Positions 1-64,000 of a stretch of DNA of 64,000 nucleotides are shown here, in pieces. This DNA is from Dendrobates tinctorius (Eukaryota), in the NCBI RefSeq assembly GCF_039654945.1, contig NW_027361775.1, forward strand, positions 11,966,001-12,030,000, read 5' to 3'. The number at the start of each line of letters is the position of its first letter. Positions within the stretch are counted from its first letter, which is position 1. Below the pieces are notes generated by a model. The model was not told the DNA's origin, did no database searches, and saw only the letters and a list, made by a program, of their open reading frames with translations. Both the position numbers and the translations under genes were made by a program.

Positions 1-845
1 TAAAATCACATACAATCTGCCTGTGGATGTTTGCCGAGAGAATGAGGTGTTAAACATTCTGGCCGTTGACTCGATTTTGATCACACCATTAATTAGCTGA
101 TACCTGCTGCTACATTTCCTTTAGGACTATTAGCAGAATATATAACAGAAGCCTTATAAATATTATAGGTTGTTTTTTGCTGCTATTGTACGAAACAAAG
201 AGAAGAAAATATATAGAGATGACCAATATTTATGGGAAATTAATAAGTGATCTCCCAAGGAGTTTTTAGTGTATGTTGCTCTAAAAGGCTCATTTTTGGT
301 GTACTTTAAATGCCTAGAAAGAGCAAATAAAAGTCACTGAAAAAACTGGAGAAGCAAATAGTGACACAATGGTGTGTTAATAAAGAGCTGCATAAATGTT
401 TACAAACGTTAGACTGCAATTATTCTCTACCTTCAAGCTTTGTATTTCTTTTTAATATCCTCCATACAATGTGAGATTTCATTCTGGTGATTCAGGATTT
501 TCAGCTGATGCATAATCTCATTACTTATCTATGTGCGTACAAGGTAGGTTACACACAGCGGGGTCCAAACATAATTTTCAGACAGAATAAATAAATAAAA
601 ATTGTGTTCATACAGTGAAAAGTAGGGAAAAGAGGTTCAGAATTACATGACTGACATTCATTCTGTAAGCCTTTCTGTATTATATAAAGGTCTAAAGTTG
701 GTTTCCAGAATGTTCATCTCTGCAGCATGTAAAATACAGCTGCTACAGCAGTTTGCTAAAATCCCATTTTTTACATTGCTTTTCATATAGTTATGTTCCA
801 GGCTGACTTCTGTATTGATTTCTGTAAATAAAAGTGTGTGTCTTA

Positions 846-1252
846 AGGGCCTGTCACACTAAGCGATATCGCTAGCAATATCGCTATAACGTCACTGGTT
901 TTGTGACGTTATAGCGATATTGCTAGCGATATCACTATGTCTGATACTTACCTCCGACCGGCTCCCCCGCTGCTCATCGCTGATCGCGCGAGAACGTCCT
1001 GGACCGTTTCTCGCCGTCAGCTTCCTGCTGGGCTTCCTGTGGTGCCGACGAGCGACGCGTGTACGCGGGCAGGAGGATGTCTTCATCTCCTCGTCTGACA
1101 GGTAAGTAACGATCCCCGACCGCTGCTATGTCGCTGGTGAGATCTGCCTGTGTGGCAGATCACTAGCGACCACTTAGCAATGCACCAGCGATCCTGACAG
1201 CGTCATATCGCTGGTCGGGATCACTGGTGCATCGCTAAGTGTGACAGTACCT
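846..1252. mobile_element. PIF/Harbinger-type MITE
   Basis: Left TIR AGGGCCTGTCACACTAAGCGAT; right TIR reverse-complements to AGGTACTGTCACACTTAGCGAT. TTA TSD at 843-845 and 1253-1255. Internal palindromes. Confidence 0.8.
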
Positions 1253-1659
1253 TTAGACAACCACTATCTTGTCTTGTACTAAGGCATATCTGGCAGGTAA
1301 TAGATGGGAAATCTTACAAGGAATTCTGCTTTCTTATCCAAGTAACTGCAAGCAATTATTTAGCCATCATCTGCCTCTAACAGCTGTGAATAGAATGAGG
1401 CAAATTTTAACCTGTTAAATGTCACTGTCCATCTCTGATAGCAGCATTTAATTTGTGCTGGCAAGGGGACCATGTCATTTCACACACCCAAAGCCTTGCT
1501 GTGACATAATTGGGGGTGACAATGGGTTGCCCTTATAGCCGGTGGTCTGCTGGAGACCTCTGTGCTTGTCATGATCATTCTCCTGTGAAATACAGGAATG
1601 CTATAATGCAAGCAACCAACTGATCACAGCTTCATCTAACAAAGTTGAAATTGAAAATA

Positions 1660-2256
1660 TAAGGTTTTGATAAATATGAAAAAAGAAAAAAAAATTTGAA
1701 GTTGAAATCACTCAATTTTGCCCCATTGCAATTAAAAAAATAAAAAATACACATTTGGTATGCATTCATAAAAGTCTGATCTATCAAAATATAAAATAAA
1801 TCAATGATAAACAATGTAATAAGAAACAAACTGAAATGTCATAATTACATTTTTTCCACTGCAACAACATTGCAATAACATTCAAATACAGGCCATCAAA
1901 ACATTATACTTACCCCAAAATTATATCAGTAAAAATGACAGCTCAGAGTGCAAAAACTAAGTCTTCATACATCCCCATAGCACAAACATTTTTTATCATA
2001 TAGTGACCAGGGTAAAGAAGTAACCTAAAAAACAACTATGGAATTGTACTTTGTAATTTCAACGCACTTGGAATTGTTTCCCACCTTCCAGTACATCAAA
2101 TGATAAAATGAATGATGTCATTCAAAAGTACAACTCATCCCACAAAAACAAGCCTTCACATGGCTACATTGATGGAAAAATAAAAAAGTCATGGCTCTTG
2201 AAAGAAGGGGAGGAAAAAATAAAAATGGAAAATGGCCCAGTCATGACCCGAGGTTA
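1660..2256. mobile_element. Degenerate right part of a piggyBac-type non-autonomous element
   Basis: Similar to the right arm of the element at 48964-52212 (AAGTACAACT..CC..CAAAAA.CAAGCC.TCAC, AAAATAAAAA.GT.ATGGCT); ends at GGTTAA. Confidence 0.55.
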
Positions 2257-2969
2257 AACATATGTTAACCATCCAATTTAATTTTAGGACAAAGAGTAGG
2301 GCGAACTAAGTAGATAGTAGTAGAAGCTCTCCCTCAAACAAAATGTCATTATTCTTTTTTATGTTTTTTACACATTACTTAAAATTTAGCATTAAATCTT
2401 AACTGTAACGGATAGCAAGCGTATCTGAATTATTTTTTTTCAGCAAAAAAATAGAAAAGCTACACATCTAGATTTTGTGTCCAATCAAGTGGACATCCTA
2501 GGAATTTCTGAGATATTTGTCAGAACTTTCCATTCACTAATAAGACAATTTTGCATGTATGAGAAAGTGAATTTTTGTTTCCATTAGGACAAAAACTCTA
2601 ATATTCACAACAGATGGTGTTTCTCACTTTCCTGCATGTGATCAGCGCCCTATATACAGGCCTCTATTGTGCAAGCATATACAACCCCTGGCAAAAATTA
2701 TGTTATCACCGGCCTTGGAGGATGTTCATTCAGTTGTTTAATTTTGTAGAAAAAAAGCAGATCACAGACATGGCACAAAACTTAAGTCTTTTCAAATTGC
2801 AACTTTCTGGCTTTTAGAAACACTAAAAGAAATCAAGAACAAAAAAAGTGGTAGTCAGTAATGGTTACTTTTTTAAAACAAGCATAGGGGAAAGTTATGG
2901 AGTCACTCAATTCTGAGTGAAAAAATTACGAATCATGAAAAACAAACAAAAAAGCACTCCAACACATCA

Positions 2970-4382
2970 CTAGCATTTTGTTGCACCACCTTTATCTTTT
3001 ATAACAGTCTTCTTCCGTGCTGCAGCAATCCTCTGGAATGCTCCACCCAAAGGAATTAGGACTATCCACAATTTGCACTGTTTTAGGAGCACCCTCAAAG
3101 CGCATCTGGTCAGAGCGGTCTAACACGTTCGCTAATCAAAGTCATTTTATGTGTACAGTAAGTGTGCATGTGTAGCCCATTCACCAGCTCCATCTATCCC
3201 CCACTCCCTCAAGATGACTGGACCATCATTGTAAATACATCACTGTAAATACACACCAGTACTCTGTATCTCCACCACCTTCATTGTAGATTGTAATCTC
3301 ACGAGCAGGGTTGTCTTATTTTGCTTTAATTATTGTATTGTTAACATTGTTACTTAAGACTTGTGTTTTGAAATTGTTAAACTGTAAAGCACTGCGGAAT
3401 ATGTTGGCGCTATATAAATAAAGATTATTATTAGTATTATTATAACAGCTTGCAGTCTCTGACGCATGGACTTAATGAGTGTCAAACAGTACTCTTCATC
3501 AATCTGGCTCCACCTTTCTCTGATTGCTGTTGCCAGATCAGCTTTGCAGGTTGGAGCCTCGTCATCGACCATTTTCTTCAACTTAAATTGGATTGAGATC
3601 CAGACTATTTGCAGGCCATGACATTGACCTTATGTTTCTTTGCTCAAGGAATGTTTTCACAGTTTTTGCTCTATGGGAGGATGCATTATCATTTTGAAAA
3701 GTGATTTCATCATCCCCAAACATTCTTTCAATTGATGGGATAAGAAAAGTGTCCAAAATAGCAACATAAACTTGTGCATTTATTGAATATGTAATGACAG
3801 TCATCTCTCCATTGCCTTTACCTGACATGCAGCCTCATATCATCAATGACTGTGGAAATTTGCATGTTCTCTTCATGCAGTCATCTTTATAAATCTCTTT
3901 GGAATGGCACCAAACAAAAGTTCCAGCATCATCACCTTGCCCAATGCAGATTCGCGATTCATCACTGAATATGACTTTCATCCAGTCATCCACAATACAT
4001 GATTGCTTTTCCTTAGCCCATTGTAACCTTGTTTTTTTCTGTTTAGGTGTTAATGATGGCTTTCGTTTAGCTTTTCTGTATGTAAATCCCATTTCATTTA
4101 GGCGGTTTCTTACAGTTCGGTCCCAGACGTTGACGCCATTTTCCTCCCATTCGTTTCTCATTTGTTTTGTTGTGCATTTCCTGTTTTGGAGACATATTGC
4201 TTTAAGTTTCCAGTCTTGAGACTTTGATGTCTTCCTTGGTCTACCAGTATGTTTGCCTTTAACAACCTTCCCATGTTGTTTGCATTTGGTCCAGATTTTA
4301 GACACAGCTGACTGTGAACAACTTTTTAGAGTTTGAAAATCCTCTCCTTTGTTTCAATTGACATTTCTCGTGTTGGAGCCAT
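2970..4382 (-). pseudogene. Tc1 DD34E transposase pseudogene
   Basis: MAPTREMS start at 4382; GRPRK, FSDESR, FQNDNA, WPANSLDLNPI and terminal GGATKC* motifs; frameshifts, stops and an L2 insertion. Confidence 0.92.
3008..3439 (+). mobile_element. 5'-truncated L2 LINE 3' end inserted in Tc1
   Basis: ORF2 C-terminal remnant, then 3' tail CTGCGGAATATGTTGGCGCTATATAAATAAAGATTATTATTA; flanked by 9-bp TSD TTATAACAG (2999-3007, 3440-3448). Confidence 0.8.
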
Positions 4383-7267
4383 AGTTCACGTCAGTCCACT
4401 TGGTTCAACAGCTCTCCAAGGTGTGCTCACTCCTTTTTAGATGCAGACTAATGAGCAGATCTAATTTGATGCAGGTGTTAGTTTTGGGAAAGAAAATTTA
4501 CAGGATGATTCCATAATTTTTTCCCTCAGAATTGAGTGATTCCATAATTTTTCCCCTATGCTCGGTTTAAAAAATTAACCATTACTGACTACCACATTTT
4601 TTGTTTTGATTTCTTTTAGTGTTTCTTAAAGCCAGAAAGTTGCCATTTGAAATTACTTTAGTTTTGTGCCATGTCTGTGATCTGCTTTTTTCTGCAAAAT
4701 TAAATAACTGAATGAACATCCTCCAAGGCCGGTGATTACATAATTTTTGCCAGGGGTTGTACTAAGCCGTCACCTCCTCCATTAATTGGCAGGCCGTGAG
4801 TGGCTATCTATTTAGTATTTTGCATCTGTGCTGCCAACATCTTTGCTACAAGGGCTTGCTACATCCTGTTGTGCATTTGTTCAGAGACATGGGCAGGTAA
4901 GCAGTGCTGCCCCCTTTTCTGCTGTATTTTTGAATTTTTTAAGGATTTTCAGTCCTCTTTTGTGGCTTTGCTACCAGTTTAGTGATAGGACTCGCAAGCG
5001 TGAGGACCCTTGATGTTGGGTTGCGAGGTTGCATATCTAGGCCAAAATATCAACCAATACCTCACATATTTATATGTATTTTATGCACTTTATTTTTCAG
5101 GGTGCAGCCAAGCCCAGCAATTTGGGTCTTTTATACAGGGATGTTCACATGGGATGCATTAAGAGAGTGCTGGCCAGAATAGTTTGAGTGTGACTAATAG
5201 GCTGTGAACCAGACACTATGCATTACTTGCATGTGAACAGCACGCTATACAGGGCTCTATTGTGCAAACATATACTAAGCAGTCACCCCCTCCATTAATT
5301 GGTAGGCCGAGAGTGGTTGTCCATTTAGTATTTTGCACCTGTGTTGCCAACATCTTTGCTACATGGGCTGGCTGCATCCTGTAATGTCCTGTAATGCATT
5401 TGTTCAGGTAAGTAGTACTGCCCTTTTTTCTGCTGAAGTTTTTCATTACATCTTATTATCTAAGTAATTATGATGAATTAATAAAAAAAAGTGGCGGTAA
5501 AATGATCAATGATTTGCTGCAGCAGTTATTTGAGCTGTTAATGTGGCGTCAATGCTGCCGCAAAAACACTGAACTTGAGCAGCATCGCTGGAGCAGTGGA
5601 GGGTAAGTGCTATTAGGCTTTGTTATTTTACATTATGTGGAATCATTTGGGATCACTTTTCTAAAAGTTAAAAACCGCTTTAACAAATATAGCCTCAGGA
5701 TGTTTTCCTAATGTCTACCCCAAATGGTCCAATAGTTAATGAGATTTGTTAACAGTAGTTTAACAGTTCTGTGTGTGTTACCGTACATAGTAAAATATGC
5801 AAGTGACATAACCCAATACTCAGAATATTAATGTTTTTTATGAGCAACATTTTTCTCAATATGATAATAAGATTTAACTTAGAATTAATGTTATACTAAC
5901 ACTCGGTGAAAAGTTGTCGCAGAAATTTCTGTAATTGGAACGGGTTATCAGTGACAGAAATTTCTGCAGCTCATCTGTTTTGTGTGGGCACACCCTAGAG
6001 AATATATCTATTTCTCTATTCAAGCAAAAAAAAAAAACTTGTTCTTCGCCATGTCATAATTTATGCGCTTTTAGACAATAATGTATTCAGTTAAAGTGTA
6101 ACAATTTTGATGATTTTAAATTAAATACTTTGATTAGACAATTCCTGACAAGAAGATATGGAATATCAATGTGTAAAATTGAGCATGTTCAGAAGTAAAT
6201 TCATAGAATAATTAAGGTTTTAATAATGAGTGTAGATGGAGCACTTTTGTATTAGTATCTTCCCTCCCCTTTAATTATCTGAGTCTACTCCGGATGAAGA
6301 AGCAGAAATTATTAATTGCCTTCCCAAGGCTAAGTTTATATAGCAAATAAATGTACAAATTCTGGTATTGCACAGATTTTAGAAACTCTGCTTTTTTATG
6401 GTTGTTGATTAATTATTATTTTCTTCTTTCTGCCATTTTTTACAGTTCAAAATTCTAACTCAAAATATTAAAACAGAATTACTTTAAGGATGTTTATTTC
6501 ACATTATGGACTATTTAATAATATGCATATTTTAGAATCTGATTTATTGTTTAGGCCATTATTTTTTTGTTCCAACATAAGAATGTCAATTTTTTTTTAC
6601 TTTCTAATTAGCTATCAAGTGTTGATAATTCTTCATGTTTTGCTATTTTAATATGAGTTTACTTAAAGGTGATGTAAGTTTATATATAACCCAAATATCA
6701 CATGATGTGCAGATTTTTTACTTTTCTTTTAATACAGAATGCCATAGCTATTTGTATTACATTCTCCAAATTACCTCTCTCTTGTCGATAAATGAGAAGA
6801 CAAAAATACAGGTCATGAACAAAACAAATGCATTTCTCCATTACTGGGACATAAAATGGAAACAGGATTTTCAAAACATCTTGATTTATTCAGTTTCATG
6901 TATGAGTGCCACATGCAGAAATACAAGCTACTCACTCACTTACATGCCTTGGCATGCTATCAGTGAAGTTATTAATGGTTATCTGAGGAATGTTCTGCCA
7001 TGCTGAAGGAACTTGGGTAAACAAATCCTCAAGATGTACTGCTGGCAGCTCCTTTTGCAATTAATGTTGATGATAGGGGATGCTGCGGGCCATTGTAGTA
7101 CATTTAGGTCACTCAGATTAGCACAAGCATCAAGCAGTTTGATATTGTTATGTTGAAAAACATGTAGACTTTTATATATTTTTCGCACTCTTTCAAAATA
7201 ACTATTGTTCTGTCACCCTTTAGACATTACAGATGGGTAATTTATGTACTGCAGCCATACATATATA

Positions 7268-8855
7268 CAGTTGTGCAGAATTTTTGCTTTCTTGGCTTTT
7301 TTTCAGAGAATATGAATGATAACACCCAAACTTTTTCTCCACTCATGGTTAGTGGTTGGGTGAAGCCATTTATTGTCAATCTACTGTGTTTTCTCATTTT
7401 GAAACATAATGACAACCCAAAACATCCAAATAGACCTGATCAAAAGTTGACATACCCTGGTGATTTTGGCCTGATAACATGCACAGAAGTTGACACAAAT
7501 GGGCTTGAATTGCTACTAAAGGTAACATCCTCACTTGTGACCTGTTTGCTTCCAATCAGTGTGTGTGCATAATAGCTGAGTGAGTTTCTGGGATCCAGAC
7601 AGACTCTTGCATTTTTCATCCAGCCACTGATGTTTCTGGATTGTGAGTCACAGGGAAAGCAAAAGAGTTATCAATGGCTTTATGGGAAAAGGTAGTTGAA
7701 CTGTATAAAATGGGAAAGGGATATACTGTAAAATGATATCCAAGGAATTGATAATGCCAGTCAGCAGCATTCAAACTGTGATTAACAAATGGAAAATCAG
7801 GGGTTCTGTAAAAACTAAACCACGGTCAGGTAGACCAACAAAAATTTAATCCACAACTGACAGGAAAATTGTTCATGATGCAAAAAAAACCCCACAAATA
7901 TCATCAGCTGAAATACCGGACTCTCTGAAAACTAGCAGTGTGGCTGTTACAAGATGCATAATGAAGAGGCACTTGAAGAAAATTTGGCTGCATAATCGAG
8001 TCGCCAGAAGAAAGCCATTACTACGCAAATGCCACAAAGTATCTTACCTACAATACACAAAACAGCACAGGGGTGAGCCTCAAAACTTCTGGAACAAGGT
8101 AAATTGGAGTGATCAGACCAAAATTGAACTATTTGGCCACAACCAAAAGCGTTACAGTTGGAGAGAAGTCAAGGCCTATGATAAAAGAACCATCATTCCT
8201 ACTGTAAAGTGCAGAGGTGGATTGATGGTATTTTGGGGATGTGTGAGCTACAAAGGCACAGCACGTTATCAGCAAATACTGGAGGCAAATATGCAATTAT
8301 CAGCCTGGAAGCTGTGCATGGGACATACTTGGATGTTCCACCATGGCAAAGATCCAAATCACAAGGCCAAGTCGACCTGTCATTGGCTACAGCAGAACAA
8401 GGTGAAGGTTCTGGAGTGGATATCTCAATATCCTGATCTCAATATCATTGAGCCACTCTGGAGAGATCTCAAGCGTGCAGTTCATGCTAGACAGCCCAGG
8501 AATTTGCTGGAACTGGAGGCTTTTTGCCAAGAAGAGTGGGCAGCTTTATGATCTGAGAAAATAAAGAACCTCAACCACAACTATTACAAAAGACTTCAAG
8601 CTGTCATTGATGTTAGAGGAGTCAATACATGGTATTAAGAAATGGGGTATGTGAACTTTTGATTAGGGTCATGTCGATGTTTTAGATTGTCATTATGATT
8701 AAAAAGAGAAAACGCAGTAGTTTGACAATAAATGGCTTCACCCAACCACTAACCATGAGTGGAGAAAACATTTTGGTGTTATCATTCATATTCTATGAAA
8801 AAAGGCAAAGAAAACAAAAATTCTGTTGGGGTATGTAAACTTTTGAGCACAACTG
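7268..8855 (+). mobile_element. Tc1-family transposon, defective
   Basis: TA-flanked CAGTTGTGC...GCACAACTG ends with about 200-bp TIRs; left TIR has a small deletion. Confidence 0.93.
7650..8638 (+). pseudogene. Tc1 transposase pseudogene
   Basis: GRPTKI, ARRKPLL, WSDQTKIELFG, PDLNIIEPLW motifs; start codon lost, stops and frameshifts. Confidence 0.92.
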
Positions 8856-9289
8856 TATATCTTAATTTTTATATTTTTGTTCTCTCTGCATCATTTCCAT
8901 AATCATATATTTTATAACTGTTCTGCTGAGTGATCAGAATTTTCATAATTTAGCAACATTTAGGCAGTAAAAACAATTTTTCATTTCTGTCATGCCTCTA
9001 TGCATTGATTTCTGAAAAACACCTGAAGGGTTAATAAACTGCCTGATAGTAGTATTCAATTTGTTAAGGGGTGCTGTTTTTAATTGGTTTATTTTTGAGG
9101 GTTTTCCAAAATATTGGTCCACCAAAGTCACTTCCAAACTGAATAGTCTAAAGAAAAATAAGTTTTATAAATTTCCTTGAAAAAATGAAAAATTACTGCA
9201 AAATGTTTAACATTTCTATCATCCTTACAAAATAAAAAAACATTTTACAACAGATGTTGATGTAAATCAGATATAAGCTAAATGTTCTT

Positions 9290-9735
9290 TGTTGTAGCTG
9301 CTTTTCGTTCTGACCAACAGTCAGGTATGCCAGATTACCAGTGAGGCCGGATTATGAGGTTTTCGCCCTTCTGATGACAAGTGCTTGGAGACAAAGAGAC
9401 TCAACACACACGAGCCGTGGTCAAATCACTTTATCTGACGTAATGAAATACAAGGCAATCTTTTATACCATTTACAACAATATGTGATTCTATGGAGCTC
9501 ATGTAGCCCCCACCATCACCCACCATCACCTTCAGGGTTATACCATGTTTACAATGTACCCAGAACATGGTGTTACTGACTATGGAGAAGAAATATGATA
9601 ACAAGTATAGTTTCCTTGAAAACAGAGACTAATTGTCTACATAAGAATAATTCTAGAAATATTAGGCAAAAGGCAATTGAAGTCTTAAAGGCATTTAAAG
9701 GGATATAAAAGCAAACTATTAACTCTTCTATATCA
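9290..9735 (-). repeat. ERV 3' LTR (446 bp)
   Basis: Direct repeat of 23188-23631 with about 21 substitutions and one 2-bp indel by eye; adjacent polypurine tract AAAAGGGGGAAAT on the minus strand (9736-9748). Confidence 0.97.
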
Positions 9736-9858
9736 ATTTCCCCCTTTTGTAAATGGTATAACCTTTGCCACAGGGTCAGCTGATGTCCACAAAGGAGCTA
9801 CTGCCTCATGGGTCTAGTACCCATAAGGGGGCTTCCTACTTGCTTCGCCCATCCACCC

Positions 9859-11435
9859 TCAGTGTGAACACTCACTTTCCCCATCTGCAATGGCCACCTG
9901 GGGTCTATGATACACTACAGAAGGTTCAGCCTTAGATTCTTTTTTTATGCATACATTATTCAGTAGCTTAAGTAATACATATATTAGCACTTTTACGGCT
10001 ACATAAAACAATAAGCAAAACAACAAAATTTGCATACAAGTCTGTACAATGCCAAAAATCCATCCTGCAAGGCCATTAAACCAATTTGCTGGATTTAGGA
10101 AAGAGAATGTGTTACCTCACCAGGAGTCTCTGTTTGCACTGTGTTGTTTTGACAATTGGTCTCTAAGTACACCTATCTTGTCTATACTGGCCCTGATCTG
10201 GAGATTGCCAGCAGGGTCGATATATTTACAACAGGTGGGACCAATTATTTGACATATTCCTCCTTCTTTTGCTGTCAGGTAATCTAGTATTAAAGTATGT
10301 TGGATAGTAACTATGATTAATTATCTTTGTATTGTATTAGTTTCATTTAGAACTTCAAGAATCTGGAAAATCTGATTGCCCAGGTAGTCGGTAGCTTCCA
10401 CTAATTTATCCCACATTTGTGTTATGAAGGGGTATAATAGCATACTATTGAATATTTTATTTGTTATCCCCATTTCTACTAGATGTGGCCTACCATTTGG
10501 CCGGGGCTTATTGTCTGCAGCCCTTCTATGCAAGGTGTGAATTGGAACTGCTGCTGTGTCTATTTTACTATGAGGAACTATGAAAGTGACTGGTGTCAGT
10601 TTGGCAAGAGTGTAAACCCCTCTTATGTCTGGCTCACCCACCTGTAGGCACGACATCCGCAAACCAAGAATACTCCTTCAGGGAGAACACAAACGTGACC
10701 AGGGGTCTGTATACATTGGTACAAACTCAAAAGTCCTGACATAGGCTTATGGGCACACCATGTATTATTCATTTGTTTTCCACTTATACCAGATGTGCAT
10801 TTACCCCTTTCTTTCATTATTTTACTCATAGATGCTTTACAGCCTTCAACACCATCCTGGTACACAGTCTCTTTAACCTGTGTTTGATCATGAGTGTATA
10901 TACGGAAGCAATTATTGTCCTTACCACAGGTGTTTGCTCCAGTGTGTTGAAGACTGAACCACAGTCCATCACTGGGAATGGGGTCTGAGTTAGTAATTTC
11001 AGTCCTCCTCCTGGCGACCATATTTCCGGCATCTGAATTATATTCCCGCCACCACATTTGTACCTTAGGCCGCGTTATATTAAACTGAAACCAGGGATTA
11101 GCAGCCCATCCGATTATAGCCAATGAGGCAGATATATCACGGGGCACATCTTTTCCCCAAAACCTAGATTGAGTCCAAGTCTCATGGTGTATGTAGTGTG
11201 GGGTTAATACCTCCATGGCTCCAGAGGTAAGGCTAAGTACGGCATGGTCCTCGCAGATACTGGGCTGTGTGTACAGATCCAACAGTCTTTCGGTTTCTGT
11301 CCTTCCATGTCCTTTATAAGTAGAGCATGATGCCGAATAAGTTTGTTGTCCCAGTCAGCATTTAAGAGTTTATCCTGTCTCTGCAGTGCACAGTAACCCT
11401 GTCACTGCCAGCAAGGTGATGAATAGAACAGTCAT
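9859..11435 (-). pseudogene. env: Retroviral envelope (SU-TM, gamma-type) pseudogene
   Basis: Signal peptide MTVLFITLLAVTGLLCTA from ATG 11435; LHRR cleavage-like site; ISD-like QHTLILDYLTAKEGGIC; CX6CC motif CQIIGPTCC; hydrophobic TM segment. Several stops and a frameshift near 10630. Confidence 0.93.
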
Positions 11436-11521
11436 TCTGTTGTTAAAAAGACCTTCTTGCAGTGACTGGCGTGGTTCCAGGTGGACTTTCCCTCAAGTTC
11501 TACTGAGGTGGATGTGGTCAG

Positions 11522-12125
11522 TGTCACGGGGGCTTAGTTCAACTAAGGCTGAAATACCCGGGGCCCCTGTGGTGTCCCTTTACTAGGGGAAACCCTGTCT
11601 GACCCTCAACCCAGGGTTTTTGCTGAAGGTGGAAATGCCTGAGCCTCCGACCTTTCCTTATCTCCTGCTCAGCCCTGCACTTAACCCTCCACCCTCCACC
11701 CAGTGAGAAGTCACCACCAAAGCTCCCACACAAATAATGACAGACAGGGAGAACTTAAACTGCACTGCGCCGCACACACACAGGAATAAACAGTAATGTG
11801 AACAGGGCACAACTAAACACAAATATGGGAAGGAGAAAGGATAACGACGGATCATACGACACCAGATATGAATCTCTCTCTCTTGAACACCTCCACTCCA
11901 GACCGGAACCACTTGGTATGAAACACAAGCTATAATCGGCGACGCCCATATGCCAGTATGACTATTTAAAGACCGTGGGCGTGACTAACCATCCAACCTG
12001 GTCTCCAGCAGGATTAACCCCCGAGAGCCTGAAGATCAGGCCGGCACCACTGAGGCTATAGTGGCTGGAGGTAGAACTACCTCTGCCTGCCGGATGCTGT
12101 GGTGTGAACAGCGTCCGACATGACA
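11522..12125 (-). repeat. Gypsy 3' LTR
   Basis: Direct repeat of 16317-16920 with 3 substitutions seen; preceded on the minus strand by purine-rich AGAAGACGGGG. Confidence 0.98.
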
Positions 12126-15100
12126 GTACCCCGTCTTCTACGAGGGACCCCAGGGCCCTCAAGACTCATAGGACCCGGCTTGTCCGGATGACGACGGTGA
12201 AAAGAACTGACCAGCCGATCCGCATGTATGTCTGAGGCTGGAACCCAAGACCTCTCCTCTGGACCATACCCCCGCCAGTGCACCAAATACTGAAGAGTAC
12301 GGCGTACTACTCGAGAGTCCACTACCTTGGCGACCTCGAACTCTAACTCGCCATCCACCATGACTGGAGGTGGCATCGGCGTCGTGTCCACCAAGCCTAC
12401 CACCTTTTTCAATAAAGCCCTGTGAAACACGTTGTGTATCTTGTACACCGCGGGAAGTTCCAACCGATAAGCTACTGGGTTAATGATGGCAGAAATCCTA
12501 AAAGGCCCAATAAACCTTGGACCCAGTTTTAAAGAAGGGATTTTGAGTTTTATGTTCTTAGTAGCTAACCACACCCATTCACCCACACACAGGTCCGGAC
12601 CTGGCACGCGTCTACTGTCAGCCACCCGTTTGTACCTGGCACTCATGCTCAACAAACGCTGTTTCACCCGCCTCCAGACTGATGACAATTGGGCTCCTAG
12701 CTGATCCTCCTCCGGGACACCCCCGGAGTCACCCTGACGTAAGGTACAAAACTGAGGATGTTGACCGTACACACAAAAGAATGGAGACTCTCCTGATGAC
12801 TCTTGGCGGTGATTATTTAATGCGAATTCGGCCAGAGGAAGGAAAGTAGACCACTCCTCCTGGTTGTCGGACACAAAGCATCGTAAATACTGTTCTAGAT
12901 TTTGGTTCATGCGCTCAGTTTGTCCATTAGACTGTGGATGAAACGCCGATGAATGTGACAACTTGATCCCCAACCTTGAGCAAAAAGCTTTCCAAAACCT
13001 CGCCACAAATTGCGTACCCCTATCAGATACTATGTCAGACGGTACTCCGTGGAGTCTGACCACCTCCTTCACAAATACCTGAGCCAACGTCTTAGCATTG
13101 GGCAAAGAGGACAACGCCACAAAATGCGCCATCTTTGAAAAACGGTCAACCACCACCAGGATGACCGTGTTCCCTGCCGAGGCTGGCAAGTCAGTGATAA
13201 AATCCATGGAGATTTCTGTCCATGGCCTATTGGGTACCCCCAGAGGCTGTAGCGTGCCAGCAGGACGGGTTTGGGGTGACTTAGCCCTAGCGCACGTGAT
13301 GCAAGCTGCCACGTACGAGACCACGTCCTGCCGGATTTTGGGCCACCAGAAATGACGCGATACCAGCTCTAAGGTGCCCTTCACCCCTGGGTGACCAGCC
13401 AGTACCGAATCGTGGTGTTCCTTCAACACCTTAGGCCGAAGATGCAGGGGTACAAATGATTTGTTGGCGGGAAGTGCTGGTGGTACCTCCTCTTGGGCCT
13501 CGGCAATCTCCGCCTCTACCTCAGTCGTGAGAGCCGAGACCACTACCCCTTTCTGGAGGATGGGTACCGGCTCTTCCCGAGGTTCTCCCCCCGGAAAACA
13601 CCTAGACAAAGCATCCGCCTTGGTGTTTTTAGCCCCGGGACGGTACGTCACAAGAAAATTGAAACGAGTAAAAAACAATGCCCAGCGAGCCTGCCTAGGA
13701 GACAGACGCTTGGCCGACTCCAGGTAGAGCAGATTCTTATGGTCGGTGATAACTGTGACCTGGTGAGCCGCCCCCTCCAAGAAGTGTCACCATTCCTCAA
13801 AAGCCAGTTTGATGGCCAACAACTCCCTGTTGCCGATATCATAATTCCGTTCGGCCGGCGACAACTTCTTGGAGAAGTAGGCGCATGGATGCATCTCGCT
13901 CAAGGACGAGCCTTGAGACAGTACTGCCCCCACTCCCACCTCCGACGCATCAACCTCTACCACAAAAGGTTTAGACACGTCTGGTTGCACCAGAATGGGG
14001 GCTGAAGCAAAACTATTCTTCAGACGCTCAAATGCACGTATAGCCACCTCAGGCCAGATCGGCACCCTTTTTTGTCATGTCCGTGAGCGGTTTGGCGACA
14101 GTCGAAAAGTGTTTTATAAATTTCCTATAATAATTCGCAAACCCAAGGAACCGCTGGAGTGCTTTCAGACTCTCCGGCCTCTCCCATTGCAACACCGCTT
14201 GCACCTTAGCGGTGTCCATTTTAAAACCAGCTGCGGACACAATATATCCCAAAAAGGGCAACTCCTGGACAAAAAATAAACATTTTTCCAGCTTAGCATA
14301 GAGCTTATTCTCACGGAGCAGCTGTAACACCTGCCTGACATGCTCTAAATGAGTGTCCCGATCGCTAGAATAAATGAGGATATCATCCAGGTATACAATC
14401 ACAAATCTCCCCAGGACATGAGCAAAGACATCATTAATAAAATGTTGGAAAACGGCAGGCGCGGTGGTCAACCCAAACGGCATAACCAGACTCTCAAAAT
14501 GACCCTCAGGAGTGTTAAACGCCGTCTTCCACTCATCCCCCTGATGGACCCTTATGAGGTTTTACGCCCCCCTGAGGTCCAGCTTGGAAAACCATTTTGC
14601 CCCCGCTACCTGGTTGAACAAATCCGGGATCAACGGCATTGGGTAGGGATCACGGATAGTAATCTGGTTTAACTCTCGGAAATCCAGACACGGGCGTAAC
14701 CCCCCATCTTTCTTCTTAATGAAGAAAAACCCCGCGGCTACAGGCGAGGATGAAGGCCGGATGTGACCTTTGCTCAGACTCTCCGCGATGTAGTCTTTCA
14801 GAGCTTGTCTCTCAGGACCAGAAATATTAAACATCCTGGCCTTAGGTAATTTGGCCCCGGGTTTTAACCTAATAGCACAGTCATAGGCTCTATGTGGAGG
14901 CAGTTCTGAGCAACCCTTCTCAGAGAAAACATCCGCGAAATCCTGCAAAGCCTCTGGCAGGCTGGGCGTCACGGCGGACACACATGTGGCCAAGCAATTG
15001 TCTTGGCAGAAACCACTCCATTGTACTATGTCCTGAGTTTTCCAATCAATTACCGGGTTGTGCCTGGACAGCCATGGAAAACCCAGGACCATTTGAGCTG

Positions 15101-15422
15101 GGAGATTACGGAGGACCCTACATGTAACCGACTCAGAATGTAGGACCCCAATGTGGAGTTTCACCTCTGCCACAAACTCAGTAATCTCCCCTTGAGGGAG
15201 GGGAACAGCATTAATGGTCACCACCTGTATGGGGTGAGGAAGTTTTTCAATCTTAAACCCGGCGGTGTGTGCAAACTCCTCATCTATGAGATTGGTGGCG
15301 GAACCGCTATCCACAAACACTGATATAGGTAGCTCTCTGCCGGCGACAATAACCTTGGCAGGGAGCATACATTGAGATACCATCATGGAGGATATGCATA
15401 CGCTCAGTTGGGTCTCCTCCAT
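12077..15422 (-). pseudogene. pol: Gypsy pol (protease, RT, RNase H, integrase, chromodomain) with three lesions
   Basis: VDSGS protease, [22 protein letters not shown] RNase H, GHPG..CITC and MDFITDLP integrase, GPF, chromodomain YLVHWRGYGPEERSW. Stops at 14562 and 13787, frameshift in the T-run near 14067. Confidence 0.96.
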
Positions 15423-15446
15423 ACCCTCTGAGCTTAACAGTTTTCC
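15385..15446 (-). promoter_or_regulatory. -1 ribosomal frameshift signal (G GAA AAC plus pseudoknot)
   Basis: Slippery heptamer just before the gag stop; pol is in the -1 frame and open across the junction; stem 1 GCTCAG(A)GGGT/ACCC(AA)CTGAGC, stem 2 ATGGAGGA/TCCTCCAT. Confidence 0.8.
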
Positions 15447-16285
15447 GCCGGTGTGACCCTCTTAGGTAGTACCGGGCAAACGTTAACATAATGACCTCCT
15501 TTACCACAGTAGAAACATGCTCCGGACTTCCGGACTCCCGGAGCGCGAGGCTGAACCTGTGCCACGCCAGCAATCTGCATAGGTTCATGGGACTCATCTA
15601 CTTCAACCACACCTGCACCTCTGTTTTCCCCCAGAGGTAGCGTCTCCTGTGCCCCCTGACGAAAACGGCGATCAATACGTATCACCAAACTCATGGCAGA
15701 CTCCAATGATGCCGGAGTCTCATACATCAGGAGGGCTTGTTTCACCCTCCCTGATACCCCATGAATAAACTGGCTCCGCAGTGCTGGGTCATTCCACTGT
15801 GTGTCTACAGCCCAGAGGCGAAATTCCGAACAATAGTCTTCTGCCAAGCGCTCCCCCTGGCGGAGGGCGCGGATTCTAGATTCCGCTAGAGCCAGTCGGT
15901 CAGGGTCATCGTAAATGAGCCCGAGGGCAGAAAAAACATTATCGACCGAATGAAATGTAGCAGAGTCAGGTGGTAAGGAAAATGCCCATGCTTGGGGGTC
16001 ACCACTCAGTAATGACAACACCAGCCCTACTCGCTGGGCCTCATTACCTGAGGATATTGGCCGCATGCGGAAGTATAATTTGCAGGCCTCCCGAAATACG
16101 ACAAATTTGCTGCGAACGCCTGAAAATCGTTCTGGCAGCGGAAACTTCGGCTCTGCACCGATACCTGCAGATGCCGTTTGCACCTTTGCTGCTACCAGTC
16201 CCTGCTGCTGAACTGCCCCATTCAACTCAGAGACCTGTATGGACAGCGCCGCCAACTGGCGGGTTATGGAATCTAATGGATCCAT
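15434..16285 (-). CDS. gag: Gypsy Gag (sushi/PEG10-like capsid plus CCHC zinc knuckle), intact ORF
   Basis: 283-aa ORF with LPERFSG, LRQG..AEDYCSEFR and CFYCGKGGHYVNVC. Confidence 0.93.
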   Translation of the reverse strand: MDPLDSITRQLAALSIQVSELNGAVQQQGLVAAKVQTASAGIGAEPKFPLPERFSGVRSKFVVFREACKLYFRMRPISSGNEAQRVGLVLSLLSGDPQAWAFSLPPDSATFHSVDNVFSALGLIYDDPDRLALAESRIRALRQGERLAEDYCSEFRLWAVDTQWNDPALRSQFIHGVSGRVKQALLMYETPASLESAMSLVIRIDRRFRQGAQETLPLGENRGAGVVEVDESHEPMQIAGVAQVQPRAPGVRKSGACFYCGKGGHYVNVCPVLPKRVTPAENC

Positions 16286-16305
16286 GGACTCCTGAAAAAA
16301 TGTGG

Positions 16306-16315
16306 GCCGATTATA
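16306..16315 (-). promoter_or_regulatory. Self-priming PBS of the Gypsy element
   Basis: TATAATCGGC, 1 nt after the 5' LTR, is perfectly complementary to GCCGATTATA in the LTR (16735-16726); no tRNA-type TGG. Confidence 0.8.
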
Positions 16316-16316
16316 A

Positions 16317-16920
16317 TGTCACGGGGGCTTAGTTCAACTAAGGCTGAAATACCCGGGGCCCCTGTGGTGTCCCTTTACTAGGGGAAACCCTGTCTGACCC
16401 TCAACCCAGGGTTTTTGCTGAAGGTGCAAATGCCTGAGCCTCCGACCTTTCCTTATCTCCTGCTCAGCCCTGCACTTAACCCTCCACCCTCCACCCAGTG
16501 AGAAGTCACCACCAAAGCTCCCACACAAATAATGACAGACAGGGAGAACTTAAACTGCACTGCGCCGCACACACACAGGAATAAACAGTAATGTGAACAG
16601 GGCACAACTAAACACAAATATGGGAAGGAGAAAGGATAACGACGGATCATACGACACCAGATATGAATCTCTCTCTCTTGAACACCTCCACTCCAGACCG
16701 GAACCACTTGGTATGAAACACAAGCTATAATCGGCGACGCCCATATGCCAGTATGACTATTTAAAGACCGTGGGCGTGACTAACCATCCAACCTGGTCTC
16801 CAGCAGGATTAACCCCCGAGAGCCTGAAGATCAGGCCGGCGCCACTGAGGCTATAGTGGCTGGAGGTGGAACTACCTCTGCCTGCCGGATGCTGTGGTGT
16901 GAACAGCGTCCGACATGACA
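16317..16920 (-). repeat. Gypsy 5' LTR
   Basis: Direct repeat of 11522-12125; TATA-like TTTAAATA on the minus strand at 16765-16758. Confidence 0.98.
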
Positions 16921-19900
16921 GTCAGCTGGACTTGGAAGGGGCCGTCAACTCGTGGGTCCAGGCTCCTTCTTACGTGTCTGCGTATAACCACCCAATCACC
17001 TGGATTCAGCTGATGCACATCTGCACTGGCATTAGGATCTGGAAAGGATGAGAACACATGTTTATGCACCACATTAAGTCTTTCCTGCAAGGCCTGGACG
17101 TAGGCTGTCATAGAGCCGTGTTGCATTTGTAGCACCTGTGGGAAATAAAGACCAGTCTTTGGTGCACTACCAAACAGGACTTCAAAGGGAGACAAGCCTG
17201 TCTTTATATTTGGAGTATGTCTGACTGAAAAGAGTGCAAGAGGCAAGCACTCTACCCAGCTCTTTCCTGTGTCTGCCATGGCCTTTTGATTTTTTCAGTT
17301 TAAGTGTCCCATTTAGTCTTTCCACTTTCCCACTACTTTGTGGCCTATATGGTGTATGAAATGCTTGCTGTACACCCAGGGCCTGCATGACTTCCCTCAT
17401 TATTTCTCCTGTGAAATGTGTACCCCTAACGCTTTCTATGGTTTCTGGAACACCATACCTGCAGATCAGTTCTTTCATCAGTTTGTCTGCAGTTGTTTTA
17501 GCATTTGCATATTTTACCGGATAGGCTTCCGGCCAACCAGAGAAGAGATCTACACATACTAGGATATTTGCATACACTCCTACCTTAGGTAACTGTATGT
17601 AGTCATTCTGCAGTCTCTGAAACGGGTAGAGAGGCCTAGGTGTCGCTTTCTTAGGGACTTTTACTGTTTTACCTGGGTTGTGCTGTGCACAGATGAGGCA
17701 TGATTGTGCAAGTTTTGCGGCTGTGTAACTGAAACCAGGAGCTATCCAGAAGGCATCCACCATGGCACACATGTGACTTTTTGAGGTGTGAGTAGGGACA
17801 CGTGTTGCTTGCGCCATAATCGGAAACAGGGACTTTGGTAGGCACAACTTATCCTTATTCTCCCATACTCCGTTCGAGTTCAGCTCAGCTCCCAGTCTCC
17901 CCCGGTGTACCTTCTCTGTTTTGGCAGCCTGTTGCTGGAGAGATTTCAGGACATCTAGGCTCAGTGTGGCTGGAATACGCTGACTCCCCGCCACCATCAA
18001 CTGCTCTCTAGGCCGCCTTGCTGCTACTTTAGCAGCCTTGTCTGCCCTTCTGTTGCCCTCTACCTCCACGGAGTCACCTTTTGTGTGTGCTTTTACCTTG
18101 ACAATGCCAACCTAGACTGGTAACATCAATGCCTCCATTAATTGTTTCACCAGCTCTGCATTTTTAATGGGCTTCGAATCTGTGAAAATATTAGTGACTT
18201 TACCTGCAGCGGCTCTACATGCCTCAGTGAGTGCCTTCAACTCAGGCTCCTGTGCCGACATTTGAGGAGGGAGTGGTTCAGCTCAGATTACCTCATGTGA
18301 GGATACTACTGCATATCCAGTGTAGAATCATTCATCCTGGTGGTATCTGTAGCCAGCTACAAAAAAACTCAAAATCTGCATTAGGAACAGTTCTATGCAG
18401 TCATGATCATGCGTCGTGTCAAAGTATACTTCCTCACTTGCTAATACGGTCACCAATTCCCCCTTTTCTGAATCCACAGGCAAGAGTGTGGCTGGATTCA
18501 GAATGTTACATCTTTTGAGGGTGGCATACTCAGGAATTAGTAGAGCACATGCAAGTCAGAGCTGTCTGGCCATAGACAGATGTTTTGGTTGAACTTGTAC
18601 GAGTATGGAATGGATGTCATATGGGGAATAAATTGTCAAAGGAGTGAGATCATAAGGGTCTGGTGACAAACAGTCATAAAGTGGTTGCAACATTTGTGAA
18701 ACAGGCTTTATCCAAGGCCTACAGTAGGTCACTAAGCCTAGGAAAGTGCGTAGATGCTGATGTGACATGTGCAGAGGGAGATTTTGAATTGCCTGTTTCC
18801 TGTCTTCAGTCAGGTGTCTGGTACCTTCGGCAATATAATGTCCCAAAAATGTCACCTTTTGTTTGCAATACTGTAATTTGTCACGTGAGACCTTGCAACC
18901 CTTTTCTGATAAAAAAAAAAGCATAGCAAGGAAACTGGAGCTTCCCTGCAGGACCTCTGGTCAAGGCAGAACAGCAAAAGGTCATCCACGTACTGTAATA
19001 GAACAATCTGCGGATGAGATGATTGCCACTACTCAAGGATCCCTGCCATTACTGCTCAATAGATGTCAGGGGATTTCTTTCCCCCTTTGTGGGAGGACTG
19101 TCCAACAATATTGTTTACCTTTATGAGTAAAGGAAAAAGATACTGACAGTCAGAGTGCAGGGGTACAGAGAAAAATGCACCTGCTATATCACTGACTATA
19201 AAACATTTTGACATCACTGGGATCTGTCACAGTATTGTGTGTGGATCAGGGACGATTGAGGTCACACTCTCTGTAACATCATTAATAGCCCTTAAGTCAT
19301 GAACCTTTCTGTAAGTGTCAGCAAACCCTTGCGTCCCTTTTCCTTAATGGGATACAAAGGGGTGTTGCAGGAGGATGATCTATGCACTAGAACCCCTGCC
19401 TTAACATACTCTCTAATATCTCTGCTTGGGGCCATTGATTTGGCTAGGCTCAAGGGGTATTGCTTTAAACAAGGAGGAGTGGTTCCTTTTTCCAATTTAA
19501 TGATAACGGGGGAATGGGCAGCCGACCCACATCAGTTTTTCCCCTTGCCCAAACAGTGTCTGGCACCTGTCCCATTTCCTCATCCTCAGGCATTTTGGTG
19601 TCAGGTGTTTGTTTCACCGCTTTTGTCATATACATCATTGCCGCAATCTTACACAAATGTTTATCTGAAAGAGGACTTGTGACTGTAATACCCTCAGGAA
19701 AGTACTGTACGGTGGCCTGGATCGCACTCAGCACATCTGCTCCCAGTAAATTCATAGGGGTATTGTCATTAACAATAAGTTTTGTAAGCACCTCTTGGCT
19801 ATCTTGTAATTTTAGTCTTATTTGTTTAGTCATAAGGGCTTCTGTCACTTGCCCCTCTACCCCCACACATTCCACTGTCTCATTAGTAATCATATCAAAT

Positions 19901-20048
19901 CTTTGTGTACCACAGTCCCAGCTGCCCCAGTGTCTATCAAAAATTCTGCCTCTTTCTCTCCCGGCATTGTTATGGTGGTCATCAAGGCAGGACCAGGTCC
20001 GGAGGGGACAAGAACAGGGCACACATTTGTCACTGGGTTGCCAGTTTC

Positions 20049-21316
20049 CTAGTCTGTATGTGGAGGAGGAGGAAGATTGGTCTGCTTACTCTCCTTTATA
20101 GGGTTTTTGCAATGGCTGGCGTAGTGCCCATTCGCACCACAATTCCAGCACCTCACTGTTTCTATGTCCCTAGGTCCCTTGCTACATCTCCACTATTTTC
20201 CTTGTGTTCCAGCATACATGACAGGAAGTCTTATTGTCCTTGTTTGCTCAACTTCTTTAGCTACCTTAAGGAGGTCTTTCGGATCTACATATCTCCATTC
20301 AGGTCTGGCTGCCTGAACTGCGTCTCCTAAGTCTTTGTTCATACTGTCAATGAATGCATTCACCAGCATTCTAACATCAAGTGGGATTATGCAAATGTAC
20401 CCCATGTCTGCCCATTTCAGCTGTAACTGTCCAAAGTACATCTCTACACTCCCTCCTCTTTGCTGTGTCACATTAGTCAGGAGTCCAGACTTCTCTGATT
20501 GTTCCATTGTAGCCCACTGTTTTAGTGACTCACAGTATGTCTCCCCAGACTGTGCAGATTTATCATCCATGCCCCAAGCCAGATTCCTTGCCACATCTGT
20601 ATGTGTCTTAATTATATGTCCTAGTACGTCACCTGCCTTTAAACTCACCAACCTCTCTAGGTCTGCCCAGGTACACTTATATGTCTGCTGTACTTCCTTT
20701 ATGTTTATGCAAAACGGGAATGGTTGGTCTTCAGAGTCAGGCAACTGCTTCAACAAAGCTAGCTGGTCAGAGGGGCTCCAGGGATAATACACCTGCATCT
20801 TTCTTATTCTAGTCGCCCTTCTAGGTCCTGATGCGGTTGGTCATCTGATGTCTACTGTCAGCTTACTCCTCAAAGGTAAATGTCCCCACTACCCACTAAA
20901 CACACTATTATGTCACTTCATATGATCTTGTCTGGACAGGATTTAGTGCAACTCGCTTAGGTCAGTAGCACAGGTCACACAAGTAGCTATTCAGTCTGGG
21001 TTTGTCTGAGTCTGATCACAGTGTTTACAAGTCCATCTGTTTTGTCTGGGTCTCTGGTTAAATTTTGTCAATCAAAACATTCATAATACACCTTCCATAC
21101 TGCTGCACATTCTCAGACACCATTTATTCACTTGCTATTTTCTTCCCTTGTCTGTGCCTTTTTGTACATCCAAACATTCACACTCTGGTATTTTTGCCTT
21201 TTTCAATATTGGTCCCACTTATTTTACTGCTTCCTTTCTTCTCTTTCTTTTACAATCTGCATAGCTGTCTTGGATCACATTGTGGGCACCGACCGTATAC
21301 AGAAAAAGTTGCCCAT
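20049..21316 (-). pseudogene. gag: ERV gag pseudogene (MA, C4 zinc finger, CA, NC)
   Basis: GCCATGG start giving MGNFF (myristoylation-type) at 21316; capsid-like ORF 20193-20798; NC CWNCGANGHYASHC; amber TAG at 20051-20049 in frame with the protease. Confidence 0.88.
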
Positions 21317-23165
21317 GGCTTCAACCTTTTTCTCCCAACAGCTCACCTTTATTCTGAAATGCCCTTCTAGTGTGCCTAACCTTATCTACGGGCGGCCACA
21401 CGTAGCAACTCAGAGCGAGCCTGCCAAGGTGTAGCGGGAAGGCTCCTTGCCTCTCACCCGGTAGACCTACAGGATGTAACGAGAAGGCTCTCTGCCTCTC
21501 ACCCATTAGATCAGCTGGCTAGAATAGGAATAGGCCTTTTTCCTTCCAGCCCAGCTCCATGGATTGTGGGAAGTCTGCTTCAACTTAGACAGCTCATCTC
21601 TCTTCTGAAATGCCCTTCTGTCTGTCTGGACCTCTGTCCTACAGCCCACACATAGCATGTCAGAGTGAGCCTGTCAATGAGTATCCAGAAGGCTCCTTGC
21701 CTTCGCCTCTCACCCACAACAAAAAAAACTCCCTGACTAAAGTAAGAAGGCCCAGGTGTGATAGGCCTCTAACCTACTTTATCAGTCATATAGTCAGTTA
21801 CCTCCTCTGTTGATCCACAATTTGCTATACAAATCAATCGCACAACTAGAAGCAGGTTCAAACACATTTATGACCAAACAATCACTTACAGTGTCCAAAC
21901 AATCACTTATGATTTCCTTCTAAATTAGGCACCATATTTTACTTTCATCTTCAACTTACAAATTTCATTCCACTTCAATTAAGTACTGTTGCTTTAAAAT
22001 GCACAAATCTAATAGCAAGTATTTCACCAAGGACACCCACAGAGAATCTTGAACGCCTCTCCGTGCCTCCTCCTATTAGACACTCAGCAGAGGAGAAGAG
22101 AAATCGCATCGCGCAGCGGCATCATTCCCCCTCCCATCAGAATGTAGTGTCCTCCATAAAGTAACAGAATGCCATAGCTCTTTAGACTTAATCAAAATCA
22201 TTTTCTACAAGGAAAACTCAAAATCACAGGATTTCACTGTAAGAGCAGATAACTGTATAATGTGATTAACCGAGTCTTGCCCTTTTTCTGGCCAAATGCA
22301 TTTAGGAAACTTTACAATGTAATGTCAGATATAACACGAGCTATATCATTACTCAATTCATTCAGTCTCAGATGTAGATTTGAAATATCTATAATGCATC
22401 TGTCCGGGATCTCCCACAAACCTAGAAAGGTAACAATCTCTTGACTTTGACACAAAATGATGTGTGATGATTCATTCATACGTGCTCATTCAGGGATTTT
22501 TTCCTTTCACTTTCCAGTGGTCATTTGATTTTACAAAGAGAAGATAACAAAAATCCCTTATACTCAATTACTCCTCTCTCATCTCATTCAGAGGTTCTCA
22601 TAGACATACATACAAGGATTCACACAGCCCGCCTATCTTGCGCTTTGGATTTGACACCTTAACCCCTACAGCAGTGTCCACTGACACTCTGAGAACTCTG
22701 AGAACACCAAAGCCAACTTCTTAAACAACAAGAATCAATGAAAACCAAACCAGCCAAAAACCATAGCCCTATACAAAATACAGCCTCATATGATTTACTG
22801 CCAATCCAAAATCACACTGCACAGAGTCTATCCCAGGCTTTGTGCTACACAGTACACCAGTACACAACCAGTTAGTATATTAGTATATTGCCAGAACAGA
22901 TTAACAGATAATACAGATGACAATTATTATCTTATTACTCTATTATTCAACTCTCATACGGACATATTCACCACTCACTGGTTATGTGGGTTCTTTTGAA
23001 CCGTGTTGTACAGTCTTACCCAGAGATATGTAGGCATCCTTAGAGAGGCTGCAGATGCAGAATCAATGTAAGAATAAATGTTCTCACCTGCTGCAGCCTG
23101 GATTCTGCATATTAAACCTCCCAGGAAGCTCCCACATACGGATTCCGAATAGGCTGGTTTCCACG

Positions 23166-23183
23166 GTCCCCGTTGGGCGTCAA
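23166..23183 (-). promoter_or_regulatory. ERV primer binding site, tRNA-Lys(1,2)-like
   Basis: TGACGCCCAACGGGGAC a few nt after the 5' LTR, compared with canonical TGGCGCCCAACGTGGGGC. Confidence 0.75.
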
Positions 23184-23187
23184 AAAC

Positions 23188-23631
23188 TGTTGTAGCTGCT
23201 TTTTGTTCTGACCAACAGTCAGGTATGCCAGATCACCAGTGAGGCCGGATTATGAGGCTTTCGCCCTTCTGATGACAAGCGCTTGGAGGCAAAGAGACTC
23301 AACACACGAGTCGTGGTCAAATCACTTTATCTGATGTAATGAAATACAAGGCAATCATTTATTCCATTTACAACAATATGTAATTCTATGGAGCTCATGT
23401 AGCCCCCATCATCACCCACCATCACCTTCAGGGTTAAACCATGTTTACAATGTACCCAGAACATGTTGTTACTGACTGTGGAGAACAAATATGATAACAA
23501 GTATAGTTTCCTTGAAAACAGAGACTAATAGTCTACATAAGAATAATTCTAGCAATATTAGGCAAAAGGCAATTGAAGTCTTAACAGCATTTAAAGAGAT
23601 ATAAAAGCAAACCATTAACTCTTCTATATCA
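23188..23631 (-). repeat. ERV 5' LTR
   Basis: Direct repeat of 9290-9735; adjacent to the PBS. Confidence 0.97.
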
Positions 23632-25136
23632 TCTTCATAAACTATTTTGTGAAGTATGACTATCTGGATTATCAATTTATAAATTGATAGTTTTTTTATT
23701 TTTTGTCTAATTTCTGATATTTTTACATATAAATGCAAAACGTATCGACCTAAATCTACAATTAGCACAAAATATAATGTGTCACGAAAAAAGGTCTCAA
23801 AATCACTGGGGAATATTGAAATCTTTAGCGTTATTGCGACATAAAGTAACACATTTAAAAATGACAGATTTCAAATTTTTGTCTGGTCACTAAGGGGTTA
23901 ACTCAAGTACCTCCAGCTTATATTAATGTGCCACTGAGGTCAGTGTGAAGAATAATGTTTACATTGCGTGTCAAATATCACTTTCCATGTCAAATAAAAA
24001 GAAGCCAGGATAATATGGTGCTATTTTATTTGCAGCTTTTTCTCCTCTTACATGAGAATATGTTATATTGTTTGTGTATTTATGTTGCCTTGAAATATAT
24101 GGGTGATTCATTTTTATATAAATATAATGTAAACAAATTGAGTCTCAAAATATATTTACCTTGCAGTATTAATTTATTAAAACATTTTATGAACACATTG
24201 AAAATAAAGAGAGCTTGTAGGCAGGTGTAAGGGAAATATAGTGGGGGGGAAATTTGATGGGGAGTCTTTTTAAAGAGACTTTTGACTGTGTTGCCGCTAT
24301 TTGCACACAACATATCAGTATCACAAGACGTTTGATCAATTTTGTGCATTACACTACTTTGTGTAAATGTTATTTCAGTTTTCAAGCCACCCTTTTATGA
24401 AAGTGAGATTACAGCTTTGTAAAAAAAAGTCATAAATCTGGCTATAAATTCATTTGCATAGATAATGACTTTGAAAAGTGGCGAGGGCAATATAAACTGT
24501 GATAAATTCTGTGCATCAAAAGACTTTCTAGTGTACATTTATGTTACCCAACTATTATACTTTTTCCACCCATGAATCTGAATCCAACATTTAGGGCCCC
24601 CAAATACATTAGTTTAATGCTTGCCAAACCCACCAATATTACTGTGTGCTGACTCTTCCCTGACGGATGATACCTGGCAATCCAACATGTTGGATTTCCA
24701 AAAGATCAATCCTTTTGTTCTCTGGGAAATAAGCCACTACAAGGAATTTGGCAGCTTGTTTTCTCATAGAGAATACATGAGTTCTTATTTACTGTTTCTG
24801 GAGGAGTTGGAAGAGATAGTTGAGGATCGGTCAGGTGGCTTAGGAAAGAAAAAGTAGCGATTGTAAAACTTTTTATATGCTTTAGTTAAACACTTTCATA
24901 ACAAGCAACAAATAATGTCAGAATACTGAAAACTAACAAATAGAAAAGAAAAGGGGTCAACAATGGCGATAAGCACACCTCCATATAAATGTAACACATG
25001 TTATTAGGTATAAAGTGTCATATTAAAAACAATCACAAATACAAAATTGACCACAACAATTGCATCCAATAAATAACCATACCCAACCCACAAAATGGAA
25101 TCCCAAACTAGGATACGATGGTAATCATAATTAGTA

Positions 25137-25232
25137 CACTGAACAAAAATATAATGTGACACTGAGCTGAATTCAAATATCTAAAACTTTTTCTTGTACA
25201 CAAAAGTGGTGTGTTTATACTTGTGTTCAGTG
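25137..25232. mobile_element. 96-bp Tc1 deletion derivative (mini-element)
   Basis: TA-CACTGAACAAAAATATAA...TTATACTTGTGTTCAGTG-TA inverted ends. Confidence 0.7.
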
Positions 25233-25744
25233 TAAGAATACTCAATGGTATACAGACAAAAAAATGAACCCATGGTCAGTACATATAGTCTGTACGTAGC
25301 ATATAGTAGTAATATCATGGAGAGCATCAAAAAATCATTTCATAATTAACAACTGAAGGGCAAATGCATAATATAAAGTAAAACAATATATTGCATAAAT
25401 AGCAAGATGACAAGACCACAGACATTGGAAAGAGAATGATACATATATACAGGTGCTTCTCACAAAATTAGAATATCATTAAAAAGTTAATTTGTTTCAG
25501 TTCTTCAATACAAAAAGTGAAACTCATATATTATATAGCATCATTACAGACAAAAACAGAGTGCTTTATTTCAAGTTTTTATTTCTGTTAATGTTGAAGA
25601 TTATTAATTAGAGAAGTGATGTGGCACTACGGATGCTGTGGTCAAGTAGGGTCCCAAACCAATAGTAATAATAAGCAAAACTTGGCACTCAACTTAGATA
25701 GATGAATAGAATGATGTATTAATGTACAGTCAGTAGTACAGAAT

Positions 25745-25785
25745 TCAGACGTTTTGGTCTCGATTGACCTTCATCAGAGTCTGAC
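25745..25785 (-). ncRNA. Degenerate minimal type I hammerhead ribozyme motif
   Basis: Minus strand CTGATGA-A-GGTC-AATCGA-GACC-AAAA-CGTC; the inverted copy at 27856-27885 retains GAAA. Confidence 0.5.
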
Positions 25786-26987
25786 AGAAGAACAAGTATG
25801 CAGAAAATAAGTGTACAGAAAATAATCACTATAGAAGCCAACAAGGCCTAATATATCTTGAAAATTATAAACAAATCACTGTGAAGCATGGTATAATAAC
25901 ACACTATATACAAGTGATCTGATAACGCATGTTATCCCAGATAATGAGTGCAAGAAAAAAGAAAAAGTAGGTAAAAGGGATTTTTAGGATTCAGGTAACA
26001 TACCTGACTGCTATGGTAGATAAGTAGAGGATAAGGGAGCGCAAGGCACATAATCCCTAAGAGCCTATATGAGATGAAACAGTATAAATAGTACATACTA
26101 AAGGTGGAGATGGTGGTTTAAATAGAGTCACCTACTTAATATTCCATGTTTGGTAAATCAGGTCCCATACCAGAGGATACCTGTAAGTTAGACCGGGGCT
26201 AATAAGTGGGGATATGGATGGTAATAATTTGAAGTAAAATAAGATGAGGAAAAAATCCATACCTTATATTAGTAATGGTGCTGTTCATGCACCAGAGTAT
26301 ATCTTGTGAGATACAGCCTAAAGGATATATAGTAATACACACTATAAGGGATAAGTGAGGGTAGTCCCTTAATAACTACAATAATGGGTTAACATACCGT
26401 TAATGGGTAGAACGACTGCTCAGATCAAACGTGGTGTCCACTGCTAGTTGCCGACCAATGTGACATTTCACTAGAGTGATATATAAGGAAGGCGTGGGAC
26501 AATAAGCAGGTCTGACCAATCTCGTATCTCAGTGCAATGCTGGATGTGACGTGATGTGCTGGTGTCCGTGCGCTCCAAGAATAGGAAGTGCACTGTGCGT
26601 TCCACTAGACCGGAAGTGCCCGTGTTTGCATTTCAGGAAACCAGAAGTGTTTCCGCATTTGCGTTCCATGAGACCGGAAGTGCCCGTGTTTGCGTTCCAG
26701 GGCTAGTTTAGAGCACATATCGCTGTCCAGAGTGAGATAGATCTGACCTGAGCAGTCATTCTAAACATTAATGGTATATTAACCCTTTATTATAGTTACT
26801 AAGGGACTACCCTCACTTATCACTTACAGTGTGTATTACTATATATCCTTTAGACTGTATCTCGCAAGATATACTCTGGTGCATGAACAGCACCATTACT
26901 AATATAAGGTATGGATTTTTTCCTCATCTCATTTTACTTCAAATTATTACCATCCACTTCCCCACTTATTAGCACCAGTCTAATTTA

Positions 26988-27443
26988 GGCTGGTTTCACA
27001 TTAGCGTTTCAGGCCACAGCGTCGTCCTGTGCACGGCCGCCGCTAAGCCCTGCCCCCTGTCGCGCCTCTGCCGGTAGCTCTGCCTACGGGTGCATGATGC
27101 TGCATGCGTCCTGCGTTCCCTATCTTTAGCACTGGGGATGCAGGCCGTGCACAGGTATGCGTTTGGTGGCGCATGCATCCTTTTGACGGTGCGCCGAGGG
27201 CACCAAATTGCAACAGGTTGCGTTTGGCGCTGGTCGGCGCACCCGTCAAAAGGACGCATGCGCCGCCAAATGCATACCTGCACACGGCCTGCATCCCCAG
27301 TGCTGAAGATAGGGGACGCAGGACGCATGCTGCCTCATGCACCCGTAGGCGGAGCTACCGCGGAGGCACGGCAGGAGGCAGGGCTTAGCGGCGGCCGTGC
27401 GCAGGACGACGCTGCGGCCTGAAACGCTAATGTGAAACCACCC
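26988..27443. mobile_element. Almost wholly palindromic PIF/Harbinger-type MITE (456 bp)
   Basis: GGCTGGTTTCACATTAGCGTTTC...GAAACGCTAATGTGAAACCACCC, TTA TSD; the empty site is visible in the opposite arm near 26183. Confidence 0.9.
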
Positions 27444-28108
27444 TTACAGGTATCCTCTGGTAAGGGACCTGATTTACCAAACATGAAATATTAAGTAGGT
27501 GACGCTATTTAAGCCACCATCTCCACCTTTAGTATACACTATTTATACTGTTCCATCTCACATATAGGGTCTTAGGGATTACGTGCCTTGTTCTCGGTTA
27601 TTCTCTACATATCTATCATAGCAGTTGGGTAGGTTACCTCAATCCTAAAAATCCCTTTTACCTACTTTTTCTTTTTTCTTGCACTCATTATCTGGGATAA
27701 CATGTGTTATCAGATCACTTGTATATAGTGTGTTATTATACCATGCTTTACAAGGATTTGTATATAATTTTCATGATATATTAGACTTTGTTGGCCTCTA
27801 TAATGATTATTTTCTGTACACTTATTTTCTGCATACTTGGTCTTCTGTCAGTACACTCATGAAGATCAATCAAGACCGAAAAGTCTGAATTCTGTACCAC
27901 TGACTGTATATTAAAACATCATTCTATTCATCTAAGTTGAGTGCCAAGTTTTATTTATTACTAATGCTGAAGATTATGGCTTACAGCCAATGAAAACCCA
28001 AAAGTCATCATTATCTCAGTAATTTAGAATACTTTATAATACTAGCTTGAAAATTAATTTTAAAATCCAAAATATTGGCCTACTGAAATGGATGTTCAGT
28101 AAATGTAC

Positions 28109-29101
28109 TCAATACTTGGTTGGGGCTCCTTTTGTATCAAATACTGCATCAATGTGGCATGGCATGGAGACAATCAACCTGTGGCACTTCTGATGCATTA
28201 TGGAAGACTAGGTTGCTTTGATAGCAGCCTTCAGCTCGCCGGCATTATTGGGTCTGGTGTTTCTCATCTTTCTCTTGACAATATCCCATAGATTCTCTAT
28301 GGGGTTAAGGTCAGGCAAGTTTGCTGGCCAATCAAGCACAATGATAGTGTTGTTTTTAATCCAGGTATTGGTACTTTTGGCAGTGTGGACAGGTGCCAAG
28401 GCCTGCTGGAGAATGAAATTTTCATCTCCAAAAAGCTTGTTGGCAGAGGGAAGCGTGAAGTGCTCTAATATTTCCTACACAGCTGCGTTGACTTTGTTCT
28501 TGATAAACACAGTGGACCTACACCAGCAGATGACATGGTTCCCCAAACCATCACTGATTGTGAAAACTTCACACTAGACCTCAAGTAGCTTGGATTGTGT
28601 GCCTCTCCACTCTTCCTCCAGGGACCTTGATTTCCAAATGAAATGCAAAATAGACTTTCATCTGAAAACAACACTTTGGATCACTCAACAACAGTCCAGT
28701 TTTTTTTCTCCTTTGCCCAGGTAAGACACATGGCATTATCTATTGGTCAGGAGTGGCTTGTTACAAGGAATGTGACACTTGTAACTCATGTCCTGGATAT
28801 GTCTGTGTGTGGTGGCTTTTGAAGCAATGACTCCAGCAGCAGTCCACTCCTTGTGAATCTCCACCAAATTTTTAAATGGCCTTTTATTAACAATCCTTTC
28901 AAGGCTGCGATTATCCCGGTTGCTTGTGCACCTTTTTCTGCCACACTTTTTACTTCGACTCAACTTTCCATTAATATGCTTGGATACAGCACTTTGTGAA
29001 CAGCCAGCTTCTTTAGCAATGACCTTTTGTGGCTTACTCTCCTTGTGGAGTATGTCCATGACTGCCTTCTGGACATCTGTCAAGTCAGCAGTCTTCCCCA
29101 T
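28109..29101 (-). pseudogene. Tc1 transposase pseudogene
   Basis: MGKTADLT start, LFSDES, WPANLPDLNPIENLW, terminal GAPTKY*; frameshifted. Confidence 0.93.
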
Positions 29102-29140
29102 GATTGTGGAGCCTACTGAAACAGACTAAGGAGCCTTTTT

Positions 29141-29212
29141 ACAATAATGTGTGCAAACTGTAAAGCGCTGCGGAATATGTTAGCGCTATATAAAAATAAA
29201 GATTATTATTAT
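29141..29212 (+). mobile_element. Very short L2-type 3' tail insertion (second copy at 30948-31006)
   Basis: AAACTGTAAAGCGCTGCGGAATATGTTAGCGCTATATAAAAATAAAGATTATTATTA, same tail as 3378-3439. Confidence 0.7.
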
Positions 29213-32200
29213 TTAAAGCTTATGAAGCCTCTGCAGGTGTTTTAGTTAATTATTCTAATTTACTGAGTTAATGACTTTTGGGTTTTAATTGGCTGTAAGC
29301 CATAATCATCAACATTAACAGAAATAAACACATGAAATAGATCACTCTGTTTGTAACGACTCTATATAATATGTGAGTTTCACTGTTTGTATTGAAGAAC
29401 TGAAATAAATTAACTTTGTGATGTTATTCTAATTTTGTGAGGAGCACCTGTATGTATACCTGACCAATGTAGCATAGAACTTAAGTTGGGTCCATAAGTT
29501 GGAATCCAAATGCTGATGGAAAAGTAGGGAAGCCCCAGTGCTGAACAACTGAAAAATGGCATATCTCCCAGCTAAAGGGTTACAAATGCACTGAGACCAG
29601 CATTTTATTTTTATTATAGCTACTTAAGCAGGGTAGCATTTTAACTCTCCATCCAAATCTAATTTATCTTTTCAAATGACTGATTAGGCTCACTTGCTCA
29701 TGTTCTCTCAAGCTGAAGTGAAGATTGCTTCTGAGGAGAAAACAATGAATGTAGATGCATACATAGGAAGCACTGTATAGAAGATAGAAGGAAGTGAAAA
29801 CAGGTATGCTTATTTGTAAATATGGGCAAATTTTTTCAAGTGGAATTAAATTTTTATCAAATTTTGCAAAAATCTACATTTTCTAGATTATAGATTTCTT
29901 TGTAAATTGCTCCTCGGAAATCCAGCAAAATGACAGCCATCTCTGGTATGGCCTTTGAGACCTAGTTTCATCCAGAAATCCTGTTCTATAGTGTTCTAGT
30001 TTTTTATATATATATTTCTGAAGAGACCAAAGAGCCTAATAGGGAATATCCCAATTCCTGATTTGATTTGATCAAATTTCTCATAGAGCAAAATAGAATT
30101 TGATCAAGTCAGATCATCTTTACTTTTTTGGTAAGACAACAATTTTCTTTGTTTTGTCACACATTTGATACTGTTTTGCCCATAGTAGTAAATTACAGGC
30201 ATGGCAAAGTAAATTGATTTCAGTGGACACTTTAGTCTATTGTTAGTGTCTAATAACTAGTGAAGCTCAGAATAAAATAAGGTTTTGTCATCATGAGGCT
30301 TTTATATGGCATGTGATTCTGTATAATAGTTTAAAATCTAGAATTATACGGCTAATAACATCACTGGAAAATAGTTGGAGTGATGTTACACACAATCATG
30401 GTCTACTAGGAAATTTGTCTTCTCATCTCCAACGCCTTAAAAGCAATTTAACGTCAATCCTGATGCCACACAATTATTTCTGTTTAGATCCTTGAAACTT
30501 CACAGCCTTTTGCAAATAAGTATGAATTAAATTTTTGAGAAATCATCAAATTCTTAGAATTTCTGGACCGGTGGGAGCCAAATTATAGGTTGTCGATTAG
30601 GAGGTCTACTCCACAGCCTGTCCCAACAAACACAGCTGATAGAGGGGGTTTCAGTTTCCAGACTAGCTGTGATCAGATGATTCCAACCAGATTCCAACCA
30701 GATTCATGTTTATAAAAAGGGTTGTTCAGTTGAGACAACAGTATTTTTTCACAACAAAGACCTAAAGAAAATGTGCCTTTCCTTATCTTTGCCCTTAGAA
30801 CAAGATAAAACTAACTTTAAATAAAAAAAAAACATATTGAGTAACTGCAAAAAGTGTGCAGCAATGCTTATGGCAGAAAACACTGAGGTTTCAGTTTGCT
30901 CAGTAAGGCACATAATAAACGCTGATTATCTCCATGTCCTCCAACTCCAAACTGTAAAGCGCTGCGGAATATGTTAGCGCTATATAAAAATAAAGATTAT
31001 TATTATTTAAAGCTTATGAAGCCTCTGCAGGTGTTTTAGTTAATTATTCTAATTTACTGAGTTAATGACTTTTGGGTTTTAATTGGCTGTAAGCCATAAT
31101 CATCAACATTAACAGAAATAAACACATGAAATAGATCACTCTGTTTGTAACGACTCTATATAATATGTGAGTTTCACTGTTTGTATTGAAGAACTGAAAT
31201 AAATTAACTTTGTGATGTTATTCTAATTTTGTGAGAAGCACCTGTATGTATACCTGACCAATGTAGCATAGTACTTAAGTTGGGTCCATAAGTTGGAATC
31301 CAAATGCTGATGGAAAAGTAGGGAAGCCCCACTGCTGAACAACTGAAAAATGGCATATCTCCCAGCTAAAGGGTTACAAATGCACTGAGACCAGCATTTT
31401 ATTTTAATTATAGCTACTTAAGCAGGGTAGCATTTTAACTCTCCATCCAAATCTAATTTATCTTTTCAAATGACTGATTAGGCTCACTTGCTCATGTTCT
31501 CTCAAGCTGAAGTGAAGATTGCTTCTGAGGAGAAAACAATGAATGTAGATGCATACATAGGAAGCACTGTATAGAAGATAGAAGGAAGTGAAAACAGGTA
31601 TGCTTATTTGTAAATATGGGCAAATTTATTCAAGTGGAATTAAATTTTTATCAAATTTTGCAAAAATCTACATTTTCTAGATTATAGATTTCTTTGTAAA
31701 TTGCTCCTCGGAAATCCAGCAAAATGACAGCCATCTCTGGTATGGCCTTTGAGACCTAGTTTCATCCAGAAATCCTGTTCTATAGTGTTCTAGTTTTTTA
31801 TATATATATTTCTGAAGAGACCAAAGAGCCTAATAGGGAATATCCCAATTCCTGATTTGATTTGATCAAATTTCTCATAGAGCAAAATAGAATTTGATCA
31901 AGTCAGATCATCTTTACTTTTTTGGTAAGACAACAATTTTCTTTGTTTTGTCACACATTTGATACTGTTTTGCCCATAGTAGTAAATTACAGGCATGGCA
32001 AAGTAAATTGATTTCAGTGGACACTTTAGTCTATTGTTAGTGTCTAATAACTAGTGAAGCTCAGAATAAAATAAGGTTTTGTCATCATGAGGCTTTTATA
32101 TGGCATGTGATTCTGTATAATAGTTTAAAATCTAGAATTATATGGCTAATAACATCACTGGAAAATAGTTGGAGTGATGTTACACACAATCATGGTCTAC

Positions 32201-32743
32201 TAGGAAATTTGTCTTCTCATCTCCAACGCCTTAAAAGCAATTTAACGTCAATCCTGATGCCATACAATTATTTCTGTTTAGATCCTTGAAACTTCACAGC
32301 CTTTTGCAAATAAGTATGAATTAAATTTTTGAGAAATCATCAAATTCTTAGAATTTCTGGACCGGTGGGAGCCAAATTATAGGTTGTCGATTAGGAGGTC
32401 TACTCCACAGCCTGTCCCAACAAACACAGCTGATAGAGGGGGTTTCAGTTTCCAGACTAGCTGTGATCAGATGATTCCAACCAGATTCCAACCAGATTCA
32501 TGTTTATAAAAAGGGTTGTTTAGTTGAGACAACAGTATTTTTTCACAACAAAGACCTAAAGAAAATGTGCCTTTCCTTATCTTTGCCCTTAGAACAAGAT
32601 AAAACTAACTTTAAATAAAAAAAAACATATTGAGTAACTGCAAAAAGTTTGCAGCAATGCTTATGGCAGAAAACACTGAGGTTTCAGTTTGCTCAGTAAG
32701 GTACATAATAAACGCTGATTATCTCCATGTCCTCCAACTCCAA
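29154..32743 (+). repeat. Tandem duplication, 2 x about 1794 bp
   Basis: 29154-30947 is repeated at 30948-32740 with only about 11 differences seen; CAA microhomology at the junction. Confidence 0.97.
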
Positions 32744-32962
32744 GATTTACTCCTTTACAGAGCAAAAAAACAAACAAAAGAAAGTTGGCTACAATATGCT
32801 TAAAGTCATATAAGCCGAAGAAGCTTTGAGATTCTATTCCATGGAGTGATAAAACAAAACTAGATGTTTTAGGTCTTTGGAAAGTGATATGTCTGGAAGA
32901 GGAAGAATGAAGCATACACTGAAAAGAACACACTAACATAAAGTGACATGGTGATGTTTGGT

Positions 32963-33192
32963 ACGTGACCCAACTTTCCACACAGACTTTCCTTACCTCT
33001 TCTCCTTACATCTACTCGGCACGTGACCCAACATTCCTCAGACTTTCCTTACCTCTGCTCCTTGCATCCACTCGGTACAGGGCCCAACTTTCCACACAGA
33101 CTTTCCTTACCCCTGCTCCTTGCATCCACTCGGTATGTGACCCAACTTTCCACAGGCTTTCCTTACCTTTGCTCCTTGCATCCACTCAGTAC
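32963..33192 (+). repeat. 57-bp tandem repeat x4 at the L2 5' end
   Basis: Unit GTGACCCAACTTTCCACACAGACTTTCCTTACCTCTGCTCCTTGCATCCACTCGGTAC. Confidence 0.9.
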
Positions 33193-33457
33193 GTTTTTCT
33201 ACTAACCCCTAAAATACTCCCAATGTTATTTATGACCTTGTTTACTCTGCCTTGATCATATGCATCTTGCTCACTCCCCACAACGTCACACCTGAATGCA
33301 CTTTCTAGCAAATATATCACAAATCATACGGCTGGCAAGACATCTGTCTGCCCAGTGCATCACATAAGTGTATCATTCAATGTGCGGAGTAATGAAAGAA
33401 TTAATCCAGAATTGAACCAGAAGGGATCTGAAGGTAAATGGAAAGTAACGGTAAACA

Positions 33458-36400
33458 ATGTTTCTGTTTGTTTTCACTCTAAAACCTATAATCCTTCACT
33501 TCCCTTAATCCCTACACCAAGTAAGGAACTGATTATCTCTCCCTCCATTCTCCCCATCCATCTCACATTCCTCAACATACAATCCTGTGTATCCAAACAC
33601 AGACAGCCCTCTCAAGCCCTCTCTTGCTTCCACCAGCTATCACTTTCCATGCTCCTCCTCACTACCGGTGATATTTCTCCAAATTCTAGCCATCCTCACC
33701 ACATCCCCACAGTCATTTCTACCTCCCGTCCAAACTCTATCAAAACTTTCATAACCTCGCTAAGCTTATACCCATTCATTCAGCTCCCACTTCCCCAGTC
33801 CCACTAACTGGAGCTCTATGGAACGCTCGCTCTGTCTGCAACAACCTTTCCTACATCTATGATCTTTTAATTACTAGCAAACTTTCCTTCCTCGTCATCA
33901 CCGAAACCTGGCTCACCCCCTCTGATACAGCCTTTCCTGCTGCACTTTTGTATGGTGAATTCCACCTTTCCCACACACCCCATGTCATCAGCAAGCATGG
34001 TGGAGGAGTTGGTTTTCTCCTGTAAGATAACTGCTCCTTCACCCCAATCCCACTTCCACCCTCTGTTACCCTCCCTTCCTTTGAGGTGCATTCTGTGCAC
34101 ATCAATTCTCCCTCCAATCTCCAACTGGCTGTCTTTTACCGCCCCCCAGGGCCAGCCACCACCTTCTTCAACCACTTCACCACCTGGCTAGTTCATTTCC
34201 TTTCCACTGACATCCCCACTATCATCTTGGGCGAATTCAACATCCCCATTGACACATCCCACTTTGCTGTCACTAAACTTCTATCTCTCACTTCCACCTT
34301 CAGCCTCAATCAATGGTCTTTTGCAGCCACTCACAAAGATGGCCACACATTGGACCTCATCTTCACCTGCCTCTGCTCCCCATCTAACCTCTCAAACTCA
34401 CCTCTACCTCTTTTTGATCACAACCTACTTACATTCTCTTCCCTCTCCTCTCCTTGTCCACAATCCCCACTCCACAAACTTGCACACCCTCGCAGAAATC
34501 TTAGACACCTCAATCTAGACTCACTGTCTGAATCCCTTCTCCCTCTTACAGACATAAGTTCGCTACACAATGAGAATGCCACTGCCACTTTGTATAACAC
34601 CACAATAGCTGTAGCTCTGGAATTGGTTGCCCCCTCAGACATACAAAAGCTCGCAAAATCAACAGACAGCCCTGGCACACCAGCCTGACCAAAGAACTGA
34701 GACAGGCTACCAGGGTTGCTGAGTGGAGATGGAAAAGATCCCACTTCAGTGAGCACTTCAGTGCATTCAAACAGTCCCTCACTACTTTCAAGGCCACACA
34801 CTGCAGCCATACAAGCATACTTCTCATCTCTCATATCCTTCATGACTCAAAACCCTCAACAGTTATTCAATACTTTCAATTCTTTCCTCTATCCCCCAGC
34901 ACCTCCTCCCTCTCCACTCATCTCAGCTGAAGATTTTGCCTCATTTTTCAAGCAGCAGATTGATAAAATCAGAGACAGTTTTGGTCAACAACCCCCAGAG
35001 CCCTTTCTCCTAACTGCTCATCCCTCCTCCTCCAAAACCAACTTCTCCACCATTACAGAAGATTGACTCTTCACTCTACTCTCAAGATTACATCTCACCA
35101 CCTGTGCACTTGACCCGATCCCATTCTACTTCATCCCAAACCTCACCACAGTCTTCATCCCAACTCTAACCCATCTTTTCAACCTATCACTAACAACTGG
35201 TGTTTTCCCATCATGCTTTAAACATGCCTCAATCACACCTATTATCAAAAAGCCCTCTCTTGACCTATCCTCTGTATCTAGCTATTGCCCCATATCACTT
35301 CTCCCCTATGCCTCAAAAATACTGGAACAACACATCCATCTTGAATTGTCCTCCCATCTCCCTTCTTGCTCTCCCTTTGACCACTTGCAATCTGGCTTCT
35401 GGCCGCATCACTCCACTGAAACTGCCCTAACTAAAGTCCCCAATGACCTACTGAATGCAAAAGCCAAGCGACACTACTCTGTCCTCCTCCTCCTGGACCT
35501 GTCCTCTGCCTTTGGTACAGTGGACCATTCCCTTTTACTACAGACCTTCATCTCTTGGCATCACTGATTTGGCCCCATCTTGGATCTCGTCATACCTAAC
35601 AGACTGGATGTTCAGCGTCTCCCACTCATACACCACCTCTCACCTCACCCTCTATCTGTCGGAGTCCCACAAAGTTCAGTCCTCAGACCCCTGCTCTTCT
35701 CCATTTACACCTTTTGCCTTAAACAGCTCATAGAATCTCACGGCTTTCAGTATAACCTCTATGCTGATGACAAACAGATGTACATCTCTGGACCAGATAC
35801 CTCCCTATTAACCAGAATTCCACAATGTCTATCTGCTATTTAATCATTCTTCTCCACTAGATTTCTAAAATTTAATATGGACAAAACAGAATTCATCATC
35901 TTTCCCCATCTCACTCGACCCCCCAAACGGACAGTAAATGGCTGCTCACTTTCCCCAGTTCCTCAAGCTCACTGTATCGGGGTTATCCTTGACACTGATC
36001 TGTCCTTCAAACCACATATCCAAGCCCTTTCTGCTTCTTGCTGACAAAAATATTTCCCGGATCCATACATTCCTCAACCAAGTATCTGCAAAAACCTTAG
36101 TCCATGCCCTCAGCATCTCCCGCCTTGACTACTGCAACCTCCTGCTCTGTGGCCTCCCCTTTAACACTCTCGCACCACTCCAATCTATTCTATATTCTGC
36201 TGCTTGACTAGTTCCCCAGTCCCCTTGCTCTTCCCTGGCCTCTCCCATCTGTCAATCCTTGCACTGGTTTCCCATTAACCAAAGACTCCAGTTTAAAACC
36301 CTAACCATGGCATACAAAGCTATCCACAACCTGTGTCATCCATACATCTGTAACCTTGTCTCCTGGTACTTACCTGCACGCAATCTCCGATCTTTCCAAG

Positions 36401-36575
36401 ATCTCCTCTACTCCCCTCTTATCTCCTCTTCCCACAATTGCATACAAGATTTCTCCCGCGCATCACCCCTACTCTGGATCTTTTTACCACAACATATTAA
36501 ACTCTTTCCTACTATGGAAACCTTCAAAAATAACCTGAAGACCTACCTCTTTTGACAAGCCTACAACCTGCAGTA
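33458..36575 (+). pseudogene. L2 ORF2 (2A-like peptide, APE endonuclease, RT) pseudogene
   Basis: The motifs are spread over ORF fragments 33355-33807, 34086-34688, 34716-35066, 35346-35567, 35580-35843, 35938-36207 and 36259-36555. Confidence 0.92.
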
Positions 36576-37159
36576 ATCACCAATTGACCAAACCACTGCA
36601 CGACCTCACCTTTTGTATCCACACCTATCCCTTTAAATTGTGAGCCCTCATGGGCAGGGTCCTCTCTCCTCCTGTACCAGTCGTGACTTGTATTGTTTAA
36701 GATTACTGTACTTGTTTTTATTATGTATACCCCTCTTCACATATAAAGCTCCATGGAATAAATGGCACTATGATAATACATAATAATAATATTAATAATG
36801 TTCTGTGGCTGCTTTGCTTTCTCTTGCACTGAAAGCCTGCAACATATGGATGACAGAAAAGATTAAAGTATAAAGAAATCCTATGTGAAAATGTCATAAC
36901 TTTTGTGAAAAAGTTACATCTGACCTTCCGCTGTAATTATTCCATGCATACCTTAAAGTCTACTAATTCTTGGTTTCTGAAGAAGTGTCTGCAAGTATCT
37001 GGAGTGACTGTCATAGTCACCTGACTTGACCTAAAAAAATCTTTGGTGGGATATGAAGAAGGCGGTTTGAGCACACAAACCTAAGAATATTAGTGAATTG
37101 GGGATAGTTTATGAGACATTGGCTAAGATCCTTCAGGAAGACAGCCAAAAGTTGAGATT

Positions 37160-37340
37160 ATATGATTAAGGGCGTCTAGCCAGAAGCGCGTTAACAACGT
37201 TCTGTTGTCTGAACAGCACTCAATAAATCACCAGAGCACTCAGCTGGATCATTTCTTCTTTTATTATTGCTGTGCAGCCAGGGCAGGGCCGGATCCGAGT
37301 CTGAGGTGCGGTGAGGTCAGACGTGGGTGAGCTGGACTCT
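37160..37340 (+). mobile_element. Short Penelope-like 3' fragment with a highly decayed hammerhead-like motif
   Basis: TGATTAA-GGGC-GTCTA-GCCA-GAAG-CGCGTT, followed by AATAAA and a GC-rich tail. Confidence 0.35.
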
Positions 37341-37699
37341 CAAACAAATTTATACAGAAGCTAGTCATATTATAACTGGCAATTGTTAGCATTGTTTCAG
37401 GAGCTTAAATAGCTTGCAGTCCCACCCAAAACCACAATAAAGGAGCAAACACTGACAGAAGTTAACTCAATATCTCTCATGCTGGACAGAACAAAAAATA
37501 GATGAAGACACAAAACTAGAAGAGTTGCCCCATGTCACCCGCAATGAGAATGCACCACTTCCCAGAAACAGAAGCAGAGACAAAGACAATCACCAATAAT
37601 ACAGATGTCTCAGCAACAGGTCATAGCATCCCAAGGCTTCTCTACTAAATGAACTTGTCATGAAGAGAATAATTCTGAGACTGCAGTAGTCTATATTTA

Positions 37700-38141
37700 C
37701 AGGGTGGCCATTTATATGGATACACCTAAATAAATGGGAATGGTTGGTTATATCAACTTCCTGTTTGTGGCACATTAGTATATGGGAGGAGGAAAAGATG
37801 GGTGGTGACCATGGTGGCCATTTTGAAGTTGGCCTCTTTGGATCCAACTTTATTTTTTTCAATGAGAAGAGTGTGATGTGACACATCAAACTTATTGAGA
37901 ATTTAACATAGGTTTTAACATAACTTTATTCTTTCATGACCTATTTACAAGTTTCTCTTTGTTTACAGCCATTGACTTGTCGAAGAGGTTAGCACATGAG
38001 GAGCGGATAGAAATTGTGTTGATGTCTGTTGAATGCAGTGCCAAGGTCATTGCAGCAAATTTCAATGCAAGACACTCTATGCAAGAAAACTATCACCATT
38101 CCCATTTTATTTAGGTGTATCCATATAAATGGCCCACCCTG
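37700..38141 (+). mobile_element. Tc1/mariner-superfamily internal deletion derivative
   Basis: TA-flanked TIRs of about 45 bp, CAGGGTGGCCATTTATATGGATACACCTAAATAAA; retains a transposase-like N-terminus SKRLAHEERIEIVLMS..VIAANFNARH. Confidence 0.85.
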
Positions 38142-40465
38142 TATATATTAAGGTAAAAATATGCATTTATGTGTTCTGCTTCTCAATTATCTGTAGAACT
38201 CAGACAGCAATGTGATTTAGGTAATTGATCTTTTTACTTCATAAAAATATTTTCAATCTGAGTCACATGCTTAAAAATATGCAAATTAGACAGCATTTTA
38301 ATTTTTATAATGTACATATATACTTGTGAGCTAGTTTCATAGTTCGATGAGAGTTATGTTGAAATTTAATTTGGTTCCAATTCACAGTGTAATCTTGTTA
38401 AGCCCGTTTCTTTTCAAGCAACCAAATACATGCTTGCTCCAAGCTCATTTCCAGCATAGAGATGTAGTGACTTTAGCCATGTTTGTACTTAATTTCATAA
38501 GCGTATGTGCCGAGACTGCTCCACTTCAACATGTCTCTGTGTGTACGCTAGTTTCTCTAGGAGGCATCCTTCAAGCATAATTGGCAACCTTCTCATTTCA
38601 TCTATAATTATGTTAAATTATTTTCTAGTTCAGCCTACGGCCTGGAAAATGCCTTAAATCCTCCCTTTGTGGCTGTGTACATTTTCAGTGCTGCTACATA
38701 ACATAATTATATGAAAATATGCAAAATAATGTGAATTGTACCAGCTTTTTCCACTGGCACACATAAAACTGTCCATGTTACAAGTCCATTTCATATTTAC
38801 AGATAATTAAGTGTAAAAGTTAACTATTTGGTAAAGATCTTTTAACATATTTTAGTTTTATCTTAAACCTGGAAAGTTATAGCCTGCAATCTTAATTGTT
38901 TCATTCATTATTACACTCCTTAATTTGCAATAGCCTTTTTGCATGAAAACATGTCTCTCCCAGTAAAACAGTACACGCTATGAGTATACTCTGTGCGTAC
39001 AGAATATTCAGTAGGTCTCATGAATCAGAACAGCTTCATTTCTGTACTGATTTACCTTTTAACCCTCCAGTAAAGGATCTATTTTCCTTGTGTAGACAGA
39101 CACGGAAGTTGAGGAATGTTATACTTTCCCTTTCCACTGCAATCTGCCATTCTGCTGTCTAATTGCATATCCTGCAGTTTGTGATCTTTGCTTCCTTTTC
39201 TTTTTAATTGTCTTTGCCTCCTTTTATTCTTATCTTCTCTTTTTTATTTTTATGTCTGCAATCCATACTCTGTTTTTCTGTTTACTACCTTCTACTTCTC
39301 CCTACTGCAATCTAGAGAGAAGGAATGGAAGAGCAGAAAGAACAAATGACTTTGTCCCCAATAGAATGACAGTAGCAGCAACACTATGAGCTAGACAGAG
39401 GCATTGCACAGACTAACTCCACAGTCCACAGCAACAAAATGGTAGGGAATTTTTAATGTAGACCAATTAGAACTTATAATAATTTAGTAAGAAAGTGAAC
39501 AAAAGAAAAATTGTCCTTGGCCTTCAAACAACTTCTATGAGAAACAAAAAAAATTATATTTTGCAGAAAAATGAGCAGTACTCTATTCTTTCAAATTTCA
39601 AGGTTTTCATATACAATTCTCCTTCAGATTTCTTTAGTGCAACATTAAATGTTTACTCTGAGAACATTGTAAATGGCCAGATACTGTAGCAACAATAAAT
39701 CCAAGAAAATGAACTCACAACCTTCACAGTTCTGGGAGGGAAGTTCAAAGCCAATTCAGTTGTACTTGAAAAATATCCTTGGTGTAGCAGTTTTTGTTAA
39801 AGGATAATCAGGCAAAATAATAAACAAGAATAACATTTCAACTGTGTTACTTGTTGGGAATTTAGCTGTGTATACTTATTGGCAAATCAATTATTCTCTA
39901 CAATGATATTACCTATTAGGGGTATTGTGTGTTTTTAATTGTGCGCTTAAATGACATGCACGTTATGTTTTCTATTAGAGTTAATGAAAAATCATGTTTC
40001 ATTTTCTATATTGGTCAAAATAGGATTGATAGGCTCTCGATTATTGGTTTTAATTCAACTCGGGTGGCAGAAATACATAAATGGAGGACAGTAGTGGAAC
40101 TGAGCCTCTCTGTTCATTGTGTAGCTGTCATTTTGTAAAGCTGCAGCTCATCTCTTTTTCACTTTCAGCAGAAACTGAGCTGAAAATGGCTGATCAGTAG
40201 GGGTACCACCATCAATTTTATAATGATGACATAAGCATAGGTAATCAATGACATAAACATGGATGAAAGCTATAATGTCTTACAAAGTCTAATCAGCTTT
40301 ATGCCGAGTTCAACTTATTTCATTGTCTGTATACAAATGACAATGCTGGTATGGCAGAGGGTCTTCTGACCGGAAACTTACAGCCTCATATCAGCATTGA
40401 AATCTGTATATAACTTTGAAATATGCTTATGTGAACTCAGCCTTATTCACAGTTTTAGAGACTAA

Positions 40466-41337
40466 AGGCCCCGTTACACATAACGATGTCCCAGTGATCC
40501 CACCAATGATCCGACATGGATGCGATTGCTGGGACATCATTAGGCTGATCACTGGTGAGTAGAGTTGAGCGACTTTGGTCGGTTCGAGTTTCATGAAACA
40601 AAATTTGTTTCAAATGAAACTGATGCGACCAGGGCAAAAAAAGTCAGAGTTTCATCCAAAACCCGACCCCAATGCAAGTCAATGGGGAATAAAAGTTGGC
40701 ATTGAGTGGATGAATGTCATCTGCTCAATGCCGACTTTTATTTCCCATTGACTTGCATTGGGGTCAGGTTTCGGATGAAACTCCGACTTTTTTTGCCCTA
40801 GTCGGACCAGTTTCATCTGAAACTAATTTTGTTTCATGAATCCCGATCCGACCAAAGTCGCTCAACTCTACTGGTGAGCTATCACATAGACAGCCCCTCC
40901 AGCGATCAGGATCAGCGAGCAAGCTGGTATCTAAGGTTAACAGCGGGTCTCTAGGAGCCGTGTGGCTCTTGGATACCCGCTGTTTACCCTGAAACCAGCG
41001 TGCACGATGGTATCTAAGGTAAACAGCAGGTTTCTAAGAGCCACGCGCCTCTTGGATACCTGCTGTTTACCTTAGATATCAGCGTGCATGCTGGCTTCCA
41101 GGGTAAACAGCGGGTATCCGAGTGCTGCGCGGCTCTTAGAAACCCGCTGTTTACCTTAGATACCCGCGTGCAGTGTCGCCCAGGACGATATTGCATGATC
41201 TGCGATACCCGGCAGGGGGGCCAGTCACTGATGTGTGTCACACACAGCGATGTCGCTGGCGAGATCACTGTGAAGTCACAAAATCAGCGATCTCGCTAGC
41301 GATCTCGCTAGCGATCTCGCTGTGTGTGACGGGGCCT
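40466..41337. mobile_element. PIF/Harbinger-type MITE (related to 846-1252) with internal repeats
   Basis: AGGCCCCGTTACACA...TGTGTGACGGGGCCT, TAA TSD; internal palindromic GGTAAACAGC/GCTGTTTACC repeats. Confidence 0.85.
40560..40870. mobile_element. Palindromic hAT MITE (311 bp)
   Basis: TAGAGTTGAGCGACTTTGGTCGG...CCGACCAAAGTCGCTCAACTCTA with perfect 8-bp TSD CTGGTGAG. Confidence 0.93.
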
Positions 41338-42244
41338 TAAACTACTGTGATCAGATGTTTATTTGCTACTTCTGTTTACACTCCCGCATCATGGACATTT
41401 AAATGCAGGGATTTTCTCTCACATACAGGTATGTTCAGTTATATAAGGGCATGCTGAAATTTGTGTTTAGTGTGCAGATGTTTTTTGTAAAATGAATGAT
41501 TGCTACAAATCTGTGGGCACAGCCAAATTAAAAGGGACAACCAGTTGCACAAGTGCATGCATTGTATTAATAAAAAAATACAAAAAAAATGTTGCGCATT
41601 TAAAAGGTTATTTTCTTTCTGTTCCCTTAGACTTAACACTGAAAAACACTTCATGTTTCTTAGTGAGCATTTGTCATTTTCCATTTGTACGTGTACTGTA
41701 ATTACAGTAGAGTTCTGTTAAATGCTAAACATTGATAAAATTCAAAAAGACATTGAATTCATTTACTGTAAGGTTTAGCTGAAATTATAAAAAAAATTGA
41801 ATAGTCTTTTAGGGTATATTCCTACACTGAGAGTTTCTGTGAGCAATTTCAATTTCTATTCCAATTCCAATCAGAGAAGTGTTCTTGCTAGAGAAAAAAT
41901 TCATGGTGAAAATTATAAAACCAATATGTGTGGCTTTTACTGCACCATTACTTCTTCATGTGAATGTACCATTATTCTTCTGTGCTGTGGACATGAACAA
42001 CTTGTTATTATGTGAGTTCACCATTTAGGACAAATTTTGCTTGCTAGAAATGCCCCTTGATAAAAAGGCTGATAGCAAAGTATTCACTTGTATTAAAGTC
42101 CCCAGTAATCATTTGTGCTCTGTTGGGAAACTTGAGAAGATGTAGGAAATAAACATTCAGGTAAACTGTGTTGCTGTGAAAAAAGAGTAGTTCCACATGT
42201 TATAATACTCTAAGTAGCTTTTATTAAGCTGAGCTACATATATA

Positions 42245-42281
<37 letters not shown>

Positions 42282-42284
<3 letters not shown>

Positions 42285-43437
42285 GAAAAAGTATTTGCCG
42301 CCTTCCTGATTTCCTATTCTTTTGCTTGTTTATCACACTTAAATGTTTCAGATCACCAAACAAATTTAAATATTACACAAAGATACAAGAAAACACAAAA
42401 TACAGTTTCTAAATGAAGGTCTTTATTATTAAGGGAAAAAGAAATCCAAACCTAATGGGCCCTGTGTGAAAAAGTGATTGCCCCCAAAACCTAATAACTG
42501 ATTGGGCAATCCTTAGCAGCAACAACTGGCAATAAGTCTTTTAAAATGCTCTGGAGGAATTTTTGCCCACTCATCTTTGCAGGATGAGCCACCTTTTTAA
42601 GATCATGCCTCAGCATCTCAATCAGATTAAAGCCAAGACTTTTACTAGGCCACTCCAAAGTCTTAATTTTGTTTTTCTTAAGGCATTCAGAGGTGGTCTT
42701 GCTGGTGTGTTTTGGATCATTGTCTTGCTGCATACCCCAACAGCTGGCCAGACATTCTCCAACAGGATTTTTTGGTAGACAGCAGAATTCATGATTCCAT
42801 TTAATACAGCCAGTTTTCCTGGTCCAGAAGGAGCAAAACAGCCAAGGACATCACATTGCCACCATGTTTTACTGTTTGCATGATGTTCCTTTTCTGAAAT
42901 GCTGTGTTGCTTTTATGCCAGATGTAATAGGACATGCACTTGCCAAAAAGTTAAGCTTTTGTCTTGTAAGTCCACCAAGTATTATCACAAAAATCTTGAG
43001 GATTATCAAGATGTTTCTGGTAAAACTGAAAAGAGCATTTATGGTCTTATTGCTCAGTATTGGTTTTCATCTTGAAACTCTGCTATTTTTGCACAGTCTC
43101 TTTCTTATGGTAGAGTAATGAATATTGACCTTAACTGAGGCAAGTGAGGCCTGCAGTTCTTTGGATGTTGTTGTGGGGTATTTTGTGACCTCTTGGATGT
43201 GTTGTCTCTGTGCCCTTGGGTTATTTTTGGCCGGCCACTCTTGGGAAGGTTCACCACTGTTCCATGTTTTCACCAATTGTGAATAATGACTCTCACTGTG
43301 GTTCGCTGTAGTCTCAAAGCTTTAAAAATGGCTTAATAACTTTTCCTAACTGATAGATCTCAATTACTTTGCTTCTTCTTTGTTTCAAAATTTCTTCCTG
43401 TTCTTTAAGGTGGGCAGGTAGCAATAACTTTTCACAC
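42282..43437 (-). mobile_element. Decayed Tc1 transposon
   Basis: [30 protein letters not shown] motifs; TGAAAAAGT..TTGCC terminal remnants. Confidence 0.85.
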
Positions 43438-46400
43438 AAATTAGAATTAGAAAACATTCAAATTTCCCAAATAGCCTAAATATTACAAGGAAATTCAATT
43501 TGCATGAAATTCATTCTCCGTGAATTAAATGTCCTTCATTATGCTCTGGAGTCTCAAGTGACTCCAAAGTATAATAGGTATAAGATGTAGAGGAAAACAA
43601 TGTGTGGTCATCAGCCATACTTACCTACTGGTTGCCATTTTGCTGAAATTTAGAGATTGGTCTAAGGATTAAAAAAATGCTCACCTCACTACTCACCTCT
43701 CTGTCAATCTCCACTTTGATTCTTCCCCATACAGTGCTCAGTGACTCTTCTTGCCATCACTGTGCGTTAAAACCTTTGGCATCTTAAGGGATTCCCAGTT
43801 CTGGCTACACCCGGAACTTTATAAAGTTGTGCCACACATACTGTCATCACAATGATGTATCCTTACAACACACATGCACAGGGATGTCCTGGGCCACTTT
43901 ATGGCCAGAAGTCCTAGCCTGAAGAACATGTAATTTTGTTTCAGCTCATGGTGTCCCGGCCTAGCATGAAGATGCTCAAGATTTTGGGTCACGGTGGTGC
44001 TAATTACTATATGGTAGAGACCAGTATAGGTGACAGGAGAGCTGAGCAGTGAGGTATTAGATTATTTTTTAATCATTTTTCCGTCCTTCACAGATTAGCT
44101 AAATGTTGTCTCTCTGCTGCGAGTTACAAAAAAATTGATAATCTGGAGTATGCAATTTTTTTTATAAAATTTTAGTAAAATTAAATTCCACCCAAATAAA
44201 TTTGCCCAATTTTTATTGTGGTTGATGCTATTGGCTTATAAGAAGTCAAGCAGGTCCCACCATTGGTGCAACCTTTACAGCCACACATGGGCTCAAGCAG
44301 TAATGGGGTCCTTTTTTAGCTCCAAAACAGCAAACAGCTTTTATCACAGATGCATTATGATGGGTTAAGGATCTGAAAAGATATCAGGTACTGTTCTTTC
44401 ACAGGGTCCCTCTTCTACCTATGTCTGTCCATCAGATGCAAAAACACCACATAGTACATTATTAAACCACTCAAAAAAGATATAAAAGCATCATGCCAGT
44501 GTGAACTTAGACTTACACATATAATGTTGGAATTGTACAATGTTGAATTCTTAAATTTTTTAAATTGAGGCTTCGGTTTACTTTTCAGCAATAGAGTTTT
44601 TTGAACTTGAATCAAAATTTCAATGCAGCTTTTTAACTGTTCATCATGATCCTTCTGTAAGTTTCTTTCTACAATGCCTCCCAATTTCAATAGTATACTT
44701 TATCATGAGAGCACACTTGTTCTGCCAGCATACCATGCTGACTTAATAGTGTTGCTTAGCAACTTTCATTTTTATCTTTAACTGTTGCAAATATTTCAGT
44801 AACTGTTGTGAGCTCTTGTCTTTAAAATCTCTCCTTTGGCTGCATTAAAGCTGATATAAGATAGCGTAAAATGTTTTTACATATGCAGCTCTGGGTTCAC
44901 CACATGAAAAAAACATGTTCTGCCAGCACTGTGAAGCTCAAAAACACCCCCATGTGTATAAAGGACCATTTGCAATAATTGAATTCTAAGAGGAAACAGC
45001 CATGGAGGGCGATAAGTATACTAATACAGTATTACTTATATAAATATGTCCTAATATGTCCTCTTCTAGGTAAATGCATGAAGGTCATATATAGTTTGAA
45101 GACAAGTTCATCATGAAAGGCTTGATTAAAGGTAACCTTTCATGTTTCAAATGATACATGTTCTTCAGGCATATGAGAAGCTGATCAGAGTAATGCACAT
45201 TTTATCTGAAAAGTTTCATTAAAGCTTCCAGTAGACACAATGGTCAGTGACTACTTTTGTCTGCTGGTCTAGTTGCCAGCTGTCTCTAGAAAGGGCGGAA
45301 TTACACTCAGACAACACAGGGTGAGGTTAAAACAGTGAAGAAATACATTATTGAACCACCAAGAGACAATGATATGTATTAAAGTCTCAGCAAATACACA
45401 AGATGGTGCAAATTATAGTCTCACCCTTCCTCTGACTCGCCGGGAAATAGAACATCTGCAACTTCGAAGGCTTAAAGGGCCAATTACCCCAAACAGTGGC
45501 ACCCTGCTTTTGGTGGGCAGAGTCCATTGTAGGTATGTGGCCAGGTGACTTGTTCCAAACCTGGATTCTCCAAACATTGCTGAGGTTTCCATGATGGTTA
45601 ATGGAGCAGATCTATATTCCTCCAGCTGGGACAGTGATCCCTTAATCTGGTGTCCTGTAGAGTGTCTAAAATATCTATTACTCTAGTTGGAACCATGGTG
45701 TCTTGGCTACTTTCTCTGCAGAAGGATAGGGTTCCTTTTTAAACTTACATCTGTCCTTTAGGCCATCATCTACAGGTCAGGGGGAAGGTGGGATGAGGTC
45801 AACTCTCATTGTTCATGTATTCAATCAATTTGCACAGTTTGTCCTGCAACATTTGCAGAACAAGCTATATGGACTGCTACAATAGATAATCAACATATTA
45901 ACAAACATCGATTGTTCAATTATTCTGTGCTTTTGTTTCCAAGGAAAGTATGACAATAAGCTGCAAGTACTGATTCAATTGGTAAACAGCAGCCATTCAA
46001 CAATTAACAAACATCAGTTCCAATCAACAAGAGTTAATGTTCAATCTCATATGTTCTCATATGACCAATAGCTCATGTCCCTTGGCCTACTGAAGTGATA
46101 GTCCTGGTATAATTAAAACAAATTCTGTCTCATCACACTTCCATTTTATTCATTGAAATCCCTGGAGTTTTTATGCATGTTAGCCCAGTGGGTGATCCTA
46201 CTCATTGAATGACAGTCTCCTCTGTATGACTGTGCATGAAGACATAGCTGTCAATCACTGAATTCATATGCATACAGACCCCAGTGATTTTAGTGGATAA
46301 AATGCTAGTTATTTTGAATTTTTTCCAACAAACTTGTATATCATTTTGTGCAGCTACTTTTTCTCTATACCATACTGGCCAAAAGATTGGACTGCATATT

Positions 46401-48794
46401 GTAAGAGTCTATACTCACTCGACTGCAGTTGAGGTAGGCACAGGAGCAGTGTTGTTGAAATGTCCAAGTAAGTTTATTAAAACTGCATAAGCCGCTCTGG
46501 ACAGCCAAAGCAAACAAACAAACTTTTCCAACACAAAATGAAAAGCAAAAAGAAAAATCAACAGTCCATATAGTACTGCATGTCCGCCTGCTCAGGTCAG
46601 TGTCTTTAGCACAGACACACACTGAAGGTGTCCTCACCTCCATCAACTGACACTGAATGAGGCATTTGGCCTCCATTTTATTACCCAAACCACACCCCTG
46701 GGGTTGGGATATGTGAACGGTCATTCCCACCCATCTCTTATGACCGCTACCGCTCATAAAACCCTGCCCTGAAATGGCCAAATAACTCTCTCAGCACAAT
46801 ACGTGCTGGAGCATACTTTTGAGCTCATATCACCACAGCTAATAGCTGCAATGACACATATCTCCCCTCAAGGACTCATCCGGTGGCCATCTTACAATGT
46901 ACAACATGCACGACAAGTTCTGTTTAATATAATAGCTTGTGCAGAGAACTGTATAGCTTGGACCAGTGCTATCTGTCATTTTCATGGACAGCACTCATCC
47001 TCATGTTATTCTAGGGGGCTGGACACATGTTCAAGTCAGTCATAGGAAAAAATAAAAGCATGCACAATTTGCTTCCGAGAATCAGATGGCACTCACCCAT
47101 ACAGGTGTATGGGTTTGTAGAAAAACATCGGACCACATTCAGGTGACATTCAAGAACAGTCCAAGTTAAACGGACTGACATTATAGGTGAAGAAACATTA
47201 TTTTTTCTCTCCACCTCTGAAAAAATCGTATCCCACTCTGATCAAGACATGATCAAGTTCCAATCAGAGTCTGATCAGTGTGTGATTAGCACAATCGGAC
47301 CAATTTTCTTGGATGTGGAGAAAACTGTCATCTGCACCTGCCCTGATTGAGATTCTGTGTCTTAGGCTTCCAAAACATCTTATCTGGCTGAGTTGTCATA
47401 GCAAAAAAAAAAGGTATGGTTAAGCAACAAGTTTTTCTCTGCTACATCTACAGACATCAGAGAACTAGCAGCTTGTGATATGTACCGTATTTCAGGCATT
47501 GGTCCAGCTTATGGTACATTGTTCTGTTAACTTCTGCCAAGATACTTCTGCTGTCGTCAAAGAAAAAAAGATGAATAAGACATAGAAAGTGCTGTAATCC
47601 ATTTAATGAGAGATTGGCTGTAGGATATACCTTTTCACAAAAAACATGTATAATACTGATGATGTTACATTCAATTATCCTTAATAAAAGGCATCACTGA
47701 TTTTTTTCTGCTATTAGTTGCCCAGACAACATAGCAGCAAGAATTATTAGCATGACTGTCAAGAGGTTCTTCATAATAGGTTACTATGTATGATACCATT
47801 TCCTAAACTGTATATATTCTTCTTGTTCGGCAGAAGATTCATTTTGAGCCTATTTTTAAGTGCAAAAGTAGGTGTAATTAAATTTCCTCCTTACCTCAGC
47901 ACAGATGTCGTTCTAATAGAGGATTTCTCATATAGGTGTTCTCTGTTTCTGAATATACAGTAGCTACTATTGCAGAGAAGCGGTTGTCCTCTTGTTATAT
48001 TCTGCAAAGAAGCACCTTGACCTAAAACTGCCACAATTTGATGAATGCTACATTATGAGACTTGACCTACAGTTCTTACAGTTTACCAACTTGTGATTAT
48101 TTTCTCCCAAGACATCTTATCATTCTTTGTGTCTTGGCACTGAAAATTTTGATTGGTAATTTTATGAGACACTCAGTGCTAAATTTAATCCCCGGCTGGT
48201 CATTGTCTATTCCTATAGGAATCTCTAGAATATGACATATTGTGTTGTGTCATTCTATGATGTATTGGATCCCTTTGTTTTGGAATTTATGAAGCCCCAT
48301 AATGGAACTTAGCTGATTGTATGTCATGGCCTCTGTCATTAGGAGACATAGACAGCTAGTTAAAAAATCTTACCTTACCACTATAGCGCCAGTGCTCTTC
48401 TCTTGTGTAGTCAACTCCTGACACAGTTTGTTCTATAAAAAATGCTTTGTGATTATTCTTTTTAAGCCACAACTTTTTTTTAACAGTCATGGAGCTCTGA
48501 GGTGATTTTAAATACGGTTACTATTGATTAGTAAAGAAAATTTGTACTTTTGATTCAATTTCTGCAAAACCTATTTTGTAAGTGAGAGTTAGCCATCCAT
48601 GTTTTGAAAGTGAAGTTATGCAACAATAAAGTTGCTCATCATAGTTAAAGTCATAACTGTAACTATGTAACTAATCAACATGAATCACAAAACTGCAAAG
48701 CCTCAAATTATCTTGAAAAAAATGTGTAACGCTCTGAGGTTTCCTGGAACTAATTCTTACCCCCTTCAAGCTCTTTAACAAAAAACCAGTCTTA

Positions 48795-48913
48795 GGCTGG
48801 GTTCACATTGCATTGTGGGAATGCGCTGACGGCATCCGTTACATAGAAGCACTAACGCTATGTAACGGATATGTTAAAGCACCCATTGCCCACAACGCAA
48901 TGTGAACCTAGCC
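48795..48913. mobile_element. 119-bp PIF/Harbinger-type MITE
   Basis: GGCTGGGTTCACATTGC...GCAATGTGAACCTAGCC with TTA TSD. Confidence 0.8.
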
Positions 48914-49349
48914 TTAGTAATGTCAAAGTGACCTCACCATTGGAAATGGAGTGTACCATTTAACCCCTAAACAACCAGAGCTATTTTTGGTTTTGCATTT
49001 TCATTTTTTGCTCCGATTCTTCGCAGGGCAATAACTTTTTTTTAAATTTTTTTTATTAAAATGGCCATGTGAGGGCTTGTTTTTTGCAGGACAAGTTGTA
49101 ATTTTGAATGACACAATTGGTTTTACCATGTCATGTACTCGAAAATAGTAACAAATTGTGTGGCGAAATTGCAAAAAATGTGCAATCCCACTGATGTTTC
49201 TTAACAGTATGATTCTCCAGGTCATTACGAGTTCATAGACACCAAATATGTCTAGGTTCTTTTTTATTAAAGTGGTGAAAAAATTTCCAAATTTTGTTAA
49301 AAAAAAATTCCGCTATGTTCAGATACTCATAGCATCTCCATTTTTCCTG

Positions 49350-50076
49350 ATCTTGGTTTGGTTGAGGGATTCCCCTGACGAAGCTGCGGCTAGCAGCGAT
49401 ACGCGTGGGGCTCCCCACATCACTTTTGTCCCGGGACCATTGCTCCTTTTGTCCTGACATCCCTGATGCTGTGACATGGATTGCTCTGTTTGGTGACTAG
49501 CTGGCTAATTGAGCCTTCATTTATCTATTGGTGTTATCTCTATTGCAGTTTACTTTTGTCTCTGCACATTAGGGAGACCTCCCTTTGCTTTAGGGACATC
49601 TTTACAAACATACATATTCTTTCCAATAGCAGTCTATGGGCTTTCTGATGCTTCGTACAGGGTTCCTCTCCTCACAGCCCCCTGGGGACGCCCAGTTCGG
49701 CATTATACTCATGCATTAGGAGACTGTTTATATACACTGCTATTTTCTAGGGATTGTTTTCCCACATGTATATACCTTTTCTATGTGGTATTGTATTTTG
49801 ACATATTGTTGTTCCATGGGACTTATAGTGATGTGTTTTGTCCTTTTTTAAATGATTTTATCGTGGTATTTTTGTCTACCAATAAAATTTCAATATATCT
49901 ATACACATATTTGTATGTACTGCATATATGTCTATTTTTGGGTGTGCGCCTTTATATGCATGGATCTTTTTCTCTTCTTCATTGCATGCTACTCTTTGTG
50001 CATTGTGCAGCACCCCTGTACGTATTAGATTCTATTTTATATATACCCTTAAGTAGTGCTCTGTATTTCTTTAATC
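49350..50076 (+). mobile_element. Penelope-like pLTR/3' fragment with hammerhead motif
   Basis: CCC-CTGACGA-A-GCTGC-GGCTA-GCAGC-GATA-CGCG-T-GGGG at 49372-49410, then a T-rich tail with AATAAA. Confidence 0.6.
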
Positions 50077-50099
50077 TTCCACAACTATACTCTTGGAGT

Positions 50100-51320
50100 C
50101 AAGACCATATGAGCGGAGTGGGCAGTTCAGAGGCAGAGGTAGTGGTCATGCTATCCCAGCTGCATAGCAAAAAAGAGAGCAGGGTGCAACAGCATTGAGG
50201 CCGACACCTTTCCATTAAGTTGGTTGCTATTGTGCACTGCGATAGGCTCCTAGCCTTTTCTCTGTCCATGTTTTCCCCTGTTTGTACTTCTCTTCATCCA
50301 CTGTCTCCTCATCTGGTTAGAAAATGCGGGCCATCTGAAGGCACTTTTGGCATTCTCACCCTACTACTGGTCGCCTGTTTGCAATGCAGCATCACTTCTG
50401 CCTTTCTGCTCCCCACCTCATATGTAATGTACCAACAAGGTGGAACTCTACTTTGCACATGTTGTAGAGTCTGTGCAAGCAGCAGCCAATACTGGAGTTT
50501 GAGCTGCAGCATGCACGGATAAGGCACGCTCAGGAACAATGTCACTTCACAACCAAGGACTGGGCCTCCATATGGGATGTTGAATACTCCACGAACATGA
50601 CCAGCACAGATGACATCATCATCAGCATTCATTACTATCCCACATATGCCTCCTAGAAAAAAAAGCTTCAGTCAATGATAGATGAGATGGTGGCACAAGA
50701 GGAAGAGTAGGAAGAATAGAGAACATTCTCACTATTATGAGGCCAGGCATCCATAGATGTCTTGGAGAGTGGGTTCCTGTTCCAACACAAATGTCCAGCT
50801 AGGTGACAGTTTTGGAAGATGAGAAACAGCCATGTTCACTGCAGGGTGGCACTCAAAGAAGCTCACAGGCATCACTGTAGCATGGCTGGAGGAATACAGA
50901 TGATATACATCCCACCGAGCACAGCTTGTCATTGCCTCTGGGCAGCCTGGCACACAAGAGGCAACACATGCTGCTGTGCCTGCTCAATGACTGCCAAGTT
51001 GTCCGAATTGTTCGAATTGCTGATTACTGGGTATTCACCCTGCTTGATTCCCAATACAAGCACAATGGCAATGTGCTGTTCTTGCTTCCATCGCTAGAGA
51101 AAGTTTGGAAAATGCAGGAATTCAAGCACACGCTGGTAGATGCACTATTGACGGCGTCCTCACCTGACAGCAGTGGCTCAGTGTAAGTTAAGAGCAGAGG
51201 AGAATGAAGTCGCCAACAAAGCTGGGGCCCTGTCACCACCTTGGAAAGGATGGCTAGCATGGCAGACATGCAAAATCCAGCACCATCATCTGATACTATC
51301 CCTTGCTGTGAATTCGCTTT
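50100..51320 (+). pseudogene. Decayed hAT transposase fragment
   Basis: LICNVPTRWNSTLHML, acidic tract and ADYWVFTLLDSQYK parallel the motifs of the transposase at 57060-60458. Confidence 0.75.
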
Positions 51321-52582
51321 CTGGCTTACAGTACCTCTGGTTACTACTGAAGGTAGTGGAGCTGGTCAAATTGACAGAGGGGTTGCAAGTTCTCTTTCTG
51401 GGTTCCCTCTGGTGGTTACTGGAGGTAATGGAGCTGATCTGATTAACAGAGGCTTGCCACCTGATAATGAGGACGACGATTGGAGATCTGGGGTTTCAGA
51501 CTGGGATTTAAGACAGCCGACTCCCTATATCCCTGCTGGTGATTTCCTTCCTGCCTCCTGAGGTCTTAATTTCCAGCTCAGTCTGCAGCAGAAGAGGGAG
51601 CAGGAGGAGGCTCAGATCTGTCATGCTTTTTAAGGTGTGTTCTCCACTGCACCTCATCCTTGGAATTCAGATGCCTTGTTATGCAGGTAGTGCATAAAAT
51701 ACAATAATAGGTGATCAAAAGATTGTATCTGCACCAAAATTGTGTCATTAAAAACATTAGCTTGGTGTACAAAAATTAACTCTCACTCAACCCAAGGTCA
51801 CGAAGAAAAGATGCTACGGGTTTCAGAAAATGACACAATTTTTTCTTACAAACTTTGGCATTTTTTTCACCACTTAAATAAAAATGAACCTATACATATT
51901 TGGTGTTTATGAACTCATAATGATCTGGGGAATAATAATGGCAGGTCAGTTTTAGTGAACATGGTGAAAAAAAACAAAAAACAACTGTGAGATTGCACTT
52001 TTTTGCAATTTCACCGCACTTGGAATATTTTTTCCATTTTCGAGTACATAATATGGTAAAACCAATAGTATCATTCAATAGTACAACTAGTCCTGCAAAA
52101 AACAAGCCATCACACGGCCATTTTGACCAAAAAATAAAAAGTTATGGCTTTGGGAATAAGGGGTGCAAAAAATGAAAATGCAAAACCAAAAATACCTCTG
52201 GTTGTTAAAGGGTTAACAACTCTTCTCAGGTCCACAAAAATCTCTTTGTTCATGATATGAGACACTCCCACAAATATGTGTCATAAAGATTACACTTTGA
52301 TAGACTCCTGTTTTTGTAATAAAACAGGTTGCTCACTCACATCTAATTGTAATCCTATGCATGACATAATTTGTTTGATAGGTTTTCTTTAGCTATTTTT
52401 AATATTTCTGTAAAAATCTGATGTATTTTTAGGTGAAATTTATGCAGAGATATGGGAAATTCTCAAGTGTAAATCATAGTCATTTCTACTTTCCTGATAC
52501 AAAGAAATGTGAAAAAACACACCTAGTTAAATGGTCTAACTAAAACAATGCATTCTCTGATTGGCAGCATCATACCACCAAG

Positions 52583-52823
52583 CAGTGTCAGACTGGGATG
52601 CCAAGGGCCCACCAGTAACATTGACTTTGGGAGGGCCAAGTTTTCATTTTTCTCTAAATAATAATAAACTGGGTAGTTTGGTTATTGAATGATGAGATGC
52701 TGCTTTTTTTCTGTACAGAGTGAATTATGCTAGGTACTGCCCGTATAGTAGGGTTGGGGCCCAGATCTGCACAGGGGTCCACCGGGGGATTGCCCTGTTC
52801 CCCTATGGACCCATCCGAACCTG
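52583..52823. mobile_element. hAT-type MITE
   Basis: CAGTGTCAGACTGGG...CCCATCCGAACCTG with 8-bp TSD CCACCAAG/CCACAAAG. Confidence 0.65.
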
Positions 52824-53348
52824 CCACAAAGTATTTCAAGTTTTCCTAAAGTTTCCCTAGACATGACTAATGTAACATCTGTCTTATTGGTACCACTCGT
52901 CTGCAGAATTTTTAGATATCACACAGAAGAAAAAATAACAGCTATTTATATAGAACCTATAAATATTTAACCTGGGGGTTATCAATCAACGTGAAAAAAA
53001 ATGAAAACAAAGGTACACAAAAGCACAATCACAAACTGCTTGATTTCTATCACATCAGAGAATCCGAAAAGCTTGGTAGTGCTACCTAATGTCATCTTTT
53101 TAATGATGCAACAATAGACATTATGCTTTCAGTTGTCAGACACCCACACACACAGCCACCCACACACTGCCAGTACCAACAAAAACCTGCGTACTCTACT
53201 TTTTACTGCTCTGAAGTTGGGAAGGAAATGCAGCTCTTCTCACAAGAAAATACTTGAAAATAGCAGTAATCTTAATATTTTCTTCCAGCAAACTTGAACA
53301 AATTAGACACACCTGATTGTACTGTGTATATATATATATATATATATA

Positions 53349-54105
53349 TCTAATATATAAAGCTCAAGTGTGTGTATGTATGTGTGTGTATATCAAGCCC
53401 CGCCCCTCATTATGATGTCATAATGGTTGCAATGGCGACGCTGATGTCATCATAGGTTGCAAGCCCCACCGCTCATTATGATGTCATAATGGAGGATGTG
53501 TGATAGGTATATGGGCACTGGACTATGGGATGGAGGATATGTATGATGGTATATAGGCACGGGACTATGGGATGGAGGATGTGTGATGGGTATATGGGCA
53601 CTGGACTATGGGATGGAGGATATGTATGACGGGTATATGGGCATGGGACTATGGGATGGTGGATATGTATGATAGGTATATGGACACGGGCCTATGAGAT
53701 GGAGGATATGTATGATGGGTATATGGGCATGGGACTATGGGATGGAGAATATGTGTGATGGGTATATGGGCATGGGACTATGGGATGGAGGATGTGTGAT
53801 GGGTATATGGGCACTGGACTATGGGATGGTGGATATGTATGATGGGTATAGGGGCACGGGACTATGGGATGGAGGATATGTATGATGGGTATATGGGCAT
53901 GGGACTATGAGATGAAGGATGTGTGATGGGTATATGGGCACTCGACTATGGGATGGCGAATATGTATGATGGGTATATGCGCATGGGACTATGGCATGAA
54001 GGATGTGTGATGGGTATATGGGCATGGGACTACGGGATGGAGAATATGTGTGATGGGTATATGGGCATGGGACTATGGGATCATGGATATATATGATGGG
54101 TATAT
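53349..54105 (+). mobile_element. Possible non-autonomous Helitron-like 5' part, truncated at the hAT
   Basis: Starts TCTAATATATAAAG after a (TA)n tract, then (GT/GTAT)n and a minisatellite; no CTAG/hairpin 3' end found. Confidence 0.4.
53492..54105 (+). repeat. Minisatellite, 41-43-bp unit, about 14-15 copies
   Basis: Unit GGGATGGAGGATATGTATGATGGGTATATGGGCATGGGACTAT. Confidence 0.95.
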
Positions 54106-54514
54106 TAGAGGTGAGCGACTTTGCCTTTTTTATGGTCGAGTCGGGTTTCATGAAACCCGACTTTCTCAAAAGTCGGGTCGAACGAAATCGGCCGACAATA
54201 GGGAAAAGTCAGAGGCCGACTGAAGCACGAAACCTAATGCAAGTCAATGGGGAAGCAAAGTCGACAGGGAGTGGAGGACAGTAAACACACCTACAGTGCC
54301 CATTTCAATGCCAAAAACATCAATTCTTATTACTGAAGCTTGTCAACCTTAATTTACTTTAAAAAAAGACAGTATATTACTCCAAACAGTATTATGGCCA
54401 TCACATTGTGCGCCATACAGATTAATGAGCCCCATATAGTTCTCCATACAGAATATTTGGCCACATATAATATTTCATACAGTATATGATGAGCTCCACA
54501 TAATGCTACAGTAT

Positions 54515-54846
54515 ATGATGGTCCCCATGGATGATGCTCCAGTGTGTTATGGGCCCAAATAATGCTTCACATATAATGGGCTCCATTTCTAATGCTCCAG
54601 TGTATAATGGGCCCCATAGATGCTGCTCCAGTGTCTGATCTGCCCCATTTGGTGTGCTCCAGTATATCATGGGCCTCATGGATGACACTCCAGTGTCTTA
54701 TGGGCCCTAATAATGCTCCATATATAATGGGCCCTATTTCTAATGCTCCAGTGTATCATGTGCCCCATAGATGCTGCTCCAGTATCTGATTTGCCCCATT
54801 TAGAATGCTCCAGCATACAGTGGGCCTCATGGATGATGCTCCAGTG
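54515..54846 (+). repeat. About 30-bp tandem repeat with about 120-bp higher-order period inside the hAT
   Basis: Unit of the type ATGGGCCCCATGGATGATGCTCCAGTGT. Confidence 0.85.
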
Positions 54847-54891
54847 CCAGAAGCCATCACTTATGACACAGTGCTTGCATTTTTTTAAACT

Positions 54892-55123
54892 TCACAAGAG
54901 GAAGAATAGTTCCTGATGCTCCGGCTTTAAAAGCAGTCTACCTACTCCCAGAAAACGGAGCCTTCCAGGCCTTCCAGAGCTACACCATGATGGAGGCTCA
55001 ACACCTCCTGTCTTAGCTGCTATTGTGTTTTTGGCACTACCAGCAGATGCACCACCACCACCATCAGTACCAGGTGGCCCCCCCATGCCCACGTCCTCGT
55101 CCTCTTCCACCATGCTTCCTCAT
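54892..55123 (-). pseudogene. Second, truncated copy of the hAT transposase N-terminus
   Basis: MRKHGGRGRGRGHGG..GTDGGGG..FLGVGRLLLKPEHQE parallels MRKYGGRVRGRGQGG..GTDGGG..FLGVGKPLLKPEHQE at 60458. Confidence 0.85.
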
Positions 55124-56179
55124 GTTTTAGAAAATTGACCCAAAATACCAGCAGCTATATGGTACTGTATCAGAAGCGTACAGCTCTATACAGTCTAGGG
55201 ATAACAGTAAATCTCCATATATATTTCATGAGTCATACCCAGACGCTCACAGGCTCAGTATGGATTACGCAATAAAATCAAAAGGCGAAAAAGGGTACAG
55301 TATCACCAGATACAAGGTATATATAGTATAGTGTAAACATTCTGAATCTCCGTATACATTTCAGGAGGCAGACAAAAACGCTTTCAGGCCCAGTATGGAT
55401 TACACAAAAATACGAAAAGCTGTAAATGGGTAATGTAACACAAGCGTACAGCTGTATACAGTGTTGGCCAAATTTGAAATCTCGGTATATATTTCCGGAG
55501 TCACCCTCAAACGCTCACTCAGTCTGGGTTTGACCATAATAAAAAATGTTGTAAAAAAGGTACTGGATAGCAAGATAGCAAGTATATGTATTATAGGGTA
55601 CAATTGAAATCTCCGTATACATAGTCCCGTAGTCAGTCGCAGATGCTTACTCATTATGGATTTGACCATAATACTAAATGTCAAACAAAGGTACTGTATA
55701 ACAAGATACAAGCTGTATCAAGTATAGGGTAAAAATTGGTATCTCCGATTCACCGTATATTTAGAAGGCGTAAACCACACATGCTCACTCACTATGGATG
55801 ATACAGTAATACAAAATTTTGAACAAAGCTACTGTATCAGCACATGCCAGGTTTATCCAGTCTAGGGGTAATTGTAAATTTCCGTCTATACTTCCGGAGT
55901 CAGACACAGACACTCACAGGCTCAGTATATATTACACCAGAATTTAACAAGTAGAAAAAGGGAAAGGTAGTCAAAGAGTACAACAGTAAACAGTGTTGTG
56001 GTACTTTTAAATCTTCGTATATATTTCAATCTCAGTAAGCCAGTCCAGATTTTCCGCTACTGTAAACTACATGGATAGAAGTACAGTCGGAAAGTCGAGT
56101 GTTAGCAGAAATTTGGGAATTACTCATCAGGGGAAAACCTCCTGGTTGATGTTGCAGAGGCGATGCAAACCCTCAAATA

Positions 56180-56615
56180 CTGTATCTGTGGAGACAGCAA
56201 AAACGGTTCTTTGTGAAGAAAGGATTGCTTTATCGCAGTAGCGTGGATCACATCACCGTTACTCATCTCCATCAAACTGTGATCACAGGGAGAGATGTAG
56301 ACATGGTCCTCACTGCCTATCATGATGTGCCTGGTCATTTTGGAGTGCAAAAGACAGAAGCCACAGACCATAGGCGATTCTATTGGATTGGCATGAGAGG
56401 AGACATTGAAAAATTGTCACAGGAACTGTGAAAGGTGATCATAAAGCACCACTGCATCCGCTTGTAAGTTGACGTTCATTACAAATGGTAGCCATTGATC
56501 ATCTGAAGGCAGAGGCCAGCAGGAAAGGCCATACCTACATCTTACCCATCATCGATCAATAAACCAAATTTCTAGTGGCCATCCCTGTGAAGGATTTAAC
56601 TGCCCAGACTACACA
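56180..56615 (+). pseudogene. Gypsy-type integrase fragment inside the hAT
   Basis: KGLLYR, YHDVPGHFGVQKT..RRFYWIGMRGDIEK (H2C2 domain), then KAPLHPL, VAIDHLK, TKFLVAIPVKDLTAQTT. Confidence 0.85.
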
Positions 56616-57059
56616 GCGGTGGAGCAGGGAGAGGTAAGTATTGCAACTTGCAAGTGCTGTGGCCATGACCAAGCAGGGGGGCACACTCGTGGTCGATAGT
56701 ACTGACACAGGGCACTTCATAGTATGCTGGTGTGTCAACGGCGAGTGGGCCCCCCACCATCATAGACACTGTATTGTACTATGAGGGGCCCAGTGCCAGT
56801 GCCGTCGGCCATCTGTGGGCCCATCCACCTGTTCAGAGCAACGGCACTTGCCCGGGTGCGCCAGTTGTTGACCCCAGCCATTGGGGGGCAGCCCACTTAG
56901 GGAGGTTTAAAAAATGGCATATGTTGAGGTGTTGGCTGGACATTCAGCTGCTGCAAAGGGCGGAATTGGGCAAGTCCGAGGAAGAGGAGAACAAAAGCAA
57001 GGCAGTTTTCTGGCAACCTATGTGTCATCAGGGGAAAGTGGGACAAAATCCTTTGAAAC

Positions 57060-60000
57060 TCATGCATGGTTCATTTTAATGAAGGTTAGATCATCAACAT
57101 TTTGGGTAGACAGATGGGTCCTTTTTTCTGTCAGGATTGATCCAGCAGCACTGAAGACTCTTTCAGATAACACACTAGCAGCAGGGCAAGCGAGCTCCTG
57201 TACGGCATATTGTGCCAATTCAGGCCAGGCGTCCAGTTTAGAGGCCCAATAGTCATAGGGAAATGACCTGTGCAATAGTCATAGGGAAATGACCTGTGAG
57301 GGAGTACATCGATATGGGAGAAGTAGTTTGTAACCATAGTTGACAATTGCTTTCTCCTGTCACTTTTAATCGATGCAGTATTAGCAGTCGTGTGAGCGGT
57401 ACTTGAGAAATCATTCCACAACATGGTCATTAAACCCCTGTCTCCAATGCCACTTCGGCTGTGTGCAACACGAACACCTCTTCCATTGTGCCCACTATTG
57501 CTCGTGGGAGAACCAGTACTGCTGTGTACTGGGAAAGCCTCAAACAAATGGTTTACCACGGTTGCTTCTTTGTTAGCCAATAATATCTCTAAGTTCTCCT
57601 GTGGCATGATGTTGTGTAATTTGCCTTTGTAGCATGGATCGAGGATGCTGGCCAGCCAGTAGTCGTCATCCCTCATCATTTGGTCCCTTTTTAGTATCCG
57701 CAAGGCATAATCGCACATGTGGGCCAATGTTCCAGGTGTCAATTATGCACTGCCAGTGGTGGGTGGAGGAGCACTTTCTGGCAAATCCACATCCTCCTGC
57801 CCAAAATAATCATCCCCCTCAACCTCCTCCTCTTCCTCTTCTTCCTCCACCTCATCCAGGACAGTTCCCTGACCAGACAATGACTGACTGTCATCAAGGC
57901 TTCCCTCCTCCTCCGCTGCAGATGCATGATCCTTAATGTGCATCAAACTTTGCATGAGCAGACACATAAGTGGGATGCTCATGCTTATGATGGCGTCACC
58001 TGCGCTTACCAGCCGTGTGCATTCCTAAAAACACTGAAGGACTTTACAGAGGTCTTTCAGCTTTGACCACTGCACGCCCGACAATTCCCTCAAACTGCCT
58101 GCCCGTGTATCCTCCCACAAATGCATTACAGCCTGACTCTGTTCGCACAGCCTCTCAACCATCTGCAGGGTGGAGTTCCACCTTGTTGCAGCGTCTATGA
58201 TTAGGCAGTGCTTGGGGAGGTGGATCAATCGCTGCAGCTTCTGCATATGAGTGGAGTGGACGTTTGAGCGATGGATGCGCGAGCACTGTCTTCGCACCTT
58301 ATGGAGCAGGGATGTTAACTCCAGATAATTTTTAAGGAAGCACTGCACCACCAGGTTCAAAGTGTGAGCCAGGCAAGGTATGTGTGTGAGTTTTGCATGG
58401 GCTATGGCTGCCACAAAATTACTGCCATTATCACTGACTACCTTGCCTGCCTCAAGATGTAGACTGCCCAGCCATGACTCTGTCGCTGCAAGTAGTGGGC
58501 CAGTACCTCCGTGGTGTGTCTGTTGTCGCCCAATGACATCATCTTTAACACAGCCTGCTGACACTTACCACTAACTGTTCGATAGTGGGACACCTCGTGT
58601 GCAACACTGCCAGCTGCGGATGGAGTACTCGTGCGCCTGCGCTCTGTGGATGAACTTTTGCTGATAGAGGAGGAGAAGGATCGAAAGCCTACAGCCAACT
58701 GTTTCCTATACCATGGGCTAGGCAACACTGTTCCACCGCCGCTGTCCCCAGTAGAGCCTACATCTACCACATTAACCCAGTGCACAGTGATGGACATGTA
58801 ACAGCCCTGGCCATTCCTACTGGTCCATGCATCTGTTGTGAGGTGCACCTTTCCACTCACTGACTGTTTTAGTGCATGGACAATGCGGTCTTTCACATGC
58901 TGGTGGAGGGCAGGGATGGCTTTTCGAGAAAAGAATTGCCGACTGGGTAGGTCATAGCATGGGACAGCATAGGCCATGAGGTCACGAAAAGCTTCGCTTT
59001 TAACCAAACGGTAGGGCATCATTTCTAATGAGATTAGTTTGTCAATGTAGGCGTTCAAACAAAGTGTACGCAGATGAGAGGATGAGCACTTTCTTGTCCT
59101 ACTTAGAGTGTCTGGTAGGGTGAGCTGGACTGGAGAGCTGCATATGGGGGAAGTAGCGGTGGACCGGATGGAGTGAGAGGGGGTTGGTGATGGTATTGGT
59201 GGTGATGGCCGAGATTCAGTGTTGTGTTGCAAAACCATTGTGATTCCCTGAGTGCTTTGGCCTTGCGACGACACCTCCACATTTAATGCTGGTCGTGTGC
59301 TTAACTGTGGCAGTGGTCTTACAGTGGGGGAAGCGATGGAGCGTTGCTGGCTGCCTTCAGTCGGAGCAGGTACACATGTGCTACTTGAGGTTTTGTAGTC
59401 CATCCACGCTTGCAAGTGCATGTTGATTAAATGTCTAAGCATGCAACTGGTATTCAAATTTCTGAGTTGTTTACCTCGGCTTAAGGTCCTTCCGCACTTC
59501 TTACAGGTAACCTTTGCCTCATCAGTAGGATTTTGGACAAAGAAGTGCCACTCTTCCTACTATGGTATTCATTTTCTGGCCTTGCACGCTGTGCTAAGTT
59601 GACTGTCTGGCCAAGCTGTCCTGCAACTCTTTTAGTTTTTGTTCCATGTTTTTTGACAGCTACGGGCCTGGCAGATAACCGCTGCTGTAATGTCAATGCC
59701 TGCTGCGGATCATTCTCCTTATTTGAACTATTGCCAGCGCCACCCTCCTCCCCCAATGGATGCCAATCTGGGTCTAGAACTGGGTCATTCATCACCTCCT
59801 CTTCAAAGTCATCTGCATCTTCTTCTTTACCTTTCTCTGTGTCACCGTGTAAGGTGGTATAGTATGCGGGAAGGGGCACCTGAGTTTCATGAGGGTCAGA
59901 TTCTGGCACAATAGACTGCGAGGGCAATGTAGTGCTCTGTGTCTATGTACCAGCAGAATCATCTAGCAGTGGCTGTGCATCAGTGCACTCCACGTCAGAT

Positions 60001-60458
60001 TTATCTTGGACTGGGGAATTCTGGATTTGACTGGATAACCCAGGGATGGTATGTGAAAAGCGCTCCATAGAGTAATCTGAAGTGTGGGCTGTCACATCCT
60101 TAACTTTTGGTGGGGGTGAAGAACACAAGGAAAGGTGTTTTTCCTGACCAGAACCCTGCACTGACGACTCCGTGCTTGCAGGTTTTGAACGTTCATAAGA
60201 GGAGGCAATAGAGCTGGTGGCTGTTTCAGCAATGTACACTAAAATCTGTTCCTGATGCTCCGGCTTTAAAAGCGGTTTTCCTACTCCAAGAAAAGGCAAC
60301 CTTACAGGCCTTCTTGGGCCAGATGATGACGCAGTCTCAACACCTCCTGCCTTAGTTGCTGTTGTGCTTTTGCCAGAACCAGCCAAATCACCACCACCAT
60401 CAGTACCAGCTGCGCCCCCCTGCCCACGTCCGCGGACTCTTCCACCATACTTCCTCAT
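57060..60458 (-). pseudogene. hAT transposase (zf-BED, DDE, dimerization domain) pseudogene
   Basis: VTCKKC..MLRHLINMH BED finger, HLTTDAWTS, VVSDNGSN, PCLAH, TRWNST, WPELAQYA..SERVFS. Frameshifts include a 26-bp tandem duplication at 57247-57298. Confidence 0.95.
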
Positions 60459-60774
60459 GTTTGGGAAAATGTACCAAAAATAACAGCAGAGAGATGGTAC
60501 TGTATGAGGAGTGTCCAGCTGTGAAAGGTGTATTAAAAAAATTAAATCTACATATATATTTTGTTAGTCACAGACGCTCTCACAGTATGTATTGGACCGT
60601 AATCCAACAAGCAGATATACGGAACTGTATCAGAAGTGTACAGCTGTATACGTTTTTTGTGTAACTAACAATCTCCGCTTATGTATTTACGGAGTGTCAC
60701 ACACACACGCTGACTCTGTATAGATGTGACTGTAGTGCGAACGACAGATATGCAATACTGATTGAGAATCGGAC

Positions 60775-61535
60775 AGCTCTATACGGTGTCTGTATGGAAA
60801 ATTGTCAATCTCCATCTATTTGTATAGGGACTGACACACGCTGTTTCTGTCTAGTTTTGACCGTAATCAAACAGCAGATATACGAAACTGTTTGAAAAGC
60901 GGACAGCACTCACTCTAAGGTGTAGGTCTGGAAAAACGGAAAAACTCCTAGGCTTTTTTTTTCCAGAGTCACACACAGATAGCTTCTGTTTGTCCGTGAT
61001 ACTAGGCGGTACACGGTAGTGTGTGAGGAGCGTACACCGCTATACGGTGTCTGTATGGAAAATTGTCAATCTCCTTCTATTTGTATAGGGACTGACACAC
61101 GCTATCTCTGTCTAGTTTTGACCATAGTCAAACAGCAGATATACGAAACTGTTTGAAAAGCAGACAGCACTCAAAGGTGAAGGTCTGGAAAAATGGAAAA
61201 AAACCTCAGCTTTTTCTTCCAGAGTCACACCCAGATAGCTTCTTTTTGTCCGTGATACCAGCCGGTACACGGTAGTGTGTGAGAAGCGTACACCGCTATA
61301 TGGTGTCTGTATGAAAAATTGTCAATCTCCGTCTATTTGTATAGGGACTGACACACGCTGTCTCTGTCTAGTTTTGACCATAGTCAAACAGCAGATATAC
61401 GAAACTGTTTGAAAAGCGGACAGCACTCTAAGGTGTATGTCTGGAAAAATGGAAAACTCCTTGGCTTTTTCTTCCAGAGTCAAACCCAGATAGCTTCTAT
61501 TTGTCTGTGATACCAGCCGGTACACGGTAGTGTGT
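60775..61535 (+). repeat. About 260-bp tandem repeat x3 in the hAT 5' region
   Basis: ATACGGTGTCTGTATGGAAAATTGTCAATCTCC recurs at about 60781, 61042 and 61298. Confidence 0.92.
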
Positions 61536-61753
61536 GGTAGCCTTAAAAGGCAGCCTAATCACCACCAGCGCTGCTGCACACAACAAAAATCCTCCCCTTT
61601 CACTGCACACTAACTGTACAGTGAAAAGCGCTATCAGCAGAAGCAGTTTTTTTTCTTCTTCCCTGCCTAACGCTCTCCCTGTTCAGAATCAGCAGCAGTA
61701 CCTCTCCCTATTCTAAGATCGGCAGAAGTAAGATAGCGGTCGGCGGCCACAGC

Positions 61754-61795
61754 CTTTTATACCCACTGTGACACAACACAAAGCCAGCCAATCAC
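61754..61795 (-). promoter_or_regulatory. Candidate transposase promoter (CCAAT plus TATA)
   Basis: Minus strand GATTGG followed about 27 nt later by TATAAAAG, pointing toward the transposase. Confidence 0.45.
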
Positions 61796-62412
61796 TTCAA
61801 TGCCCTTCTCTAAGATGGTGGTGGCCGCTGTCTATATCATCGCGTTGCCCACAGTGTGCTTCCACCTCCACTGGCTGAGAAAAGGTGCTGGAAGTATTAT
61901 TTGAAATGCTACTTTGGCGCTCTGATCGGCGACCTCATGGCCGACCTCACGCTATCGTCGGGTTTCGATTGGCGAAACTCGACTTTAGCTAAAGTCTGCT
62001 GTTTTTTAATTTGACCGACCCGTTTTGCTCAACTCTAATTAATATATAGTAGTAGAGGGAATTGTGGTGGCTCATATTCATCCTCAATTGGACTTCATTG
62101 GCTTGCATTGCCTAAGGTAATAGATCAATTTTGTAATAAATTAGTAGTAATTTCTGAAACATGTAGACATTTTGGTCACCAGGACAATTTTTAATTTTAT
62201 GTATAATATGTTTTAGTGTTTAAATACAAAACAAAAAAACATAAAAAGCATAAAGGAAAATCAGTTTGTTCGTGATTAAAAAAAAATCACTGATATCTGA
62301 ATGAGAACATAAGAATATGGCAGGCTCCTAACTGAGAATCCCCCTGTATGATATGCTTGTCTAGTAGCCAAATGGCATTATAATGTTTCTCAATGACTCT
62401 CAAAATACTATA

Positions 62413-64000
62413 CAGTAGGTGAACTAAGTATTGAACAGGTCACCAATTTTTACATGTAAATATATTTCTAAAGGTGTTATTGCCTTGAAATTTTCTCCAT
62501 ATGTCGGTAAAAACCCATCCAATCCACGCAGGAAAAGAAATCAAACCATAGATGTCCATAAATTACATTATTATGAGTAATAATGAAAAATGATACATGG
62601 AAAATGTATTTAATACACTTACTGACATTTATTTAATGCATTATACACAAACATTTATTGGTGATCATAGCTTACAAATCCTTCATGTATAGTGAAACAA
62701 GTCACATGCACTGCTCAGGTGTAATTTTGGCCCATTGTTCCACACAAACACTTTTTAAATTCTGAAGGTTCAGGTCAGGTGATTGGCTGGGCCATTCTAG
62801 CAGCTTTATTTTCTTTCTCTGAAACCAATTGAGAGTTTCCTTTGCTGTGTGTTTAGAACCATTGTCTTTCTGAAAAATCTACCCTCTTTCCATCTTCATC
62901 ATCCTGCTAGGTGGCAGCAGGTTTTTATCAAGAATGTCTTCTTACATTTGTTCATTCTTCCTTCCTTCAATTATATGAAGTTTGTCAGCACTGCATGCTG
63001 AAAAATATCCCCACACTATGATGTTCACACCTCCAAACTTCACTGTTGGTATGATGTTTTAGGGGGTGATTTTCACTGGTGTGTCAGGTGTGACAGACAG
63101 TCATACTGGATTGGGCTATAGAAGGTCATTATGTCTAGCTCTACAAGCACCTGTTTGATTTTTGCCCCTTTATTATGGACTGATATCCTTATCCCTAAGG
63201 ATCCAGCAGTCACCTCCACCTTCTGCTGCTAATTAACAGACCTTTGGGTAAGGTTTAAATACATTCAGCTTCTGCAGTAGGGTGTGGGTGTTAGCTCAAT
63301 TTCCCTATGTCTAGTTGGAAATACTAGCAGTTGGCTAGCGTCTCCTTGGAGTACTCTTGGAGGATTGCTGGCATGATATCTCGGTGGTCTTCTCAAGCTA
63401 AGTGTATCACTTCATTTGTTCACTCTCTCTCTCTTTAGTTGTTGTATGGGCTGACTAGTGCCAACCCTGTCCCGCTCCTAGTGAGGGCTTATCACTAGGG
63501 TCAGGCAGGGATTAGGTTCCTGCTCGGTGATAGGTGCAGAATCTATTTAGGGATGTTTAGGGCAGGCAGGGTATTGTTAAATCTGTCTAGGGGTCTCAAC
63601 TCTCCCTTCCCTAGTGTTTGGGCTTGCCCTCCCTCTCCCCGTTGTTGTGTTGCTGTGCACCTTGCTTCTACCTCACCCAGCTTGACAATGATATGCTGTG
63701 CCTTTTAGCCTACAAACATGGTGTGTATTATGGCATCTAAAGTGTTCAATTTGGTCCCACCGGAACAGACTGTATTCTCCCAGAATTTCATAAGCTTGTA
63801 GAAATGTTGATCAGCAAACTTTAAATGCACATGAACATGCTTTTTGGTCAGCAATGAAGTCTTGCTTGGTGACAGTGCATAGAGGCAATGGAGGCTTAGT
63901 GTATTGCTTTCAGTTTTCTTCAAATCAAATCTACGTGCTGATTCCATGTCTTCCTGTAGGTCTCCTTGGCTCTTGGACAACTCTTAATATTTCTTTTCAC
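62413..64000 (-). mobile_element. Decayed Tc1 transposon running off the window end
   Basis: TA-CAGTAGGTGAACTAAGTATTGAACA terminus; minus-strand [29 protein letters not shown] and FWENTV remnants. Confidence 0.85.
63071..63687. mobile_element. Solo LTR (Gypsy-like, 617 bp) inserted in Tc1
   Basis: T(T)TCAC...TTGACA ends and 5-bp TSD GTGAT/ATGAT; the Tc1 sequence resumes on both sides. Confidence 0.75.

Follow-up and report, generated by a model that had tools for sequence, protein, structure and literature searches.

A broken RanBP2-type zinc finger in a Dendrobates tinctorius provirus and its intact relatives in frog retroviral Gag proteins

A 64,000-nucleotide stretch of the Dendrobates tinctorius genome (contig NW_027361775.1; hereafter the window) contains a 14.3-kb provirus with a broken motif in its Gag region. 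Between matrix and capsid, the minus strand spells most of a RanBP2-type four-cysteine (C4) zinc finger, interrupted by a stop codon. This raises two questions, namely whether the motif is the remnant of a real domain and what such a domain would do in viruses which kept it intact. The features of the provirus are collected in Table 1.

Table 1. Features of the provirus in the window, listed from the 5' to the 3' end of the element.
Feature	Position	Strand	Remarks
Target-site duplication, 4 bp	23632..23635 and 9286-9289	.	four identical letters next to each outer LTR end
5' LTR (444 bp)	23188..23631	-	21 mismatches/444 aligned sites against 3' LTR = 4.7%
Primer-binding-site-like stretch	23165..23182	-	just inside 5' LTR, position seen directly
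gag start (Met-Gly) and matrix-like region	21036..21316	-	frameshifted, with stops
Broken RanBP2-type C4 zinc finger	20970..21035	-	first six residues identical to intact P0002 finger
Spacer end and predicted capsid-start proline (about 20940)	20911..20961	-	shifted frame
Capsid ORF	20193..20840	-	homologous to frog ERV Gags
Single nucleocapsid CCHC knuckle	20109..20150	-	zf-CCHC E=0.006, under curated cut-off; HIV NC matches
gag TAG, then in-frame protease (DTG), RT (YVDD), RNase H, integrase with MLVIN_C	16872..20051	-	frameshifted
Nested chromodomain-bearing Ty3/gypsy element	11522..16616	-	inserted between pol and env
env transmembrane region	9976..10287	-	TLV_coat E=8e-9; broken env reaches to about 11500
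3' LTR (446 bp)	9290..9735	-	paired with 5' LTR

Read from the letters, positions 21035 to 20970 of the minus strand give W-T-C-K-H-C-x5-N-P-D-stop-x3-C-V-T-C and include a tandem hexamer at 21014-21003, just as the original prediction had described. Five residues separate the second cysteine from the asparagine, compared with three in the family signature, and the stop lies inside the loop. A relaxed pattern (W-x-C-x2-4-C-x3-5-N-x6-C-x2-C) was matched once in the 64-kb window, at this site only; the strict form (W-x-C-x(2,4)-C-x3-N-x6-C-x2-C) had a count of 0 in the window copy. A chance origin was ruled out by order-2 Markov simulations of the window, in which the relaxed pattern, set after the motif had been seen, was matched in 0/150. 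Moreover, the window finger aligns with the intact finger of the closest relative, P0002 (residues 112-131), inside a Gag-wide match, and by this alignment it is judged homologous to a finger at the same place in Gag. The motif is a real but broken remnant of a RanBP2-type four-cysteine finger. Because there are stops and frameshifts upstream, within, and downstream of it, the window copy is unable to make the finger and is itself a dead fossil.

The provirus has a gag stop followed by an in-frame DTG protease, a YVDD RT, an MLV-type integrase C-terminus, and a 4-bp duplication, which together identify a class I (gamma/epsilon-like) endogenous retrovirus (ERV). The primer-binding-site-like stretch may read as tRNA-Lys-like, and no tRNA gene was found in the 64-kb window. 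All integrase relatives with names are from frogs. These frog-only named matches and the homology of the Gag to that of RMERV would place the provirus in the RMERV clade, which is described in part of PMC12690878 as anuran-specific and epsilon-like. It is to the Gag of this epsilon-like element, and not to that of a gammaretrovirus, that the window Gag is homologous. The same paper equates 98.0% with 2.0 My, and scaling from this figure suggests an age of roughly 4-5 My for the provirus. The gypsy element nested in it is younger, with terminal repeats that are 100% identical over the 300 nt compared, and contains gag, protease, RT, integrase, and chromo domains; young as it is, its coding region is split across several ORFs. 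Elsewhere in the window, long nested inverted repeats (25699-27934 and 48960-52216, 86-93% complementary) are probably DNA-transposon or foldback elements, and 53495-54148 is occupied by a tandem array spaced at 41-43 nt, in which 12 copies, overlapping one another, were listed.

Mapping of P0002 onto the window located the breaks in the Gag frame. The matrix-like region contains a frameshift, across which the alignment to P0002 passes from residues 1-29 to residues 25-54 in the next frame. A second frameshift closely follows the finger, in the interval 20970-20961, and a third precedes the capsid ORF. It is by net compensation of these frameshifts alone that the finger falls in the capsid frame in the window copy. 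The start codon at 21316, named in the original prediction as the MGNFF start, lies in another frame. The same prediction began the capsid at 20798, and the conserved proline near 20940 is the likelier start; the piece around it is 65% identical to P0002 residues 136-152, and the protease would be expected to cleave at this proline. The nucleocapsid (NC) CCHC knuckle was present where it had been placed. Upstream of gag, a leader of about 1.85 kb (21317-23164) has no notable Pfam match in three frames and, by eye, repeats part of itself imperfectly (about 21730-21600 and 21470-21350).

The identity of the broken motif was settled by relatives in which the finger is intact. A phmmer search with the gag frame (X at stops) against 1.84 billion representatives returned 49 matches; 30 of these were looked up and, several being without a name, all those named are from frogs or from a toad ERV. 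Ten of the 49 contain the signature W-x-C-x2(4)-C-x3-N-x6-C-x2-C upstream of capsid. The finger was part of the query, yet in six of these ten the best-scoring stretch lies in the capsid, downstream of the finger. P0002 has the intact spacing within one Gag protein. The Pfam profile PF00641 (gathering cut-off 27 bits), proposed as a check in the original prediction, gave a divided answer. The window copy has no match at E<=10, either as the X-read-through frame or as a 75-residue piece. Among the relatives, 44 of the 49 were scanned, leaving out five knuckle-region matches, and eight scored, with P0006 (34.9 bits) and P0024 (28.1 bits) above the cut-off and six others at 15.8-25.4 bits; the profile did not match the signature-bearing P0035 and P0037. 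In three of ten further proteins it scored under the cut-off.

In total, 12 distinct intact fingers were collected, and the finger-bearing proteins come from eight frog genera (Anomaloglossus, Ranitomeya, Phyllobates, Ascaphus, Engystomops, Rhinoderma, Bufo, and the Rhinella marina ERV). The exact spacing is kept in Gags that are only about 25-46% identical. In P0035, P0037, and P0052 the RanBP2-type finger is succeeded by another cysteine cluster of non-canonical form (C-x-C...C-x2-C), which recalls the two fingers of AnERV9. A word-indexed protein search with P0001 found no relatives, and one with alignment A2 gave three matches, all of them its own input rows or their cluster mates. The viral contig search gave no relative, and the protein atlas (clusters of at least 50 members) held generic Gag clusters only, none listing PF00641. 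A separate observation concerns P0007 (Dendropsophus), P0020 (Anomaloglossus), and P0060 (Eleutherodactylus), in which RING-bearing, TRIM-like N-termini are fused to a related capsid and knuckle. Each falls on its own branch of the capsid tree, and they are either gene-model artefacts (ERVs within TRIM genes) or recurrent real TRIM-capsid fusions; if real, they could be restriction factors.

Further evidence came from other copies of the element. The motif stretch is present in sequencing runs of four organisms, and four runs of three organisms were compared with it, their contigs showing presence only. Summed depth reaches about 2,900-27,000 in two large runs, which suggests a large family, depth giving no copy number. 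Among the pieces listed, four X2 contigs (4-8 other letters) cross the tandem hexamer with no gap and one X7 contig crosses it with two gap letters. An X1 contig that is 7% diverged, and whose changes are all accounted for, retains both the spacing and the stop. Among the 40 of 49 rows listed, with 1003 pieces outside the listing, no row touches the stop codon and none gives a six-letter gap. As diverged copies cross the site ungapped and one keeps the stop, the breaks look common to a subfamily, contrary to the idea that they are private decay of this copy. Such a subfamily, its gag being broken, would have depended on help in trans to spread. In a few contigs of low depth and greater divergence there are 8-18 gap letters and, near 21060, about 36 extra letters; by eye, these look like the proline-rich stretch before the P0002 finger that is missing in the window copy. 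No RNA data containing the motif stretch were listed.

Structure models are consistent with the family assignment. In the model of P0056, a natural protein of 79 residues, pLDDT is 85-89 across the finger, and the model overlays the fingers of Nup153, RanBP2, and TRABID at 0.4-0.7 Å over 26-27 residues. All of these matches have E>0.01, which is no surprise for a domain of this size. A wide fold search of 48,161 chains gave 15 rows at Z>=2, all RanBP2-type fingers (Z 2.1-3.0), and the fold matches do not separate the subfamilies. Confidence in such models should be read with the caution, found in part of PMC12383448, that confident short-finger models can arise even from random sequences. The intact fingers are predicted to form two orthogonal knuckle hairpins, and zinc binding through the four cysteines would follow from family membership. 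The full P0006 Gag is modelled with a helical domain in the region matching matrix (pLDDT about 84-93), disordered linkers flanking the finger, and a capsid that matches MLV capsid (6hwx, E=1.5e-5). In its fold search the viral match of second rank was Chelonid alphaherpesvirus 5 'ICP4c' (V5NX06, E=1.5e-8, rmsd 40 Å), a result for which disordered proline-rich stretches are probably responsible. The prediction of a RanBP2-type finger in the matrix-capsid spacer is thus borne out in the relatives by the signature, the profile scores, and the modelled fold.

The position of the finger within Gag is regular. The order in relatives is matrix, a proline-rich stretch with PPxY, finger, R-P, conserved proline, and capsid. 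A PPxY lies at most 35 residues upstream of the finger in seven of 11 proteins and is the sole PPxY of the protein in six of these seven; two of the four proteins without one nearby have just 11-14 residues upstream. It is missing from just upstream of the finger in P0002, P0006, and the window copy. An invariant proline is found 10-21 residues past the fourth cysteine in 9/9 rows. As this is the predicted capsid start, the finger would sit in a p12-like spacer peptide. Two strands lie between this proline and the first capsid helix in the P0006 model, where the N-terminal hairpin of a retroviral capsid is expected. PSAP or PTAP follows the finger in P0009 and P0055. L-Y-P-x-L/V words after the finger were considered as ALIX motifs and rejected; that of P0018 aligns with the invariant proline of the other rows and reads more simply as the putative capsid cleavage site, and those of P0009 and P0015 lie outside the alignment.

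Over seven rows, identity in the non-signature columns of the finger is 34%; the corresponding values are 26% in matrix, 26% in the spacer, and 30% in capsid. A quick tree was built from 41 capsid rows, without those covering <110 residues (P0024 and P0051 among them); P0002 is labelled short in it but does have the finger. Along the unresolved base of this tree the finger turns up in seven places, interspersed with rows that lack it or have a degenerate one. This fits an ancestral module with losses and is also compatible with shuffling. Several long Gag relatives have no finger (P0004, P0013, and P0031) or a degenerate one (P0003 and P0016), so the finger looks dispensable. Macro domains were observed in Gag before the capsid in P0009, P0015, P0055/P0011, and P0048 (E about 1e-21 to 1e-27), and macro domains in fish epsilon-like ERVs are described in part of PMC4977317.

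The ligand class was approached through surface motifs. Residues after the second cysteine include no T-F/Y/L in any of the 12 distinct Gag fingers, which extends to the whole family the absence of the TF dipeptide noted for the window copy. The L-V-like pair, which in nucleoporin fingers has a role in Ran binding and whose pattern was taken from the Nup153/RanBP2 matches, is found after the second cysteine in 0/12. The aromatic-x-Arg motif has a role in RNA binding by ZRANB2-type fingers, and the aromatic-x-Arg-Arg seen after the asparagine in the ZRANB2 alignment is likewise found in 0/12. The Gag fingers have a surface pattern of their own, x-x-Q-N-P...C-G-x-x-R-P, with Q before the asparagine in nine and P after it in ten of the 12; the net charge of 30-residue finger windows is -3 to +2. 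In the parts of PMC12383448 that set out the RanBP2-type signature, three ligand classes (ubiquitin, Ran, and RNA) are distinguished, TF is critical for ubiquitin binding, and one TF-less look-alike does not bind ubiquitin. With none of the three subfamily motifs and near-zero charge, the finger of the intact relatives most likely serves as a distinct type of protein-binding module. Direct matches vary between fingers. RanBP2 and Nup153 fingers rank 2-5 for P0006, and the best matches of the P0002 finger are other subfamilies, all weak (best PDB match ZRANB2, E=0.065). A resemblance of the P0002 finger to one Nup358 finger was not recovered by direct search, and no donor is proposed.

Our preferred reading, held tentatively, is that in intact relatives the finger helps the adjacent PPxY late domain to recruit the ubiquitin/ESCRT machinery in budding. 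The protease would cut at the conserved proline and release a p12-like peptide with PPxY and finger. The finger would bind a ligase, an adaptor, or an ESCRT subunit without the usual TF surface. This role is favoured because the coupling to PPxY is the sole positive clue and because precedents exist in MLV p12 and in an NZF that binds ESCRT-I. MLV p12 recruits ESCRT via PPPY and binds WWP2 (excerpts of PMC6021111), and yeast Vps36 NZF-N contacts the ESCRT-I subunit Vps28 directly (excerpts of PMC4874542). For two Ascaphus fingers, Vps36-NZF-N scores are weak (E about 0.01) and stay well under the cut-off. Several observations stand against a budding role. Proximity to PPxY may merely reflect a shared, tolerant spacer, which in some relatives also houses Macro domains. 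The TF that is critical for ubiquitin binding (PMC12383448, in part) is absent in 12/12 fingers. The best matches of the modelled fold are Ran-binding nucleoporin fingers, all at E>0.01. Finally, the lack of a PPxY just upstream in P0002, P0006, and the window copy and the apparent dispensability of the finger count against it.

The finger could instead act after entry, on a peptide that stays on the core like p12 and anchors the core at the nuclear pore, Ran, or chromatin. The position is that of MLV p12, which, besides binding capsid, attaches the pre-integration complex to nucleosomes (PMC6021111, in part). Moreover, RanBP2/Nup153 fingers rank high by sequence for P0006 and take ranks 1-2 by fold for P0056, and the Q-N of nine of the 12 Gag fingers is also found in Nup153/RanBP2 fingers. 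We nevertheless regard this as unlikely, since the L-V-like pair of nucleoporins is missing from all 12 Gag fingers, the P0002 finger prefers other subfamilies, and nucleoporins have arrays of four to eight fingers (PMC12383448, in part) whereas most Gags have one.

Patchy presence on the capsid tree, variable surface positions, and a large subfamily that seemingly spread with its finger broken would all suit a near-neutral passenger, a stable zinc ribbon which the spacer retains although nothing in the host binds it specifically. This is improbable given the exact spacing kept across eight genera at about 25-46% identity and the extra conserved positions Q-N-P and G-x-x-R-P; a subfamily with a gag stop would moreover have spread in trans and is uninformative on the finger. 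Quite improbable, too, is a module that disrupts ubiquitin- or ADP-ribose-based innate signalling. In P0009, P0015 (RMERV), and P0055 a Macro domain stands behind the finger, and the fold matches include fingers of TAB2, HOIL-1L, and TRABID; however, most finger-bearing Gags have no Macro domain, TF is absent, and fold matches do not separate subfamilies. The least probable role is a second RNA-binding module which selects or exports genomic RNA and offsets the single NC knuckle of most Gags of the lineage, for although one family branch binds single-stranded RNA (PMC12383448, in part) and ZRANB2 is the best PDB match of the P0002 finger, the lack of aromatic-x-Arg (0/12), the proline after the asparagine (10/12), and the charge of -3 to +2 leave the RNA-packaging role of the original prediction with no sequence support among the 12 fingers.

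Beyond the choice of role, a wider reading is conceivable, if rather doubtful. In it, PPxY and a finger with its own surface, sometimes with a Macro domain, would form an undescribed, lineage-wide p12-analogue domain of Gag, ancestral from Ascaphus to neobatrachian hosts. Its partner would lie outside the three known ligand classes, so that the finger family would gain a fourth functional branch and retroviruses a new route for budding or nuclear entry. That very diverged frog retroviruses keep a finger next to their late domain suggests a host interaction missing in mammalian model viruses. The domain has only 30 residues and is easy to assay, and its spread, position, and atypical surface pose a testable question. 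To our knowledge, MLV p12 contains no zinc finger, and we know of no folded zinc finger in the matrix-capsid spacer of any studied retrovirus.

Whether the finger had been reported was left undecided in the original prediction; it has been, in a preprint on AnERV9 of Gastrophryne carolinensis (Free, Nichols, Kanda; bioRxiv 10.1101/2024.07.05.601823), whose main text describes two RanBP2-type fingers in Gag; UniRef, too, already names P0037 a RanBP2-type domain protein. This prior record in print is a bare fact of two sentences in the main text, which, tables and supplement aside, does not give the position, spread, or function of the fingers. In literature beyond the preprint, most subscription papers lying outside the search, nothing was found on lineage-wide spread, position, or function, and 'RanBP' does not occur in the portions of PMC12690878, PMC4977317, and PMC8672886 covered. 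By its description in the main text, AnERV9 resembles the window copy as an anuran ERV with RanBP2-type fingers and a single CCHC knuckle in Gag, a DTG protease in the gag frame, an epsilon-like pol, and a gamma-type env. However, it has two fingers and no predicted myristoylation signal, whereas the window copy starts with Met-Gly and has a single finger; on this comparison of descriptions, the window copy would fall outside the AnERV9 family.

The Gag of RMERV (AWS20966.1, P0015) is homologous (E=9e-19) and has PPPY, then finger, then capsid, but it contains an additional Macro domain and is only 31% identical. Compared with cellular PF00641 fingers (NZF; Nup153/RanBP2; ZRANB2/FUS), the intact relatives share the signature and the predicted fold, whereas the Gag fingers lack all three subfamily surface motifs tested. 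MLV p12 is alike as a matrix-capsid spacer with a PPPY late domain (PMC6021111, in part). RanBP2-type fingers in frog retroviral Gag were thus known already, and what is added here is their spread, their place in a late-domain spacer, and their atypical surface.
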